From an uncultured Chloroflexia bacterium (GTDB lineage Bacteria; Chloroflexota; Limnocylindria; Limnocylindrales; CSP1-4): a stretch of 64,000 nt of DNA. The stretch is from contig CAWEMV010000002.1 of NCBI GenBank assembly GCA_963810285.1, forward strand, positions 1,053,177-1,117,176. The letters are read 5' to 3'. Below, piece by piece: positions 1 through 64,000 of the stretch. Within the stretch, counting starts at the first letter, position 1. Every line of letters starts with the position of its first letter. Under the pieces are notes generated by a model, which ran no database searches, was not told where the DNA came from, and was given only the letters and a program-made list of their open reading frames with translations. The position numbers and the translations under genes were made by a program.

Positions 1-379
1 CGCTGCCCATCAGCCGCTCGCGGCTGATGCCGACCGTGCGGCCGACGAGCTCGTCGAACGGGTGGACCTTGGCGTCGGGGTTCCGGTCGGCGGAGGGGTT
101 GGTCATCTGGATCCCGCCGCGGTAGTTCGCGCCGACCGAGGTCTGGAGCAGGACCGGCCGGATGCCGCCGACGCGCAGTACGCAGCACGACACGATCCGG
201 GTGTCGCCCTGGTACAGGCCGAGCCCGCGCGAGTCGGGGTGGATGTCGCCGAACGAGTCGGTCAGCAGATACCGGTTGGCATGCTTGAGGACCTGGACCG
301 AGCCGAGATCGGTCGCCCTGACGATCGGCATCTCGCGGACCGGCAGGAACCGCACGGGCGGCGCGTCAAGCTGCGTCAT
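1..379 (-). CDS. amylo-alpha-1,6-glucosidase / glycogen-debranching family protein, N-terminal part only (gene continues past window start)
   Basis: My own reverse translation from ATG (complement of 377-379) gives MTQLDAPPVRFLPVREMPIVRATDLGSVQVLKHANRYLLTDSFGDIHPDSRGLGLYQGDTRIVS... The VLKxxxxxLxTDxxGDI...GLYxxDTR pattern resembles bacterial GDE N-terminal domains. It has no stop inside the window, so it is absent from the ORF track. Family call is tentative. Confidence 0.4.
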   Translation of the reverse strand, partial: MTQLDAPPVRFLPVREMPIVRATDLGSVQVLKHANRYLLTDSFGDIHPDSRGLGLYQGDTRIVSCCVLRVGGIRPVLLQTSVGANYRGGIQMTNPSADRNPDAKVHPFDELVGRTVGISRERLMGS

Positions 380-1463
380 CGTTCCCCAGCTCAGCCAGGC
401 GGTCGGCCTGGTCGGCCATGATCAGCGCGTCGATCAGGTCGTCGATGTTGCCGTCCATGACGCTCGGCAGGTTGTGGACGGTCTTGTGGATCCGATGGTC
501 GGTGACGCGGTCCTGGGGGTAGTTGTACGTGCGGACCTTTTCGCTGCGATCGCCCGCCCCGACCATCGATCGACGGGTCGCCGAGTCCGAGGCGCGCTGC
601 TTCTGGATCTCGAGATCGAGGAGGCGTGAGCGCAGCACCGACATCGCCTTGGCCTTGTTCTTGTGCTGGCTCTTCTCGTCCTGGATCTCGACCACCAGGC
701 CGCTCGGCAGGTGGGTGATGCGCACGGCGGAGTCGGTCGTGTTCACGGACTGACCGCCCGGCCCGGACGAGCGCTTGACCTCGATGCGGAGGTCCCTGTC
801 CTCGTCGATGTCGACCTCGACCTCGTCCGCCTCGGGCATGACGATGACCGTCGCCGTGGACGTGTGGATGCGCCCCGACGACTCCGTCGCCGGGATGCGC
901 TGCACGCGGTGGACGCCGCCTTCGAACTTGAGGCGGCTGTACGCGCCGTCGCCACGGACCTGGACGATCGCCTCCTTGACGCCGTCGATGCCGGTCTCGT
1001 TCAGGCTCAGGACCTCGGTCCCGAACCGATGTCGGCCGGCGTAGCGCAGGTACATCCGGAGGACCTCGGAGGCGAACAGCGCAGCCTCGTCACCGCCCGC
1101 GCCGGCCCGAACCTCGAGGATCACGTCGCGCTCGTCGTTGGCATCGCGCGGCAGGAGCAGGACGTGGAGCTCGTCGAGCAGCCTCGATTCCTCGCCCTCG
1201 AGCCGGGCGATCTCGTCGTGGACGAGTGCCCGCATCTCGACATCGGCATCGCTGACATCGCGCAGCTCGCGCGCGCCGGCCAGCTCGTCGCGAGTGGCCT
1301 GCAGGGTGCGGAACGCGGCGACCGTGGGCTCGAGCCGGGCGAGCTCGCGGCCGAGCCGGCGGATCTCGTTGGGGTCGGAGACGACCTCGGGACGCGCCAG
1401 CTGGACCTGGAGATCGTCGTACTGCCCGGCGATCTCCGCGAGCTTGGCGTCGAGGTCGCTCAT
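366..1463 (-). CDS. prfA: peptide chain release factor 1
   Basis: ORF 366..2297 trimmed to the internal ATG at 1463 (MSDLDAKLAEIAGQYDDLQ...). RF1 hallmarks are the PAT tripeptide (QRIPATESSGRIHTS) and the GGQ motif (SGPGGQSVNTTDSAVRITH). ATGA overlap with the upstream DUF1385 gene. Confidence 0.95.
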   Translation of the reverse strand: MSDLDAKLAEIAGQYDDLQVQLARPEVVSDPNEIRRLGRELARLEPTVAAFRTLQATRDELAGARELRDVSDADVEMRALVHDEIARLEGEESRLLDELHVLLLPRDANDERDVILEVRAGAGGDEAALFASEVLRMYLRYAGRHRFGTEVLSLNETGIDGVKEAIVQVRGDGAYSRLKFEGGVHRVQRIPATESSGRIHTSTATVIVMPEADEVEVDIDEDRDLRIEVKRSSGPGGQSVNTTDSAVRITHLPSGLVVEIQDEKSQHKNKAKAMSVLRSRLLDLEIQKQRASDSATRRSMVGAGDRSEKVRTYNYPQDRVTDHRIHKTVHNLPSVMDGNIDDLIDALIMADQADRLAELGNDDAA

Positions 1464-2503
1464 GACACCGCCGGTGGCTCGTTCGGGCTGGCTGCGACGA
1501 CCGGCTCCGTCGCCTCGGGGGCGGCGTCGGTCGAGTCGAGCTCCAGCGGGTCGTGCTCGAACAGCGTCGAGCCGTCCGGGACGGGGTTGCCGTCGGCGAC
1601 GAGCGCCTCCTGCATCGACGAGATGGCGACCTCGATCATGTCGTCGGTCGGGCGCTTCGTCGTGATCATCTGGACGAGGATCCCGGGGAACATGATCGCC
1701 TTGACGATGGGGTTGCGGCGGTAGCGCGCCCCGAGCTTGAGGACCTCGTAGCCGACCGCCGCCAGGATCGGTATGCCGAGTAGCCGCGTCGCGATCATCA
1801 CCAGCGGCTCCTGCTTGCCGACGAGCGAGAACGCGAAGATCGACAGCAGGACGAGGATCACGAGGAACTCCGTCCCGCATCGATGGTGCGCGGTCGGGTA
1901 CTTGCGGACCTCGTCGACCGTCAGCGGATCGCCCGCCTCGAGGGCATGGATCGTCATGTGCTCGGCGCCGTGGTACTGGAACACGCGGTGGATGTCGGGC
2001 GCCCGCGACACGAGCGCGAGATAGCCGAGGAACAGGCCGACCTGGATCAGGCCCTCGATGGTCGGCTGGAGCCAGCCCTGGCTCGCGCCGGACGTTGCGA
2101 CGCTCGACACGAACAGCGGGAGCAGGCTGAACACCGCGATCGCGACGCCGAACGTGATGATCAGCGTGATGATGATCGGGCCCTTGCCGAGCTCGACGTC
2201 GTCCTCCTCGGCCTGGACGTTGGCGCTGCGGACCAGCCACTTGGTGCCGATCACGAGCGTCTCGTAGAGCACCACGAGCCCACGCATGAACGGCCACTTG
2301 GCGGCGCGCGTTGCGCGGATGCCGCGGTCGAGTGGCTCCGTGGCGGTGACGATCCGGCCGTCCGGGTGACGCAGGGCGACGGCGATCGCGTCGCGCCCGC
2401 GCATGAGGACGCCCTCCATCAGGGCCTGACCTCCGTAGGCGAACGCGGGTCCGCCGCCCGGTCGGCCGGTGGCGGCCGTCGCCGGTGCGGGATTCGCTGA
2501 CAT
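1460..2503 (-). CDS. DUF1385 domain-containing membrane protein (YqhQ-like)
   Basis: ORF 1460..2746 trimmed to ATG at 2503 (MSANPAP...). The YGGQALMEGVLMRG motif, HGAEHM and several TM helices are typical of DUF1385. It sits in the conserved position between rpmE and prfA. Confidence 0.85.
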   Translation of the reverse strand: MSANPAPATAATGRPGGGPAFAYGGQALMEGVLMRGRDAIAVALRHPDGRIVTATEPLDRGIRATRAAKWPFMRGLVVLYETLVIGTKWLVRSANVQAEEDDVELGKGPIIITLIITFGVAIAVFSLLPLFVSSVATSGASQGWLQPTIEGLIQVGLFLGYLALVSRAPDIHRVFQYHGAEHMTIHALEAGDPLTVDEVRKYPTAHHRCGTEFLVILVLLSIFAFSLVGKQEPLVMIATRLLGIPILAAVGYEVLKLGARYRRNPIVKAIMFPGILVQMITTKRPTDDMIEVAISSMQEALVADGNPVPDGSTLFEHDPLELDSTDAAPEATEPVVAASPNEPPAVS

Positions 2504-2548
2504 CGCGGCAAGTCTACCGGCGAACCGCACGGGTCGGGGTGGAGGAGG

Positions 2549-2568
2549 GGCTGACCTTCGGGTCAGCC
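2549..2568 (-). terminator. stem-loop between rpmE and the DUF1385 gene (terminator/attenuator-like)
   Basis: Perfect 8-bp stem GGCTGACC/GGTCAGCC with a 4-nt loop, 27 nt downstream of the rpmE stop. No U-tract follows. Confidence 0.35.
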
Positions 2569-2594
2569 GGGTGCTGACGTTCGGCTGGGCGACG

Positions 2595-2807
2595 CTAGCT
2601 GCGGGCCTGCCGCTCCAGCCGCTTCTGGAACCGCTCCACCTGCCCGGCGGTGTCGATGATGTTCTGCGTCCCCGTGAAGAACGGATGGCAGTTGCTGCAC
2701 ACGTCGACGCGCAGCTCCTCGCGGGTCGACCCGACCGTCCATTCACGGCCGCACGAGCCGCAGTGAACCTTCGCTTCGTGGTACTTGGGGTGGATGTCGG
2801 CCTTCAC
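2595..2807 (-). CDS. rpmE: 50S ribosomal protein L31 (zinc-binding type)
   Basis: 70 aa, MKADIHPKYHEAKVHCGSCGREWTVGSTREELRVDVCSNCHPFFTG. Canonical L31 with CxxC...CxxC. Confidence 0.95.
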   Translation of the reverse strand: MKADIHPKYHEAKVHCGSCGREWTVGSTREELRVDVCSNCHPFFTGTQNIIDTAGQVERFQKRLERQARS

Positions 2808-2898
2808 GGGATCTCGTTCTCCTCCGACGTCGTCCGTGCCGGGTCTGTCGCCCAGCCGGTGATCGCCGGCTACGTCTGTCGCCGGTCGCTTGCGCGAC

Positions 2899-3174
2899 CT
2901 AGGCGGTCGTCGATGCGGCCGTTGCCGCCTCGACGCGGATGCGCTTCTTGCTCTTGGTGGCGTGCTCGAACTTGACGGTCCCGTCGATGGTCGCGAACAC
3001 GGTGTAATCGTGACCGAGCCCGGTGCCCGGACCGGACACGAAGGTCATGCCGCGCTGGCGCACGATGATCGCCCCGGCCGACACGGACTGTCCGTCGCCG
3101 ACCTTGACGCCGAGGCGCTGGCCGACGCTGTCGCGGCCGTTCTTGACGCTGCCGCCTGCCTTCTTGTGTGCCAT
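2899..3174 (-). CDS. rpmA: 50S ribosomal protein L27
   Basis: ORF 2899..3939 trimmed to ATG at 3174. [42 protein letters not shown] is canonical L27. It lies 2 nt downstream of the rplU stop. Confidence 0.95.
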
Positions 3175-3176
3175 CG

Positions 3177-3902
3177 CTATCCGTCCTTCTTGGTGCGCGG
3201 CTTCGCGGCGCTCTTCTTTGCCGCCGGCTTGTCGGCCGTGTCGGCGTCGGGCTTCGTCTTCGAACGGCTCGACGACGTCTTCGCCGGGGCGGCGTCCGCC
3301 TTGGCCTTGGGCTTGGCCGCTGCCTTGGCCGTGGTCCCGGCCTTGGCCGTGTCGGCCTTCGCGGGCTTCGCGTCGGCCTTCGCGGGCTTCTCGGCCTTCT
3401 CGACCGCCGCGGCCGCGCTCTTCGGCTTGTCGGTCTTCGCCTTCGTGGCCGGCGCCGCAGCGCCGGCGGCCAGCTTCGCCGCGAGCTCGGCATCCTTCGC
3501 GGCCTGCGCGGAGGCGGCCTCTTCGAGCCGCTGCCGCTCGGTCTTGGCATCCGACGCCGTCTTGGCCGAGGCCTGTGCGGCGCTCTTGCCGTTGAGCGTG
3601 ATGTCGTTGACGCGCAGGACGGTCAGCTCCTGACGATGGCCCTTCTTGACCCGGCGGCGGGCCTTCGGTTGGTACTTGAACGAGATGACCTTGTCGCCGC
3701 GTCCCTGCCGGACGACCTCCGCGCTGACCGCGGCGCCGTCGACCATCGGCCGACCGATCGAGGCATCCTCGCCGTCGACCACGAGCAGGACACGGTCGAT
3801 CGTGACGGCCTTGCCGGGCTCGACGTCGAGCAGCTCGACCTCGAGCTCGGTGCCGACCTCCACGCGGTACTGCTTCCCGCCGGTCTCGATGACTGCGTAC
3901 AT
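3177..3902 (-). CDS. rplU: 50S ribosomal protein L21 with a long Ala/Lys/Pro-rich C-terminal extension
   Basis: The first ~104 aa ([17 protein letters not shown]...[28 protein letters not shown]) are canonical L21. The ORF then continues ~135 aa as AKxAxKP-type low complexity. See finding. Confidence 0.9.
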
Positions 3903-4106
3903 GGTTCCTCAGGGCTTCTGACGACGGCGGGCGACGCACGGTGCGATCGGGCTGTCGGACATGGGGTGGCGCTCGGCGAGGACCGATCGCGGACGGTGGA
4001 GTCTACGGCCGAACGGGGATACCGGTCAATCGAGGCGGTCCCAGGGAGTCGCCACTGGCTACGCTATCGCGATGCGGGCGAAGGTCGTGGTGGACGTGAC
4101 GCGGGC

Positions 4107-5720
4107 GTGACGACCGCGCGTCTGCCGATCCCGAGCTTCATCCGGGCGCTCGACGCCGAGCCCGGTGCGCTGCGGAACCTGCTCGTGGCATTCGTGTCGC
4201 TGGGCGCCGTCGGCTTGAACCCGATGGTGACGTCGCCCAACCTGCCGAGCGTCCAGTCGATCATCCGGGCCCAGCCCGAGGTCAACTCGCTCATCTTGCT
4301 GGTCACGCTGATCGCGGCGGGACTGCTGTTCGTCGGCGGGATCCTGGGCGACACGAACGGGCGGCGGGGCGTGCTGCTCGGAGGGTTGGCCGTGCTCGGG
4401 CTCGCCAACCTCACGGGCCTCGTCGTGAGCAGCGGTCCGGTGTTCGTCGGCTCACGGCTGGTCGCAGCCGCCGCCGCGTATGCCGTCCTGCCGTTCGCCC
4501 TCGCCCTGGTGGCCACGACATACGGAGGGCTCGTCCGCGCCACCGCGATCGGCATCGCGTATGTCGCCTACGCGGGCGCGACCGCCGTCAGTCCGGTCCT
4601 GTTGACGCTCTTCGGGCCGGGCAGTCCGACGTGGCCTGCGTTCGCCCTGTCGGTGCTGGCGGCCGGCTTCGCCCTGTGGTTCGCCCGGTCGCGCGCCCCC
4701 GACCTTCAGGCGATCGCCCGCGACGATCGCCCATACGTCGTGTCGACCGCGGTCTGGGCGTTCGCGATCGTGATGATCAGCGCCGGGGTCGTCGGGTTCG
4801 GCGACCGCATCTCGGTGGCGGTCCGGGTCACGCTCGTCGTCATCGGACTGCTCCTGGTCGGGGCGTACGCGATCTGGGACCGGTCGATCCGCGATCGGGC
4901 GCGCCGCAGCCTTCATCACGTCGATCGCCGCCCCGTGACGGTCGCGATCGCTGTCGGCGTGCTCGTCAGCTTCGCCCAGGCCGCCCCGCTGTTCCAGCTG
5001 CCGCTCTTCTTCAAGCTCGTCCTCGACTATGGGCCGCTCCTGGCCACGGTGGCCACGGCACCGTTCATCGCGGCGCTCGTGATCGCGGGCCCGCTCGCCG
5101 GGCTGCTCCTCGCCCGGTTCGGGCCCCGCACGCTGATGGCCGGCGGTCTCGCGACGGTCGGGCTCGGCAACATCGCGGCGGCAGCCGTCATCGGTCCCCA
5201 GGTCGTGTACATCGGGATGGCCGTGTCGCTTGCCCTGATCGGGGTCGGGTTCGTGGTGGCGACGACCGTGCGGACGGCGGTGATCTTCGCGAGCGTCTCG
5301 CGAGGCCTGCCGGCCACGGCCGCGGCCCTCAACGAGGCATCGGTGCTGGTCGGCACGCGGATCGGCCTGGCGACGCTGACCGCCCTGATCACCCAGCGCG
5401 CGCTGGACACCTATGCCGCGTCGTCGGGCATCGTCGATCCCGCCCAGCGCGATGCCGCGATCGCCACGTTCCGAGACGTCCTCGTCGCGGCCGGGACCCC
5501 GGGGTTCGCCGAGGTCGCGGGCGCCGTGGACCCGGCGGACATCGCAGGCTACGTCGCCGCGGTCGTCGAGGCGTACCGACTCAGCCTGTTCGGCACGGGG
5601 CTGCTCGCGCTCGTCGCGGCGCCGATCGTGTGGTTCGCGCTCGGGCCCCGCGACCCACTGTCGACGATCTGGGACCACCGCGACGAGCGGGCCGAGTCGG
5701 CCGTCAGTCCGACCGGCTGA
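4107..5720 (+). CDS. MFS transporter
   Basis: C-terminal ~537 aa of ORF 3168..5720. It has ~14 hydrophobic helices and GDxxGRR after TM2 (GGILGDTNGRRGV). Start placed at the in-frame GTG 4107, because upstream translation is Arg/Gly-rich non-coding-like. Start is uncertain. Confidence 0.7.
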   Translation: MTTARLPIPSFIRALDAEPGALRNLLVAFVSLGAVGLNPMVTSPNLPSVQSIIRAQPEVNSLILLVTLIAAGLLFVGGILGDTNGRRGVLLGGLAVLGLANLTGLVVSSGPVFVGSRLVAAAAAYAVLPFALALVATTYGGLVRATAIGIAYVAYAGATAVSPVLLTLFGPGSPTWPAFALSVLAAGFALWFARSRAPDLQAIARDDRPYVVSTAVWAFAIVMISAGVVGFGDRISVAVRVTLVVIGLLLVGAYAIWDRSIRDRARRSLHHVDRRPVTVAIAVGVLVSFAQAAPLFQLPLFFKLVLDYGPLLATVATAPFIAALVIAGPLAGLLLARFGPRTLMAGGLATVGLGNIAAAAVIGPQVVYIGMAVSLALIGVGFVVATTVRTAVIFASVSRGLPATAAALNEASVLVGTRIGLATLTALITQRALDTYAASSGIVDPAQRDAAIATFRDVLVAAGTPGFAEVAGAVDPADIAGYVAAVVEAYRLSLFGTGLLALVAAPIVWFALGPRDPLSTIWDHRDERAESAVSPTG

Positions 5721-6449
5721 TCAGGGCAGGTCGTCGACCAGGAGCAGCCGTTCACGAACGATGGTGTCGACCGCCAGCGCGGTGCCGATGCGGTCGCCGA
5801 TGGCCGCGACCACCTCCTCCGGTCTGCCGGTGCCGAGCTCCGGGTGGAAGCGCGTCCGGGCCCGGATGATCGGCGGCGGACCGGGTTCGACCGTGATGTC
5901 GTCCAGCAGCGGTCGCAAGTCGTAGCGCACGGTGCCGCTACCCTTCGACCGCTCGCGTGGCAACCGGTCGGCGTGCAGCAGGTCATCGGCCCCGCGCCGG
6001 ATGGCGTCGCTGTCGGCCGTCGGATCCCCAAGGGTGATGCGATAGTCGGCGGCCGCCACTCGTCCTGCGAGCGGCGGACCCGCCAGCCAGACGTCGTACA
6101 GATCGACGAGTCGCCAGCCGGCCGGCACGTGGCCATCGAGCGACGCCCGCACGCGCCACACCGGCCAGCGCTCGCCCAGCACGACGTCGATCAGCTCGCC
6201 CTCGGCGGGCATGCCGACCGGCAGCGGTGCGCCGAACGAGATGCGCGGTCGGGCAGCCGGCGGCGGCGTGCGGGCGAGCGGCAGGTCGGCGGCCTCGAAG
6301 GCGGCCATCCACGCGTCCGTGACGTCGCGGTGGGCTCCGGCCGGCGCGCCTACGGAGCGACCGACCACGAGCCGCCAGCGCTGGCGCGGCTCGACCGCGG
6401 GGATGACGGCGATCCGCTCGGGTTCTGGGATTGGGGCCGGCCCGGACAC
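5721..6449 (-). CDS. DUF2344 (TIGR03936-like, radical-SAM-associated) family protein
   Basis: QRWRLVVGRS...HRDVTDAWMAAFEAADLPLA...PRISFGAPLPVGMPAEGELIDVVL matches the DUF2344 pattern. GTG at 6449 is the only in-frame start upstream of the conserved N-terminus. Confidence 0.65.
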   Translation of the reverse strand: MSGPAPIPEPERIAVIPAVEPRQRWRLVVGRSVGAPAGAHRDVTDAWMAAFEAADLPLARTPPPAARPRISFGAPLPVGMPAEGELIDVVLGERWPVWRVRASLDGHVPAGWRLVDLYDVWLAGPPLAGRVAAADYRITLGDPTADSDAIRRGADDLLHADRLPRERSKGSGTVRYDLRPLLDDITVEPGPPPIIRARTRFHPELGTGRPEEVVAAIGDRIGTALAVDTIVRERLLLVDDLP

Positions 6450-6469
6450 GTCTGCTAGTCTGCCGGACG

Positions 6470-7762
6470 ATGGACGTGCCGGATCGGACCGCCAGCGTGG
6501 TGCCCGATCGGTCCGCGACCGCCGCACCCGCGCCTGTCCCGACGGCCGAGTGGGTCGCGGCGCTGCCCCCTCCTCCGTTCGTCGACCCGGCATCACCGCG
6601 TAGCCAGCCGGGGTTCGCCGCCATCTCGCCACGGGTCGCGGTGTTGATCGGGGCGGCGGTCGTGATCGGGATCCTGCTGTGGATGGCCCGCGACGCCGTC
6701 CGGCCCTTCATCTTCGGCCTGCTCATGGTGTACCTGCTCGATCCCCCGGTGCGCTGGCTGGCCGCGCGCGGGATCCGCCGGACGTTCGCCATCCTCATCG
6801 TCTACGTGGTCGCACTGGTCCTGTTCATCGAGTTCCTGAACCTGACGCTCCGACCGCTGTTCGAGGAGCTCGTCCGCCTGCTGGAGGACCTGCCCGGCCT
6901 CGCCGCGCAGCTCCAGGCCCAGGTCGAGCGACTGTCGGAGTTCTACACGCGGCTCGCCATCCCGCAGGCCGTGCGCGAGTGGATCGACGGGATGATCGCG
7001 TCGATGACCGAGGGCGGCGCCGGTGGCGGTCCGACCCTCGATCCGACCGATCTCCTGCCGATCTTCACGGGAGCGACCAGCTTCATCGGCGGCCTGTTCG
7101 CGTACGTGCTCCTGCCGGTCTGGGTGTTCTACCTGCTGAAGGACCGCGTGGCGTTGACCGCGACCTTCGACCGGAGCCTGCCGGCGACGTGGCGGTTCGA
7201 CGTGTGGGCGACGCTGCGGGTCGTTCGGCGCGTGTTCGGACAGTGGGTCCGCGCGCAACTCGTGCTCGGGGTGACGGTCGGCGTGTTCACGTTCATCGGG
7301 CTGCTGCTGTTGAGCCGCTTCGTCGACCCGGTCTTCGGGCGCTACGCCGTGCTGCTGTCGGTCACGGCCGGCATCCTCGAGCTCGTGCCGATCATCGGGC
7401 CGATCATCGCGGCCGTGCCCGCGGTCCTGCTCGCCGCGACCGCGGGCCTCGAGGCGGTGGTCGCCGCGTTCCTGCTCTACCTCCTCGTGCAACAGGTCGA
7501 GAACAACGTGCTGGTGCCCAAGATCCAGGGCGACGCCGTCCAGCTGCATCCGGCCGTGGTCATGTTCGCGATCGTCATCGGCGGCTCGCTGGTCGGCCTG
7601 CTCGGGGCGATCCTCGCGCTGCCGGTCGCAGCCGCCCTGCGCGACGTCACCCGCTACCTGTTCCGACGTCTCAGCCCGGACGAGCCCGAGGCCCTCGCCG
7701 CCTCCATCTCCGGGCTCGGTCTCGAGATCCATCCGGGCATCCCGGGTCGGCCGGCCCCGTGA
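6470..7762 (+). CDS. AI-2E family transporter (PerM/UPF0118)
   Basis: Multi-TM protein with the typical C-terminal LELVPIIGPIIAAVPAVLLA...QQVENNVLVPKIQG motif. ATG at 6470 chosen over the GTG at 6431. Confidence 0.85.
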   Translation: MDVPDRTASVVPDRSATAAPAPVPTAEWVAALPPPPFVDPASPRSQPGFAAISPRVAVLIGAAVVIGILLWMARDAVRPFIFGLLMVYLLDPPVRWLAARGIRRTFAILIVYVVALVLFIEFLNLTLRPLFEELVRLLEDLPGLAAQLQAQVERLSEFYTRLAIPQAVREWIDGMIASMTEGGAGGGPTLDPTDLLPIFTGATSFIGGLFAYVLLPVWVFYLLKDRVALTATFDRSLPATWRFDVWATLRVVRRVFGQWVRAQLVLGVTVGVFTFIGLLLLSRFVDPVFGRYAVLLSVTAGILELVPIIGPIIAAVPAVLLAATAGLEAVVAAFLLYLLVQQVENNVLVPKIQGDAVQLHPAVVMFAIVIGGSLVGLLGAILALPVAAALRDVTRYLFRRLSPDEPEALAASISGLGLEIHPGIPGRPAP

Positions 7763-8412
7763 GCGACCCTCCCGCCGACCCGTACCGGACCCTCCAGGTC
7801 GTCCCGGAGGCCGACGACGAGGTCATCAGCGCCGCCTACCGCCGGCTCGCGCGCAAGTACCACCCCGATGTCTCCCCGGGTGGGGAGGCTGCCGCGCGGA
7901 TGGCGGCGATCAACGCGGCCTGGGAGCTGATCGGCGAACCGTCGCGCCGCGCGGCCTTCGACCGGCAGCGCGCGCTCGAGGCGGCGATCCGGCGGCGCAA
8001 CGCCGAGACCGGACCCGCCGCCACAGGAGCGCAGGGGTCGTCTGCAGGCGCCGACGAGATACCCGGCGCCCGCACGGATCGGCCAGCCGAGACCGTGTCG
8101 CGCGACTGGACGAGCGGACGGTCCTCGACCGGCGGTGGCTATGCGCCGTCCATGCGGACGGCCGACGGGGAGGGCGCGGCCGGCCAGCCGCCCGGCGAGC
8201 CGTCGGGCAGCGTCATCACGTTCGGGCGATATACCGGTTGGTCGCTGGGCGAGATCGCTCGCACGGACCTCGAGTACCTCGAGTGGCTCGACCGCATGAC
8301 GATCGGGCGGCCATACCGGGACGAGATCGACGCGATCCTGCGGCGGACCGGCCGCCGGAGATCGGCCGATGCCGATGCCGCCGATCGGCGCGGCCTATTC
8401 CGGCGGCGCTAG
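7759..8412 (+). CDS. J-domain (DnaJ-like) protein with a DUF3820-like C-terminal motif
   Basis: GTG at 7759 makes a GTGA overlap with the upstream stop. The J domain is DPYRTLQVVPEADDEVISAAYRRLARKYHPD (HPD present). The C-terminus FGRYTGWSLGEIARTDLEYLEWL resembles DUF3820. Confidence 0.8.
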   Translation: MSDPPADPYRTLQVVPEADDEVISAAYRRLARKYHPDVSPGGEAAARMAAINAAWELIGEPSRRAAFDRQRALEAAIRRRNAETGPAATGAQGSSAGADEIPGARTDRPAETVSRDWTSGRSSTGGGYAPSMRTADGEGAAGQPPGEPSGSVITFGRYTGWSLGEIARTDLEYLEWLDRMTIGRPYRDEIDAILRRTGRRRSADADAADRRGLFRRR

Positions 8413-9665
8413 CCGAGATAGCGCACGTACAGATAGACGGACGCGATCACCAGCGAAACGAATGGACGGTCGCCCGTACCGGAAGAATGCGAGGAACGTG
8501 ATGGATCAGTCGTTTCGGGCCGTGACATTCGCGACCACGACGTTGGCTGACGCGCCGATGATCGTGGCATTGCCTCCCAGGCAGGCGCCGAGCGCCGCGC
8601 CCACCACAGAGGCTCGATCGGTATTCCCGAGGCGCCGATCTCCTCGACGACGGGAATCATCGTCGCCGTGTACGGGATGTTGTCGATGATCGCGGAGGCG
8701 ATCCCGCTCAGCCACGCGAGCCCCAGCGTCGTCACGGTGGGATCGCCCGCGGTCACGGTCACGAGCGCGTCGGCAACGGCGTCGACGATGCCGACATGGA
8801 CGACGGCCTCGACGAGCATGAACAGACCTACGAAGAAGAACAGCGTCGACCATTCGACGCCACGCAGGACTTCCTCGACGTCCGCCCTGGCCAACAGCAT
8901 GAGCGTCGCGGCCCCAAGGAGCGCGATCGCCCCGCCTCCAGACCGAGAGGTCGGGCGAACAGGAACCCGAGGATCGTCACTCCGATCACACCAAGCGTCA
9001 ATCGGAGGAGCCGGGCTCAGTCAGCACTTCACGCTCGTCGAGCGCGAGGACGGCGTCCGGACCGACGGGTCCACCGACAAGTCGCGGCTGAAGAACCAGC
9101 GTGTCATCGCAAGGAAGGCGATGAACACGATGGACGCCGCCGGGGCCGTGGATGAGGAAGTCGGTGAAGCCCAGGTCTGCCGCAGAACCGATGAGGATGT
9201 TGGGAGGGTCGCCGATCAGAGTGGCCGACCCACCGATGTTCGACGCAAGGATCTCGCTGATCGATATGGCACCGGCGAGACGCGGAGGACGTTCGCGATA
9301 TAGACGGTTACCGGAGCGATCAGAACGACCGTTGTGACGTTGTCAAGGACCGCTGACATCAGAGCCGTCACGATGCTGAGGACGATGAGGAGGCGGTATG
9401 GCTGCCCGTCGGCGACCTTGACCGACCGGATCGCGACCCACTGGAAGAACCCCGTCTCGCTGAGGATATTTGCCAGGATCATCATCCCAGCGAGCAGGAA
9501 GATGACATTGAGGTCGATCGCTCCGAACGCTTCCTCCTGCCCGACGATCCCGATGATCACGACCAGCGCTCCGCCGAGCAGCGCCGCCACCGTCTTGTCG
9601 ACCCGATCCGTCGCGATCAGCGCGTACGTGACGATGAAGATGATCCCGGTGAGGGCGACCTCCAC
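8409..9665 (-). pseudogene. ArsB/NhaD-superfamily anion permease, degraded (multiple frameshifts plus an in-frame TGA)
   Basis: Homologous segments are scattered over all three minus-strand frames:
- ORF 9216..9665 covers the N-terminus through VYIANVLRVSPVPY.
- My reverse translation of 9150-9260 in another frame gives ISEILASNIGGSATLIGDPPNILIGSAADLGFTDFLIH.
- Further pieces read SIVFIAFLAMTRWFFSRDL, DAVLALDEREVLTEPG, LLRLTLGVIGVTILGFLFARPLGLEAG, AIALLGAATLMLLARADVEEVLRGVEWSTLFFFVGLFMLVEA... (ORF 8409..8900) and [43 protein letters not shown] (ORF 8506..8853). Confidence 0.75.
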
Positions 9666-9674
9666 GCTGACTCC

Positions 9675-10181
9675 TCAGCCGGATGACTGCGGGCTCTCGG
9701 GCTCGAGTGCCTCGAGGTACCGCAGCGACACTTCCAGGAGATCCAGATAACCCGTTGGCTTGCCTTCGGCATCCACGACGTAGAGGCCCGACAAGTGGCG
9801 GGCATGCATCAGCCGAAAGGCCGCATCGATCGTGGCATCCGCCTTGACCGATGCCGGCGGCAGCATCACGTCAGAGACGCGACGAGCACCCACCTCGCGG
9901 CCAAACCGGGCAGCCTCGTCCATGTCGGCCAGTCCGGCGAGGAGCGTTTCGGGCGCAACGCGCGCGACAACGGTCTCGGCGAGTCGGAGGATGGGCATGG
10001 TGCCGACCAGGACGCCCGTGGCGTCGACGACACCGATGACCCTGGTCTGTAGCTGGGCTGCCGCCAGGCGCACGATCGATAGTGGGTCATCGTCGACCGA
10101 TACGAGCAGTGGCTCCACCGGGAGGAGACCAACGCACTCAGATACCGGGGTCCGCCGGACGTCACGGATGCGGTCGCTCAT
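9675..10181 (-). CDS. CBS domain-containing protein
   Basis: ATG at 10181 (MSDRIRDV...). Two CBS-like repeats are present (VIGVVDATGVLVGT... and LSGLYVVDAEGKPTGYLDLLE). It lies directly upstream of the decayed permease. Confidence 0.7.
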   Translation of the reverse strand: MSDRIRDVRRTPVSECVGLLPVEPLLVSVDDDPLSIVRLAAAQLQTRVIGVVDATGVLVGTMPILRLAETVVARVAPETLLAGLADMDEAARFGREVGARRVSDVMLPPASVKADATIDAAFRLMHARHLSGLYVVDAEGKPTGYLDLLEVSLRYLEALEPESPQSSG

Positions 10182-10239
10182 GCGATGGCACAACGGGCCA
10201 CGCGCCCGCGCGTATCACGAAGTCGCGGGGCGATCGCGT

Positions 10240-11400
10240 TTACCACTCGGCGCGGGTCTGCCGGATGTTGATGCTCTGGAGGATCCCGAGGCCGATGGCG
10301 ATGCTGACCAGCGAGGCGCCGCCGTGGGTCACGAACGGCAGCGGGATGCCGGTGATCGGCATGATGCCCATCACCATCCCGACGTTCACGAACAGCTGGA
10401 ACAGCACCATCGCGGCGACGCCCGACGCGAACAGCGACCCGAACGGGTCACGCGAGCGCCAACCCGCGACCAGGACGCGCCACAGCAGCAGGATGAACAG
10501 CACGAACAGGACCATCGCGCCGATGAAGCCGAGCTCCTCCGCCAGCACCGAGAACACGAAGTCGGTCGACTGGACCGGGAGGAAGTCGCCCTGGGTCTGC
10601 GTGCCGTTGGTCAGGCCCCGACCGAACCAGCCACCCGAGCCGACCGCGATCTGCGACTGGTAGAGCTGGTAGCCCGAGTCGGAGACATCCGGGTTCGGGT
10701 TGAGGAACGACGTCAGGCGTTCCTTTTGATAGTCCCGAAGGATGTAGGTCCACGCGATCGGGACCATCGCGATCACCCCTGCCGCCAGCACCGCCAACCA
10801 CTTCATGCTGGCGCCGGACATCCAGAGCATGCCGGCGAGGATCGCTGCGAACACCAGCGAGGTCCCCAGGTCGGGCTGGAGCATGACCAGCACCCACGGC
10901 GGGATGACCAGCAGGCACGCGCCGATGATCGTCCTCGGCGACTCCAGCTGGTGGTGCCTGCTGGTCAGGTAGTTGGCGAGCACGACGATCATCAGGATCT
11001 TGGCGAGCTCGCTGAACTGGAACGTGAACGGGCCGACCGTGATCCAGCGGGCCGAGTTGCCGACGCCGTCGCCGATCGCCAGCGTCACGACCAGCAGGCC
11101 GATCTGGAACGCGTACACGGGCCACGACAGCGTCTGGAGCCAGCGGTAGTCGAACGCCGTCGCCAGGATGAAGGCGATCGCCGCGATACCGGCCCACATC
11201 AGCCCACGCGTGAACGTCGTCCCCGCCTCGAGCGGGGTGGACCCGTTCTCGACGCTGTTCGTGTAGGCCATCACGAGGCCGATCGCGACGAGCAGCCCGG
11301 CATACACCACGAGCTGCAGGTCGAATGCCCGCCACGCCGCACCGACGGATCGGGCTGCCCAGTCGGTGACGCGTGCGGGCTCGGCTCGGATGACGCCCAT
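10240..11400 (-). CDS. rodA: SEDS-family peptidoglycan glycosyltransferase RodA
   Basis: ORF 10240..12513 trimmed to ATG at 11400 (ATGA overlap with the mrdA stop). It has 10 TM helices and the FtsW/RodA motifs QPSELAK-like FQFSELAKI, LQPDLGT and TDFVFSVLAEELGFIG. Confidence 0.9.
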   Translation of the reverse strand: MGVIRAEPARVTDWAARSVGAAWRAFDLQLVVYAGLLVAIGLVMAYTNSVENGSTPLEAGTTFTRGLMWAGIAAIAFILATAFDYRWLQTLSWPVYAFQIGLLVVTLAIGDGVGNSARWITVGPFTFQFSELAKILMIVVLANYLTSRHHQLESPRTIIGACLLVIPPWVLVMLQPDLGTSLVFAAILAGMLWMSGASMKWLAVLAAGVIAMVPIAWTYILRDYQKERLTSFLNPNPDVSDSGYQLYQSQIAVGSGGWFGRGLTNGTQTQGDFLPVQSTDFVFSVLAEELGFIGAMVLFVLFILLLWRVLVAGWRSRDPFGSLFASGVAAMVLFQLFVNVGMVMGIMPITGIPLPFVTHGGASLVSIAIGLGILQSINIRQTRAEW

Positions 11401-13301
11401 CAGTCGTTGGAGTAGAAGTTGCTGCGCACCATGTTCTCGAAGAGACGGTAGTCCTTCTTGATGCCGTACTGGAGCTGGAAGAAGTACTTCACGATCTCGG
11501 TCGCGGCGTTGCCCTTCGTGCGGGAGTCGTGGGCGAAGGCCATGACGATCAGGCGCGAATCGTGGTCCTCGAACGACCCGTTGCGCGGGTCCTTCGGGGT
11601 GAAGCCGACGAAGAACGACGAGTACGGCAGCCGGCCCTTGGAGTCGGGTGTGCCGAACTCGGCCGTTCCGGACTTGCCGGCGATCTTGATCGGGAGGTCG
11701 ACGAGGTTGTACGTGTGGCGGAGCGTCACCGTCTCCCGTGAGGCAAGCCGCATGGTGCGCAGCACGCTCGGCTTGGCCTTGAGCTTGTGGATGACCTTCG
11801 GCTCGAACGGTCGCACGATCTCGCCGTCCGGCCCGATGACCTCGCGGACGATCTGCGGCTGGTACAGCTTGCCGCCGTTCGCGAGCGCCGCGTAGGCGTT
11901 GATGAGCTGGAGCGGCGTCACCGCGTCGTAGCCCTGGCCGATGCCGGCCTGGTACGTCTCGCCCGCGAACACGGGCGCGCCGAGCGCGTTCTGCTTCCAC
12001 GCGTTGTCCGGGACGATCCCGGCGACCTCGCCGGGCAGATCGACGCCGGTCGGGGCGCCGAAGCCGTACTGTCGCGCCCAATACGCGAGCCGGTCGATCC
12101 CGAGCATGCCGGCCACCTGGTAGAAGTACGTGTCGCTCGAGTGACCGAAGCCGCAGTAGATATCGCAGGCGCCCCACCCACGCCGGTTCCATTCGTAGAA
12201 CTTCGTGTCGCCGAGCGTGAGGAAGCTCTTCGTCATCAGGCGCGTACCGGCGGTGATCTCCCGGTCGGCCAGGCCCCCTGTGCCGGTGACGAGCTTGTAC
12301 GTCGATCCCGGCGCGTAGTGCGCCTGGATGGCGTGGTTGATGAGCGGCTTGTCCTTGTTGTCGAGGAGCTTCTCGTAGTCCTTGACGCTGATGCCCCGGG
12401 CGAACTTGTTGTTGTCGTAGGTGGGCATGCTGACCATCGCCAGGATCTCGCCGGTCTGCGGGTTCATGGCGATGACGACGCCACGCTTCATCCCGATGCG
12501 GTCCATGGCCCACCGGAGCGCCTTCTGGGCGTTGCGCTGGGCCTTCGTGTCGATGGTGAGCGTGAGCGATGCGCCGGGCACGGGTTCGCGCATGGTCTGC
12601 AGCACCTGCGTCCGGCGCCCCGTCTTGTCGCGCGCCACGCTCTCGAGCCCATACGTGCCGCGCAGCTCGGTCTCGTACTGTGACTCGAGGCCGACCTTTC
12701 CGAGCAGGTCGTCGGGCTGATACCCCAGGTCGCGGAGGTCCGGCAGCTGCTCGGCCGACACCGGACCCGTGTAGCCGAGGAGCTGCGACATCAACGGTCC
12801 GTCCGTGTACTGGCGGCGGGCTTCGACGGCGACTTCGACGCCGGGCAGCTCGTACCCGGCTTCCGAGATCAGCTGGGCGGTCTCGCGGTCGACGTCCTGC
12901 GCCACGCGGACGAGATCGAACGCGGACCCCGGATTGCCATCGATCGTCGCGTTGATGTCCGACGGGTCCATGCTCAGCAGGGCGGCCAGCCGGTCGACGA
13001 CCTCGTCGCGTACCTCATCCGGCAGGTCGGCCGGGCGCACCTTCACGGCGAACGTGGGCACGTTCTTCACGAGCAACCGTCCGTTGCGGTCGTACATGAA
13101 GCCGCGTGGCGCCGGGATCGGCTCGTTCACCGTCCGCTGCTGGTTCGAGATCGCCGCGAACTCGGTCCCGTTGGTGATCTGGAGGTAGAACAGACGGGCG
13201 GTCAGCGTCCCGACCGCCAGGACCACCACGAGCCCGAAGACCAGGAACCGCGAGAACCGGCGTTCCGGGAGCGGCCGGCCGTCAAGCGATGCGTTCACCA
13301 A
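11400..13301 (-). CDS. mrdA: penicillin-binding protein 2 (class B transpeptidase)
   Basis: 633 aa with an N-terminal TM anchor and a PBP dimerisation domain. Transpeptidase motifs are STYK (APGSTYKLV), SSD (GHSSDTYF) and KSGT (IAGKSGTAE). Confidence 0.9.
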   Translation of the reverse strand: MVNASLDGRPLPERRFSRFLVFGLVVVLAVGTLTARLFYLQITNGTEFAAISNQQRTVNEPIPAPRGFMYDRNGRLLVKNVPTFAVKVRPADLPDEVRDEVVDRLAALLSMDPSDINATIDGNPGSAFDLVRVAQDVDRETAQLISEAGYELPGVEVAVEARRQYTDGPLMSQLLGYTGPVSAEQLPDLRDLGYQPDDLLGKVGLESQYETELRGTYGLESVARDKTGRRTQVLQTMREPVPGASLTLTIDTKAQRNAQKALRWAMDRIGMKRGVVIAMNPQTGEILAMVSMPTYDNNKFARGISVKDYEKLLDNKDKPLINHAIQAHYAPGSTYKLVTGTGGLADREITAGTRLMTKSFLTLGDTKFYEWNRRGWGACDIYCGFGHSSDTYFYQVAGMLGIDRLAYWARQYGFGAPTGVDLPGEVAGIVPDNAWKQNALGAPVFAGETYQAGIGQGYDAVTPLQLINAYAALANGGKLYQPQIVREVIGPDGEIVRPFEPKVIHKLKAKPSVLRTMRLASRETVTLRHTYNLVDLPIKIAGKSGTAEFGTPDSKGRLPYSSFFVGFTPKDPRNGSFEDHDSRLIVMAFAHDSRTKGNAATEIVKYFFQLQYGIKKDYRLFENMVRSNFYSND

Positions 13302-13795
13302 TCGACCCGTTCCTGCTCGAGGCGGCGATCATGCACCGCGACCGTCAGCGGACCGATGATCGCGGCGAGCACAGCGTCGTACACGGCGCCCGGGAAGACG
13401 GCCGCGAGGGGGTCGGCGACGGGTGGTGGCGCACCGAGCGCCCCGAAGGTCACGAAGAGGATCATCGAGTAGGCCAGGCTGAAGAGGAAGACCGCGACGA
13501 TCGGGATGATCGGACGGAGTTGGACGAGAGAGCGAGCAAGGACGGATGTGCCTCCGACGCAGAGCAGGAGTGCGAACGCGGTCGAGCCGAGCGGACGCTG
13601 TGCCAGGACATCAAGCGCGAGCCCTCCCACGAAGGCCCAGACGAGGCCGGCCTCGAGGCCGAAGGCGATCGTCACGATCACCGCCAGCACGAGGACCGGG
13701 TGCGGTTGAGCCGACCCGATCCGGAGGTATGGGGTCACGGTAAGTTCGATCAGGGCCGTCACCACCGCGCCGACCGCGGCGAGCAGCAGGGTCAT
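13295..13795 (-). CDS. mreD: rod shape-determining protein MreD
   Basis: ~166 aa polytopic membrane protein (MTLLLAAVGAVVTALIELTV...) immediately upstream of and overlapping mrdA. ATG at 13795 chosen over 13843. Confidence 0.6.
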   Translation of the reverse strand: MTLLLAAVGAVVTALIELTVTPYLRIGSAQPHPVLVLAVIVTIAFGLEAGLVWAFVGGLALDVLAQRPLGSTAFALLLCVGGTSVLARSLVQLRPIIPIVAVFLFSLAYSMILFVTFGALGAPPPVADPLAAVFPGAVYDAVLAAIIGPLTVAVHDRRLEQERVDW

Positions 13796-13941
13796 CGGAC
13801 GGGTCGTTTCCTCGGCGAAGCGGCCAGAAGGTCGCGCGCCCACCTGCCCGGCACTCGTTCACGACCGAATCGGCGGCGACTCGGGGCGGAGTATCCCACG
13901 GACCGTCGGAACGGGCAACGACCCCGGTCTCGACGACGGGA

Positions 13942-13957
13942 TGTTTCACGTGAAACG
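13942..13957. promoter_or_regulatory. parS centromere-like site
   Basis: TGTTTCACGTGAAACG matches 15 of 16 positions of the consensus TGTTTCACGTGAAACA. It lies 139 nt upstream of parA. Confidence 0.8.
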
Positions 13958-14051
13958 GCCACCCGCCGGTACGTCGCAGCTAAGCGAGCGAGTGGCACAG
14001 TCCGCCGCATCCATAGATACACGCCGACGGCCGAGGTCGAACGGGCTTCGA

Positions 14052-14060
14052 TGGTAGAAT
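14052..14060 (+). promoter_or_regulatory. possible extended -10 promoter element for parAB-gyrB
   Basis: TGgTAGAAT lies 36 nt upstream of the parA GTG. No convincing -35. Confidence 0.3.
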
Positions 14061-14095
14061 CAACTTCCGTGAAATCAGTCCGAGCGGATCGCTGA

Positions 14096-14934
14096 GTGGG
14101 GCGGACGATCGCCTGCGCGAACCAGAAGGGCGGCGTCGGCAAGACCACGACGGTGGTGAACCTGGCGAGTCTGCTGGCCCTTGCAGGTGACCGGGTCCTC
14201 CTCATCGATCTGGACCCCCAGGGCAATGCCACGAGCGGCGTCGGGATCGACCGGGCGTCGCTCGAGCGCTCCACGTACGACGGGATCATCGACGGCGTCG
14301 ACCTGCGAGACCTGATCGTGCGTGGCACCTCGCAGGGTGTCGACATCGTGCCGTCGGCGATCGCGCTCGCCGGCGCGGAGGTCGAGCTCGTCGGGGCGTC
14401 GTCGCGCGAGCGACGTCTTCGCGGGCTGCTCGAGCCGATCTCAGATGCCTACGACGTCATCTTCATCGATTGCCCGCCATCGCTCGGGCTGCTCACCGTC
14501 AACGCGCTGACCGCCGCAGATGCGGTCCTCATCCCGCTCCAATGTGAGTACTACGCCCTGGAGGGATTGACCCAGTTGCTGGCTACCATCGAGCTCGTCC
14601 GGGACCACCTGAACCCACGCCTGGCCATCGACGGCGTCGTCCTGACCATGGCCGACGCCCGGACCAACTTGTCCGCCGATGTCGAAGCTGAGGCGCGACG
14701 CCACCTCGACGGCACCGTGTACGACACGGTCATCCCGCGGAGCGTGCGCCTCTCAGAGGCGCCCAGCCACGGCCGGTCGATCGCGACGTACGCCCCAGGC
14801 TCACGTGGCGGGATGGCCTATGCCGCGCTCGCGACGGAGTTCCGGGCGCGAAACGCCCGGCGTGCGGCGAGCGCGCCGTCGAGGGACGCGGTGGGCGTCC
14901 CGGTCATGCGCGAGCCCGACGTGGCGGTGGTCTC

Positions 14935-14938
<4 letters not shown>
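14096..14938 (+). CDS. parA: chromosome partitioning ATPase ParA/Soj
   Basis: Deviant Walker A NQKGGVGKTTT, then LLIDLDPQGNAT and IFIDCPPSLG. Confidence 0.93.
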
Positions 14939-17768
<2,830 letters not shown>

Positions 17769-17772
17769 GGCC

Positions 17773-18282
17773 ATGGTGGTCGACGTCCCGGGCGTCCCGC
17801 GCCTGGAGATCGCCCCCCATCATTGCTTCGCCTGCGGGACGCTCAACACGAGCGGGATGGGCCTCGTCCTGCACGTCGAGCGCGGTCGCTCGTGGGTCGA
17901 GCTGGTCCTCGAGCCACGGTTCCAGGGCTGGGACGGGATCGCGCACGGCGGCATCGTCACCACGATCCTCGACGAGGTGATGGCCTGGGCACTCGTGGGC
18001 GAGGACAACTGGGGCCTGACCGCGCGGATCGCGGTCGATTTCAAGCGCCCGGTCCAGGTCGGCCAGGCGTTGCGGGCCGAGGGCTGGATCACCCGCTCGC
18101 GGCGCCGGATCGTCGACACCGAGAGCCGCTTGCTCGACGCGGGGTCGGGCACCACCCTGGCGACTGCGACCGGCGTCTACGTGGCCGCCGACGAGGGGCG
18201 CAAGCGGGAGCTCCGGCAGCGCTACGGCTGGACGCCGCTCCCAGAGACCGATACCCCCGACATCGTGGACGGCCAGGGATGA
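17773..18282 (+). CDS. PaaI-family (hotdog-fold) thioesterase
   Basis: CFACGTLNTSGMGL and HGGIVTTILDEVMAWA are typical of PaaI-type thioesterases. ATG at 17773 preferred over the TTG at 17758. Confidence 0.7.
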   Translation: MVVDVPGVPRLEIAPHHCFACGTLNTSGMGLVLHVERGRSWVELVLEPRFQGWDGIAHGGIVTTILDEVMAWALVGEDNWGLTARIAVDFKRPVQVGQALRAEGWITRSRRRIVDTESRLLDAGSGTTLATATGVYVAADEGRKRELRQRYGWTPLPETDTPDIVDGQG

Positions 18283-19262
18283 GCCCCGTCGCCGAGGCGG
18301 CACGCCCGCGCAGCCCCGTCACCGAGCGTGCGGTCGCGTTCGTCGCCGAGCGCAAGCCGTCGGCAGAGGCACTCGGCGGCGCCATCGCCGACCACATCAA
18401 CGACCCCGACGCGTTCACGAGGGCCCTCGATACCGGGCTCCGGTCGCTCGCGGATCCGGAGTACCTCGAGGGCCAGCATCGCGTCGCCCCCGGGCTCGGC
18501 CCGGTCTACGGCGTCCGCTGGCCGTTGCTGGCGGCCGTCGTCCGCGGCTTCCGCGCTGCGACGCGCCACGATCGCCCGACCTCGCTGCTGTTCCTGGCCG
18601 ATCGCCTGTTCCACGAGGATCGCCTCGAGATGCGCTGGTTCGCCTTCGCGCTCCTCGAGCGGACGCTGGCCGCTGATCCCGAGCGGACCTGGCAGCTGCT
18701 CCGGCGCGGTGCCCGGGAGGCGGCCGACTGGATCACCGTCGACGACCTCGCCCACCCGTACGGCACCGGCATCGCCGCGGAGTCGTACCGCTGGGCGGAG
18801 CTCGACCAGCTCGTCTTCTCGCCGTCGCGCTGGGAGCGCCGCCTCGTCGCGTCGACGATCGCGACGATGACCCACGGCAACCGCCGGTCGGGTCGCGGCC
18901 CCGACGTCGTCGACCACGCCCTGCCGCTGCTCGGCCAGCTCGTCGGCGACGCCGAGCCGGATGTCCAGAAGGCACTGTCCTGGGCGTATCGCTCGCTCGC
19001 CGGCATCGACCGCGCCCGAACGACCGAGGCGCTGACCGCCGAGACCGACCGCGCGGTGGCGACCGACGACGGGCACCGCGCATGGGTCATCCGCGACAGC
19101 CTGTCCAAGCTCGACCCGGCCGATGCCGACCGCCTGCGCGATCGGCTCACCGGGATCCGCCGGCGGCCCGGCGCCCCATCGACCTCCAGCGCCGCCGCGC
19201 TGGCCGAGCGCTTCGGCGGTCTGCCGGATCCCGGCATGCACCCCGAACCCCCGCTGACCTGA
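18279..19262 (+). CDS. DNA alkylation repair (AlkD-like, HEAT-repeat) family protein
   Basis: C-terminal 327 aa of ORF 17823..19262, from ATG 18279 (ATGA overlap). LADPEYLEGQHRV...YGVRWPLL...LEMRWFAFALLE...WITVDDLA...SRWERRLV is consistent with PF08713-type proteins. Call is tentative. Confidence 0.5.
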   Translation: MSPVAEAARPRSPVTERAVAFVAERKPSAEALGGAIADHINDPDAFTRALDTGLRSLADPEYLEGQHRVAPGLGPVYGVRWPLLAAVVRGFRAATRHDRPTSLLFLADRLFHEDRLEMRWFAFALLERTLAADPERTWQLLRRGAREAADWITVDDLAHPYGTGIAAESYRWAELDQLVFSPSRWERRLVASTIATMTHGNRRSGRGPDVVDHALPLLGQLVGDAEPDVQKALSWAYRSLAGIDRARTTEALTAETDRAVATDDGHRAWVIRDSLSKLDPADADRLRDRLTGIRRRPGAPSTSSAAALAERFGGLPDPGMHPEPPLT

Positions 19263-19278
19263 TCAGGAGTAGCCGACC

Positions 19279-21842
<2,564 letters not shown>

Positions 21843-21846
<4 letters not shown>

Positions 21847-22949
21847 CGGTCTTCGGCCAGCGAGAGGCGGCGCCCTTGTACGCGGACCAGTTCGAGATCT
21901 ACCACGGCAACGCGAACCCCGAGCTCGCGCGCAAGATCGCGCGCTATCTCGGGATGGAGTGCGGCAAGGCCGAGGTGTTCCAGTTCGCGAACGAGAACAT
22001 CTTCGTCAAGATCCTCGACAACGTCCGCGAGAAGGACGTGTTCCTGGTCCAGCCGACGTCGCATCCGGTCAACCAGTCGATCATGGAGCTGCTGATCATG
22101 ATCGACGCGTTCAAGCGGGCGTCGGCCGGCCGGATCACCGCGGTCATCCCGTTCTACGCCTACGGCCGGTCCGACAAGAAGGACCAGCCTCGCGTCCCGA
22201 TCACGGCCCGGCTGATCGCCGACATGATCACGGTCGCCGGTGCCGACCGCGTGCTGTCGATGGACCTCCACCAGGGCCAGATCCAGGGCTTCTTCAACAT
22301 CCCGGTCGACGAGCTGACGGCGGTCCACCTCCTGTCGCGCTACTTCATCGACAAGCGACTCGACGACTGCGTCATCGTGACCGACCTCGGGTTCGCCAAG
22401 CGCGCCCGCACCTTCGCCGAGATCCTCGACGCGCCGCTGGCCATCATCGAGAAGCGCCGCGTCGGGAACCTCGACCGGGCGGAGCTGATGAACGTGATCG
22501 GTGAGGTCAAGGGCAAGCGGGCGATCATCGTCGACGACGAGTTCGATACGGGCGGGACGCTCATCGAGGTCGTCCGGGCCCTCGAGCGCGAGGGCGTGAC
22601 CGAGATGTACGCCTGCGCGACCCACGGTGTGCTGTCGGACCCCGCGATCGAGCGGATCCGCGACAGCGTGCTGCGCGAGGTCGTCGTGACCGACACGATC
22701 CCGTTGCCGCCGTCCAAGCGCCTCTCGAAGGTCACCCAGCTGTCGGTCGCGCCGCTCATCGGCGAGGCCATCAAGCGCATCCACCGCGGCGAGTCGGTCG
22801 GGGCGCTGTTCTCCAGCGAGGTCTCGTTCACGCAGGAGATGCTGCTGTGGGACGAGGGTGGCGACGGCGGGAGCCCGCCCGCCGAGGGCGGTGACGATGC
22901 GGAGCCCCCGACAGCGGACCTCGCGACGGCAAGCCGGGCCGATCGATGA
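21843..22949 (+). CDS. prs: ribose-phosphate pyrophosphokinase
   Basis: [31 protein letters not shown] and the PRPP loop [17 protein letters not shown] overlap with the gyrA stop. Confidence 0.92.
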
Positions 22950-23194
22950 CGCTGCAGCTCCACCGACCCGATGGCGAGGGCGGGCTCGAGCCGCGACCGG
23001 CCGAGCCCGACTGGCAGTCGCAGCTGCGGTCGACGCGCTGGGGCTCGACGCTGCGCCGCGACCGCCTGCCGGAGCTCAAGAACACCGAGATGTACCCGAC
23101 GTCCCGGGTCATGTCGATCCTGTTCTGGGTGGGTCTGGCGGTCCTGACGTTCGTGCTGCTCGTCGCGGGCTACGCCACGGGCTTCTGGGGGTAG
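22946..23194 (+). CDS. hypothetical small membrane protein
   Basis: 82 aa with an ATGA overlap with the prs stop and a single C-terminal TM helix (VMSILFWVGLAVLTFVLLVAGYATGFW). No recognisable family. Confidence 0.4.
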   Translation: MTLQLHRPDGEGGLEPRPAEPDWQSQLRSTRWGSTLRRDRLPELKNTEMYPTSRVMSILFWVGLAVLTFVLLVAGYATGFWG

Positions 23195-23437
23195 GGGACC
23201 GGCGGCGGGCAGAATTCCCCGCCCGGACCTTCACGGATAGTCCTGGTGGGACTGCGGATCGAGCCGCCGGCGTTGGATTCGCCGGATCTGCTTCGCGCCG
23301 AGTCACCGGGGGACTGGCAGGCAAGCGAATCGCCCGATCGCCGTCATCGCGAGTCCCACCAGGACTGAACGCGAAGAGGGCGGCGGGTCGACCGTAGACG
23401 GGGAACCGAGCGGTCTCGGCCTATACTTCACGCTCCC

Positions 23438-26422
<2,985 letters not shown>

Positions 26423-26437
26423 TCGACTGATCCCACC

Positions 26438-27034
26438 GTGCGTACCCTCGCTCGATTGACCCTCGCGGGACTGGTCGTGGCGACGGCGGTCCTCGGCTAT
26501 GCGGCGTTCCGGATCTGGGATCAGGGCAATCGCGACGAGCGCCCGACCGCCGACGCCATCGTCGTCATGGGCGCCGCCCAGTACGACGGCCGACCGTCAC
26601 CGATCTTCGCCGCCCGGCTCGACCATGCCATCGACCTGTACCACGAGGGCATCGCGCCGGTCCTGATCGTCACCGGCGGCAAGGCCGAGGGCGACCGCAC
26701 GACCGAGGCGGCCAGCGCCCGCGCATATGCGGTGCGGCACGACGTCCCGGAGAACGCGATCCTCGCCGAGGACCGGAGCCGGACGACGCTCCAGTCGATC
26801 CGGGGTGTGGCCGGCCTGATGCGCGATCACGGGCTCGGGAGCGCGGTGTTCGTGTCGGACCCGAGCCACATGCTGCGGGTGCTGCGCATGGCGTCGGACG
26901 AGGGCATCACGGGCTACGGCTCGCCGACCCGCACCAGCCCGCTCGAGCACGACACGGTCCGCCGGGTCGACGCGATCGTCCACGAGCTGGGTGCGCTCGC
27001 CGTGTACTTCTTCTCGGGCGAGTCGCCGCCCTAG
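26438..27034 (+). CDS. YdcF/SanA-like (DUF218) family protein
   Basis: N-terminal TM helix, then IVVMGAAQYDGRPSP...LIVTGGKAEGDRTTEA...VSDPSHMLR, typical of DUF218. Confidence 0.7.
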   Translation: MRTLARLTLAGLVVATAVLGYAAFRIWDQGNRDERPTADAIVVMGAAQYDGRPSPIFAARLDHAIDLYHEGIAPVLIVTGGKAEGDRTTEAASARAYAVRHDVPENAILAEDRSRTTLQSIRGVAGLMRDHGLGSAVFVSDPSHMLRVLRMASDEGITGYGSPTRTSPLEHDTVRRVDAIVHELGALAVYFFSGESPP

Positions 27035-27121
27035 CACACGGCCGGGGCGCTGGGTGTGACGGCGCCCCCTCCGGATGGCGCGTCCACCGGTTATCGCGAC
27101 GCCCGTCCCCCGATTACCCTC

Positions 27122-27150
27122 TTGGCGCTGGGGGATTGGCCGCCTATACT
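27122..27150 (+). promoter_or_regulatory. candidate sigma70-type promoter upstream of the Cys-rich ORF and prfB
   Basis: TTGGCG (27122-27127), a 17-nt spacer, then TATACT (27145-27150). Confidence 0.3.
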
Positions 27151-27246
27151 GGGCCAACCCGCCGATACAGGACCGCTCGCGTCCCCCGGCAGGTGCTCTC
27201 CCAGCCCCGCCCGCTCGTGCCCCAGCGTCGCAAATGGAGGGAGTCC

Positions 27247-27471
27247 GTGAAGCAGGCCGAGGATGCCGCGTTCGTCGATCTCATCGCGTGCGAGCGCGAT
27301 TGCCGGTCCTGCAGCTACGCGGCTGCCCTCGACTGTGACGGCAACTGTGGCGTCTGTCCGCACAACAGCTATTGCCCCTGCGTGAACCCCGTCGTCGCCC
27401 GAAGCAAGACCGCGCTGCGGCTCATCGAGCTGCGCCCGATCCTGCTCCAGGATCTCCAGGACCGGAACTAG
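27247..27471 (+). CDS. hypothetical cysteine-rich small protein (8 Cys, two CX3CX2C motifs)
   Basis: GTG at 27247 follows GGAGGGA with 6-nt spacing. The 74-aa product is VKQAEDAAFVDLIACERDCRSCSYAAALDCDGNCGVCPHNSYCPCVNPVVARSKTALRLIELRPILLQDLQDRN. Third codon positions are almost all G/C. The TAG stop is immediately followed by the prfB GTG. Confidence 0.5.
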   Translation: MKQAEDAAFVDLIACERDCRSCSYAAALDCDGNCGVCPHNSYCPCVNPVVARSKTALRLIELRPILLQDLQDRN

Positions 27472-28603
27472 GTGGACACGTCCGCCATCCGCGACCTGGC
27501 CGAACGGATCCGGTCGACCTCGGGGCGCCTTTGACCTCGACGCCAAACGCGAGCGCGTCGCGCAGCTCGACACCCTGACGCTCGAACCCGGGTTCTGGGA
27601 CGACCAGCGCGCCGCCCAGAAGGTCCTCCGCGAGGCCGACGGGCTGCGCACCGAGATCGACACCTGGGCGACCCTCGAGTCGCGCGCTGCCGATCTCGAG
27701 GCGGCGGTCGAGCTGATCGCCGAGACGCCGGACGCGGAGCTCGAGGCCGAGCTCGAGCGCAACGCCACCGCGCTCGACGCGGACCTCGCCCGCGAGCGCA
27801 CCGCCCTGCTGTTCTCGGGCGAGCACGACGACCGCTCGGCCATCCTCACGATCAGCGCCGGCGCGGGCGGCACCGAGGCCACCGACTGGGCGGAGATGCT
27901 GCTCCGGATGTACCTGCGCTGGGCCGAGCGCCATCGCTTCGCGACCGAGATCATCGACCAGCAGGAGGGCGAGCAGGCCGGTCTCAAGAGCGTGACGGTC
28001 GAGGTCGAAGGGCGGCGGGCGTACGGCTGGCTCCGTGCGGAACGTGGCGTGCACCGGCTCGTCCGGATCAGCCCGTTCGACTCGCAGAAGCGTCGTCAGA
28101 CGACGTTCGCGCTGGTCGAGATCCTCCCGGAGGTCGACGACGACATCGAGATCGAGCTCGACTGGGACGAGATCCGCGTCGACACGTACCGCTCACAGGG
28201 CGCCGGCGGGCAGCACGTCAACAAGACCGACTCGGCCGTCCGCCTGACCCACGGGCCGACCGGCATCGTCGTCCAGAGCCAGAACGAGCGGTCGCAGACG
28301 CAGAACAAGGAGAACGCGACCAAGGTGCTCAAGGCCAGGCTCCTCGAGCGTGCGCTCGAGGAGAAGGAAGCCGAGATGCGCGTCCTCAAGGGCGAGCACG
28401 TCGAAGCCGGCTGGGGCAACCAGATCCGGAGCTACGTCCTCCACCCCTACCAGATGGTCAAGGACCTGCGGACCGCGCACGAGACCGGCAACACGACGGC
28501 GGTCCTCGACGGCGACCTCGATGCGTTCATGCAGGCCGAGCTCGAGCGCCTCGCCACAGGCGGCGAGTGGCGTGGCGGCGCGGACGAGGGCGACGCGGCG
28601 TGA
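27472..28603 (+). CDS. prfB: peptide chain release factor 2 (requires programmed +1 frameshift: 27472..27531 joined to 27533..28603)
   Basis: Frame 0 reads VDTSAIRDLAERIRSTSGRL-TGA. The +1 frame continues DLDAKRERVAQLDTLTLEPGFWDDQRAAQKVLRE... into ORF 27896..28603. That ORF carries the SPF motif (RISPFDS) and GGQ (QGAGGQHVNKTDSAVRLTH). Confidence 0.93.
27520..27535 (+). promoter_or_regulatory. RF2 autoregulatory +1 frameshift site
   Basis: TCGGGGCGC CTT TGA C: an SD-like GGGG sits 3 nt upstream of the slippery CUU-UGA-C. Confidence 0.85.
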
Positions 28604-29541
28604 CGACGATCCCCGGACTGGCGGTCCGGGACGACATCGACTACCGGCCGGTGCTCGCCTCGGAGCTCGAGACGTGCGCCGAGCTCTGGCGCGTGTCGAC
28701 CAACGACTACGTCGCCCGGCTCAACCAGCCGCTGCTGACCGAGACGGCGTCCGTCGTCCGGCTCTACGGCCATCTCCACGTCACCGATCCGGAGCGCTTT
28801 GTGGTGGCCACCCAGGGTGACCGGATCGTGGCATTCGCGGCGGCGGTCCTGCGGGAGCGGCTGTGGTTCCTGTCGATGTGCTTCGTGCTGCCCGAGGTGC
28901 AGGGTCGTGGCATCGGCCGGGCGCTGCTGGAGCGCATCGCCCCGACCGACGAGACGATCGTCCGCGCCACCGCCACCGACAGCGCCCAGCCGATCAGCAA
29001 CGCGCTGTACGCCTCGCTCGGCATCGTGCCTCGCCTGCCGTTGCTGAACCTGATCGGCACGCCGACCCGGGGGGATGCCTTCGGCGAGCTGCCGTCCGGC
29101 GTGCGCCCCGTCGCGTTCGCCGATGTCGCCGCCGACGACCACCGGCGGCTCGCCGACGCCGTCGACGCGCTGGATCGCGACACGCTCGGCGTCAGCCATC
29201 CCGTCGACCACCAGCACCTGCGTCGCGAGGAGCGTCGCGGTTGGCTCTACCACGGACCCGACGGCGCCCCGATCGCGTACGGCTACGCCGGGGAGGCGGG
29301 ACGGGTCGGGCCGGTCGCCAGCCGTGACCCGGACCTCATCGCGCCGATCCTCGGCCACCTGACGGGGGCCGTGACGCCGCGTGGGGCGTTCGCGATGTGG
29401 CTGCCGGGGACCGTGGACCGGGCGATCATCGGTGCTCTCCAGGCCGGCTTCCGGCTCGAGCCGTTCCCGGTCCTGCTGTGCTGGGACCGCCCGATCGCCG
29501 ACCTGACGCGGTACCTGCCGATCTCTCCCGGACTGCTCTAG
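28600..29541 (+). CDS. GNAT family N-acetyltransferase
   Basis: GTG at 28600 (GTGA overlap with the prfB stop). Acetyl-CoA motif VLPEVQGRGIGRALLERI. Confidence 0.7.
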   Translation: MTTIPGLAVRDDIDYRPVLASELETCAELWRVSTNDYVARLNQPLLTETASVVRLYGHLHVTDPERFVVATQGDRIVAFAAAVLRERLWFLSMCFVLPEVQGRGIGRALLERIAPTDETIVRATATDSAQPISNALYASLGIVPRLPLLNLIGTPTRGDAFGELPSGVRPVAFADVAADDHRRLADAVDALDRDTLGVSHPVDHQHLRREERRGWLYHGPDGAPIAYGYAGEAGRVGPVASRDPDLIAPILGHLTGAVTPRGAFAMWLPGTVDRAIIGALQAGFRLEPFPVLLCWDRPIADLTRYLPISPGLL

Positions 29542-29682
29542 ACCCGACCGGACCGGACCTTCGTCCGGGGGGTCGCTGGGCCGCCGGTCCCGTTTGCCGC
29601 CTCCCATGGCCGGTGATAGCCTCGGGGCCGACGTGGCTCCTGCTGCCGTGCCCGCGGACGGGGTCGAACCGAACCTTCATCG

Positions 29683-30501
29683 ATGGCGACCGTCGATCGC
29701 CATCCGTTTCCGCCCGCGGAGTCGCCTGTGACCATCGCCTCACCGCCGTCGGCGGCGCGCTCGCTCCGGCGCCGCATCCTGGAGCGAGGCCGTCCACACG
29801 CCGTCCCGGAGCGGTCGGTCCTCGTGCTCCACGACGTCACCAAGCAGTACCCGAACGGGAAGATCGCGCTGCGCGACGTCGACCTGGTCATCCCCGAGGG
29901 CGATTTCGTCTTCCTCGTCGGTCCGTCGGGTGCCGGCAAGTCGACGCTCATCAAGCTGCTCATCCGCGACGAGATCGCGACCCGCGGGGACGTCGTGCTC
30001 GACGGGCAGGACCTCGCCCGGCTGCCCCGCCGACAGGTCCCCCGGATGCGCCGCAAGATCGGGATCATCTTCCAGGACTTCAAGCTCCTCCCGACCAAGA
30101 CGGTCTGGGAGAACGTCGCGTTCGCGCTCGAGGTGACCGGTCACCCGCGCCGCCAGATCCGGCCGGCGGTCGACCGGGTGCTGGCCATCGTCGGCCTGAC
30201 GGCCCAGTCGCGCCAGGTGCCCGCCCAGCTGTCGGGCGGCGAGCAGCAGCGGACGGCCATCGCCCGCGCCCTCGTCCACGACCCGCGGCTGATCATCGCC
30301 GACGAGCCGACGGGCAACCTCGACCCGCTCATCAGCTGGGAGATCATCCAGCTCCTCCTGCGCATCAACGAGCTCGGTGTCACCGTGCTGATGGCCACCC
30401 ACAACGCGGAGGTCGTCACCGCGCTGCGCAAGCGCGTCGTCGCGCTCGAGGAGGGTCGGGTCATCCGCGACGAGGTCGGTGGCTACCACCGCGAGGACTG
30501 A
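29683..30501 (+). CDS. ftsE: cell division ATP-binding protein FtsE
   Basis: Walker [11 protein letters not shown]-loop, signature LSGGEQQR and Walker [13 protein letters not shown]. The ATG at 29683 gives a ~47-aa N-terminal extension. The in-frame GTG at 29824 (VLHDVTKQY) is an alternative start. Confidence 0.88.
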
Positions 30502-30507
30502 CCGACC

Positions 30508-31398
30508 GTGATCACGTTCCTCTTCTTCAGCATCAAGCGGGCCTGGCAGGGATTCTGGCGGAATGCGCTCATGAGTCTCGCGGCGACCGCGACGATGGTG
30601 CTGATGCTGCTGCTCCTCGCCGGCTTCTGGATCATCCAGACCGGCCTGCTGGCAGGGCTGTCCTTCACCGAGCAGAAGGTCGAGGTCGTCGCCTACCTCC
30701 AGCCCAACGCGACCCAGTCGCAGATCGATGGGCTGGCCGCCGAGATCGGGGCGCGCGAGGATGTCGCGGACGTGGAGATCGTGACCCGCGACGCGGCCCT
30801 CGAGCGCTTCCGCCAGTCGATGGAGGCGCAGGGCCGCACCGACCTCACCCGGCAGCTCGACACCAATCCGCTGTACGCAAGCATCGAGGTCAAGCTCAAG
30901 GACCCCGCGGCGCTCAAGGCCGTGGGCGACGCCCTCGACCCGAAAGAGCAGCCGATCGTGCGCAACGTCATCAACATCGAGGACCTCGTCGACAGGCTGC
31001 TGACCGTGACCAACATCCTGCGTACGGCCGGCACCGTGCTCCTCATCGCGGTCGGGCTGATCGCCCTGTTCATCATCGTCAACGCGATCCGCCTGGCAGT
31101 GGTCGCCCGGGCCGAGGAGATCGAGATCATGCGGCTCGTCGGCGCGTCGGATGCGTTCATCCGCTGGCCGTTCGTGTTCGAGGGTGCCTTCGTCGGGTTC
31201 CTCGGCGCGGTCGCGACGCTGGCCATCCTTGCCGCCGCGGCCGAGCCGCTCAACGGGTTCATGATCGAGTTCTTCCGGGTCCTGCCGCTCCAGGTCGGCT
31301 CGATGACGCGCGACCTCGTCACGCTGGTCATGGGTGCGGGCGTCGGGCTCGGGATCCTCGGCTCGTGGGTGTCGGTCCGGACCTACCTCATCCGCTAG
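30508..31398 (+). CDS. ftsX: cell division permease-like protein FtsX
   Basis: 296 aa: TM1, an extracytoplasmic domain, then 3 C-terminal TM helices. EIEIMRLVGASDAFIRWPF is typical. Confidence 0.9.
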   Translation: MITFLFFSIKRAWQGFWRNALMSLAATATMVLMLLLLAGFWIIQTGLLAGLSFTEQKVEVVAYLQPNATQSQIDGLAAEIGAREDVADVEIVTRDAALERFRQSMEAQGRTDLTRQLDTNPLYASIEVKLKDPAALKAVGDALDPKEQPIVRNVINIEDLVDRLLTVTNILRTAGTVLLIAVGLIALFIIVNAIRLAVVARAEEIEIMRLVGASDAFIRWPFVFEGAFVGFLGAVATLAILAAAAEPLNGFMIEFFRVLPLQVGSMTRDLVTLVMGAGVGLGILGSWVSVRTYLIR

Positions 31399-31508
31399 GA
31401 CCTTCGGGCCGGGGCCGGCGAATCGAACCCGGTGTACATTTTCGATCCCAGAGCGCGCGCCTCGTCAACCCGTCACCGCTCCGTCTCCAGGGGAAACCGG
31501 ATACCGCC

Positions 31509-32861
31509 ATGCAGTCCACATCCAACGATCATCCGGATCGGCAGGCGGGATCCGTCGCGCCGGTCGACGCCGTCCCGCTGATCCCGGCCGCCAGCACCCC
31601 GCCGCGCGCCCGGCGCCGGTTCCCGATCGTCCCCGCGGCGCTGACCCTGGTCGCCCTGCTTGGCGGCAGCACCCTGTTCCTGAGCGGCTACTCGATGGGT
31701 CGGCAGAGCGCCGTCGAACCGGGCACGCCGTCCAGCGCCGGCGCCGAGTTCCGCCCGTTCTGGGACACCTACCACACGATCCGCGATCGCTACGCGGGCG
31801 GCGCGGTCGACCGCGGGGCCATGGTCCAGGGCGCCATCCGCGGGATGATCGACTCGCTCGAGGATCCCTACTCGTCGTACCTGACCACGGAGCAATACAG
31901 CTCCAGCCTGCAGGGCATCGGCGGCCAGTTCGAGGGCATCGGCGCCGAGATCGCGACCCAGGCCGACGACGGAACGCAGGGGTGCTCGACGCTCGGGCCG
32001 ACCTGCCGGCTCGTCATCATCGCGCCGATCGGCGGCTCGCCGGCCGAGAAGGCCGGGCTGCGACCCGGCGACCTCGTCCTCGCGACCGATGGCGTGACGG
32101 TCGACGGCCTCACGGTCGACACGGCGCGCGAGCGGATGCGCGGCCCGAAGGACACCGTCATCGAGCTGCAGATCCAGCGCGGCACCGACTCGCCGTTCCC
32201 GCTCAGGATCACCCGCGACATCATCCAGGAGCGCGAGATCGAATCGCGCGAGCTGGTCGAGGGGCGCCTCGGCTACGTCCGGCTGATGGGCTTCTCCGAC
32301 CGTGCGGCAGAGGATCTCGCGACGGCCGTCCGCGGTCACGTGGCGGCCGGCCGGACCAAGCTGATCCTCGACCTGCGCGGCAACCCGGGTGGCTACGTCA
32401 CGGCCGCGCGGTCGATCGCGAGCCAGTTCCTCGCATCGGGTCCGATCTTCTGGGAGCAGGACGCCAGGGGCAACCAGACGGCCGTCGACGCCATCCCGGG
32501 CGGCGCGGCCACCGACCCGAGCATCCGGCTCGTCGTGCTCGTCGACCGCGGCAGTGCGTCGGCGAGCGAGATCGTCGCCGCCGCGCTCCAGGACTCCGGT
32601 CGGGCGCTGCTGGTCGGGCAGCGGTCCTTCGGCAAGGGCACCGTCCAGCAATGGCTCGAGCTGCCGGGCGAGGGTGGCGCCTTCCGGATGACCATCGCTC
32701 GCTGGCTGACGCCGGAGAAGCGCTGGATCCACGACGTCGGCATCGAGCCCGACGTGCCGGTGACGCCGCCGGCGGTCGGGCTGCCGGCCCAGGACCCCGT
32801 CCTCGACCGCGCGGTCGAGGTCCTCGTGCCGAGCGTCCGGATGTCGGTGGGCGGGCCGTAG
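31509..32861 (+). CDS. S41 family C-terminal processing peptidase
   Basis: C-terminal 450 aa of ORF 29397..32861, from ATG 31509. It has a TM anchor, a PDZ domain (GGSPAEKAGLRPGDLV), LDLRGNPGG, a catalytic Ser in GSASASE and a Lys in SFGKGTVQ. Confidence 0.88.
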   Translation: MQSTSNDHPDRQAGSVAPVDAVPLIPAASTPPRARRRFPIVPAALTLVALLGGSTLFLSGYSMGRQSAVEPGTPSSAGAEFRPFWDTYHTIRDRYAGGAVDRGAMVQGAIRGMIDSLEDPYSSYLTTEQYSSSLQGIGGQFEGIGAEIATQADDGTQGCSTLGPTCRLVIIAPIGGSPAEKAGLRPGDLVLATDGVTVDGLTVDTARERMRGPKDTVIELQIQRGTDSPFPLRITRDIIQEREIESRELVEGRLGYVRLMGFSDRAAEDLATAVRGHVAAGRTKLILDLRGNPGGYVTAARSIASQFLASGPIFWEQDARGNQTAVDAIPGGAATDPSIRLVVLVDRGSASASEIVAAALQDSGRALLVGQRSFGKGTVQQWLELPGEGGAFRMTIARWLTPEKRWIHDVGIEPDVPVTPPAVGLPAQDPVLDRAVEVLVPSVRMSVGGP

Positions 32862-33007
32862 CGGGATCATCTTGCGCACATCACGCCCTTCGGGTACGGT
32901 TTCTCGGAACGAAAGGAGGTGATGTGCAGTGATCGACAGTACGCGTAGCTGCACCACCTCGCAGGAGATGGCCGTCTAGTCGGACACCCTGTGGGTGGGT
33001 AAGCACT

Positions 33008-33038
33008 CGAACGCCGGTCCGCATAGGACCGGCGTTCG
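33008..33038. terminator. strong GC-rich hairpin (terminator-like) upstream of smpB
   Basis: Perfect 13-bp stem CGAACGCCGGTCC / GGACCGGCGTTCG with a 5-nt loop. No U-tract on either strand. Confidence 0.4.
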
Positions 33039-33098
33039 TGCGCCCGGCGCCACGTGCCCGGCCTATCCTTCCGCCACGTCCCCGCAGGAGCCATCCCC

Positions 33099-33563
33099 AT
33101 GAGCGACGACAAGACCGTCGCCCTCAACCGCAAAGCCCGCCACGAGTTCAGCATCGACGACACGTTCGAGGCTGGTCTCGTGCTGACCGGGACCGAGATC
33201 AAGTCCGTCCGGGCCGGCAAGGCCAACATCAGCAATGCCTATGCCCGGATCGAGAAGGGCGAGGCCTGGCTGATCGGCGCCGACATCGCGCCGTTCGAGG
33301 GGGGCAACCGCTACAACCACGACCCGAAGCGGAACCGCAAGCTGCTGCTGCATCGTCGCCAGATCGACGAGCTGCTCGGGCGCGCCCGGCAGAAGGGCCA
33401 GACGATCGTGCCGCTCCGGCTCTACATCACCCGCGGCAAGGCCAAGCTCGAGCTCGGGCTGGCGCGTGGCAAGCAGCTCCACGACCGGCGGCGGGACATC
33501 GCCGACCGGGAGTCGAGACGCGACATCGCGCGTCAGCTCGCCGACGCGCAGCGAGGGCGGTAG
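33099..33563 (+). CDS. smpB: SsrA-binding protein SmpB
   Basis: MSDDKTVALNRKARHEFSIDDTFEAGLVLTGTEIKSVRAGKANI... is canonical SmpB. ATG at 33099 follows GCAGGAG. Confidence 0.92.
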   Translation: MSDDKTVALNRKARHEFSIDDTFEAGLVLTGTEIKSVRAGKANISNAYARIEKGEAWLIGADIAPFEGGNRYNHDPKRNRKLLLHRRQIDELLGRARQKGQTIVPLRLYITRGKAKLELGLARGKQLHDRRRDIADRESRRDIARQLADAQRGR

Positions 33564-33587
33564 CCGCCTCGGGTGGCGCTAAGGGCC

Positions 33588-35243
33588 TCAGCGCAGCAGG
33601 TAGCGCCGGCTCAGCGGGACCTCGGCGACCGGCTCGACGGCGAGCGGCCGGCCGTCCAGCGTGACCCGACCGTCCGCGACGTCCACCTCGATCGGGACGA
33701 CGGCCCGGTTCAGGGCCAGTGACTCGCGGGTGAGCCCCCGCGTCCCGCGGACCGCGATCAGCTCGCGGCCGAGTCGTCGGAGCTCCGGGGAGCCCGTCGC
33801 CGAACCCGACACGAACGTCGCCGACAGCGCTGCGGCGGGCCGCGACAGGCCGCCCCAGTCGGGCCGGTAGCGGGTGGGCTCGGCCCCCTCGACCGACGCG
33901 TTGCCCTCGCCCAGCGGCGCCCACGCCATCATCCCGCTCTTGAGCACCGCCGCCGGCTTGACCCCGAAGTAGGCCGGGTCCCAGAGCACGATGTCCGCCA
34001 GGCGCCCCGGCCGCAGCGATCCGACGTGATCGGACATGCCGTGGGTGATCGCCGGCTCGATCGTGACCTTGGCCAGGTAGCGGAGCACGCGGGCGTTGCC
34101 GTCTGCCTCCACGACCGTCCCCGACCAGCCCGCCATCACGTGGGCCAGCTGGAACGTGCGCCGGACCGTCTCCATCATCCGGCCCATCCCCTGCGAGTCG
34201 GAGTTGACGATCGCGATCGCGCCGAGCTCGTGGAGCGGGCCCTCGGCCGCCATCGTCGTCGCGTGGACCCGCTCGCGGACCAGCTCGACGTCCTCGGCCA
34301 CGCCGAACGACGCGCCATGGTTGAGGACGATCATCGGCACCTGCTCGGCCGCGGCGTTGACCCCGAACGGCACGGTCGGCGTCGTCGAGGAGCAGATGAC
34401 GTTCGGCTCGCGGACGAGGCCGATGACGTCGGGCACATGGCCACCGCCGCTGCCCTCGACGTGATAGGCGTGGACCGTCCGCCCGCCGATCGCGGCGACG
34501 GTGTCCTCGAGCTCGGCGCTTTCGTGCAGCCCATCGGTGTGCAGCGAGACCGAGACATCGCGAGCGTCGGCATAGCGGAGGACGTGGTCGATGAGCTCGG
34601 GATGGGCGCCGTAGTCCTCGTGGATCTTGAAGCCGCACGCGCCGGCGTCGAGCAGCGCGTCCAACGGGCGGTCGTCCTCGGCCCGCGCGCAGGCCTGGAG
34701 TCCGACGTTGACCGGCCAGCCGGCGATCCCGGCCAGCGTCCGCGCCATCTGCCACGGCGGCTCCTCGAAGCCGGCCGTGACGAGCGTCGTGACGCCACCC
34801 GACAGCGCGGCCGGCAGCAGCTCGGGCGAGATGAGGTGGACGTGGCTGTCGACCGCACCGGGCGTGGCGATCAGGCCGTAGCCCATGATCGGCTGCGTGT
34901 GCGGTCCGATCGGCAGCTCGATGCCCTCGCTGATTCCCGGGTTGCCGGCGCGGCCGACACCGACGATGCGGCCATCCTTGATGCCGATGTCGGCCTTGAC
35001 CACGCCGATGACGGGGTCGAGCACCAGGGCCCCGGCGACGACGGCGTCGAGCTCCGACGCCGACGCGCGGCCCTGCGTCGACCGGGGTCGCAGCGTCTTG
35101 GCGTAGCCCCAGATGGGCTCGTCGCCGCCGGCCTGGCGATCCGCGGTCACGCGGACCCACAGGTCCGTATCGCCCAGGCGGACGCGGTCGCCGGTCGTCG
35201 GCCCGTAGCGGGCGAGACGCTCGGCGGGTGAGAGGCGGCTCAC
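33588..35243 (-). CDS. ureC: urease subunit alpha
   Basis: 551 aa. All Ni-site motifs are visible: DSHVHLI, the carbamylated-Lys context GFKIHEDYG, LHTDGLHE, HAYHVEGSGGGH and NSDSQGMGR. Confidence 0.93.
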   Translation of the reverse strand: MSRLSPAERLARYGPTTGDRVRLGDTDLWVRVTADRQAGGDEPIWGYAKTLRPRSTQGRASASELDAVVAGALVLDPVIGVVKADIGIKDGRIVGVGRAGNPGISEGIELPIGPHTQPIMGYGLIATPGAVDSHVHLISPELLPAALSGGVTTLVTAGFEEPPWQMARTLAGIAGWPVNVGLQACARAEDDRPLDALLDAGACGFKIHEDYGAHPELIDHVLRYADARDVSVSLHTDGLHESAELEDTVAAIGGRTVHAYHVEGSGGGHVPDVIGLVREPNVICSSTTPTVPFGVNAAAEQVPMIVLNHGASFGVAEDVELVRERVHATTMAAEGPLHELGAIAIVNSDSQGMGRMMETVRRTFQLAHVMAGWSGTVVEADGNARVLRYLAKVTIEPAITHGMSDHVGSLRPGRLADIVLWDPAYFGVKPAAVLKSGMMAWAPLGEGNASVEGAEPTRYRPDWGGLSRPAAALSATFVSGSATGSPELRRLGRELIAVRGTRGLTRESLALNRAVVPIEVDVADGRVTLDGRPLAVEPVAEVPLSRRYLLR

Positions 35244-35815
35244 CGGACGCGGACGAGGCGCACGGTCCGCGTCTCACCGGGCGCCCAGCGCTCGGTCGAC
35301 CCGGCGTCGATGTCGAGCCGGCAGCCGGCCGCCGCCGCCCGGTCGAACGCGAGCCGCTTGTTGACTCGCTCGAACGGGTAGTGGCTGGTCACGCGCACCA
35401 CGCGCCGCGAAGTGTTCGTGACCTCGACGTCGAGGCGGGCACGCTCGTCGATCCGGTCCGCGAGCGGCGCCTGCAGGACCGCCCCGGGCGCATCGGCGCC
35501 GGCCGGTCCGAGCGGCTCGGTCAGCACCACGAGGCGCGTACCGTCGTCCATCAGCACCTCGAGCCGGACATCGGGGATGAGCGCGGGGACGCCGGGAACG
35601 ACCTGGTCGGCGGTCACCGCACCACGTCCGGCCGCCTCTACGTCCTCGTACGACGCCCCGGCACGGGCCGCCTCGAACATCGCCTCGCAGATCAGGGCGA
35701 CCGCCTCGGGTGCGTTGAGGAGCAGGCCGCGGTCCCGGTGCCGGCGAGCCAGCTCCGCGGCCGCGAAGACGAGGAGGCGCTCCTCCTCCCAAGCCGTCAG
35801 CCGCATGGATGCCAT
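35240..35815 (-). CDS. urease gamma/beta fused subunit
   Basis: The N-terminal half (MRLTAWEEERLLVFAAAELARRHRDRGLLLNAPEAVALI) is gamma-like and the C-terminal half (PGAV...LDVEVTNTSRRVVRVTSHYPFERVN) is beta-like. ATGA-type overlap with ureC. The start could be ATG 35806. Confidence 0.85.
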   Translation of the reverse strand: MASMRLTAWEEERLLVFAAAELARRHRDRGLLLNAPEAVALICEAMFEAARAGASYEDVEAAGRGAVTADQVVPGVPALIPDVRLEVLMDDGTRLVVLTEPLGPAGADAPGAVLQAPLADRIDERARLDVEVTNTSRRVVRVTSHYPFERVNKRLAFDRAAAAGCRLDIDAGSTERWAPGETRTVRLVRVR

Positions 35816-35840
35816 CGTAGCGGGCAGGCTGGTAGCGTTG

Positions 35841-36890
35841 ATGGCGATGGCACAGCCCGGAACCCCGTCGCTGGCCGATCAGGTCACGCGCCTGTACGAC
35901 CTCATCGGCGGGTACCACGCGACGAACCTCGTGGAGATCGGCCGCGAGCTCGGCGTCTGGGAGGCCCTGGCCGCGGAGCCCGGCCTGGGGACCGCCGAGC
36001 TCGCGCGCCGCCTCGGGATCGATCCGGCCTACACCGAGACCCTGTGCGTCACGGCGCTCGCATTCGAGCTCGCAGAGCGGTCCGGCGACGGCTGGCGGAT
36101 GGCCCCCCACTTCGACACGATCCTCGGCGACCCGTCGTCGGCCTTCTATCTCGGCCGGGCAGCTCGCGTCCACATGGTCGTCGGGGAGGACTACGCGGAC
36201 TATCCGGCACGGTTCCGTAGCGGCGAGCGCGTCCCGTTCGATCGCCACGGAGAGCGCTTCGTGCAGGAGGTCGGGGACGCACTGAACACGCTGCCCCGCA
36301 TCTTCGTGGACGTCGTCCTGCCCCGGCTGGGCCCGTTGGCCGAGCGGCTCGAGGCGGGCGCTCGGCTGCTCGAGGTCGGCTGCGGTTCCGGCCACGCGAT
36401 CGTCGAGCTGGCGGGCCGCTTCCCGCGCATCGACGTCGTCGGTGTCGATCCGGAGCCGATCTCGATCTCGCTGGCCCAAGCGCGGATCGAGGAGGCCGGA
36501 TTGGCGGACCGATGCCGGGCACGCACGCTGGGCGTCGAGGGTCTCCAGGACGTCGAGGCGTTCGACGTCGCGACGGCCTTCCTCGTGGTCCACGAGATCA
36601 CGCCCGAGGCGAAGGACGAGGCCTTCGGGGCGGTCGCACGCAGCCTCCGGCCAGGCGGCACCTTCGTCATCTTCGACGAGGCGATGCCCGAGACGGACGC
36701 CGGCCTGCAGCAGATGCCCGGCCGCTTCGGCGCTGTCGCCCAGTGGTTCGAGCTGACGTGGGGGAACGAGATCGACACGCGGTCGACGTTGGTCGGTCGC
36801 TGCGAACGAGCCGGCCTTCGGGTCGTCGACGAGACGACCTTCTCGCGCTTCCTGATCGTGGTCGCCGAGAAGCCGGAAGAGGGCGGGTGA
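35841..36890 (+). CDS. class I SAM-dependent methyltransferase (with N-terminal winged-helix-like domain)
   Basis: SAM motif I LLEVGCGSGHAIVELA. Taken from ORF 35412..36890. ATG 35841 avoids overlap with the urease gene, and ATG 35805 is an alternative start. Confidence 0.7.
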   Translation: MAMAQPGTPSLADQVTRLYDLIGGYHATNLVEIGRELGVWEALAAEPGLGTAELARRLGIDPAYTETLCVTALAFELAERSGDGWRMAPHFDTILGDPSSAFYLGRAARVHMVVGEDYADYPARFRSGERVPFDRHGERFVQEVGDALNTLPRIFVDVVLPRLGPLAERLEAGARLLEVGCGSGHAIVELAGRFPRIDVVGVDPEPISISLAQARIEEAGLADRCRARTLGVEGLQDVEAFDVATAFLVVHEITPEAKDEAFGAVARSLRPGGTFVIFDEAMPETDAGLQQMPGRFGAVAQWFELTWGNEIDTRSTLVGRCERAGLRVVDETTFSRFLIVVAEKPEEGG

Positions 36891-36892
36891 GC

Positions 36893-37687
36893 TCAGTCGC
36901 CGGGGGTCGCCTCCGATGAGACCGGGCCAGCGTCCGTCGTGGGCGCAACGACCTTCGGACGGCGTCGGGCGAGCCAGATGATCAGGACGTTGAGCAGCGC
37001 GACGTAACCGACGATCGCCAGGAGGCCACCGGTCCCGAGCCACAGGATCCGGTCGATCGTCACGTGGACGTCGGCGATGCGGACCTGCAGGTCCTCGACC
37101 GCCGTTCGCAGCGTGCGCGCGGTGTCCACGGCCGACGTGACCCTCTCGCGCAGCGTCGTTGCGGCAGCGGCGATGTCGCCGGCGGTCGCCCGCGCGGCAC
37201 CGCGCATCCCGCTGAGGGCCGCGTCGAGGCCGGTCAGCCGGTCGTCGGCCTGCGCGAGGGTGTCCGAGACGCCGGTCGGTAGCTGCACGCCGGGAACGAA
37301 CCGGGCTGCCGCTCGTACGTAGCCCAGCGCGGCCTGCGCCTGTTCGCGCGCCGCGACGAAGCGATCACGGGCGGGCGCGTAGGCCTCCATCACCGACGAC
37401 ACCTTCGCGGCCACGGCGGCCGGTACTGCGCCCGTCGCCGGCAGCGGACCGAGATCGCCGATCAGCTCCTCGAGCGTGCCGGCTCCGCCGGTCATCCGGT
37501 CCCTGGCGTCGTCGATGCTGGCGAGGCCGTTCGAGATCGACGTGTCGGCGGTGACGAACACGTCGCCGACCGCGACCGCCACGTACGAGCGTCCGAGGAG
37601 GATGCCGACCGCCAGGACGATGCAGACGACGAGGCCGACGAACCCCAGCAGCTGGAGCAGCCTCGAGCTCCATCGTCCGAGTGCCAT
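36893..37687 (-). CDS. hypothetical membrane protein (two TM helices flanking an Ala-rich helical domain)
   Basis: 264-aa ORF with TM helices at both ends. No recognisable family. Confidence 0.45.
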   Translation of the reverse strand: MALGRWSSRLLQLLGFVGLVVCIVLAVGILLGRSYVAVAVGDVFVTADTSISNGLASIDDARDRMTGGAGTLEELIGDLGPLPATGAVPAAVAAKVSSVMEAYAPARDRFVAAREQAQAALGYVRAAARFVPGVQLPTGVSDTLAQADDRLTGLDAALSGMRGAARATAGDIAAAATTLRERVTSAVDTARTLRTAVEDLQVRIADVHVTIDRILWLGTGGLLAIVGYVALLNVLIIWLARRRPKVVAPTTDAGPVSSEATPGD

Positions 37688-37742
37688 CCGCCTGCCCTCC
37701 GCTCTCTGTGGTCAGATGGAGGGTACCCCGGCTGGGTCGGTG

Positions 37743-38975
37743 TCAGGCGGCGGTCGCGCGGGCGGGGGCGATCTCCCAGGCACGGCTCTCGACCGGCACG
37801 CCGGGCCGGGCTCGGGCGTACAGCGCGACGCCGATCGCGGATGACGCCGCGCACAGCAGCAGCCCCGACGTGACGTCGACGACACCGAGCTGGAGCAGCC
37901 CGCTCATGAGGAACGCGGCGACGATCCCGCGGGCACCGGTGAACGCGTTCCAGCCGGCCATCGCGGCCGCGCGCGTGACGAGCGGGGTCTGGTCGCTCAC
38001 GACGGCGGCGATGCCGACGTCGATCGAGGCGCTCGCGGTGCCAGCCGCGACCGCGGCGAACCAGAGCACGGCGACGTGCGGTGCGAACGCGTACGCGACG
38101 AGCGACGTCAGCCCGATGGCGCCGCCGATCCGGAGCGCCATCAACGGGCCGTGTCGGTCCGCGACCGCGCCCCAGACGAGGAACGCGACCGTGGTGGAGG
38201 CCGCCGACAGGATGCCGATCACGCCGACCTGCGCCATCGTCAGGTCGAGTCGGTCGACATGGACGAGCGCGTACAGCGGCGCGGCGGCGATGAGGCCGCC
38301 ACCGAAGAAGCCCTGCGCAAGCGCCATCCTCGCGAGGACCGGGCGCTCGCGGAGGGAACGCAGCGAGTCACGTGCCGAGAACGCCAGCGCCCGTTCTCCG
38401 GACTGGGCGCGCAGACCGGCCAGGGCGATCGCGCATGCGACGCCGACCAGGCCGGCGATCGCGACCGCGCTCGGCCCACCGAGGCGGTCGGCGAGGAGGC
38501 CACCGGCGAACGCGGCGAACGCGGCAGCCGCCGCACGGCCCATCCCGACGAAGCCCAGGACACGCCCGCGCAGCCGCGCGGGATACATCGCGCCCCACAG
38601 CCGCAGATGGAACGGACCACCGAACGACAGGCTGATCCAGAACACCACGGCGACGACGACCATCGTGACGGGGGAGGGCATCAGGAACAGCAGCACCAGC
38701 GATGCGGCGCCCGTGGCGCGGATCAGGGCGAGCTGTCGCGGGGAGCGCGGCCCGAGCCTGCCAGCGAACGCGCTCAGGAGGTTCGCCACGAATGGCGCGG
38801 CGGCGAGCGCCGAGAGGCCGAGCGGCTCCAGCCCGCCACGGCGAGCGATGGTGGGCAGCAACGCACCGATGAGCGCGGTCGTCACGCCGACGCCGATCGC
38901 GGCGGACAGGTCGAGCGCCAGGTTGCGTCCGACGGCGCGCCGGGACGGCGTGGAGATGAGTGACGGTCGGAACAC
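37743..38975 (-). CDS. MFS transporter
   Basis: 410 aa with ~12 TM helices and MFS-like loop motifs (YPARLRGRVLGF). Confidence 0.8.
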   Translation of the reverse strand: MFRPSLISTPSRRAVGRNLALDLSAAIGVGVTTALIGALLPTIARRGGLEPLGLSALAAAPFVANLLSAFAGRLGPRSPRQLALIRATGAASLVLLFLMPSPVTMVVVAVVFWISLSFGGPFHLRLWGAMYPARLRGRVLGFVGMGRAAAAAFAAFAGGLLADRLGGPSAVAIAGLVGVACAIALAGLRAQSGERALAFSARDSLRSLRERPVLARMALAQGFFGGGLIAAAPLYALVHVDRLDLTMAQVGVIGILSAASTTVAFLVWGAVADRHGPLMALRIGGAIGLTSLVAYAFAPHVAVLWFAAVAAGTASASIDVGIAAVVSDQTPLVTRAAAMAGWNAFTGARGIVAAFLMSGLLQLGVVDVTSGLLLCAASSAIGVALYARARPGVPVESRAWEIAPARATAA

Positions 38976-39247
38976 GCGTACCTCGAATCAGCCCTGTCGG
39001 CCTCCGAGGTCAGCTGTCGGGCTCGGCGTGGGTCCGCCGGCGCGGTCGATCCGCGTTTCGCCCCAAGGAAGTGGGTCCCCCGTCCTCGATCGAGGAGGTT
39101 CGGCCAAGGACGATGATACCGGGGGAAGTCCGATCCTGCCCTGGACCGAAGGTCCCGGTCGCCCGATGTTCGTTCGGCCGTGGGGTCGATCGGCTGGAAC
39201 GCCGGCTCGTGGTACCATGAACAAACCGAACCGACGTTCGGTCCTGT

Positions 39248-39621
39248 GGGGATGCGTGGTTTCGACAGGGCTTGGTTGTCGGAGAGTGCGAGCCGAGGTG
39301 CCGTCAGGCCTCGTTAAACAGGCGGCAAAACGAAGTACCTGGCAACCGCCAGTCGACTCTCGCCCTCGCCGCTTAGGCGGTAAGGTGAGCGTGGAAGCTG
39401 CCTCAGTCCCGCGGGTAGTGGAAGCGTCATGCAGCGGGGCTGCGATCCGGATCAGCGTCGCGTAGTCCGGAGTCAAGCCCGATCTAGGGGCACGTGACTG
39501 GACCGTCCGGCAGGGTGCCGATGTTCGTCCGGGCGGTCGACGACAAACCATCGGACACGCTCGTAGTGGTCTCCGGTGAAGGGTTCTGGACGGGGAGTTC
39601 GACTCTCCCCCATCTCCACCA
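39248..39621 (+). ncRNA. ssrA: transfer-messenger RNA (tmRNA, SsrA)
   Basis: The 5' GGGGAUG pairs with the 3' CAUCUCC-ACCA, including the G3-U identity pair. The T-arm is GGGGAGTTCGACTCTCCCC. The internal tag frame GGC AAC CGC CAG TCG ACT CTC GCC CTC GCC GCT TAG gives (A)GNRQSTLALAA, with the canonical LAA degron end. Confidence 0.93.
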
Positions 39622-39622
39622 A

Positions 39623-39645
39623 CGTCCGTAGGTTGGCTACGGACG
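39623..39645 (+). terminator. hairpin immediately after tmRNA
   Basis: Perfect 9-bp stem CGTCCGTAG / CTACGGACG with a 5-nt loop, starting 2 nt after CCA. No U-tract. Confidence 0.5.
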
Positions 39646-39683
39646 CGGCACCCATTCATGGGTCGCGTACTGCCGCTGGCCTG

Positions 39684-40091
39684 TCATGCCGCACCAGCCC
39701 AGAGCGAGCGCGACAGACGGTAGCCGTCAGAGGACCGAAGTCCGTCGCCCATCGCCCAGTCGACGACGATGTGGCTGAGCCACGCCATCGCTCCGACGAG
39801 CCAGAACGTCGGCAGCACGCCGGTCGCCGCGACCACCAGAAGCGCGAGGGGCACGACCGGGTGGTGCATGACATTGAAGAGTGGGACGGCCCTCCGCGCA
39901 AGCTGGCCGGGCGCGTGCGGCTGACCCCGTCCCAGCAGGACCGGGAGATGCGGGACGATCCCGAAGATCAGGACCGGAGCCAGGCCGAGCCCGTGGAGAC
40001 CCGACTGACCGTTCGCGTACACCGCGATCGCCAGGCCGGGAACGAGCCACAGGTGGCGCCATGCCGGCCTGGGCATCCGCGGCCGCCTCAT
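39684..40091 (-). CDS. DUF4260-like membrane protein
   Basis: ATG 40091 (ATGA overlap with the upstream stop). The FNVMHHPVVPLAL...AWLSHIVVDWAMGDGL pattern resembles DUF4260. Call is tentative. Confidence 0.45.
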   Translation of the reverse strand: MRRPRMPRPAWRHLWLVPGLAIAVYANGQSGLHGLGLAPVLIFGIVPHLPVLLGRGQPHAPGQLARRAVPLFNVMHHPVVPLALLVVAATGVLPTFWLVGAMAWLSHIVVDWAMGDGLRSSDGYRLSRSLWAGAA

Positions 40092-40585
40092 GACCGCCCA
40101 CCTTGCCCAGCCGGCGCGGGCTCGAGGATGACGATCGCGGTCTCGTTCGTTCGGCGCTCGGCGAGCCGATCGATGTCCTCGCCCCATCCCGGGTAGTCGC
40201 TGAACCTCGCCCACAGCCGCGCCCGCTCCTCGCCGGTCGCGGCGCGGGCTCGCACCGCGCGTGGGCCGTCAGCGAGCTGGACGGTCGCGTCGGGCGTCTC
40301 CTGGAGGTTCAACCACCAAGCCGGTTCGGCGTCAGCCCAGCCGTTCATCGCCAGGGTCACCAGGTTCGGACCGTCCTCGAAGTAGCCGAGCATGGCGACT
40401 CGAGCCTTGCCGGAGCGTCGTCCCACCGTGGTGACACGCATGAAGCCGAACTTCGCGCCCGCCTCGGGCTGCGAGAGGCCGAAGCGGCCTCCCGTCAGCC
40501 GAAAGGCTGCTCGATGGAGCATCCAGAACGTCCGGATGAGGGGGCGCGGCGGGGTCCGAAGCTCGTGCTGACTCTGCGCCGTCAT
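40088..40585 (-). CDS. nitroreductase-family deazaflavin (F420)-dependent oxidoreductase (Ddn-like)
   Basis: VTTVGRRSGKARVAMLGYFEDGPNLVTLAMNGWADAEPAWWLNL...ATGEERARLWARF is the typical pattern. ATG 40585 has an ATGA overlap. Confidence 0.72.
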   Translation of the reverse strand: MTAQSQHELRTPPRPLIRTFWMLHRAAFRLTGGRFGLSQPEAGAKFGFMRVTTVGRRSGKARVAMLGYFEDGPNLVTLAMNGWADAEPAWWLNLQETPDATVQLADGPRAVRARAATGEERARLWARFSDYPGWGEDIDRLAERRTNETAIVILEPAPAGQGGRS

Positions 40586-41382
40586 GCCGCACCAGCCTTG
40601 GCCGTGATGCCGACCGACGACGACGCCATCGGCGCCGAGGAGGTAGGACCGTTCACCTCGGCCATGGCGGCCACGACGATCGGAGCGGTGCGGTTGAAGC
40701 CCTTGAAGGTCAGCCACAGGCCAACGGCCAGTTCCCAGAAGAAGAACGGGAAGACGGCGATGCTGTGCCATGCCGTGTTGGGTTCGGTGATGCCGATCAT
40801 CGCGCCGGCGGCCCAGGAGGTGATCAGCGGAGCACCGACGAGGCCCAGGGCCGGGATGGCCCGCGGCACGAGTCGGGACCGGTACAGGAGGGTGCCGAAC
40901 ATCAGGGCGTTGAAGCCGGCCATGCTGGGTCCGATGACCATCGTCCAGTGGCGGACGTCCACGAGGGCGATGCCGACCGGAACGAAGGCCGCCGCATCTC
41001 CGCCCGCCGCCGCCGTCTGCTGCAGGGAGGAGACAGCGAGGATGCTGACGATGCCGATGACGATCACGGCGGCCTCGAACGACCGCGTGGCCACGTAGCC
41101 GAGGGCGAGTCCCTCGTGCTGACGCTTGACGATCGAGAACGCCGCGACGGCACAACCGATCAGTGCGAGGACGTTGACCATCTCGCAGACGGCGGCGATC
41201 CCGATCTGGGTGGCTGCGCCGGGGCCCGCGATGTAGTTCGGGTTCGTCAGGACGGGCGCCATCAGGAGCGCGCCCGGGATCGAGCCGATGAAGGTGAGCA
41301 GGTAGAGGATGCCCACGGCGAGGGCGGTCTTCCTTGTCGGGTCAAAGGGGAGGTCTGACCGGTTTTCGGGTGTTCTCGTCAT
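40582..41382 (-). CDS. DUF4386 domain-containing membrane protein
   Basis: AVGILYLLTFIGSIPGALLMAPVL...KRQHEGLALGYVATRSFEAAVIVIG is typical. ATG 41382 follows AAGGAG with 6-nt spacing, whereas the ORF track starts at the GTG at 41397. Confidence 0.7.
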   Translation of the reverse strand: MTRTPENRSDLPFDPTRKTALAVGILYLLTFIGSIPGALLMAPVLTNPNYIAGPGAATQIGIAAVCEMVNVLALIGCAVAAFSIVKRQHEGLALGYVATRSFEAAVIVIGIVSILAVSSLQQTAAAGGDAAAFVPVGIALVDVRHWTMVIGPSMAGFNALMFGTLLYRSRLVPRAIPALGLVGAPLITSWAAGAMIGITEPNTAWHSIAVFPFFFWELAVGLWLTFKGFNRTAPIVVAAMAEVNGPTSSAPMASSSVGITAKAGAA

Positions 41383-41393
41383 CTCGATCTCCT

Positions 41394-41672
41394 TCACATC
41401 CAGGGCGGGTTACCGGGTCCACGTCCGAGGTCGGGGTCAGCGCGATTGACCGAGACCAGCGGGACTCCAAGGTCGCGCACTCGCTGGAGCAGCCCGTGCA
41501 GCGCGGCCTGGTCGGTCACCAGACCTGTGAGCAACGTCGTCCCGTCGACCTCGTGGCTCAGGGTCAGCCCGTCGAACTTGGCTGCCCAGCGCGCATCGAG
41601 ATGCCCCGTGACCCGGATCTCGTACCGATCCGGCTCATCGGGGTGTCGGGTTGGTCGGTGCTTCGGCTGCAT
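41394..41672 (-). CDS. hypothetical small protein
   Basis: ATG 41672 follows AGGAG. The YEIRVTGHLDARWAAKFDGLTLSHEVDGTTLLTGLVTDQAALHGLLQRVRDLGVPLVSV pattern recurs in small actinobacterial proteins of unknown function. Confidence 0.45.
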   Translation of the reverse strand: MQPKHRPTRHPDEPDRYEIRVTGHLDARWAAKFDGLTLSHEVDGTTLLTGLVTDQAALHGLLQRVRDLGVPLVSVNRADPDLGRGPGNPPWM

Positions 41673-41843
41673 TCCGCTCCTGGGGTGTGTCCCCGGCTCC
41701 TTCTCGAGTCGCCGATCGGCGACTGAGCACACGGTGGAAGCGGATGTGGTGAGCACGCATCACCACACGATGTGATTGGACTGGTGATTTCGCCCTGCCA
41801 CCACGGCGCCACGCCGGGCCTGGTTGCGCCCGAGGAAGAGGGA

Positions 41844-44591
41844 CTATCCCGCGGGCAGGTCCCGTGTCCCCGAGAAGAGGTTCATCTCATCAGCCCGCAG
41901 GATCGCGGAACGGCGACTGTTCACGCCGAGCTTCGTGTAGATGTTCTTCGTGTGGGTCCGAAGGGTGTTGAGCGAGATGTGCAGCTCGCGTGCCAGATCG
42001 GGACCATCCAGATCGCTGCGGAGGAGACGCAGGACTTCCAGCTCGCGCTGGCTCAATGGTTCGATGAGCGTCTGTCGTGGGGCATCTCGACCCATGGTCG
42101 AACCCGCGGCGGCACGCAGCTCGGACAGAAACGCCGAACCACCCCTTCGACCAGAGATGGCGCTCAGCAGCGCCATCATCGGAGTCCCTTCGTCGAGGAA
42201 CACCCGGACCCAGCCATCCGGTTCTGCGAGGGCGACGGCCCGGTCGAGATCCGCGGCGGCGTCGGCGATCTCGCCGCGCGCGTGCCGGCCGAGTGCAAGG
42301 GCGACCAGAAGATCGAGGGCACTCCCCAGCCGCCCGCCGTCGAGAGCGGACCTCAACAGGCGTTCCGCGAGGCGGATCGCGGAAGCGATCTTGGCACCGT
42401 CGTGGTCTCGGACACCCTCGGCCAGCAGCAACCGGACGAGCGTTCCGTGCTCGAACTCGTGCAGATACGTGAGTTGGTCGTCCGCAGTCACCGCGACATC
42501 GCGTGACCACGCCCTCGCATCGGCCAGCCGGCCCTGCTGCACCCGGACACGCGCCCGCAACGCCGCGATCGGGCGGACGTTCGGAGAGAAGTCGCCGTCG
42601 TACCGCTGCTCTGCTTCGTCGAGTGCGCTCACGGCTTCGTCGGGCTGACCCTCGGCGAGTGCGATCCGCGCCCGCGCCACCCGGAGCCGGTAGGGATTCT
42701 GAGGGAGGCCCAGTGCTTCGCCCAGGGACTCGGCAGCCGCGAGATGCTTCCTTGCCGCCTCCATGTGATTTCGTTCCAGATCGATCTCACTCAAGCCGAC
42801 ATGCATATCGGCCGTCCCGCGAAGCGGTGATGCCTCGGATCGAGTCCCGATCTCAAGGCCGCGCTCCAGGATCGACGCGGCGTCGCCGAGTCGCCCCTGG
42901 GTCATCCGAATGTCCGCCATCGCGATGGACAGGCCGAGCAGATCGGCGGTACGTCCAGCCGCCTTGAGGCTATCGAACGATCGGGTCCACGCCGCATACG
43001 CGGCGTCGAGATCTCCGGTCGTCCAATAGGCGAGCGCGAGCAGGCCAGCCGCCCCACCGCGTCCGAGTTGGTCGGGTCCGGCGGCGGCAAGCGCCGCTTC
43101 GGCATGGACGATCGTCGCCGCCACGTCACCGCGCATGCGGGCAAGGCCAGCTCGGTGCAGCGGGACCGCGCTCGGCAGATGCGCAAGGAACGCTGTCTCG
43201 CGAACGATCATGCCGGCGGCCTCCGCCTTCGCGCGTTCGTCTACGTCGCTGACGGCAGGCATCCATCGCTCGGCGGCCATCAGGCGCTCCTCCACCTCGG
43301 CAACTTGACCGACCGAGAGGCGCGTGCCGGCGTCGATGATCGCCAGGGCCGGTCGAGTCTCGAAGGTGCTGCCGGGCAGGGCGTCGAGCCAGCGTCGGAG
43401 CGTCAGGTCCTGTCTTCGAGCGAACAGGTCGCGGGCTGCCAGCTCGATGAGGTCAGCGGCCCGGGAAGTGTCGTCGGCTGCGAGCGCGTGGTCGATCGCT
43501 GCCGCGAGGTCGCCCTCCTGCTCGAACCAGGCGCTCGCCCGGCGGTGGAGCGTCGGGATCAGGTGTGGCTGCTCGGCCAGCAAACGGGCACGCAGCACAT
43601 CGGCGAACAGGTGGTGGTAGCGGTACCAGCGCCGACGATCATCGAGCGCGATGACGAACAGGTTCGCGCGCTCGAGCGCCTCGAGCGTGTGGCCACCGTC
43701 ATCGACCTCGGTGACGGCTTCGCACAGGGACGCCGTCATTCGATCGAGGATCGAAGTCTCGAGCAGGAAACGCTGGGTCCGCTCCGCCTGGCGATCCAGG
43801 ACCTCCTCGACGAGGTAGTCGACGATGTACCGGTCGTCCCCGGCGAACTCCGCGATGAACGCGCCCGGATCGGGTCGCCCGCCGATCGACAGGGCGGCGA
43901 GCTGCAGAGCCGCGATCCAGCCTTCGGTCCGTCCCTCGAGGACGGCGACGTCGCCCGCCGCCAGCTGCAAGCCCATCGGGCCGTTGAGATACGCCTCGGC
44001 TTCGTGTTCGGTGAAGCGCAGGTCCGCGGCGCGGATCTCGACCAGGTCACCCCGCGCGCGAAGTCGAGCCAAGGGGAGGGATGGATCTGCGCGCGTGACG
44101 AGAACCACATGGAGTTGCGGCGGCGCGTGGTCGAGGAGGAACGCGACCCCCTCGTGGATCTCGGCCCGTTCGATGACGTGGTAGTCGTCGAGCACGAGCA
44201 TGATCTCATCCGAGATCTCGGCCAGGGCATTGACCAGCGTTGTCAGGACGGTTTCGATGGGCACCGCGTTCGAGTCGAGCAACGGACTCGCGACGTCGCC
44301 GACGTTCGTGGCTCGTTCGAGGGCGACCGTCACATAGGTCCAGAACGAGCGCACATCGTCGTCACCTTGGTCGAGCGAGACCCAGGCGACGGAGGCCGCA
44401 TGGCCCGAGGCGGACGACGATGCGAGCCACTCCGCGAGTAGGGTCGATTTGCCAAAGCCGGGTGGCGCCGAGATGACCGTCAGCTTCGACCTCGCCCCGC
44501 GCTCGAGAAGCTCCGCGAGTCGAGGTCGCGAGACGACCCCCGGACGTGGTCGAGGAGCGAAGAGCTTGGTCTCGACCAGCTGACTTGGCAT
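41844..44591 (-). CDS. LuxR-family transcriptional regulator, MalT-like (STAND ATPase + TPR-like region + C-terminal HTH)
   Basis: ~915 aa with the N-terminal TKLFAPRPRPGVVSRPRL and Walker A SAPPGFGKST. The C-terminus LSQRELEVLRLLRSDLDGPDLARELHISLNTLRTHTKNIYTKLGV is a LuxR HTH. Confidence 0.85.
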   Translation of the reverse strand: MPSQLVETKLFAPRPRPGVVSRPRLAELLERGARSKLTVISAPPGFGKSTLLAEWLASSSASGHAASVAWVSLDQGDDDVRSFWTYVTVALERATNVGDVASPLLDSNAVPIETVLTTLVNALAEISDEIMLVLDDYHVIERAEIHEGVAFLLDHAPPQLHVVLVTRADPSLPLARLRARGDLVEIRAADLRFTEHEAEAYLNGPMGLQLAAGDVAVLEGRTEGWIAALQLAALSIGGRPDPGAFIAEFAGDDRYIVDYLVEEVLDRQAERTQRFLLETSILDRMTASLCEAVTEVDDGGHTLEALERANLFVIALDDRRRWYRYHHLFADVLRARLLAEQPHLIPTLHRRASAWFEQEGDLAAAIDHALAADDTSRAADLIELAARDLFARRQDLTLRRWLDALPGSTFETRPALAIIDAGTRLSVGQVAEVEERLMAAERWMPAVSDVDERAKAEAAGMIVRETAFLAHLPSAVPLHRAGLARMRGDVAATIVHAEAALAAAGPDQLGRGGAAGLLALAYWTTGDLDAAYAAWTRSFDSLKAAGRTADLLGLSIAMADIRMTQGRLGDAASILERGLEIGTRSEASPLRGTADMHVGLSEIDLERNHMEAARKHLAAAESLGEALGLPQNPYRLRVARARIALAEGQPDEAVSALDEAEQRYDGDFSPNVRPIAALRARVRVQQGRLADARAWSRDVAVTADDQLTYLHEFEHGTLVRLLLAEGVRDHDGAKIASAIRLAERLLRSALDGGRLGSALDLLVALALGRHARGEIADAAADLDRAVALAEPDGWVRVFLDEGTPMMALLSAISGRRGGSAFLSELRAAAGSTMGRDAPRQTLIEPLSQRELEVLRLLRSDLDGPDLARELHISLNTLRTHTKNIYTKLGVNSRRSAILRADEMNLFSGTRDLPAG

Positions 44592-44638
44592 GACCCGATT
44601 CTGACGCCGATGGAGTGCGCCCACGTACCCGATGTCGG

Positions 44639-45463
44639 TCAGCGTCGAACTGCCCCTGTCGTCAGCCCCCGGATGAAGCTGCCTCGAAGGACGAGGAACA
44701 GCAGGAGTGGCGGGAGGATCGCGATCGCCATCCCCGCGAACGTCAGGCCCTGGTCCGTGGCGTAGAACGTCGAGAACCTGGTGAGGGCAAGCTGGACGGT
44801 AAACGCCTGTGGGCTCTGGATGAGCACGAGTGCCCCGGCGAAGTCATTCCACGTGAACACCGCGACCAGCGCAGCGACCGCCAATATCCCTGGACGTGCG
44901 AGCGGTATGACGATCCGGAGCAGGACCTCGACCCGGTCGGCCCCATCGACCCGTGCCGCATCGATCACGTCCTGCGGGATGGTGCGGAAGTACCCCGCCA
45001 GGATGACGGTCGCGAACGAGATGCTCGCGACCACGTTCGTCAGCGCGAGCCCGGGCAGGCTGTTGATCAGGCCGAGCGCGCGGTACATCGAGAACAGCGG
45101 GACGATCAAGACCTCCGTCGGGATGATCAGCGGCGCAAGGACGACCAGGAACAGCACGGCGCGGGCGGGCGGCCGCAGTCGGGTGAGGGCATAGGCACCG
45201 CTGATCGCAAGCCCGACCACGATCGCTACGGTCAGCGCGGTGACATAGGCCGAGTTCGCCATCGCCAAACCGAGTTGCCCGCGGTCCCACGCTTCGCCGA
45301 TGTTGCCGATCGCCGGCGGCCACGGAACGTCCCAAGGCGCGCGGTAGACGTCAGCGCTGGCCCGGATCGCGTTGACGAGCGTCCAGGCCACCGGATACAG
45401 CCAGATGACGGCGAGGCCGCTCAGGAGGACCGTCGGCCATCGGACCCGCGGCAGAGCAGTCAC
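44639..45463 (-). CDS. carbohydrate ABC transporter permease (MalG-like)
   Basis: GTG 45463 (GTGA overlap). EAA-loop region QDVIDAARVDGADRVEVLLRIVIPLARPG and 6 TM helices. Confidence 0.88.
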   Translation of the reverse strand: MTALPRVRWPTVLLSGLAVIWLYPVAWTLVNAIRASADVYRAPWDVPWPPAIGNIGEAWDRGQLGLAMANSAYVTALTVAIVVGLAISGAYALTRLRPPARAVLFLVVLAPLIIPTEVLIVPLFSMYRALGLINSLPGLALTNVVASISFATVILAGYFRTIPQDVIDAARVDGADRVEVLLRIVIPLARPGILAVAALVAVFTWNDFAGALVLIQSPQAFTVQLALTRFSTFYATDQGLTFAGMAIAILPPLLLFLVLRGSFIRGLTTGAVRR

Positions 45464-46377
45464 TCGCGCACCAGATCGGCTCTTCGATCGAGGATCCGGT
45501 ACTCGATCACTGTCAGCAACAGGATCACGGCGAGCAGGATCATGGCCATCGCCTGCGCATAGCCGACCTCGAAGAATCGGAACGCGGTGGCATACAGGTT
45601 CGTGGCCACGGTCTCCGTGGCGTGCGACGGCCCGCCGGCGGTCATGACCCAGACCATGTCGAAGATGCGCAAGGTCCCAAGCGTGGTCAGCAGGACCAGC
45701 GCGAACGTCTGAGGCCACAGCAGCGGCCACGTGACGCGCCGCAGCCGCTCGAACCGGCCGGCCCCCTCGAGGACCGCGAAGTCGTCGTATTCGCGCGGAA
45801 GGCCTTGGATCGCGGCGAGGTAGACGACCATGCTGAAGCCGGCGAACCGCCACAGGAAGGCGGCCATGATCGCCCACAGCGCCACGTCGGCGTCCGCGAG
45901 CGGCGCGAAGGTGGCGGTGTCGAGGCCGAGTGCCGCCCCGACCGTGGGCACGATCCCGAAGAACGGAGCGAAGAGGAACTTCCAGACCGTGCCGACGGCC
46001 ACGGGAGCCAGCACGAACGGCACGATGAACACGAGGATGAAGAACGACCTGCCCCGCTGGACGTCCGCCACGAGAAGGGCGAGGAGCAGTCCAAGTCCCG
46101 TCTGCAGCACGACCGCGACCGTCGTGAACAGCACCGTGTTGAGCAGGCTCTGGTGGAAGACGGCGTCGCCGAGGATCGCCCGCGCGAAGTGGTCGAACCC
46201 GACGAAGTCCGTCTGATCGAAGCCCTGCGTTTCGTGAAGGCTCAGCACGACCCCGTAGACCAAGGGATAGAGGAGGAAGACGCCCAGGATCGTCAGCGTC
46301 GGCACGAGGAACAACAGGTCGATGCCACGTTCGCGACGCGTACTGGTTCCGTAGCGAATCGGTCGGGCCATCGTCAC
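45460..46377 (-). CDS. carbohydrate ABC transporter permease (MalF-like)
   Basis: 305 aa with the EAA-loop region REYDDFAVLEGAGRFERLRRVTWPLLWP. Confidence 0.88.
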   Translation of the reverse strand: MTMARPIRYGTSTRRERGIDLLFLVPTLTILGVFLLYPLVYGVVLSLHETQGFDQTDFVGFDHFARAILGDAVFHQSLLNTVLFTTVAVVLQTGLGLLLALLVADVQRGRSFFILVFIVPFVLAPVAVGTVWKFLFAPFFGIVPTVGAALGLDTATFAPLADADVALWAIMAAFLWRFAGFSMVVYLAAIQGLPREYDDFAVLEGAGRFERLRRVTWPLLWPQTFALVLLTTLGTLRIFDMVWVMTAGGPSHATETVATNLYATAFRFFEVGYAQAMAMILLAVILLLTVIEYRILDRRADLVRE

Positions 46378-46593
46378 TCCGAGCCGGTTGGGGCAGAATC
46401 AACGATACGTGGCACTCCGGTCGGGTGACGGTCGGCGTCTGCCCAGGTCAGACGGGTCCGCGCTCGGGCCGCGCCACGTCCAGCGAGGATCAGCCCCATC
46501 GAACCGGTCACGCGCACGTCGTACAGCTCCTGGCATCGCACGGTCGATCGTCGAGAGCTGCTGAAACTTGGCGCAGCCGCTACCGCCGGCGCC

Positions 46594-47895
46594 GTGCTTG
46601 CGCCACTGGTCGCCGCCTGTGGCGCGCCCAGCGGCAGCGTGGCGCCGATCGATGCGAACTCCCCGGCGCTGAACGGGCCGATCACCGTGCTCACCGGGGG
46701 CGGCGATCCGACGGTCGAACCTGTCCTCAAGAAGGTCTACGACGACTTCAAGGCGCAGAACCCCGGGGTCGAGTGGGACATCCGCGCGCTCCCGGGTGGT
46801 GGGCCGGAGTGGGATCGACTCGCGCGTGCCGCATTGGCCGCGGGCGAGCCTGTGGGTCTCGTCGTGATCAACGGTCAACAGCTTCGCGGCTGGGTGCGGG
46901 ACGGCCTCCTCGCCGACCTCGGGTCCGACCCGCGGCTGGCAACGGTGCTCGCACGGATCCCGGAACAGTTCCACTTCGGCGGGTCCGGGGAGGACACGAC
47001 GAGAGCCATTCCGCTGGCCATCACGAAGGGCATCGATACGACGGGGATGTTCTACAACAAGGCCCTGCTGGACCGTGCCTCGCTCGCGCCTCCCAAGTCG
47101 ATCGCGGACCTCAAGGCGATGGTCGAGCCCCTTGCGGCGTTCGGTGTCGCCCCGCTCGTCCACTGCTCTGGGGACGTCTTCTTCAACCAGATCCTGGTCA
47201 CCTGGCTGCTGCCGATGATCGCCGAACGCGCGGGCGACCCCGTCGCATTCGCCGAGAGGACGGTCCGCGGCGAGGTCGGCTACGACAGCCCCGAGTGGCT
47301 CGAGACCTTTCAGACGATCGCCGATCTGCGGATCTCGGGCGTCCTGCTCGAAGGGTCCGGCGCAACGGACTACCTGGCCATGCAGCAGCTCCTGCTGCAG
47401 GGGAAGGCTGCGATGACCTTCAACGGGACGTGGCTGCTTCCGCTCCTGCGGCAAGGTTCCCCATCGGTGGAGTTCGATCTGCATGTCGTGCCGCCGCCAC
47501 TCGTCGATGGTGCGACCACGCCCCGGCCGATCCTCGCATGGGGCGGGCTCGCGATGCCCGCCACATCGACGGCGAACCGTGAGGGCGTGTACGCGTTCAT
47601 GGAGTATGCGAGTCGAGCAGACGTCGACAGGTCCATCGTCGCGGGTCTGCAGGTCTACTCGCCCATCCCTGACTCGAACATCGAGATCGAGGACGAGATC
47701 GCCCAGGAGTTCCTGCCCATGTTCGCGAACGCCATCACGTCGCTCGACTGGCTGTGGGAACCGGAGATCACCGCCGAGATCGACCGTCAGGTCCAGGCGC
47801 TCGTGAAGGGCGACACCGACGCTCGGACGGCCGCAGCGGCCGTCGAGGCTGTCGCACAGGAACTCCGTTCTTCAGGCCGTAGCTACTACTCCTGA
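46594..47895 (+). CDS. ABC transporter substrate-binding lipoprotein (family 1 sugar-binding); true start probably upstream near 46498
   Basis: The ORF-track start (GTG 46594) leaves only MLAPLVAAC before the lipobox Cys. The same frame upstream encodes DRRELLKLGAAATAGAVLAPLVAACG, a Tat motif plus lipobox, with no ATG/GTG/TTG. See finding. Confidence 0.85.
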   Translation: MLAPLVAACGAPSGSVAPIDANSPALNGPITVLTGGGDPTVEPVLKKVYDDFKAQNPGVEWDIRALPGGGPEWDRLARAALAAGEPVGLVVINGQQLRGWVRDGLLADLGSDPRLATVLARIPEQFHFGGSGEDTTRAIPLAITKGIDTTGMFYNKALLDRASLAPPKSIADLKAMVEPLAAFGVAPLVHCSGDVFFNQILVTWLLPMIAERAGDPVAFAERTVRGEVGYDSPEWLETFQTIADLRISGVLLEGSGATDYLAMQQLLLQGKAAMTFNGTWLLPLLRQGSPSVEFDLHVVPPPLVDGATTPRPILAWGGLAMPATSTANREGVYAFMEYASRADVDRSIVAGLQVYSPIPDSNIEIEDEIAQEFLPMFANAITSLDWLWEPEITAEIDRQVQALVKGDTDARTAAAAVEAVAQELRSSGRSYYS

Positions 47896-47935
47896 GAGGC
47901 CCGGGCGTGCCGACTGACGCAGGCTGGCCGCCCTC

Positions 47936-48475
47936 CTACGGCGTCACGTCGAGCTCGCCCACCAGCGGCGGCATCGTGCTCGGGTCGATCTCGAACACCA
48001 CCCTGTACCGGCCCGGCTCGGACGCGGGCACCGTCCCGCTGAAGCACGGCACTGCATCCTCGAACGTGACGCTGTCACCGAGATCGGTGAGCTCGGTGCC
48101 ATCGCGCTCGATGCTTACGGTCACGGTGGCGCCGGCCGGCAGCTCTGGCTCGAACGCAGCCACGAAACGGATGGTCTCGCCGACCGTGAACGAGTCGGCG
48201 ACGTTCGCGAGCTCGCATTCGGATCCGCCGGTGCCGAACCCGAGGGACTGGGTGCTCGCGCCAGCGTTCGACTGGCTGAACAGGTACATCGCGCCCAGAC
48301 TCGTCGCGATCAGGAGCACGGGCACGAGCAGCAGGCACCCGACCAACACGAACCGACGCCGCGGGTGGTCGGGACCGGGCGTCGCCCAGCCGGATGCAGG
48401 GGTCGGTGGCGCGCTGTCAGGGGCGTCCGGCGGAGTCGATCCGCCCGGAGGCGTCGCGCCTCCATCGGTCGTCAC
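47936..48475 (-). CDS. hypothetical membrane-anchored protein
   Basis: 179 aa: a Pro-rich N-terminus, one TM helix (FVLVGCLLLVPVLLIATSLGAMYLF), then a ~110-aa extracytoplasmic domain. Confidence 0.45.
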   Translation of the reverse strand: MTTDGGATPPGGSTPPDAPDSAPPTPASGWATPGPDHPRRRFVLVGCLLLVPVLLIATSLGAMYLFSQSNAGASTQSLGFGTGGSECELANVADSFTVGETIRFVAAFEPELPAGATVTVSIERDGTELTDLGDSVTFEDAVPCFSGTVPASEPGRYRVVFEIDPSTMPPLVGELDVTP

Positions 48476-48546
48476 GGGGCCAGTCTAGGCCCCATGTTGG
48501 CGGCCCAGGCGTGCTAGCCTCCGGCGCACCCGCCCCGAGGGACGCG

Positions 48547-48948
48547 ATGCAGGTCTTCCGCCCGGATGACGTCGATCTGGCCACCGCCCCCGCCGACCCC
48601 GCATTCGCGGGCCCGACGGGCAGCGACGCGCCGATGACCCGCTCGGCCGCGAGCATCCAATCCACCGATGGCGGCTTCCGCACGGGCGTCTGGGAGAGCG
48701 GACCGGGCACCACCGACTACACGCACCCGACCGACGAGTGGGCCTACATCCTCGAGGGCGAGGCCAGCGTGACCGCCGCCGGCCGCACCCACGAGCTGCG
48801 GCCCGGGGACGTGTTCTTCACGCCGGCCGGTGAGCGGATGACGTGGGTCGTCCCCACCCACATCCGAAAGGTCTGGGTGCACCGCCGTACGCCGCTCCCC
48901 GGGCGCCTCCGACGCAAGCTCGCGAAGGTCCTCGGCCGAACGACGTAG
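48547..48948 (+). CDS. cupin domain protein (Cupin_3/DUF861-like)
   Basis: ATG 48547 follows GAGGGA. GVWESGPGTTDYTHPTDEWAYILEGEASVT...RPGDVFFTPAGERMTWVV is the typical pattern. Confidence 0.68.
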   Translation: MQVFRPDDVDLATAPADPAFAGPTGSDAPMTRSAASIQSTDGGFRTGVWESGPGTTDYTHPTDEWAYILEGEASVTAAGRTHELRPGDVFFTPAGERMTWVVPTHIRKVWVHRRTPLPGRLRRKLAKVLGRTT

Positions 48949-49050
48949 GGCTGCCCGCTCGTCGGGTATCTTGGGGCGGCCACCCAGCCGTCGTTCTGGC
49001 ACGGACCCGCGCCAGTCCTGCGCACCACCCCCGTCATCCGGGAAGGAGCC

Positions 49051-50868
49051 ATGGACCACGAGCCCGTCTTCATCACGACCCTCGCGATCGGCCTGACCGC
49101 CGCGTTCATCGGCGGGTTCGTGGCGCGCCGGATCGGGCTGCCGGCGATCGTCGGCTACATCCTGGCCGGCGTCGTGATCGGCCCGTTCACGCCGGGGCTG
49201 ATCGCCGACGCCGCGATCGCGACGGAGCTGGCCGAGCTCGGCGTGATCCTGCTGATGTTCGGCGTGGGCATCCACTTCTCGTTCCGCGACCTGCTGGCGG
49301 TCCGCTCCATCGCCATCCCGGGGGCGATCGTCCAGACCGTCGTCTCCGTCGCCCTGGGCATGTGGCTCGGTGCCGCACTCGGGTGGGATCCTGGTGGCGG
49401 ACTGGTCCTCGGGCTGGCCGTGTCCATCGCCAGCACCGTCGTCGTGCTCCGGGCGCTGGACGATCGCGGTGAGCAGGACACGGTCCAGGGCCACATCGCG
49501 ATCGGCTGGCTGATCGTCGAGGATCTGTTGGCCATCGTCGTGCTGGTGCTGCTCCCGACCATCGCGCCCCTGATCGGCGGTGCGGGCGAGACGACAGGCG
49601 CGAATCCGGTCATCGAGATCGCCGTGGCGCTGGGCAAGGCGGCGATCTTCGCGATCCTGATGGTCGCGGCCGGGGCCCGGATCGTCCCGTGGCTGATGCT
49701 GGCGGTCGCACGGGAAGGCTCGCGCGAGCTGTTCTCCCTGGCGGTGCTCGCGATCGCGCTCGGGCTGGCCTACATCGCATCGAGCGTGTTCGGCGTGTCG
49801 TTCGCGCTCGGTGCCTTCCTCGCCGGCGCCGTCGTCGGTGAGTCCGACATGAGTCACCAGGCGGCGGCGGATGCCCTCCCGTTCCGGGACGCGTTCGCCG
49901 TCCTGTTCTTCGTGGCGGCCGGGATGCTGATCGACCCCGCCTTCCTCATCGCGAATCCGCTCCCGGTGCTGGCGCTGGTCGCGCTGATCATCGTGGGCAA
50001 GGCCGTCACGAAGCTGGTCGTCATCGGCGTCGCCGGGTATCCCCCGCGGGTGGCGCTGACTGTCGCCGCCGGACTCGCCCAGATCGGCGAGTTCTCGTTC
50101 ATCATCGCCACGCTGGGTCGGACCCTCGGCCTGCTGCCCGAGGATGGGTTCCAGCTGATCGTCGCGGGTGCCCTCGTCTCGATCGCCGTCAACCCCCTGC
50201 TGTTCGCGGCGACCGGGCCGCTCGAGCAGCGCCTGCGCGACAGCCCGCTCGTGCTGGCCCTGCAGCGGCGGCGCATCGGCGAGCTCGCAACGCTCGAGGA
50301 GGCAGCGACGACCTCGCTCGTCAACCACGCCGTGATCTGCGGGTACGGACGGGTCGGCCGTCTCATCGGGCCGGCGCTCGCGCGACGCGGCTTCCGGTAC
50401 GTGGTCATCACCCAGCAGCGCGACGAGGTCGACCGCCTCCGGTCCGAGGGTGTCACCGCGATCTATGGCGACGCCGCGAACACGGAGGTGCTCGAGATGG
50501 TCGCCGTTGCTCACGCCCGCGTGGTCGTCGTCGCGACACCGGAGCCGAACGAGACGCGCCTCATCGTCGAGCGCGTGCGCGCGCTGGCCCCGAACATCGA
50601 CCTCGTGGTCCGGACCCACAGCGACGTGGAGGCCGCGCGGCTGCGCTCGCTCGCCGGGAAGGTCCAGGCCGTCCACGGCGAACGTGAGCTTGCCGTACAG
50701 ATGGCGCGGTATGCCCTCCGGCGCTTCGGCCTCAGCGCCGCCGAGGCGGAAGCGATCGCCCAGGGTCTCCGCGGCCGGGGCGTGGTCGTCGCGGAATCGC
50801 CGTCACGGGGGGTCTCGTATCGGATCGGCCGAGCGTGGACCCGGATCCGCGGCCGGGAGGAGGGCTAG
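49051..50868 (+). CDS. CPA2-family cation:proton antiporter with C-terminal RCK/TrkA-N domain (YbaL/Kef-like)
   Basis: 605 aa with ~12 TM helices (LGLPAIVGYILAGVVIGP...). The C-terminal Rossmann region is HAVICGYGRVGRLIG. Confidence 0.88.
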   Translation: MDHEPVFITTLAIGLTAAFIGGFVARRIGLPAIVGYILAGVVIGPFTPGLIADAAIATELAELGVILLMFGVGIHFSFRDLLAVRSIAIPGAIVQTVVSVALGMWLGAALGWDPGGGLVLGLAVSIASTVVVLRALDDRGEQDTVQGHIAIGWLIVEDLLAIVVLVLLPTIAPLIGGAGETTGANPVIEIAVALGKAAIFAILMVAAGARIVPWLMLAVAREGSRELFSLAVLAIALGLAYIASSVFGVSFALGAFLAGAVVGESDMSHQAAADALPFRDAFAVLFFVAAGMLIDPAFLIANPLPVLALVALIIVGKAVTKLVVIGVAGYPPRVALTVAAGLAQIGEFSFIIATLGRTLGLLPEDGFQLIVAGALVSIAVNPLLFAATGPLEQRLRDSPLVLALQRRRIGELATLEEAATTSLVNHAVICGYGRVGRLIGPALARRGFRYVVITQQRDEVDRLRSEGVTAIYGDAANTEVLEMVAVAHARVVVVATPEPNETRLIVERVRALAPNIDLVVRTHSDVEAARLRSLAGKVQAVHGERELAVQMARYALRRFGLSAAEAEAIAQGLRGRGVVVAESPSRGVSYRIGRAWTRIRGREEG

Positions 50869-50875
50869 GGCTGCC

Positions 50876-52723
50876 TCAGCGGCCGATCAGCGTGATGCCG
50901 GTGATCCGTGCGTAGTTCGAGAACCACGTGTCGCGGTGGACGACCTTCCCGCTGCGCTCGCGCACGGTCCGGGTCACCGAGACCTGGAAGCCGTTGACGG
51001 GGTACTCGATCCGCTTCGACGACCCGGCCGGCATGCTCGAGGTGTACTGGACCGAGTCGGTGCCGTACCGGAAGTTCCGCTTCGGCCCGGTCGCGAACGA
51101 GACCCGGCGCCCGTTCGGGACGCTGAAGATCTCGAACTTCACGTAGCCGCTGCCGCCGCTGCGCCAGCCCATGCCACGGATGAGGAGCGGGTAGTCGGTG
51201 TCGTTGGTGAACGACATCGTCTGCTTGGAGCCGCCGGCGCTGATGAACACCGTCGCGTCGAGCCCCACCGGGTAGCGGTCGATGTAGTAGTAGTGGTTGC
51301 GCCGGGCGCCCATCTCGTAGCCCGCCCGGGCCGCGGCGTTGAACAGCGTCGTCGAGCAGGAGCAGATGCCGCCGGCCAGGGCGCCCTGCGGCTCGGTGCG
51401 ACCGTTGATGATCGCGCCGCCCGAGCGATAGCCCTTGGATCGGGTGACGGGCCCGACCGCGTCCCAGAAGTCGAACTTGGCGCCCGGGGCGACGACGTAG
51501 CCGTTGATCAGTCGGGCGGGGATCCAGATGTTGGCCCCGAAGCCGTTCTTCTCGCTGATCGGGAAGTACGTCGTCCACTGCGAGATCTTGCGCATCTTCG
51601 GGCGGGCGGCCTTCGCCTCGGCGGTCGTGAGCGCCGGCTCGAGCACCTTGAGCGACGGCTCGAGCGTGGCGGCGGCGGCGCCGCCGACCCGCGCGTCGAG
51701 CAGGTCCTGGACCTGCTTGCGGGTCGCCTTTTGGTCGAGCTTGAAGCCCGTGCGGCTCGCGGTCACGCCGGTGATGCGGCCGTTGGCCGATGTGTACGAC
51801 GCGTTGACCGGCGAGCGGTCCACGTTCCTGGCGATGGTCTTGAGGACCGTCGGGAGGCCCGCCGTGTCGAGGCTGACGCCGTACCCGCCATCGGCGGTCG
51901 GCGCGAAGCTCAGCCAGGAGCGCAGGCGCGAGCCGGTGATCTTCTGGTCGTTGTCCTTGACCGCGATCGCGATCGGCGCGCTGATGCGATCGGCGTCCTC
52001 CTTGGCGGTCGTCGCCTCGTCGGTCGTGATCGTCGGCGTCATGAACCGCAGCGGCATCTCATACGTGAGCTCGGCCGGTGCGTCGAGCGTGCCGAGCTCG
52101 GCCAGAGCGGCCTCGACCGCCGGGGCCGGCTCTGCCAGGCGGCCCTCGACCGCCGGCACCACCGTGAACGCCTGGTCGACCTGCGAGACGAACGAGTCAC
52201 GTGGCTCGCGCGCGAGCGAGTCGGCGAACCCGAGCGCGCGCTGGGCGAGCGCGTCGGCGTCGAACGTGATCTTCGGTGTCAGGCTCACGCCGCGGAGCGC
52301 GGTCCGCGCGTCGGCCACGAACCGATCGACGACGTTGCCTTCCCGCCCGATCCCCATCGCCTCGGCGACCATCGCCTCGACATCCGGGCCGCGGCCGATC
52401 TCGGCGAACGTGACGGTCTGCGCGTGCTCGCGGGCGCGGAACGTCACGGATCCCTCGCCGAGGTAGCCGTAGGTGGCGCGGATGGCCGCGGCGGCGGCGG
52501 CGGGGGCCTGGCCGGACAGGTCGAGCGAGCCGATCGAGACGCCCGGCAGGATGCGGCCGGCGTACTGGCTGTCGTAGGCGACCGCCGCGCCGACGCCGAT
52601 CGCGGTCGCCGCGATGAGGCCGATGAGGAACGCCACGGTGAACCGGAAACGCAGCGACGGCCGGCGCGCCGCGGGCACGTCGGGCGTCTGGAGAGCGACG
52701 GTCTCTGGGGTGGTCGTGGTCAT
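50876..52723 (-). CDS. VanW family protein
   Basis: N-terminal TM anchor and repeated PG-binding-like modules. The C-terminal VanW core is GGGICSCSTTLFNAAARAGYEMGARRNHYYYIDRYPVGLDATV. ATG 52723 chosen. Confidence 0.8.
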   Translation of the reverse strand: MTTTTPETVALQTPDVPAARRPSLRFRFTVAFLIGLIAATAIGVGAAVAYDSQYAGRILPGVSIGSLDLSGQAPAAAAAAIRATYGYLGEGSVTFRAREHAQTVTFAEIGRGPDVEAMVAEAMGIGREGNVVDRFVADARTALRGVSLTPKITFDADALAQRALGFADSLAREPRDSFVSQVDQAFTVVPAVEGRLAEPAPAVEAALAELGTLDAPAELTYEMPLRFMTPTITTDEATTAKEDADRISAPIAIAVKDNDQKITGSRLRSWLSFAPTADGGYGVSLDTAGLPTVLKTIARNVDRSPVNASYTSANGRITGVTASRTGFKLDQKATRKQVQDLLDARVGGAAAATLEPSLKVLEPALTTAEAKAARPKMRKISQWTTYFPISEKNGFGANIWIPARLINGYVVAPGAKFDFWDAVGPVTRSKGYRSGGAIINGRTEPQGALAGGICSCSTTLFNAAARAGYEMGARRNHYYYIDRYPVGLDATVFISAGGSKQTMSFTNDTDYPLLIRGMGWRSGGSGYVKFEIFSVPNGRRVSFATGPKRNFRYGTDSVQYTSSMPAGSSKRIEYPVNGFQVSVTRTVRERSGKVVHRDTWFSNYARITGITLIGR

Positions 52724-52816
52724 CGGGTGCGCAATCCTATCAGCCGGAAGCAAGCATCCCCTGTGCTCCGGGCTCCCTCATGGACGCGTGCCTGCGTCCG
52801 GTCGTGACGCGGAGCG

Positions 52817-53785
52817 TCAGCCGCCGCGTGGCACGAGCACGACCCGGCGGTTCGGCTCCTCGCCGATCGACTGGGTCGCGACGCCCTCGTGGTCGCGCAG
52901 GGTCAGGTGGATCCAGCGCCGCTCGAGCGCGGGCATCGGCTCGAGCTGGAGCATCTTGCCGGTCTCCATGACCCGCGCCGCGGCCCGATCGGCGAGCTCC
53001 CGGAGCTGGCGCTCGCGGCGGCCCCGGTAGTCCTCGACATCGACGAGCACGCGCGTCCACGAGCCCATCTCCTTCGACAGCATCAGGTTCACGAGGTGCT
53101 GCAGGGCAGACAGTCGCTCACCCTTGCGCCCGATGAGGGCGCCGAGCGCATCGCGATCGTCGCCCTGGGCGACGACGTTGAGCCGGCTGGTCTCGCCGGC
53201 GGCGACCTCGACCTTGGCGTCGAAGCCGAGGTGGCCCATCAGGGTCTCGAGGATGCGCTGGCCGGCGGCGAGCGCCTCGGGCGACGCCTCGGAGGCCTCG
53301 AGGTCGGCGCGTTCCGCCGCGAGCGAGCCACGGGCGGCAGCCACCTCGGCCGCCTCGGACGCCGACACGTCTGCTCCGCCGCGCTGCGGGCCACGCTGCC
53401 CGCCGCCATCGCGCGGACGGTCGTCTCGTCGGCCCCGGCTCCGGTCGTCGCGCCGCGGTGGGCGGTCGCCGTACTCGCGGGGCGGTCGGTCGTCACGACG
53501 CGGCGGGCGGTCGTCCTGGCGCGGTGGGCGGTCGCTGTAGTCGCGGGGTGGTGCGGCCGGCATCGGCTGGGACGCCGCAGCGTCACGCTTGGGGGCGGTC
53601 CCGCCGAGCGCCGACCGCGGGGCGGCCACGATCCTGGCGGGCTCGGCACCCATGCCCAGGACGCCGCGGCTGCCCGGGGTGAGGATCTCGAAGTCGAGGT
53701 CGTTGAGCTCGGCCCCGAACTCGTCGCGGGCCGCCTTGAGCGCCTCCTCGACGGTCTTGCCGGTGAATTCCTTGTACGCACTCAT
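52817..53785 (-). CDS. jag: Jag/KhpB RNA-binding protein (Jag_N + KH + R3H)
   Basis: ORF 52817..54778 trimmed to ATG 53785 (MSAYKEFTGKTVEEALKAARDEFG). The R3H region is LEPMPALERRWIHLTL. A long Arg/Asp/Pro repeat forms the linker. Confidence 0.85.
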   Translation of the reverse strand: MSAYKEFTGKTVEEALKAARDEFGAELNDLDFEILTPGSRGVLGMGAEPARIVAAPRSALGGTAPKRDAAASQPMPAAPPRDYSDRPPRQDDRPPRRDDRPPREYGDRPPRRDDRSRGRRDDRPRDGGGQRGPQRGGADVSASEAAEVAAARGSLAAERADLEASEASPEALAAGQRILETLMGHLGFDAKVEVAAGETSRLNVVAQGDDRDALGALIGRKGERLSALQHLVNLMLSKEMGSWTRVLVDVEDYRGRRERQLRELADRAAARVMETGKMLQLEPMPALERRWIHLTLRDHEGVATQSIGEEPNRRVVLVPRGG

Positions 53786-53787
53786 GG

Positions 53788-54954
53788 TCAGCGTCGTCTC
53801 CCTCGTCGGCCCTGACGACCGCGCTCGCGCTTGCGGATCGTCTTGTCGGCCGTCTTCTTCTTCTCCGCGTCGGTGAGGATCGCGGCACGCTTGCTGGGCT
53901 CGGGTGGTGGTGGCATGGCGACCGGGAAGCGGGGCGTGTGGTCGACCGCGAACGCCGGCGTCCAGCCGAAGATCGGGAACATCGAGCCCCAGCCCACGAT
54001 CAGGTACTGCTGCACGATCGAGAAGATCGTCGCCACGATCCAATAGATGAACAGCCCGGCCGGCAGGAACCCGCCGTACACGACCGAGATGATCGGCAGG
54101 AAGAGCATCATCTGCCGCTGGACCCGGACGTTCGGGTCGTCGTTGGTGGGGTCGGCCGCCGGGAGCATCATCCGCGACTGGACGAGCTGGAGCAGGGCGG
54201 ACAGGATCGCCAGGATGCTGATGCCGAAGCCCGCGACGGCGAAGATCGTCGACGGCTGGCTGACGTCGATGGACGTCCCGAGGAAGGGGATGACCGTGTC
54301 GATGCACGGTCCGAGCGCGGCGTTCGGCATGCCCGTGGCCGGGTCGACGTTGGTGCACGTCAGTGGGACGACCTGGACACCGGCAACGGTCAGCATGGCC
54401 GTGGGGTCGACGTTCGTCAGCCCGTTCTGGATGACCGAGTACATGATGAACAGCAGCGGCAGCTGCAGCAGCAGCGGCAGGCAGCCGGCCAGGACGTTGA
54501 CGCCCCGCTCGCGCATGAGCTCCTGCTGGGCCATGCGGATCTTCATCGCGTCGCCCTTGAACCGCTTCTTGATCTCGTTCAGCTCGGGCTGAAGGAGCTG
54601 CATGCGTCGCTGCGAGACCAGCTGCTTGCGGTAGAGGGGGATGAGGACCGCTCGGACGACGAGCGTCAGCACGACGATCGCCCAGGCGATGGCCGCCGGG
54701 AACCCGACGGTGTAGAGGAACTCGTAGACCGCGACCATGATGATGAACATCGCCTGGAAGATCGGCGTGAAGAGCCACGCCAACAGGCTGATCGGATCCG
54801 CGCCGGGGGACGCCGGCGCCAGCGGCGGCGCTGCCGGCGTGGGCGATGCGCCGGGGGCGCCCGGCACGCCGGGGACGCAGGCGATCACGACCGGGATGAT
54901 CGCGAAGAGCAGGAGCCCGGGCAGCATGCGCCGCAGGGCGGGCGAGAGCGTCAC
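53788..54954 (-). CDS. yidC: membrane protein insertase YidC
   Basis: 388 aa with RAVLIPLYRKQLVSQRRMQLLQPELNEIKKRFKGD, the LAGCLPLLLQLPLLF core and a basic C-terminal tail. Confidence 0.92.
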   Translation of the reverse strand: MTLSPALRRMLPGLLLFAIIPVVIACVPGVPGAPGASPTPAAPPLAPASPGADPISLLAWLFTPIFQAMFIIMVAVYEFLYTVGFPAAIAWAIVVLTLVVRAVLIPLYRKQLVSQRRMQLLQPELNEIKKRFKGDAMKIRMAQQELMRERGVNVLAGCLPLLLQLPLLFIMYSVIQNGLTNVDPTAMLTVAGVQVVPLTCTNVDPATGMPNAALGPCIDTVIPFLGTSIDVSQPSTIFAVAGFGISILAILSALLQLVQSRMMLPAADPTNDDPNVRVQRQMMLFLPIISVVYGGFLPAGLFIYWIVATIFSIVQQYLIVGWGSMFPIFGWTPAFAVDHTPRFPVAMPPPPEPSKRAAILTDAEKKKTADKTIRKRERGRQGRRGRRR

Positions 54955-54969
54955 CGGCGTCTGCCCTCG

Positions 54970-55176
54970 TCAGCGAACGGGGTCATACCCACCCGGGTTC
55001 CATGGATGACATCGAGCGATCCGCTTGGCGCCCATCCAGCTTCCCTTCAACAGCCCGTACTTGCCGATCGCCTGCTCGGTGTAGTGCGAGCACGTCGGCT
55101 CGAACCGGCAGGATGAGGGGAGCCAGGCGAACACGATCCGGTAGAGCCTGATGAGCCCGATCCCGATCTGTTTCAT
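54970..55176 (-). CDS. yidD: membrane protein insertion efficiency factor YidD
   Basis: 68 aa. [37 protein letters not shown] is canonical. Confidence 0.9.
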
Positions 55177-55523
55177 CGACTGGTCCCTCCGAGCACGCCG
55201 CCCCGGCCAAGCGTCCGGCGCAACGCTCCGACCAGCGCGTCGTGGTCGGCCCTGACGATCGCAGGCCGGGCGATGATGAGGACGTCCCAGCCGGGCTGGA
55301 ACGAGGGCGCCATCACCCTGAGCGCCTCACGAAGTCGGCGGCGGACCCGGTTCCGAGCCACGGCACTTCCGAGTGCCCGGCCGGTCGCGAGGCCGAAGCG
55401 CGTCGTCTCGAGTTCGGTCCGCAGGAATCGCGCGGAGAGCAGGCTGTGGGAGCGCGTCGTTCCCGCCTCCTGGATCGCCGCGAAGTCCTGCGGTCGGGAG
55501 AGCATCACGAGTCGCGGCGTCAC
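55173..55523 (-). CDS. rnpA: ribonuclease P protein component
   Basis: ORF 55173..55913 trimmed to GTG 55523, 18 nt after the rpmH stop. [13 protein letters not shown]...[17 protein letters not shown] is the RnpA RNR motif. Confidence 0.85.
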
Positions 55524-55540
55524 ACGGCCGCGATCGCTGG

Positions 55541-55675
55541 TCAGGCCGTCAGTCGCTTCCGACCCCGAGCCCGCCGAGCGGCAAGGATGCGCCGACCCGC
55601 AGTCGTCTTCATGCGGGCGCGGAAACCGTGCTCCTTGGCGCGGTGGCGCTTCTTGGGCTGATAGGTCTGCTTCAT
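55541..55675 (-). CDS. rpmH: 50S ribosomal protein L34
   Basis: [44 protein letters not shown], 44 aa, canonical. Confidence 0.95.
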
Positions 55676-55795
55676 CCGGACGGTCCTGTGATCCTCTCGA
55701 ATCCGACCTCGGGGACGGTTCGCTCCGTCTACCCCTAGAGGCACGCAGACGCGCCCGGCGCCCCTCGGGGCACGTGGCGCGTCGTCGTCCGGCGG

Positions 55796-55825
55796 ATGAT
55801 ATGGCTTCGTCGGAAGGAGTGTCAA
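55796..55825 (-). promoter_or_regulatory. candidate sigma70-type promoter for the rpmH operon
   Basis: The minus strand reads TTGACA (complement of 55820-55825), an 18-nt spacer, then TATCAT (complement of 55796-55801), ~120 nt upstream of the rpmH ATG. Confidence 0.45.
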
Positions 55826-56162
55826 ACGACGAAGGGGCCGGCCGGACACCTGGTCGCGCCCACGCGCGAGGGGTCTCGCGGGCCCGGCGAGAGCGCCGCC
55901 GTGCCTCCCGCACGGATACCCCTGGGGGGTATGTGCGAATCGCCTTGCGACGCCGTCGAGCCCGGTGCTATCCTCTCCGGGCCCTCGGCGCCGGAGACGT
56001 TCGCGGGAGACGCCAGCAGCCCCGTGAGGTGGCGAAAGCAGCGGTCATCCGGCCTCGTCGGATGGACGTCCGTCGTGACGCTCCGCCGCCCTCGCACCCC
56101 CGGGACCCGTGGCTGTCGCAAGTCATCATCGTGGTCAACCGCACGTAGGTCCGATCGAACGA

Positions 56163-57561
56163 ATGGACGCCAAGCAGGTCTGGCGAGCCGCCCTGGGCGA
56201 ACTCCAGGTCTCGCTGTCGCCCGCCAATTACGAGACGTGGCTGCGCGACACCGAGCTGGTCGACGTCGACGAGCAGCGGTTCCGGATCGCGGTCCCCAAC
56301 GGCTTCGCCAAGGACTGGCTCGAGACCCGCTATCGGTCGCTCATCAGTCAGACCCTCGCGCGCATCGTCGGCTACAGCGTCCAGGTCGAGTTCGTGATCG
56401 GGGCCTCGACCAACGGGACCGAGGCGGCCACCCGCGACGCCGGCGCCCCGGCAGCCGTCCCTGCCGACGCGGCGGCTGGGCCGAGTGGCCAGCAGGTCCG
56501 TGTCGAGGCGACCCGGGTCGGCGGCGATGGTGGGGCGACCAACCTCAACCCGCGCTACACCTTCGCCAACTTCATCGTCGGGTCGGCCAACCGGCTCGGC
56601 CACGCGGCCAGCCTGTCGGTCGCCGAGCGACCCGGCCACGCCTACAACCCGCTGTTCCTGTACGGCGGCGTCGGCCTCGGCAAGACCCACCTGATGCACG
56701 CGATCGGCAACCAGGTCATCGCAAGGTTCCCGCGCAAGCGGGTCGTCTACGCGACGTCCGAGAAGTTCACCAACGAGTTCATCACGAGCATCCAGCAGGG
56801 CAAGATCGACGAGTTCCGGGGACGCTACCGGCGGATCGACCTCCTGCTGATCGACGACATCCAGTTCATCGCCGACAAGGAGCGGACCCAGGAGGAGTTC
56901 TTCCACACGTTCAACGCCATCCACGAGGACGGCAAGCAGATCGTGCTGTCCTCGGACCGGCCGCCGAAGGCGATCCTGACGCTCGAGGAGCGGCTCAGAT
57001 CGCGGTTCGAATGGGGGCTCATCGCCGACCTGACCGCCCCGGACCTCGAGACCCGCATCGCGATCCTGCGCGCGAAGGCCGAGGAGGGGGCGGTGCCGAT
57101 CACCTCGGACGTGGTCGAGTTCATCGCTCGCAAGGTCGTGTCGAACGTGCGCGAGCTCGAGGGCGCGCTCAACCGCATCGTGGCGTTCGCGAGCATGGGC
57201 GCCACACCGATCAGCATCGAGCTCGCCCAGGCCGTCCTGTCGAACGTCCTCTACAACCCGAAGAAGCGGCAGGTCACCCCGGAGCGTATCGCCAAGGCCG
57301 TGTCGGACTACTACAGCGTGCCCGATGGAGGCGCTCCAGGGCCAGAAGCGCGACAAGGCGATCGTCATGCCCCGCCAGATCGCGATGTTCCTCATGCGCG
57401 AGGAGACGGACGTCTCGCTGCTCCGGATCGGGGCGGAGCTCGGCGGGCGCGACCACTCCACCGTCCTGCACGCCTGCGACAAGATCACCCGCGAGGTCGC
57501 CGTCAACGACGAGCTGCGCCGCGAAGTCGCCGCGGTGCGCGAGCTGATCTACGCCGAGTAG
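56163..57561 (+). CDS. dnaA: chromosomal replication initiator DnaA, interrupted by an apparent +1 frameshift at 57324 (56163..57323 joined to 57325..57561)
   Basis: Frame 0 from ATG 56163 carries domain I (MDAKQVWRAALGELQ...) and the AAA+ region (GGVGLGKTHLMHAIG, LLLIDDIQF, sensor motifs). Domain IV (PRQIAMFLMREETDVSLLRIGAELGGRDHSTVLHACDKI) is in the +1 frame, ORF 57325..57561. Confidence 0.9.
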
Positions 57562-57701
57562 GCGGGCGCCCGGGGAGGGCCGGCCGATAAGTGGCCCCGG
57601 CGCGTGGACGAGTGCTGCCGGAACGGCCTGTCGCCGCAGGACCGGCCCCGGTCATCCCCAGTCCATCGACCACCACGTCCCCAGCCGACGACCGCTCGTA
57701 C

Positions 57702-57820
57702 ACGCTGTGGACCCGGGCGTCCACCGCCGTCCGCCGCACGCCCGAGCACGGCCGTCCACCGGGTCCACAGCGTTACTACGGTGATGACGGAGCAAGAAGA
57801 AAGAGGGAAGATACCCACGA
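57702..57820. other. putative oriC core: DnaA-box-like cluster plus purine/AT-enriched tract in the dnaA-dnaN spacer
   Basis: A perfect 15-bp inverted repeat ACGCTGTGGACCCGG (57702-57716) / CCGGGTCCACAGCGT (57759-57773) carries TGTGGAC / GTCCACA cores. Two more GTCCAC cores lie at 57719-57724 and 57754-57759. ATACCCAC and TGCCCAC variants are nearby. The least GC-rich tract is AGCAAGAAGAAAGAGGGAAGATA (57791-57813). Confidence 0.45.
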
Positions 57821-57905
57821 GTCCTCAGACCGGTGGCCCGCAGGTCGTCGCCCCGGTCGTCTCGAGCGGTCCTGGCCAACATCGACTGAGTCGGAGTGTG
57901 CCCAC

Positions 57906-59024
57906 GTGAAGCTATCGGTCATGCAGGAGAACCTGGCGCGCGGGCTGTCCGTCGTCAGCCGCGCCGTCTCGAGCCGGAGCACGCTGCCGGTCCTCGCCAA
58001 CGTCCTCCTGAAGACCGAGGATGCCGGCCTCAAGCTGACGGCCACGAACCTCGAGATCGGGATCACCTACTGGGTCCCGGGCAAGATCGACGAGGACGGC
58101 GCGACCACGGTCCCGGCCAAGCTGCTGACCGACCTCGTCAACTCGCTGCCGCCGGGCGACAAGGTCGAGCTCGAGGTCGCGCCGGGCGACACGCTGCACG
58201 TCAAGGCGGGCCCGTTCCAGACCCACATCAAGGGCATCAGCGACGAGGAGTTCCCCGCCATCCAGACCGCCGGCGAGCGTCCCACGACGCGGATCGCCCA
58301 GAACGTGCTGCGCCGGGCCTTGGCCGAGACGGCCTTCGCCGCCGCCAGCGACGAGGCGCGCCCGATCCTGACCGGCGTGCTCGCCCGCTTCGAGGGCGAC
58401 CAGCTGACGCTCGCCGCCGCCGACAACTACCGGATCGCGGTCAAGACCGTGCCGATCCTCGACCCGGTCCCGGAGACCAGCGTCGTGATCCCGGCCCGTG
58501 CCCTGAACGAGCTCGCCCGGGTCCTGGCTGATGTCGACGACCCGGTCGATGTGGTCCTTGCCGGCGCGCGCAACCAGGTCCTGTTCCATCTCGACGGCAT
58601 CGACCTCGTGAGCCGGCTCATCGACGGCCAGTTCCCCAACTACCAGCAGGTCATGCCCCAGGCCCACGCGACCAGGGCGATCCTCGATCGCGAGGAGCTG
58701 CTGCGCGCCGTTCGGCCGGCCGCGCTCATCGCCCACGAGTCGGCCAACATCGTGAAGCTCCAGATCGGCGGCGACGGGGAGGCCGGGGTCACCGTCAGCG
58801 CCAACGCCGAGGTCGGCGACCACGTCGGGCAGGTCGAGGCCGCGGTCGAGGGTGACGGCACGACCATCGCCTTCAACGCCCGATATCTCGCCGACGTGCT
58901 GACCAACGTGTCCGCCGAACAGTTCGCGCTCGAGCTCAACGGGCCCCTGTCTCCCGGCGTGTTCAAGCCGGTCGGCGACGATCGCTACGTCCACGTCGTG
59001 ATGCCAGTCCGGACGACGTCCTAG
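57906..59024 (+). CDS. dnaN: DNA polymerase III subunit beta (sliding clamp)
   Basis: GTG 57906 ([35 protein letters not shown]...). 372 aa with the typical three-domain length and the FNARYLADVL motif. Confidence 0.93.
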   Translation: MKLSVMQENLARGLSVVSRAVSSRSTLPVLANVLLKTEDAGLKLTATNLEIGITYWVPGKIDEDGATTVPAKLLTDLVNSLPPGDKVELEVAPGDTLHVKAGPFQTHIKGISDEEFPAIQTAGERPTTRIAQNVLRRALAETAFAAASDEARPILTGVLARFEGDQLTLAAADNYRIAVKTVPILDPVPETSVVIPARALNELARVLADVDDPVDVVLAGARNQVLFHLDGIDLVSRLIDGQFPNYQQVMPQAHATRAILDREELLRAVRPAALIAHESANIVKLQIGGDGEAGVTVSANAEVGDHVGQVEAAVEGDGTTIAFNARYLADVLTNVSAEQFALELNGPLSPGVFKPVGDDRYVHVVMPVRTTS

Positions 59025-59025
59025 C

Positions 59026-60174
59026 ATCGCCTCGCTCGATTCGCTCTCGGTCCTCGACCTCCGCGGATACGCAGCGCTCGACGTCGTCTTCGACCCCGGC
59101 GCCCATCTCATCTGGGGCCCCAATGCCGCCGGCAAGACCAGCCTGCTCGAGGCCATCGCGCTGCTCGGGTGGGGCCGCTCGCACCGGACCAGTGCCGACG
59201 GCGAGCTGATCCGCTGGGGCCGGGACCTCGCCCGGGTCGAGGGCCGGGTCGGCGGCGACACGATCGAGGTCGCCGTCCAGCGATCCGGCGCGGACGGGTC
59301 GGGCGGCCGCAAGCGGATCCGCGTGAACGGGGTCGGCCGTCGTGCGAGCGGGCTCGGGCGGCACCTCCGTGTCGTGCTGTTCGCGCCGGAGGAGATGCTG
59401 CTCGTCATCGGCTCGCCGTCGCTCCGTCGGGCCGCGCTGGACGCGCTCGCCGCGGCGCGCGTCCCGACATACGCCGATGACCTCGGCACGTACGGCCGCA
59501 CGCTCCAGCAGCGCAACAGCCTGCTGCGTGCGATCCGCGAGGAACAGGCGAGCCGGGACGAGCTGCGCTTCTGGGACGAGACCTTCCTCGACACCGGCGG
59601 CCGGGTCGTCGAGGCCCGCCTGCGCCTGCTCGAGACCCTGGGCGCGCCGTTGGCGGCTGCCCACCGCGAGATCGCCCCGGATGAGGCGGCCGCCGGGGGC
59701 CTGACGGTCCGCTATGTCACCAACGCCCCGGCGCAGCCCGGTGAGACGCCGCGCGACGCGCTGGCTCGACGCCTGGCCGACACGGCGGAGAAGGAGGTCT
59801 GGAACGGGTCGACGGTCATCGGGCCGCACCGCGACGACGTGGCGTTCGATCTCGGCGGTCGCGACCTGGCCGGCTTCGCCTCGCGCGGCCAGCAGCGGAC
59901 GGCGATCCTGGCGTTCAAGCTCGCCGAGCTCGACCTGCTCACGGAGCTCGATGGTCGACCGCCGCTACTCCTCCTCGACGACGTGTTCAGCGAGCTCGAC
60001 CCCGAGCGGCGGTCGCATCTCGTGCGGCGGATCGCGGCGCTGCCGCAGGCGTTCGTGACGACGACGACGCCGGACGACCTCGATCCGGCGCTGCTCGAGA
60101 TCGCCCACGGCTGGGAGGTGCGGCCCGGCACGGACGGCGCCGAGCTCCGCCCGACCATCGCCGTCGCCCGATGA
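59026..60174 (+). CDS. recF: DNA replication/repair protein RecF (no canonical start codon upstream of Walker A; ATC 59026 proposed)
   Basis: The frame of ORF 59323..60174 is open back to the TGA at 58999. It encodes IASLDSLSVLDLRGYAALDVVFDPGAHLIWGPNAAGKTSLLEAI (RecF N-terminus plus Walker A). Later motifs are the signature-like SRGQQRTAILAFKLAE and Walker B LLLLDDVFSELD. Confidence 0.85.
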   Translation: MASLDSLSVLDLRGYAALDVVFDPGAHLIWGPNAAGKTSLLEAIALLGWGRSHRTSADGELIRWGRDLARVEGRVGGDTIEVAVQRSGADGSGGRKRIRVNGVGRRASGLGRHLRVVLFAPEEMLLVIGSPSLRRAALDALAAARVPTYADDLGTYGRTLQQRNSLLRAIREEQASRDELRFWDETFLDTGGRVVEARLRLLETLGAPLAAAHREIAPDEAAAGGLTVRYVTNAPAQPGETPRDALARRLADTAEKEVWNGSTVIGPHRDDVAFDLGGRDLAGFASRGQQRTAILAFKLAELDLLTELDGRPPLLLLDDVFSELDPERRSHLVRRIAALPQAFVTTTTPDDLDPALLEIAHGWEVRPGTDGAELRPTIAVAR

Positions 60175-60503
60175 CGACCCCGCGTCGTCGCCCGATGCGA
60201 CGGATCGGCGACCTCATCCCCGATGCCGCACGCGCGCTCGGCCTCGAGGACGAGCTGCGCCTTGCCCGTGCGATGGCGACGTTCGAGGCGATCGTCGCCG
60301 AGCGGGTCCCGGCAGCGGCGGGGGCCTGCCGTGTGGTCCGACTGGAGGGGTTCGCGATCGACGTCGAGGCCGACGCGCCGATCGTCGCGCAGGAGCTGCG
60401 GCTGCGCTCGAGCGAGCTGCTGGGGGCCTTCGCGGCGGCCCCCGGGGGCGTCGGGATCCGCGATCTGCGCGTCCACGTCCGTTCCGGAGGACCCCGCGTA
60501 TAA
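60171..60503 (+). CDS. DUF721 domain-containing protein (DciA-like)
   Basis: 110 aa with an ATGA overlap with the recF stop. This is the conserved post-recF position of DUF721 genes in high-GC Gram-positives. Confidence 0.7.
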   Translation: MTTPRRRPMRRIGDLIPDAARALGLEDELRLARAMATFEAIVAERVPAAAGACRVVRLEGFAIDVEADAPIVAQELRLRSSELLGAFAAAPGGVGIRDLRVHVRSGGPRV

Positions 60504-60566
60504 TCCACCGGGCCTGCCAGCCAATACGGGACGATCCGTCGCCGACCCGGGCCATGGTTCGTCCCC

Positions 60567-62837
60567 ATGTCCGACCAACCCTATCGAGAGGCCCGGATGG
60601 CCGCCCGACTCCAATTGAAGCTTGGGATCGTCGCCGAGCACGACCGGCTCGACGACTCGCCTGACACCCTCGTCGTCGTCGAGCCGAGCGTGGGCTCGGT
60701 CGCCCGTTCCAAGGGCAACCTGTACCTGCTGGTCACCTCGCGGACGAGCTCGCGCCACGCCCTGGAGGCGACCCGGCTCGCCGCCGAGACGATCCGCAAC
60801 GAGTACTACTACGACGAGTCGGCCGGCATCCGCGTCTGCCTCCAGAAGGCGATCGCGACGGCCAACAAGCGGCTGCTCCACCAGGCTGACCGCCTCGGCC
60901 TGCGCGCGACCGACGCCAACGGGCCCATCGGCGTCGGCGTCGGGGTGGTGCGCGGCAACGAGATGTACGTCGCGACCGTGGGACCGGCGGAGGCCTACCT
61001 CATCCGCCAGGCGCGCCTCTCGACGCTGCCGGATCCCCACCGCGAGCGCGGGCTGCCCACGAGCGACCTCGAGCCCGAGGTGTGGCGAGGCGAGGTGACG
61101 GTCGGTGACTCGCTGGTCCTGATCTCGCCCAACATCGTGGCCCGGCTCGGCGCGGACGAGCTCAAGGACGCGATGGTCACGCTCCACCCGCAGTCGGCGA
61201 TGGAGCACCTCCACCAGCGCTTCCGGGCGGCCGACGGCGCCGGCAGCGACGGGGCCATCGCGTTCGAGGCCACCGAGGTGGCCCCGACGACCCGTGGCCG
61301 CTCGCTCGTGCCGGTCCGGCCAGCCGAACCGCTGGCCGGGGCCCCCGACCGATCGCCGATCCCCCTGGCGGACAACGTCCAGGCCGCGGGCGTCGCGATG
61401 ACCGCCGCAGCCGAGGGCGCCCGCGTCGCGGCGGGCACCGCGTTCGAGCGGGTGGTCGGGCGCATGCACGACCTGATGCCCCAGCGCAAGCCCGCCTACC
61501 GGCGGGTGACGCCGCTCGCCTCGCGCCGCGAGACCCAGCGCCGCGCCGCGATGGCCCTCATCGCGCTGCTGGTCGTCGTCGGCAGCCTGGCGATGTCGGT
61601 CTGGGCGTTCGGCGGCCAGCGCCAGCTCGGCGCCATCAGCTCGGTCAACGCCGGCCAGGACGCGCTCGCCAAGGCGCGCGCGAACATCGAGCTCGTCGAC
61701 GGACCGGGCATCGACCTGATCGAGGACGACCGCGAGGAAGCCGTCAAGCTCCTGACCGAGGCGTACGACCAGCTCGACGTCGCCGAGGAGGCGAACATCA
61801 GCCAGCGCGTCGTCGCTCCCGTGCGGGAGGACGTGGAGGGGCTGCTCGACCGCGCGTACGGCGTCGTGGAGGTCGCCTCGACGCCGCTCTACCGGTTCAA
61901 GCCGAAAAAGGGTGCGGACCCGATCGACCTGCGCACGGTCGTCCGCGGCTACGACCAGGCCCCGTACGTCATCGACCGATCGACGCGGTCGGTCTACCGG
62001 GTCGACCTCAAGCGCAAGCGCGCGACCGTCATCGCCCGGATCGGCCGGAACGTGGGCAACACGAAGCAGGCGACCCCGGCCTTCCTGGCGGTCGGCGGCC
62101 GCGACCTGCTGATCCTCGACGCCAAGAACCAGCTGTGGCGCTGGCGGGCCTCGAACGATGCCGGGCGGGGCACGACCAACCGGGTCACGGTGAACGGGGC
62201 GAGCCAGTGGGGCGACGACATCCTGGCCATGGGCACGTACGTCCGGAACCCCAGCCAGAACCTCTACAACCTGTACGTGGTCGACCCGTCCGAGCAGCAG
62301 ATCCGGGCGTATCCGCCGGCCAGCGACGGCGGCGGCTTCCCGGCCAAGTCGTCGGCGTGGCTGGCGACCGCCCGCGACGTCGCCAAGATGTCGTCGCTGT
62401 ACATCGACGGCGACATCTACATCACGGAGAACGGCGTGCTCGACCGCTACACGTCGGGCAAGAGCGACGGCTGGGATGTCGGGGCGCCTGGCGACGAGCT
62501 CCTCCGCCCGACATCGGCCGCCCAGATCGTTGCCGGGTCGGGCGGTCGCAACGACGGTCGGATCTACACGTACGACAAGCCCAACGCGCGAATCCTCGCC
62601 TACGACAAGCGGTCGGGCGACTTCGCCGGGCAATACCGCCTGGCCGAGGGCGACGGCTGGAAGGACCTCCGGGCGATGTATGTCATCCCCGGCGTGGAGG
62701 ACGCCCCGGACACGCTGATCTGGCTGTCGAACGACACGGTGCACCAGACCGTGCTGCAGGCCGTGCCCGAGCCGGACCCCTCGGCATCGCCCTCACCCGG
62801 CGCGAGCGCGCGCCCGTCGACCACGCCGAGCCCCTAG
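60567..62837 (+). CDS. membrane protein with N-terminal degenerate PP2C-like domain, one TM helix and a large repeat-containing (propeller-like) extracytoplasmic domain
   Basis: 756 aa. The N-terminal ~230 aa follow the PPM fold order with key Asp motifs replaced (see finding). The TM helix is AAMALIALLVVVGSLAMSVWAF. The C-terminal region has recurring hydrophobic-Y-x-x-D blade-like repeats and a Pro/Ser tail. Confidence 0.6.
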   Translation: MSDQPYREARMAARLQLKLGIVAEHDRLDDSPDTLVVVEPSVGSVARSKGNLYLLVTSRTSSRHALEATRLAAETIRNEYYYDESAGIRVCLQKAIATANKRLLHQADRLGLRATDANGPIGVGVGVVRGNEMYVATVGPAEAYLIRQARLSTLPDPHRERGLPTSDLEPEVWRGEVTVGDSLVLISPNIVARLGADELKDAMVTLHPQSAMEHLHQRFRAADGAGSDGAIAFEATEVAPTTRGRSLVPVRPAEPLAGAPDRSPIPLADNVQAAGVAMTAAAEGARVAAGTAFERVVGRMHDLMPQRKPAYRRVTPLASRRETQRRAAMALIALLVVVGSLAMSVWAFGGQRQLGAISSVNAGQDALAKARANIELVDGPGIDLIEDDREEAVKLLTEAYDQLDVAEEANISQRVVAPVREDVEGLLDRAYGVVEVASTPLYRFKPKKGADPIDLRTVVRGYDQAPYVIDRSTRSVYRVDLKRKRATVIARIGRNVGNTKQATPAFLAVGGRDLLILDAKNQLWRWRASNDAGRGTTNRVTVNGASQWGDDILAMGTYVRNPSQNLYNLYVVDPSEQQIRAYPPASDGGGFPAKSSAWLATARDVAKMSSLYIDGDIYITENGVLDRYTSGKSDGWDVGAPGDELLRPTSAAQIVAGSGGRNDGRIYTYDKPNARILAYDKRSGDFAGQYRLAEGDGWKDLRAMYVIPGVEDAPDTLIWLSNDTVHQTVLQAVPEPDPSASPSPGASARPSTTPSP

Positions 62838-62852
62838 CCGGGGCGGCCGGGC

Positions 62853-63575
62853 GTGATCCCGCTCCGCGACGCCAATCCGACCCGGCGCACGCCGGTCGTG
62901 ACGCTGGCCCTCATCGCGGCGTGCTCGATCGTCTTCGCCTACCAGCTCGTCCTCGCGACCCAGCGCGGGGACGCGTCGCTCGACGCGTTCGTGACCCGCT
63001 GGGCGGTGGTCCCGGCCGAGCTCGTCGCGGCCCTCTCGGCCGGAGCGATCGTCTCGCCCGAGACGCTCACGCTGGTGTCGAGCCAGTTCCTGCACGGCGG
63101 GTTCTTCCACATCGCCGGCAACCTGCTGTTCCTGTGGATCTTCGGGAACAACATCGAGGACCGCTTCGGCCGCGTGCCGTTCCTGGCCTTCTACCTTGCC
63201 GGTGGGGTTGTCGCGGGGCTGACCCAGGTGGCCATCGACCCGGACTCGAGCATCCCGGTCATCGGTGCATCGGGCGCCATCGCGGCGACGCTCGGGGCAT
63301 ACCTCGTGCTGTTCCCGCGTGCCCGCGTCACGACCGTCATCTTCCTCGTGTTCTTCTATCAGCTGATCGACCTGCCGGCGGTCTTCGTGCTGGCGTTCTG
63401 GTTCCTGCTCCAGCTCGTCGACGGCCTGGGATCGCTCGGCATGACCGCCGCGGCCGGCTCGGGCGGGGTCGCCTTCTTCGCCCATATCGGCGGTTTCGTG
63501 TTCGGGGCGGTGGTCGGCTGGCTCGTCAGGCTCACGGGTGCCGGCTGGCGTCCCGTCGGGCGCACCGTGGGATAA
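62853..63575 (+). CDS. rhomboid family intramembrane serine protease
   Basis: 240 aa with HGGFFHIAGNLLFLWIFG, the catalytic GASGA (VIGASGAIAATLG) and His in FFAHIGGFVFG. Confidence 0.85.
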   Translation: MIPLRDANPTRRTPVVTLALIAACSIVFAYQLVLATQRGDASLDAFVTRWAVVPAELVAALSAGAIVSPETLTLVSSQFLHGGFFHIAGNLLFLWIFGNNIEDRFGRVPFLAFYLAGGVVAGLTQVAIDPDSSIPVIGASGAIAATLGAYLVLFPRARVTTVIFLVFFYQLIDLPAVFVLAFWFLLQLVDGLGSLGMTAAAGSGGVAFFAHIGGFVFGAVVGWLVRLTGAGWRPVGRTVG

Positions 63576-63583
63576 TCCGGCGC

Positions 63584-64000
63584 ATGGACGACGGGTTGGT
63601 CGAGATGGTCGTCGAGAGCGTCCGCGTCCACATGCTCTCCAGCCGGCACGTGGTGATCCTCAAGGAGACCGGGCGGGAACGCTATCTGCCCATCTGGATC
63701 GGCCCGTGGGAGGCAAGCGCCATCGCGATGCGCCTCCAGGGCCTGACACCTGAGCGGCCACTGACCCACGACCTGTTCGCGAGCACGCTCGAGGCCGTCG
63801 ACGCGCGCGTCGCGCGGGTCATCATCTCGGATCTCGCCGAGGAGACGTTCCACGCGCGCCTGTTCGTGGAGCGCGACGGCCGGGTCGGCGAGATCGACGC
63901 GCGACCGTCCGACGCGCTGGCCCTGGCGGTCCGTGTCGGTGCCCCGATCTTCGCCGTGCCATCGGTGCTCGACCAGGCCGGGCTCGGCGCCGACGGCGGT
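63584..64000 (+). CDS. bifunctional nuclease (BFN/DUF151) family protein, 5' part (runs off window end)
   Basis: My own translation from ATG 63584 gives MDDGLVEMVVESVRVHMLSSRHVVILKETGRERYLPIWIGPWEASAIAMRLQGLTPERPLTHDLF...DARPSDALALAVRVGAPIF, the typical DUF151 pattern. It has no stop in the window, so it is absent from the ORF track. Confidence 0.72.
   Translation, partial: MDDGLVEMVVESVRVHMLSSRHVVILKETGRERYLPIWIGPWEASAIAMRLQGLTPERPLTHDLFASTLEAVDARVARVIISDLAEETFHARLFVERDGRVGEIDARPSDALALAVRVGAPIFAVPSVLDQAGLGADGG

Follow-up and report, generated by a model that had tools for sequence, protein, structure and literature searches.

The split of the dnaA gene found in the window (the whole 64,000-nucleotide stretch of DNA that was analysed) is, with high probability, a single-base insertion error of the long-read assembly consensus. 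The true sequence almost certainly reads GTG CCG ATG, which would give an ordinary intact 465-aa DnaA encoded next to dnaN. This explanation is based on nearest relatives that do not carry the extra base, on sister assemblies full of gene-breaking one-base indels and on the selection apparent on domain IV. A local consensus error had also been put first by an initial annotation of the sequence, and the comparison agrees with it, as 12 of the 12 relatives with the gene in frame, including a contig 99.66% identical to the window, have one base fewer.

The 5' part of dnaA (56163..57323, plus strand) was found by translation to run in frame 0 from ATG 56163 to ...AKAVSDYYSVP, with Pro387 encoded by CCC at 57321-57323, and comprises domain I (DnaA_N), the linker and the AAA+ domain III, extending 15 residues into the domain IV model. 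The letters at 57300-57340 are ...GACTACTACAGCGTGCCCGATGGAGGCGCTC..., and the GC3 frame plot changes phase at about 57316. Past Pro387, the out-of-frame continuation of frame 0 (57324..57590, plus strand) consists of 88 nonsense codons rich in Arg, Pro and Gly, ends at the stop 57588-57590 and represents no real coding sequence; translation and Pfam thus confirmed what had been annotated for this frame. In the 475-aa frame-0 product, Pfam identified DnaA_N (PF11638) at residues 5-65 (E = 3e-15) and the Bac_DnaA AAA+ domain (PF00308) at residues 128-288 (profile positions 1-161 of 162, E from ~1e-73 to 3e-73), and the translation includes the Walker A-bearing GGVGLGKTH; domain IV was absent from this product in the same Pfam analysis. 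The 3' part (57325..57561, plus strand; 78 codons and a stop) lies in the +1 frame, where ATG 57325 opens the peptide MEALQGQKRDKAIVMPRQIAMF...ELIYAE, whose start is also given as MEALQGQKRDKAIVMPRQIAMFLMREETDVS...ELIYAE, with the stop at 57559-57561, and it supplies the remaining, DNA-binding helix-turn-helix portion of domain IV. This 78-aa ORF matched Bac_DnaA_C (PF08299) at profile positions 17-69 with an E value of 8e-22, as expected from the initial annotation, and the match is no chance resemblance. Deletion of one base yields a 465-aa DnaA in which PF08299 extends gap-free over the junction (profile positions 1-69 of 69, 93 bits vs 77.5 before), so the proposed continuity on skipping a single base was also borne out. 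The break does not lie exactly at the AAA+/domain IV boundary, as had been stated; it follows residue 387, and since the PF08299 model spans fused residues 373-441, it falls 15 residues inside the model.

The gene belongs to the canonical locus, with rpmH, rnpA, yidD, yidC and jag upstream and dnaN downstream, according to the gene tables of three loci collinear with the window (L001, L002 and L093), rpmH being visible in the window itself as well; it is the rpmH-rnpA-yidD-yidC-jag | dnaA-dnaN copy. The ATG directly past the shift point opens a complete 78-codon ORF, as would be needed if domains I-III and domain IV were made as two cooperating polypeptides, the second starting from ATG 57325. 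Such a split DnaA is nevertheless exceedingly improbable, since this ATG encodes Met388, which is conserved in the intact DnaA of every close relative, no Shine-Dalgarno sequence was found upstream of it, the 78-codon ORF would cover the domain IV model only from position 17 onwards and, among the relatives, the split arrangement occurs only in error-ridden contigs.

The codons at the site were compared among the related loci. GTG-CCG-ATG is present in frame in L001, L002/L012, L003, L005-L011 and L014, and the synonymous GTC-CCG-ATG in L013, a more distant relative with 92% protein identity. The in-frame CCG is therefore shared by 12 relatives, among them the 99.66%-identical contig and the short-read assemblies L006, L008, L013 and L014. 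Of the loci with GTG-CCG-ATG other than L001, L002/L012 and L003, six are MAGs of the genome collection and L014 is a contig. The CCC form, GTGCCCGATG, was observed only in the window and in L004, and the 26-nt CC form in 8 of 8 matches from the genome collection. As the relatives read GTGCCGATGGAG, with CCG as the native Pro codon, the extra base is a C in a run extended from CC to CCC (GTG-CC[C]-GATG), so that at 57321..57324 (plus strand) the window has CCCG vs CCG in the relatives, one C, or equivalently the G, being supernumerary. The initial annotation had named G 57324 as the extra base and expected relatives to read GTGCCCATGGAG, with one G fewer; the single supernumerary base stands and the repaired protein is the same, but by the relatives the base is a C.

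The best match of the repaired 465-aa protein, for which thousands of full-length DnaA sequences were found, was P0001, with 464 of 465 residues identical. P0001 is encoded on a 628-kb contig (ENA ERZ25039591 contig_17398), to which the loci L001, L093 and L095 belong and which is 99.66% identical to window positions 46165-64000 over 17.8 kb. Identity to the window is 95% for L002/L012, 98.5% for L003 and 94.5% for L004. A protein-guided scan of metagenome contigs returned 80 dnaA loci, all 80 collinear with the query, only four of them being close relatives, and an exact-pattern scan of metagenome contigs for the site gave no match. The 88-aa tail had no match among 5.8 billion cluster representatives, which is a weak test, as frameshifted copies sit within clusters that have intact representatives; the 475-aa frameshifted product of the window (P0121) is itself grouped in the cluster of the intact P0001. 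The window carries the strain-private alleles T at 57287 and A at 57525.

P0121 is already public (NCBI and ENA), from a contig of 3,128,296 bp, and the frameshift thus belongs to the deposited record. Two dnaA fragments from sister samples, 229 aa long in L003 and 290 aa long in L004, fall into the 90% cluster of P0121; their breaks are at positions other than that of the window, and in these two loci yidC, rnpA, dnaN and the VanW and Na/H exchanger genes are broken as well. The sister contigs (accessions ERZ250395xx, with contig_N names) are from the Microflora Danica long-read project; L002 and L012 are one contig, L012 being titled MAG MFD06229.bin.2.150. Judging from its near-identity to these contigs, we infer that the window comes from a Microflora Danica, Nanopore-only MAG. 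The long-read assemblies of that project were produced from Nanopore data only, with Flye and one Medaka round, and residual indel errors are mentioned in the methods (PMC12313526). Many apparent bacterial pseudogenes have been reported to be assembly artefacts (PMC11017572).

The error background was evaluated by comparing 26 kb of the window with contig_17398, with third sequences as referee. At least six coding indel errors were found in contig_17398 where the window is correct, namely two in an SBP gene, two in rplU and one each in an AI-2E transporter gene and an ExoX-like gene. The one-base indels recorded for this contig are at positions 477, 1455 and 11546 of L001, the last of them in the dnaA-dnaN spacer, and at 5112, 6036, 9599 and 9980 of L095. 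The two rplU indels compensate each other and enclose 126 aa of nonsense, and the Illumina contig L096 sides with the window. Within the same 26 kb, the window is faulty only at dnaA. One fault per 26 kb would correspond to about 100 indels in a 3.1-Mb genome, so that it is unremarkable for dnaA to have been struck. The window assembly is cleaner than its sister assemblies but not free of faults. The gyrB, gyrA, mrdA, secA and dnaN genes are intact in the window, as had been reported, and the associated view that the assembly is not indel-ridden is right in comparison with the sister assemblies, but has to be set against a multiply frameshifted permease gene in the window. Three other candidate frameshifts were rejected: the GC3 frame-switch candidates at ~3200 and 40620 (minus strand) are ordinary gene junctions, the first between rplU and rpmA and the second between a membrane protein gene and an overlapping downstream gene, and the stop at 26420-26422, which precedes an ORF in the same frame, is merely the end of secA.

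The permease gene is of the CitMHS/ArsB type (8409-9674, minus strand) and is shattered over at least four different frames, with one in-frame stop; by Pfam, its N-terminal ORF covers profile positions 1-122 of 336 and its C-terminal ORF positions 223-332, and the part between them can be read only with four or more changes of frame. The gene is truly a pseudogene or else belongs to a strain-specific stretch that is poorly resolved. Together with the ORF at 9675-10214 (minus strand), the broken permease gene makes up a 1.8-kb segment (8411-10241) that in the 99%-identical contig_17398 is replaced by ~1.2 kb with a Na+/H+ exchanger gene, and the segment is a strain-variable spot.

The second occurrence of the insertion is in L004, a contig from a different sample with 78 gap positions in 6.9 kb, which has the same CCC as the window and whose dnaA is interrupted at three points. 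A real variant that recurs could, in principle, also account for the insertion in two assemblies. At the polymorphic sites downstream, L004 carries the L001-type alleles and is consequently no sister lineage of the window, so that the identical insertion arose twice, as is expected of a context-dependent consensus error. The shared CCC thus suggests a recurrent error of this kind rather than common descent of the extra base.

Two routes to the error are conceivable. The first would be a context-dependent miscall of the short C-run. In the second, co-occurring strain haplotypes differing at the wobble position of Val386 would have been collapsed, GTG-CCG and GTC-CCG being merged into GTG-CCCG during alignment or polishing. 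At 70%, GTC is the predominant Val codon, and L013 has GTC CCG, L013 being the one relative on which the strain-mixture route rests. Some of the indels in the noisy contigs coincide with synonymous differences of several nucleotides between strains; the ERLRSRF codons of L003, for instance (CTGCGCATCG), resemble a merge of CTG-CGC... and ...AGA-TCG. An origin by one or the other of these routes seems plausible, and either would explain why the same insertion is seen in the unrelated noisy contig L004. Long homopolymers are the classic context of Nanopore errors, and a plain long-homopolymer error was rejected as the whole story since the run is only two to three bases. A basecalling error tied to a methylation motif was considered as a further conceivable cause at this site. 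The shortness of this C-run counts against an assembly error, and so does the accuracy of the rest of the 26 kb, which implies a modest local error rate.

The stretch downstream of the break was also compared with L001. The first 1124 nucleotides of dnaA are identical to L001, and eight differences follow in the last 270 nt, the frameshift being located at the 5' edge of this SNP cluster. This switch from identity to difference relative to the 99.66%-identical relative adjoins the frameshift and may be a recombination or haplotype-switch boundary. Within domain IV, six third-position differences are synonymous and one codon is changed (V447N), with 77 of 78 residues conserved, a pattern that indicates that domain IV is still under purifying selection and has continued to be read in the correct frame while these strains diverged. 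Any real lesion would, given this selection, have to be extremely recent. In addition, dnaA has a single lesion and no relaxed selection downstream of it, and does not present the several lesions of a decaying pseudogene.

These observations bear on the possibility that the population, or its dominant sub-population, truly carries CCCG and makes a DnaA without domain IV, whether through a very recent lesion, in a hitch-hiking or defective lineage, or with another copy of the initiator elsewhere in the genome. The presence of the frameshift in the deposited record (P0121), the accuracy of the window over the rest of the 26 kb compared and the position of the site at the 5' edge of a real SNP cluster, in a stretch that varies between strains, are all compatible with a genuine lesion. 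It was nevertheless considered improbable, as the affected gene is the canonical dnaA-dnaN locus copy, domain IV shows only synonymous drift and one substitution with no second lesion, every in-frame relative is intact and no ribosome-binding site precedes ATG 57325 from which domain IV could be expressed separately. Furthermore, domain IV is needed for binding to DnaA boxes, and almost no free-living bacterium can dispense with dnaA.

The initial annotation had also raised a +1 ribosomal frameshift; be it programmed or tolerated, such a shift would occur by re-pairing of peptidyl-tRNA-Pro from CCC to CCG and restore full-length DnaA from the frameshifted gene, with DYYSVPMEALQGQK as the predicted junction peptide. 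This explanation does not hold up well, the arrangement being unconserved, the stimulators of the prfB type absent and CCC-G an everyday in-frame context, and it was judged very improbable. Non-programmed +1 slippage of tRNA-Pro at CCC-N is kept low in cells by m1G37 and EF-P. The site does belong to a documented +1-prone class: with native UGG tRNA-Pro in vitro, the +1 shift decreased in the order CCC-A > CCC-G > CCC-U > CCC-C, and in cells CCC-C in the position of the second codon shifted at about 1%, compared with less than 0.003% for the average non-programmed shift and 30-100% for programmed prfB (PMC4519876). The presence of CCCG in two assemblies and the 0-frame A-site codon GAT, a minor Asp codon (14% of Asp codons), are further points in its favor, as is the use of +1 frameshifting by this organism at prfB. 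The latter, as had been annotated, has the classical CTT-TGA-C site: in prfB (27472-28603, plus strand), ORF1 starts from GTG 27472, the sequence GGGG-CGC-CTT-TGA-C follows, with CTTTGA at 27529, and the +1 frame continues to the stop at 28603. The autoregulatory frameshift of prfB is known biology.

At dnaA, the sequence upstream of the site (TACTACAGCGTG) has no G-run and no Shine-Dalgarno-like sequence, compared with the GGGG of prfB. The A-site codon GAT is neither a stop nor slow, with 59 uses in 6,692 codons. No RNA structure was detected at 57300-57420 by folding (z = +0.97), and the region had no Rfam match. A count over 11 intact window genes gave 56 in-frame instances of CCC-G, so that CCC-G cannot by itself signal a shift, and the ability of the P-site codon to re-pair from CCC-G to CCG is trivial for the same reason. 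Moreover, the 12 relatives, including the 99.66%-identical neighbor, are in frame, and the sole other carrier, L004, has additional dnaA frameshifts that are incompatible with this kind of rescue. Non-programmed +1 shifts do not exceed ~1%, a figure that applies to the second codon (PMC4519876); such a rate falls far short of what an essential initiator requires. The more specific proposal that CCCG is real in two Limnocylindria-like lineages (the window and L004), which would both obtain full-length DnaA by +1 slippage of tRNA-Pro at CCC-G, has only a very slight probability; if it were true, the supply of the initiator would be tied to the translation fidelity factors TrmD and EF-P.

Other features of the window were recorded during the analysis. 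The dnaA-dnaN spacer contains, at 57700-57775, a perfect 15-nt inverted repeat (ACGCTGTGGACCCGG ... CCGGGTCCACAGCGT) that bears two GTCCACA motifs (high-GC DnaA-box type) in convergent orientation and may belong to oriC; across the window, GTCCACA is not enriched (8 found vs 6.9 expected). The indel at position 11546 of L001 lies within a DnaA-box-like GTCCACA of this spacer. A gene for a 746-aa protein (60588-62834, plus strand) is located downstream of dnaN, of a gene for a 283-aa protein with no Pfam match and of that for DciA; it is conserved in L001, L002 and L093, and its product had no Pfam match in any related locus. A tmRNA gene (39248-39621, plus strand; 119 bits) is placed back to back with a c-di-AMP riboswitch (38985-39115, minus strand; 76 bits), the latter at the 5' end of a minus-strand ORF (37743-38987). 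The ribosomal protein L21 (3177-3902, minus strand) has an Ala/Lys-rich C-terminal extension of ~135 aa, confirmed by the Illumina contig L096.

As biology, the split dnaA is of no import, since there is little doubt that the DnaA of the organism is an ordinary one. It does show how, even in good single-contig MAGs assembled from Nanopore data only, sporadic one-base indels can strike essential genes, which then receive a pseudogene annotation. Since one and the same spurious indel can turn up in independent assemblies, recurrence alone is no proof of a real variant, and when such genomes are scanned for recoding, relatives should be compared before any frameshift is believed.

The dnaA site can be compared with four known systems. 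With the slippage of tRNA-Pro at CCC-N it shares membership of the class studied, to which CCC-G belongs, but the reported shift does not exceed ~1% and peaks at the second codon (PMC4519876), and the dnaA site is codon 387. With prfB (RF2), it shares the requirement for a +1 shift on a re-pairing P-site codon, from CUU to UUU in prfB and from CCC to CCG in dnaA, but it has neither the in-frame stop nor the upstream Shine-Dalgarno-like stimulator nor the conservation of the prfB site. The likeness to the indel pseudogenes of Nanopore-only assemblies (Flye and Medaka) consists of a one-base insertion that neither the nearest relatives nor short-read assemblies carry, of sister assemblies with many indels and of a dnaA that is otherwise perfectly conserved; the differences are the run of only two to three bases and the recurrence of the insertion in L004, which suggests that context or strain mixture, and not random noise, drove the error. 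Finally, the canonical DnaA has the same DnaA_N, Bac_DnaA AAA+ and Bac_DnaA_C domains and the same gene neighborhood as the repaired window protein, and the deposited gene of the window differs from it by the +1 frame change after codon 387.
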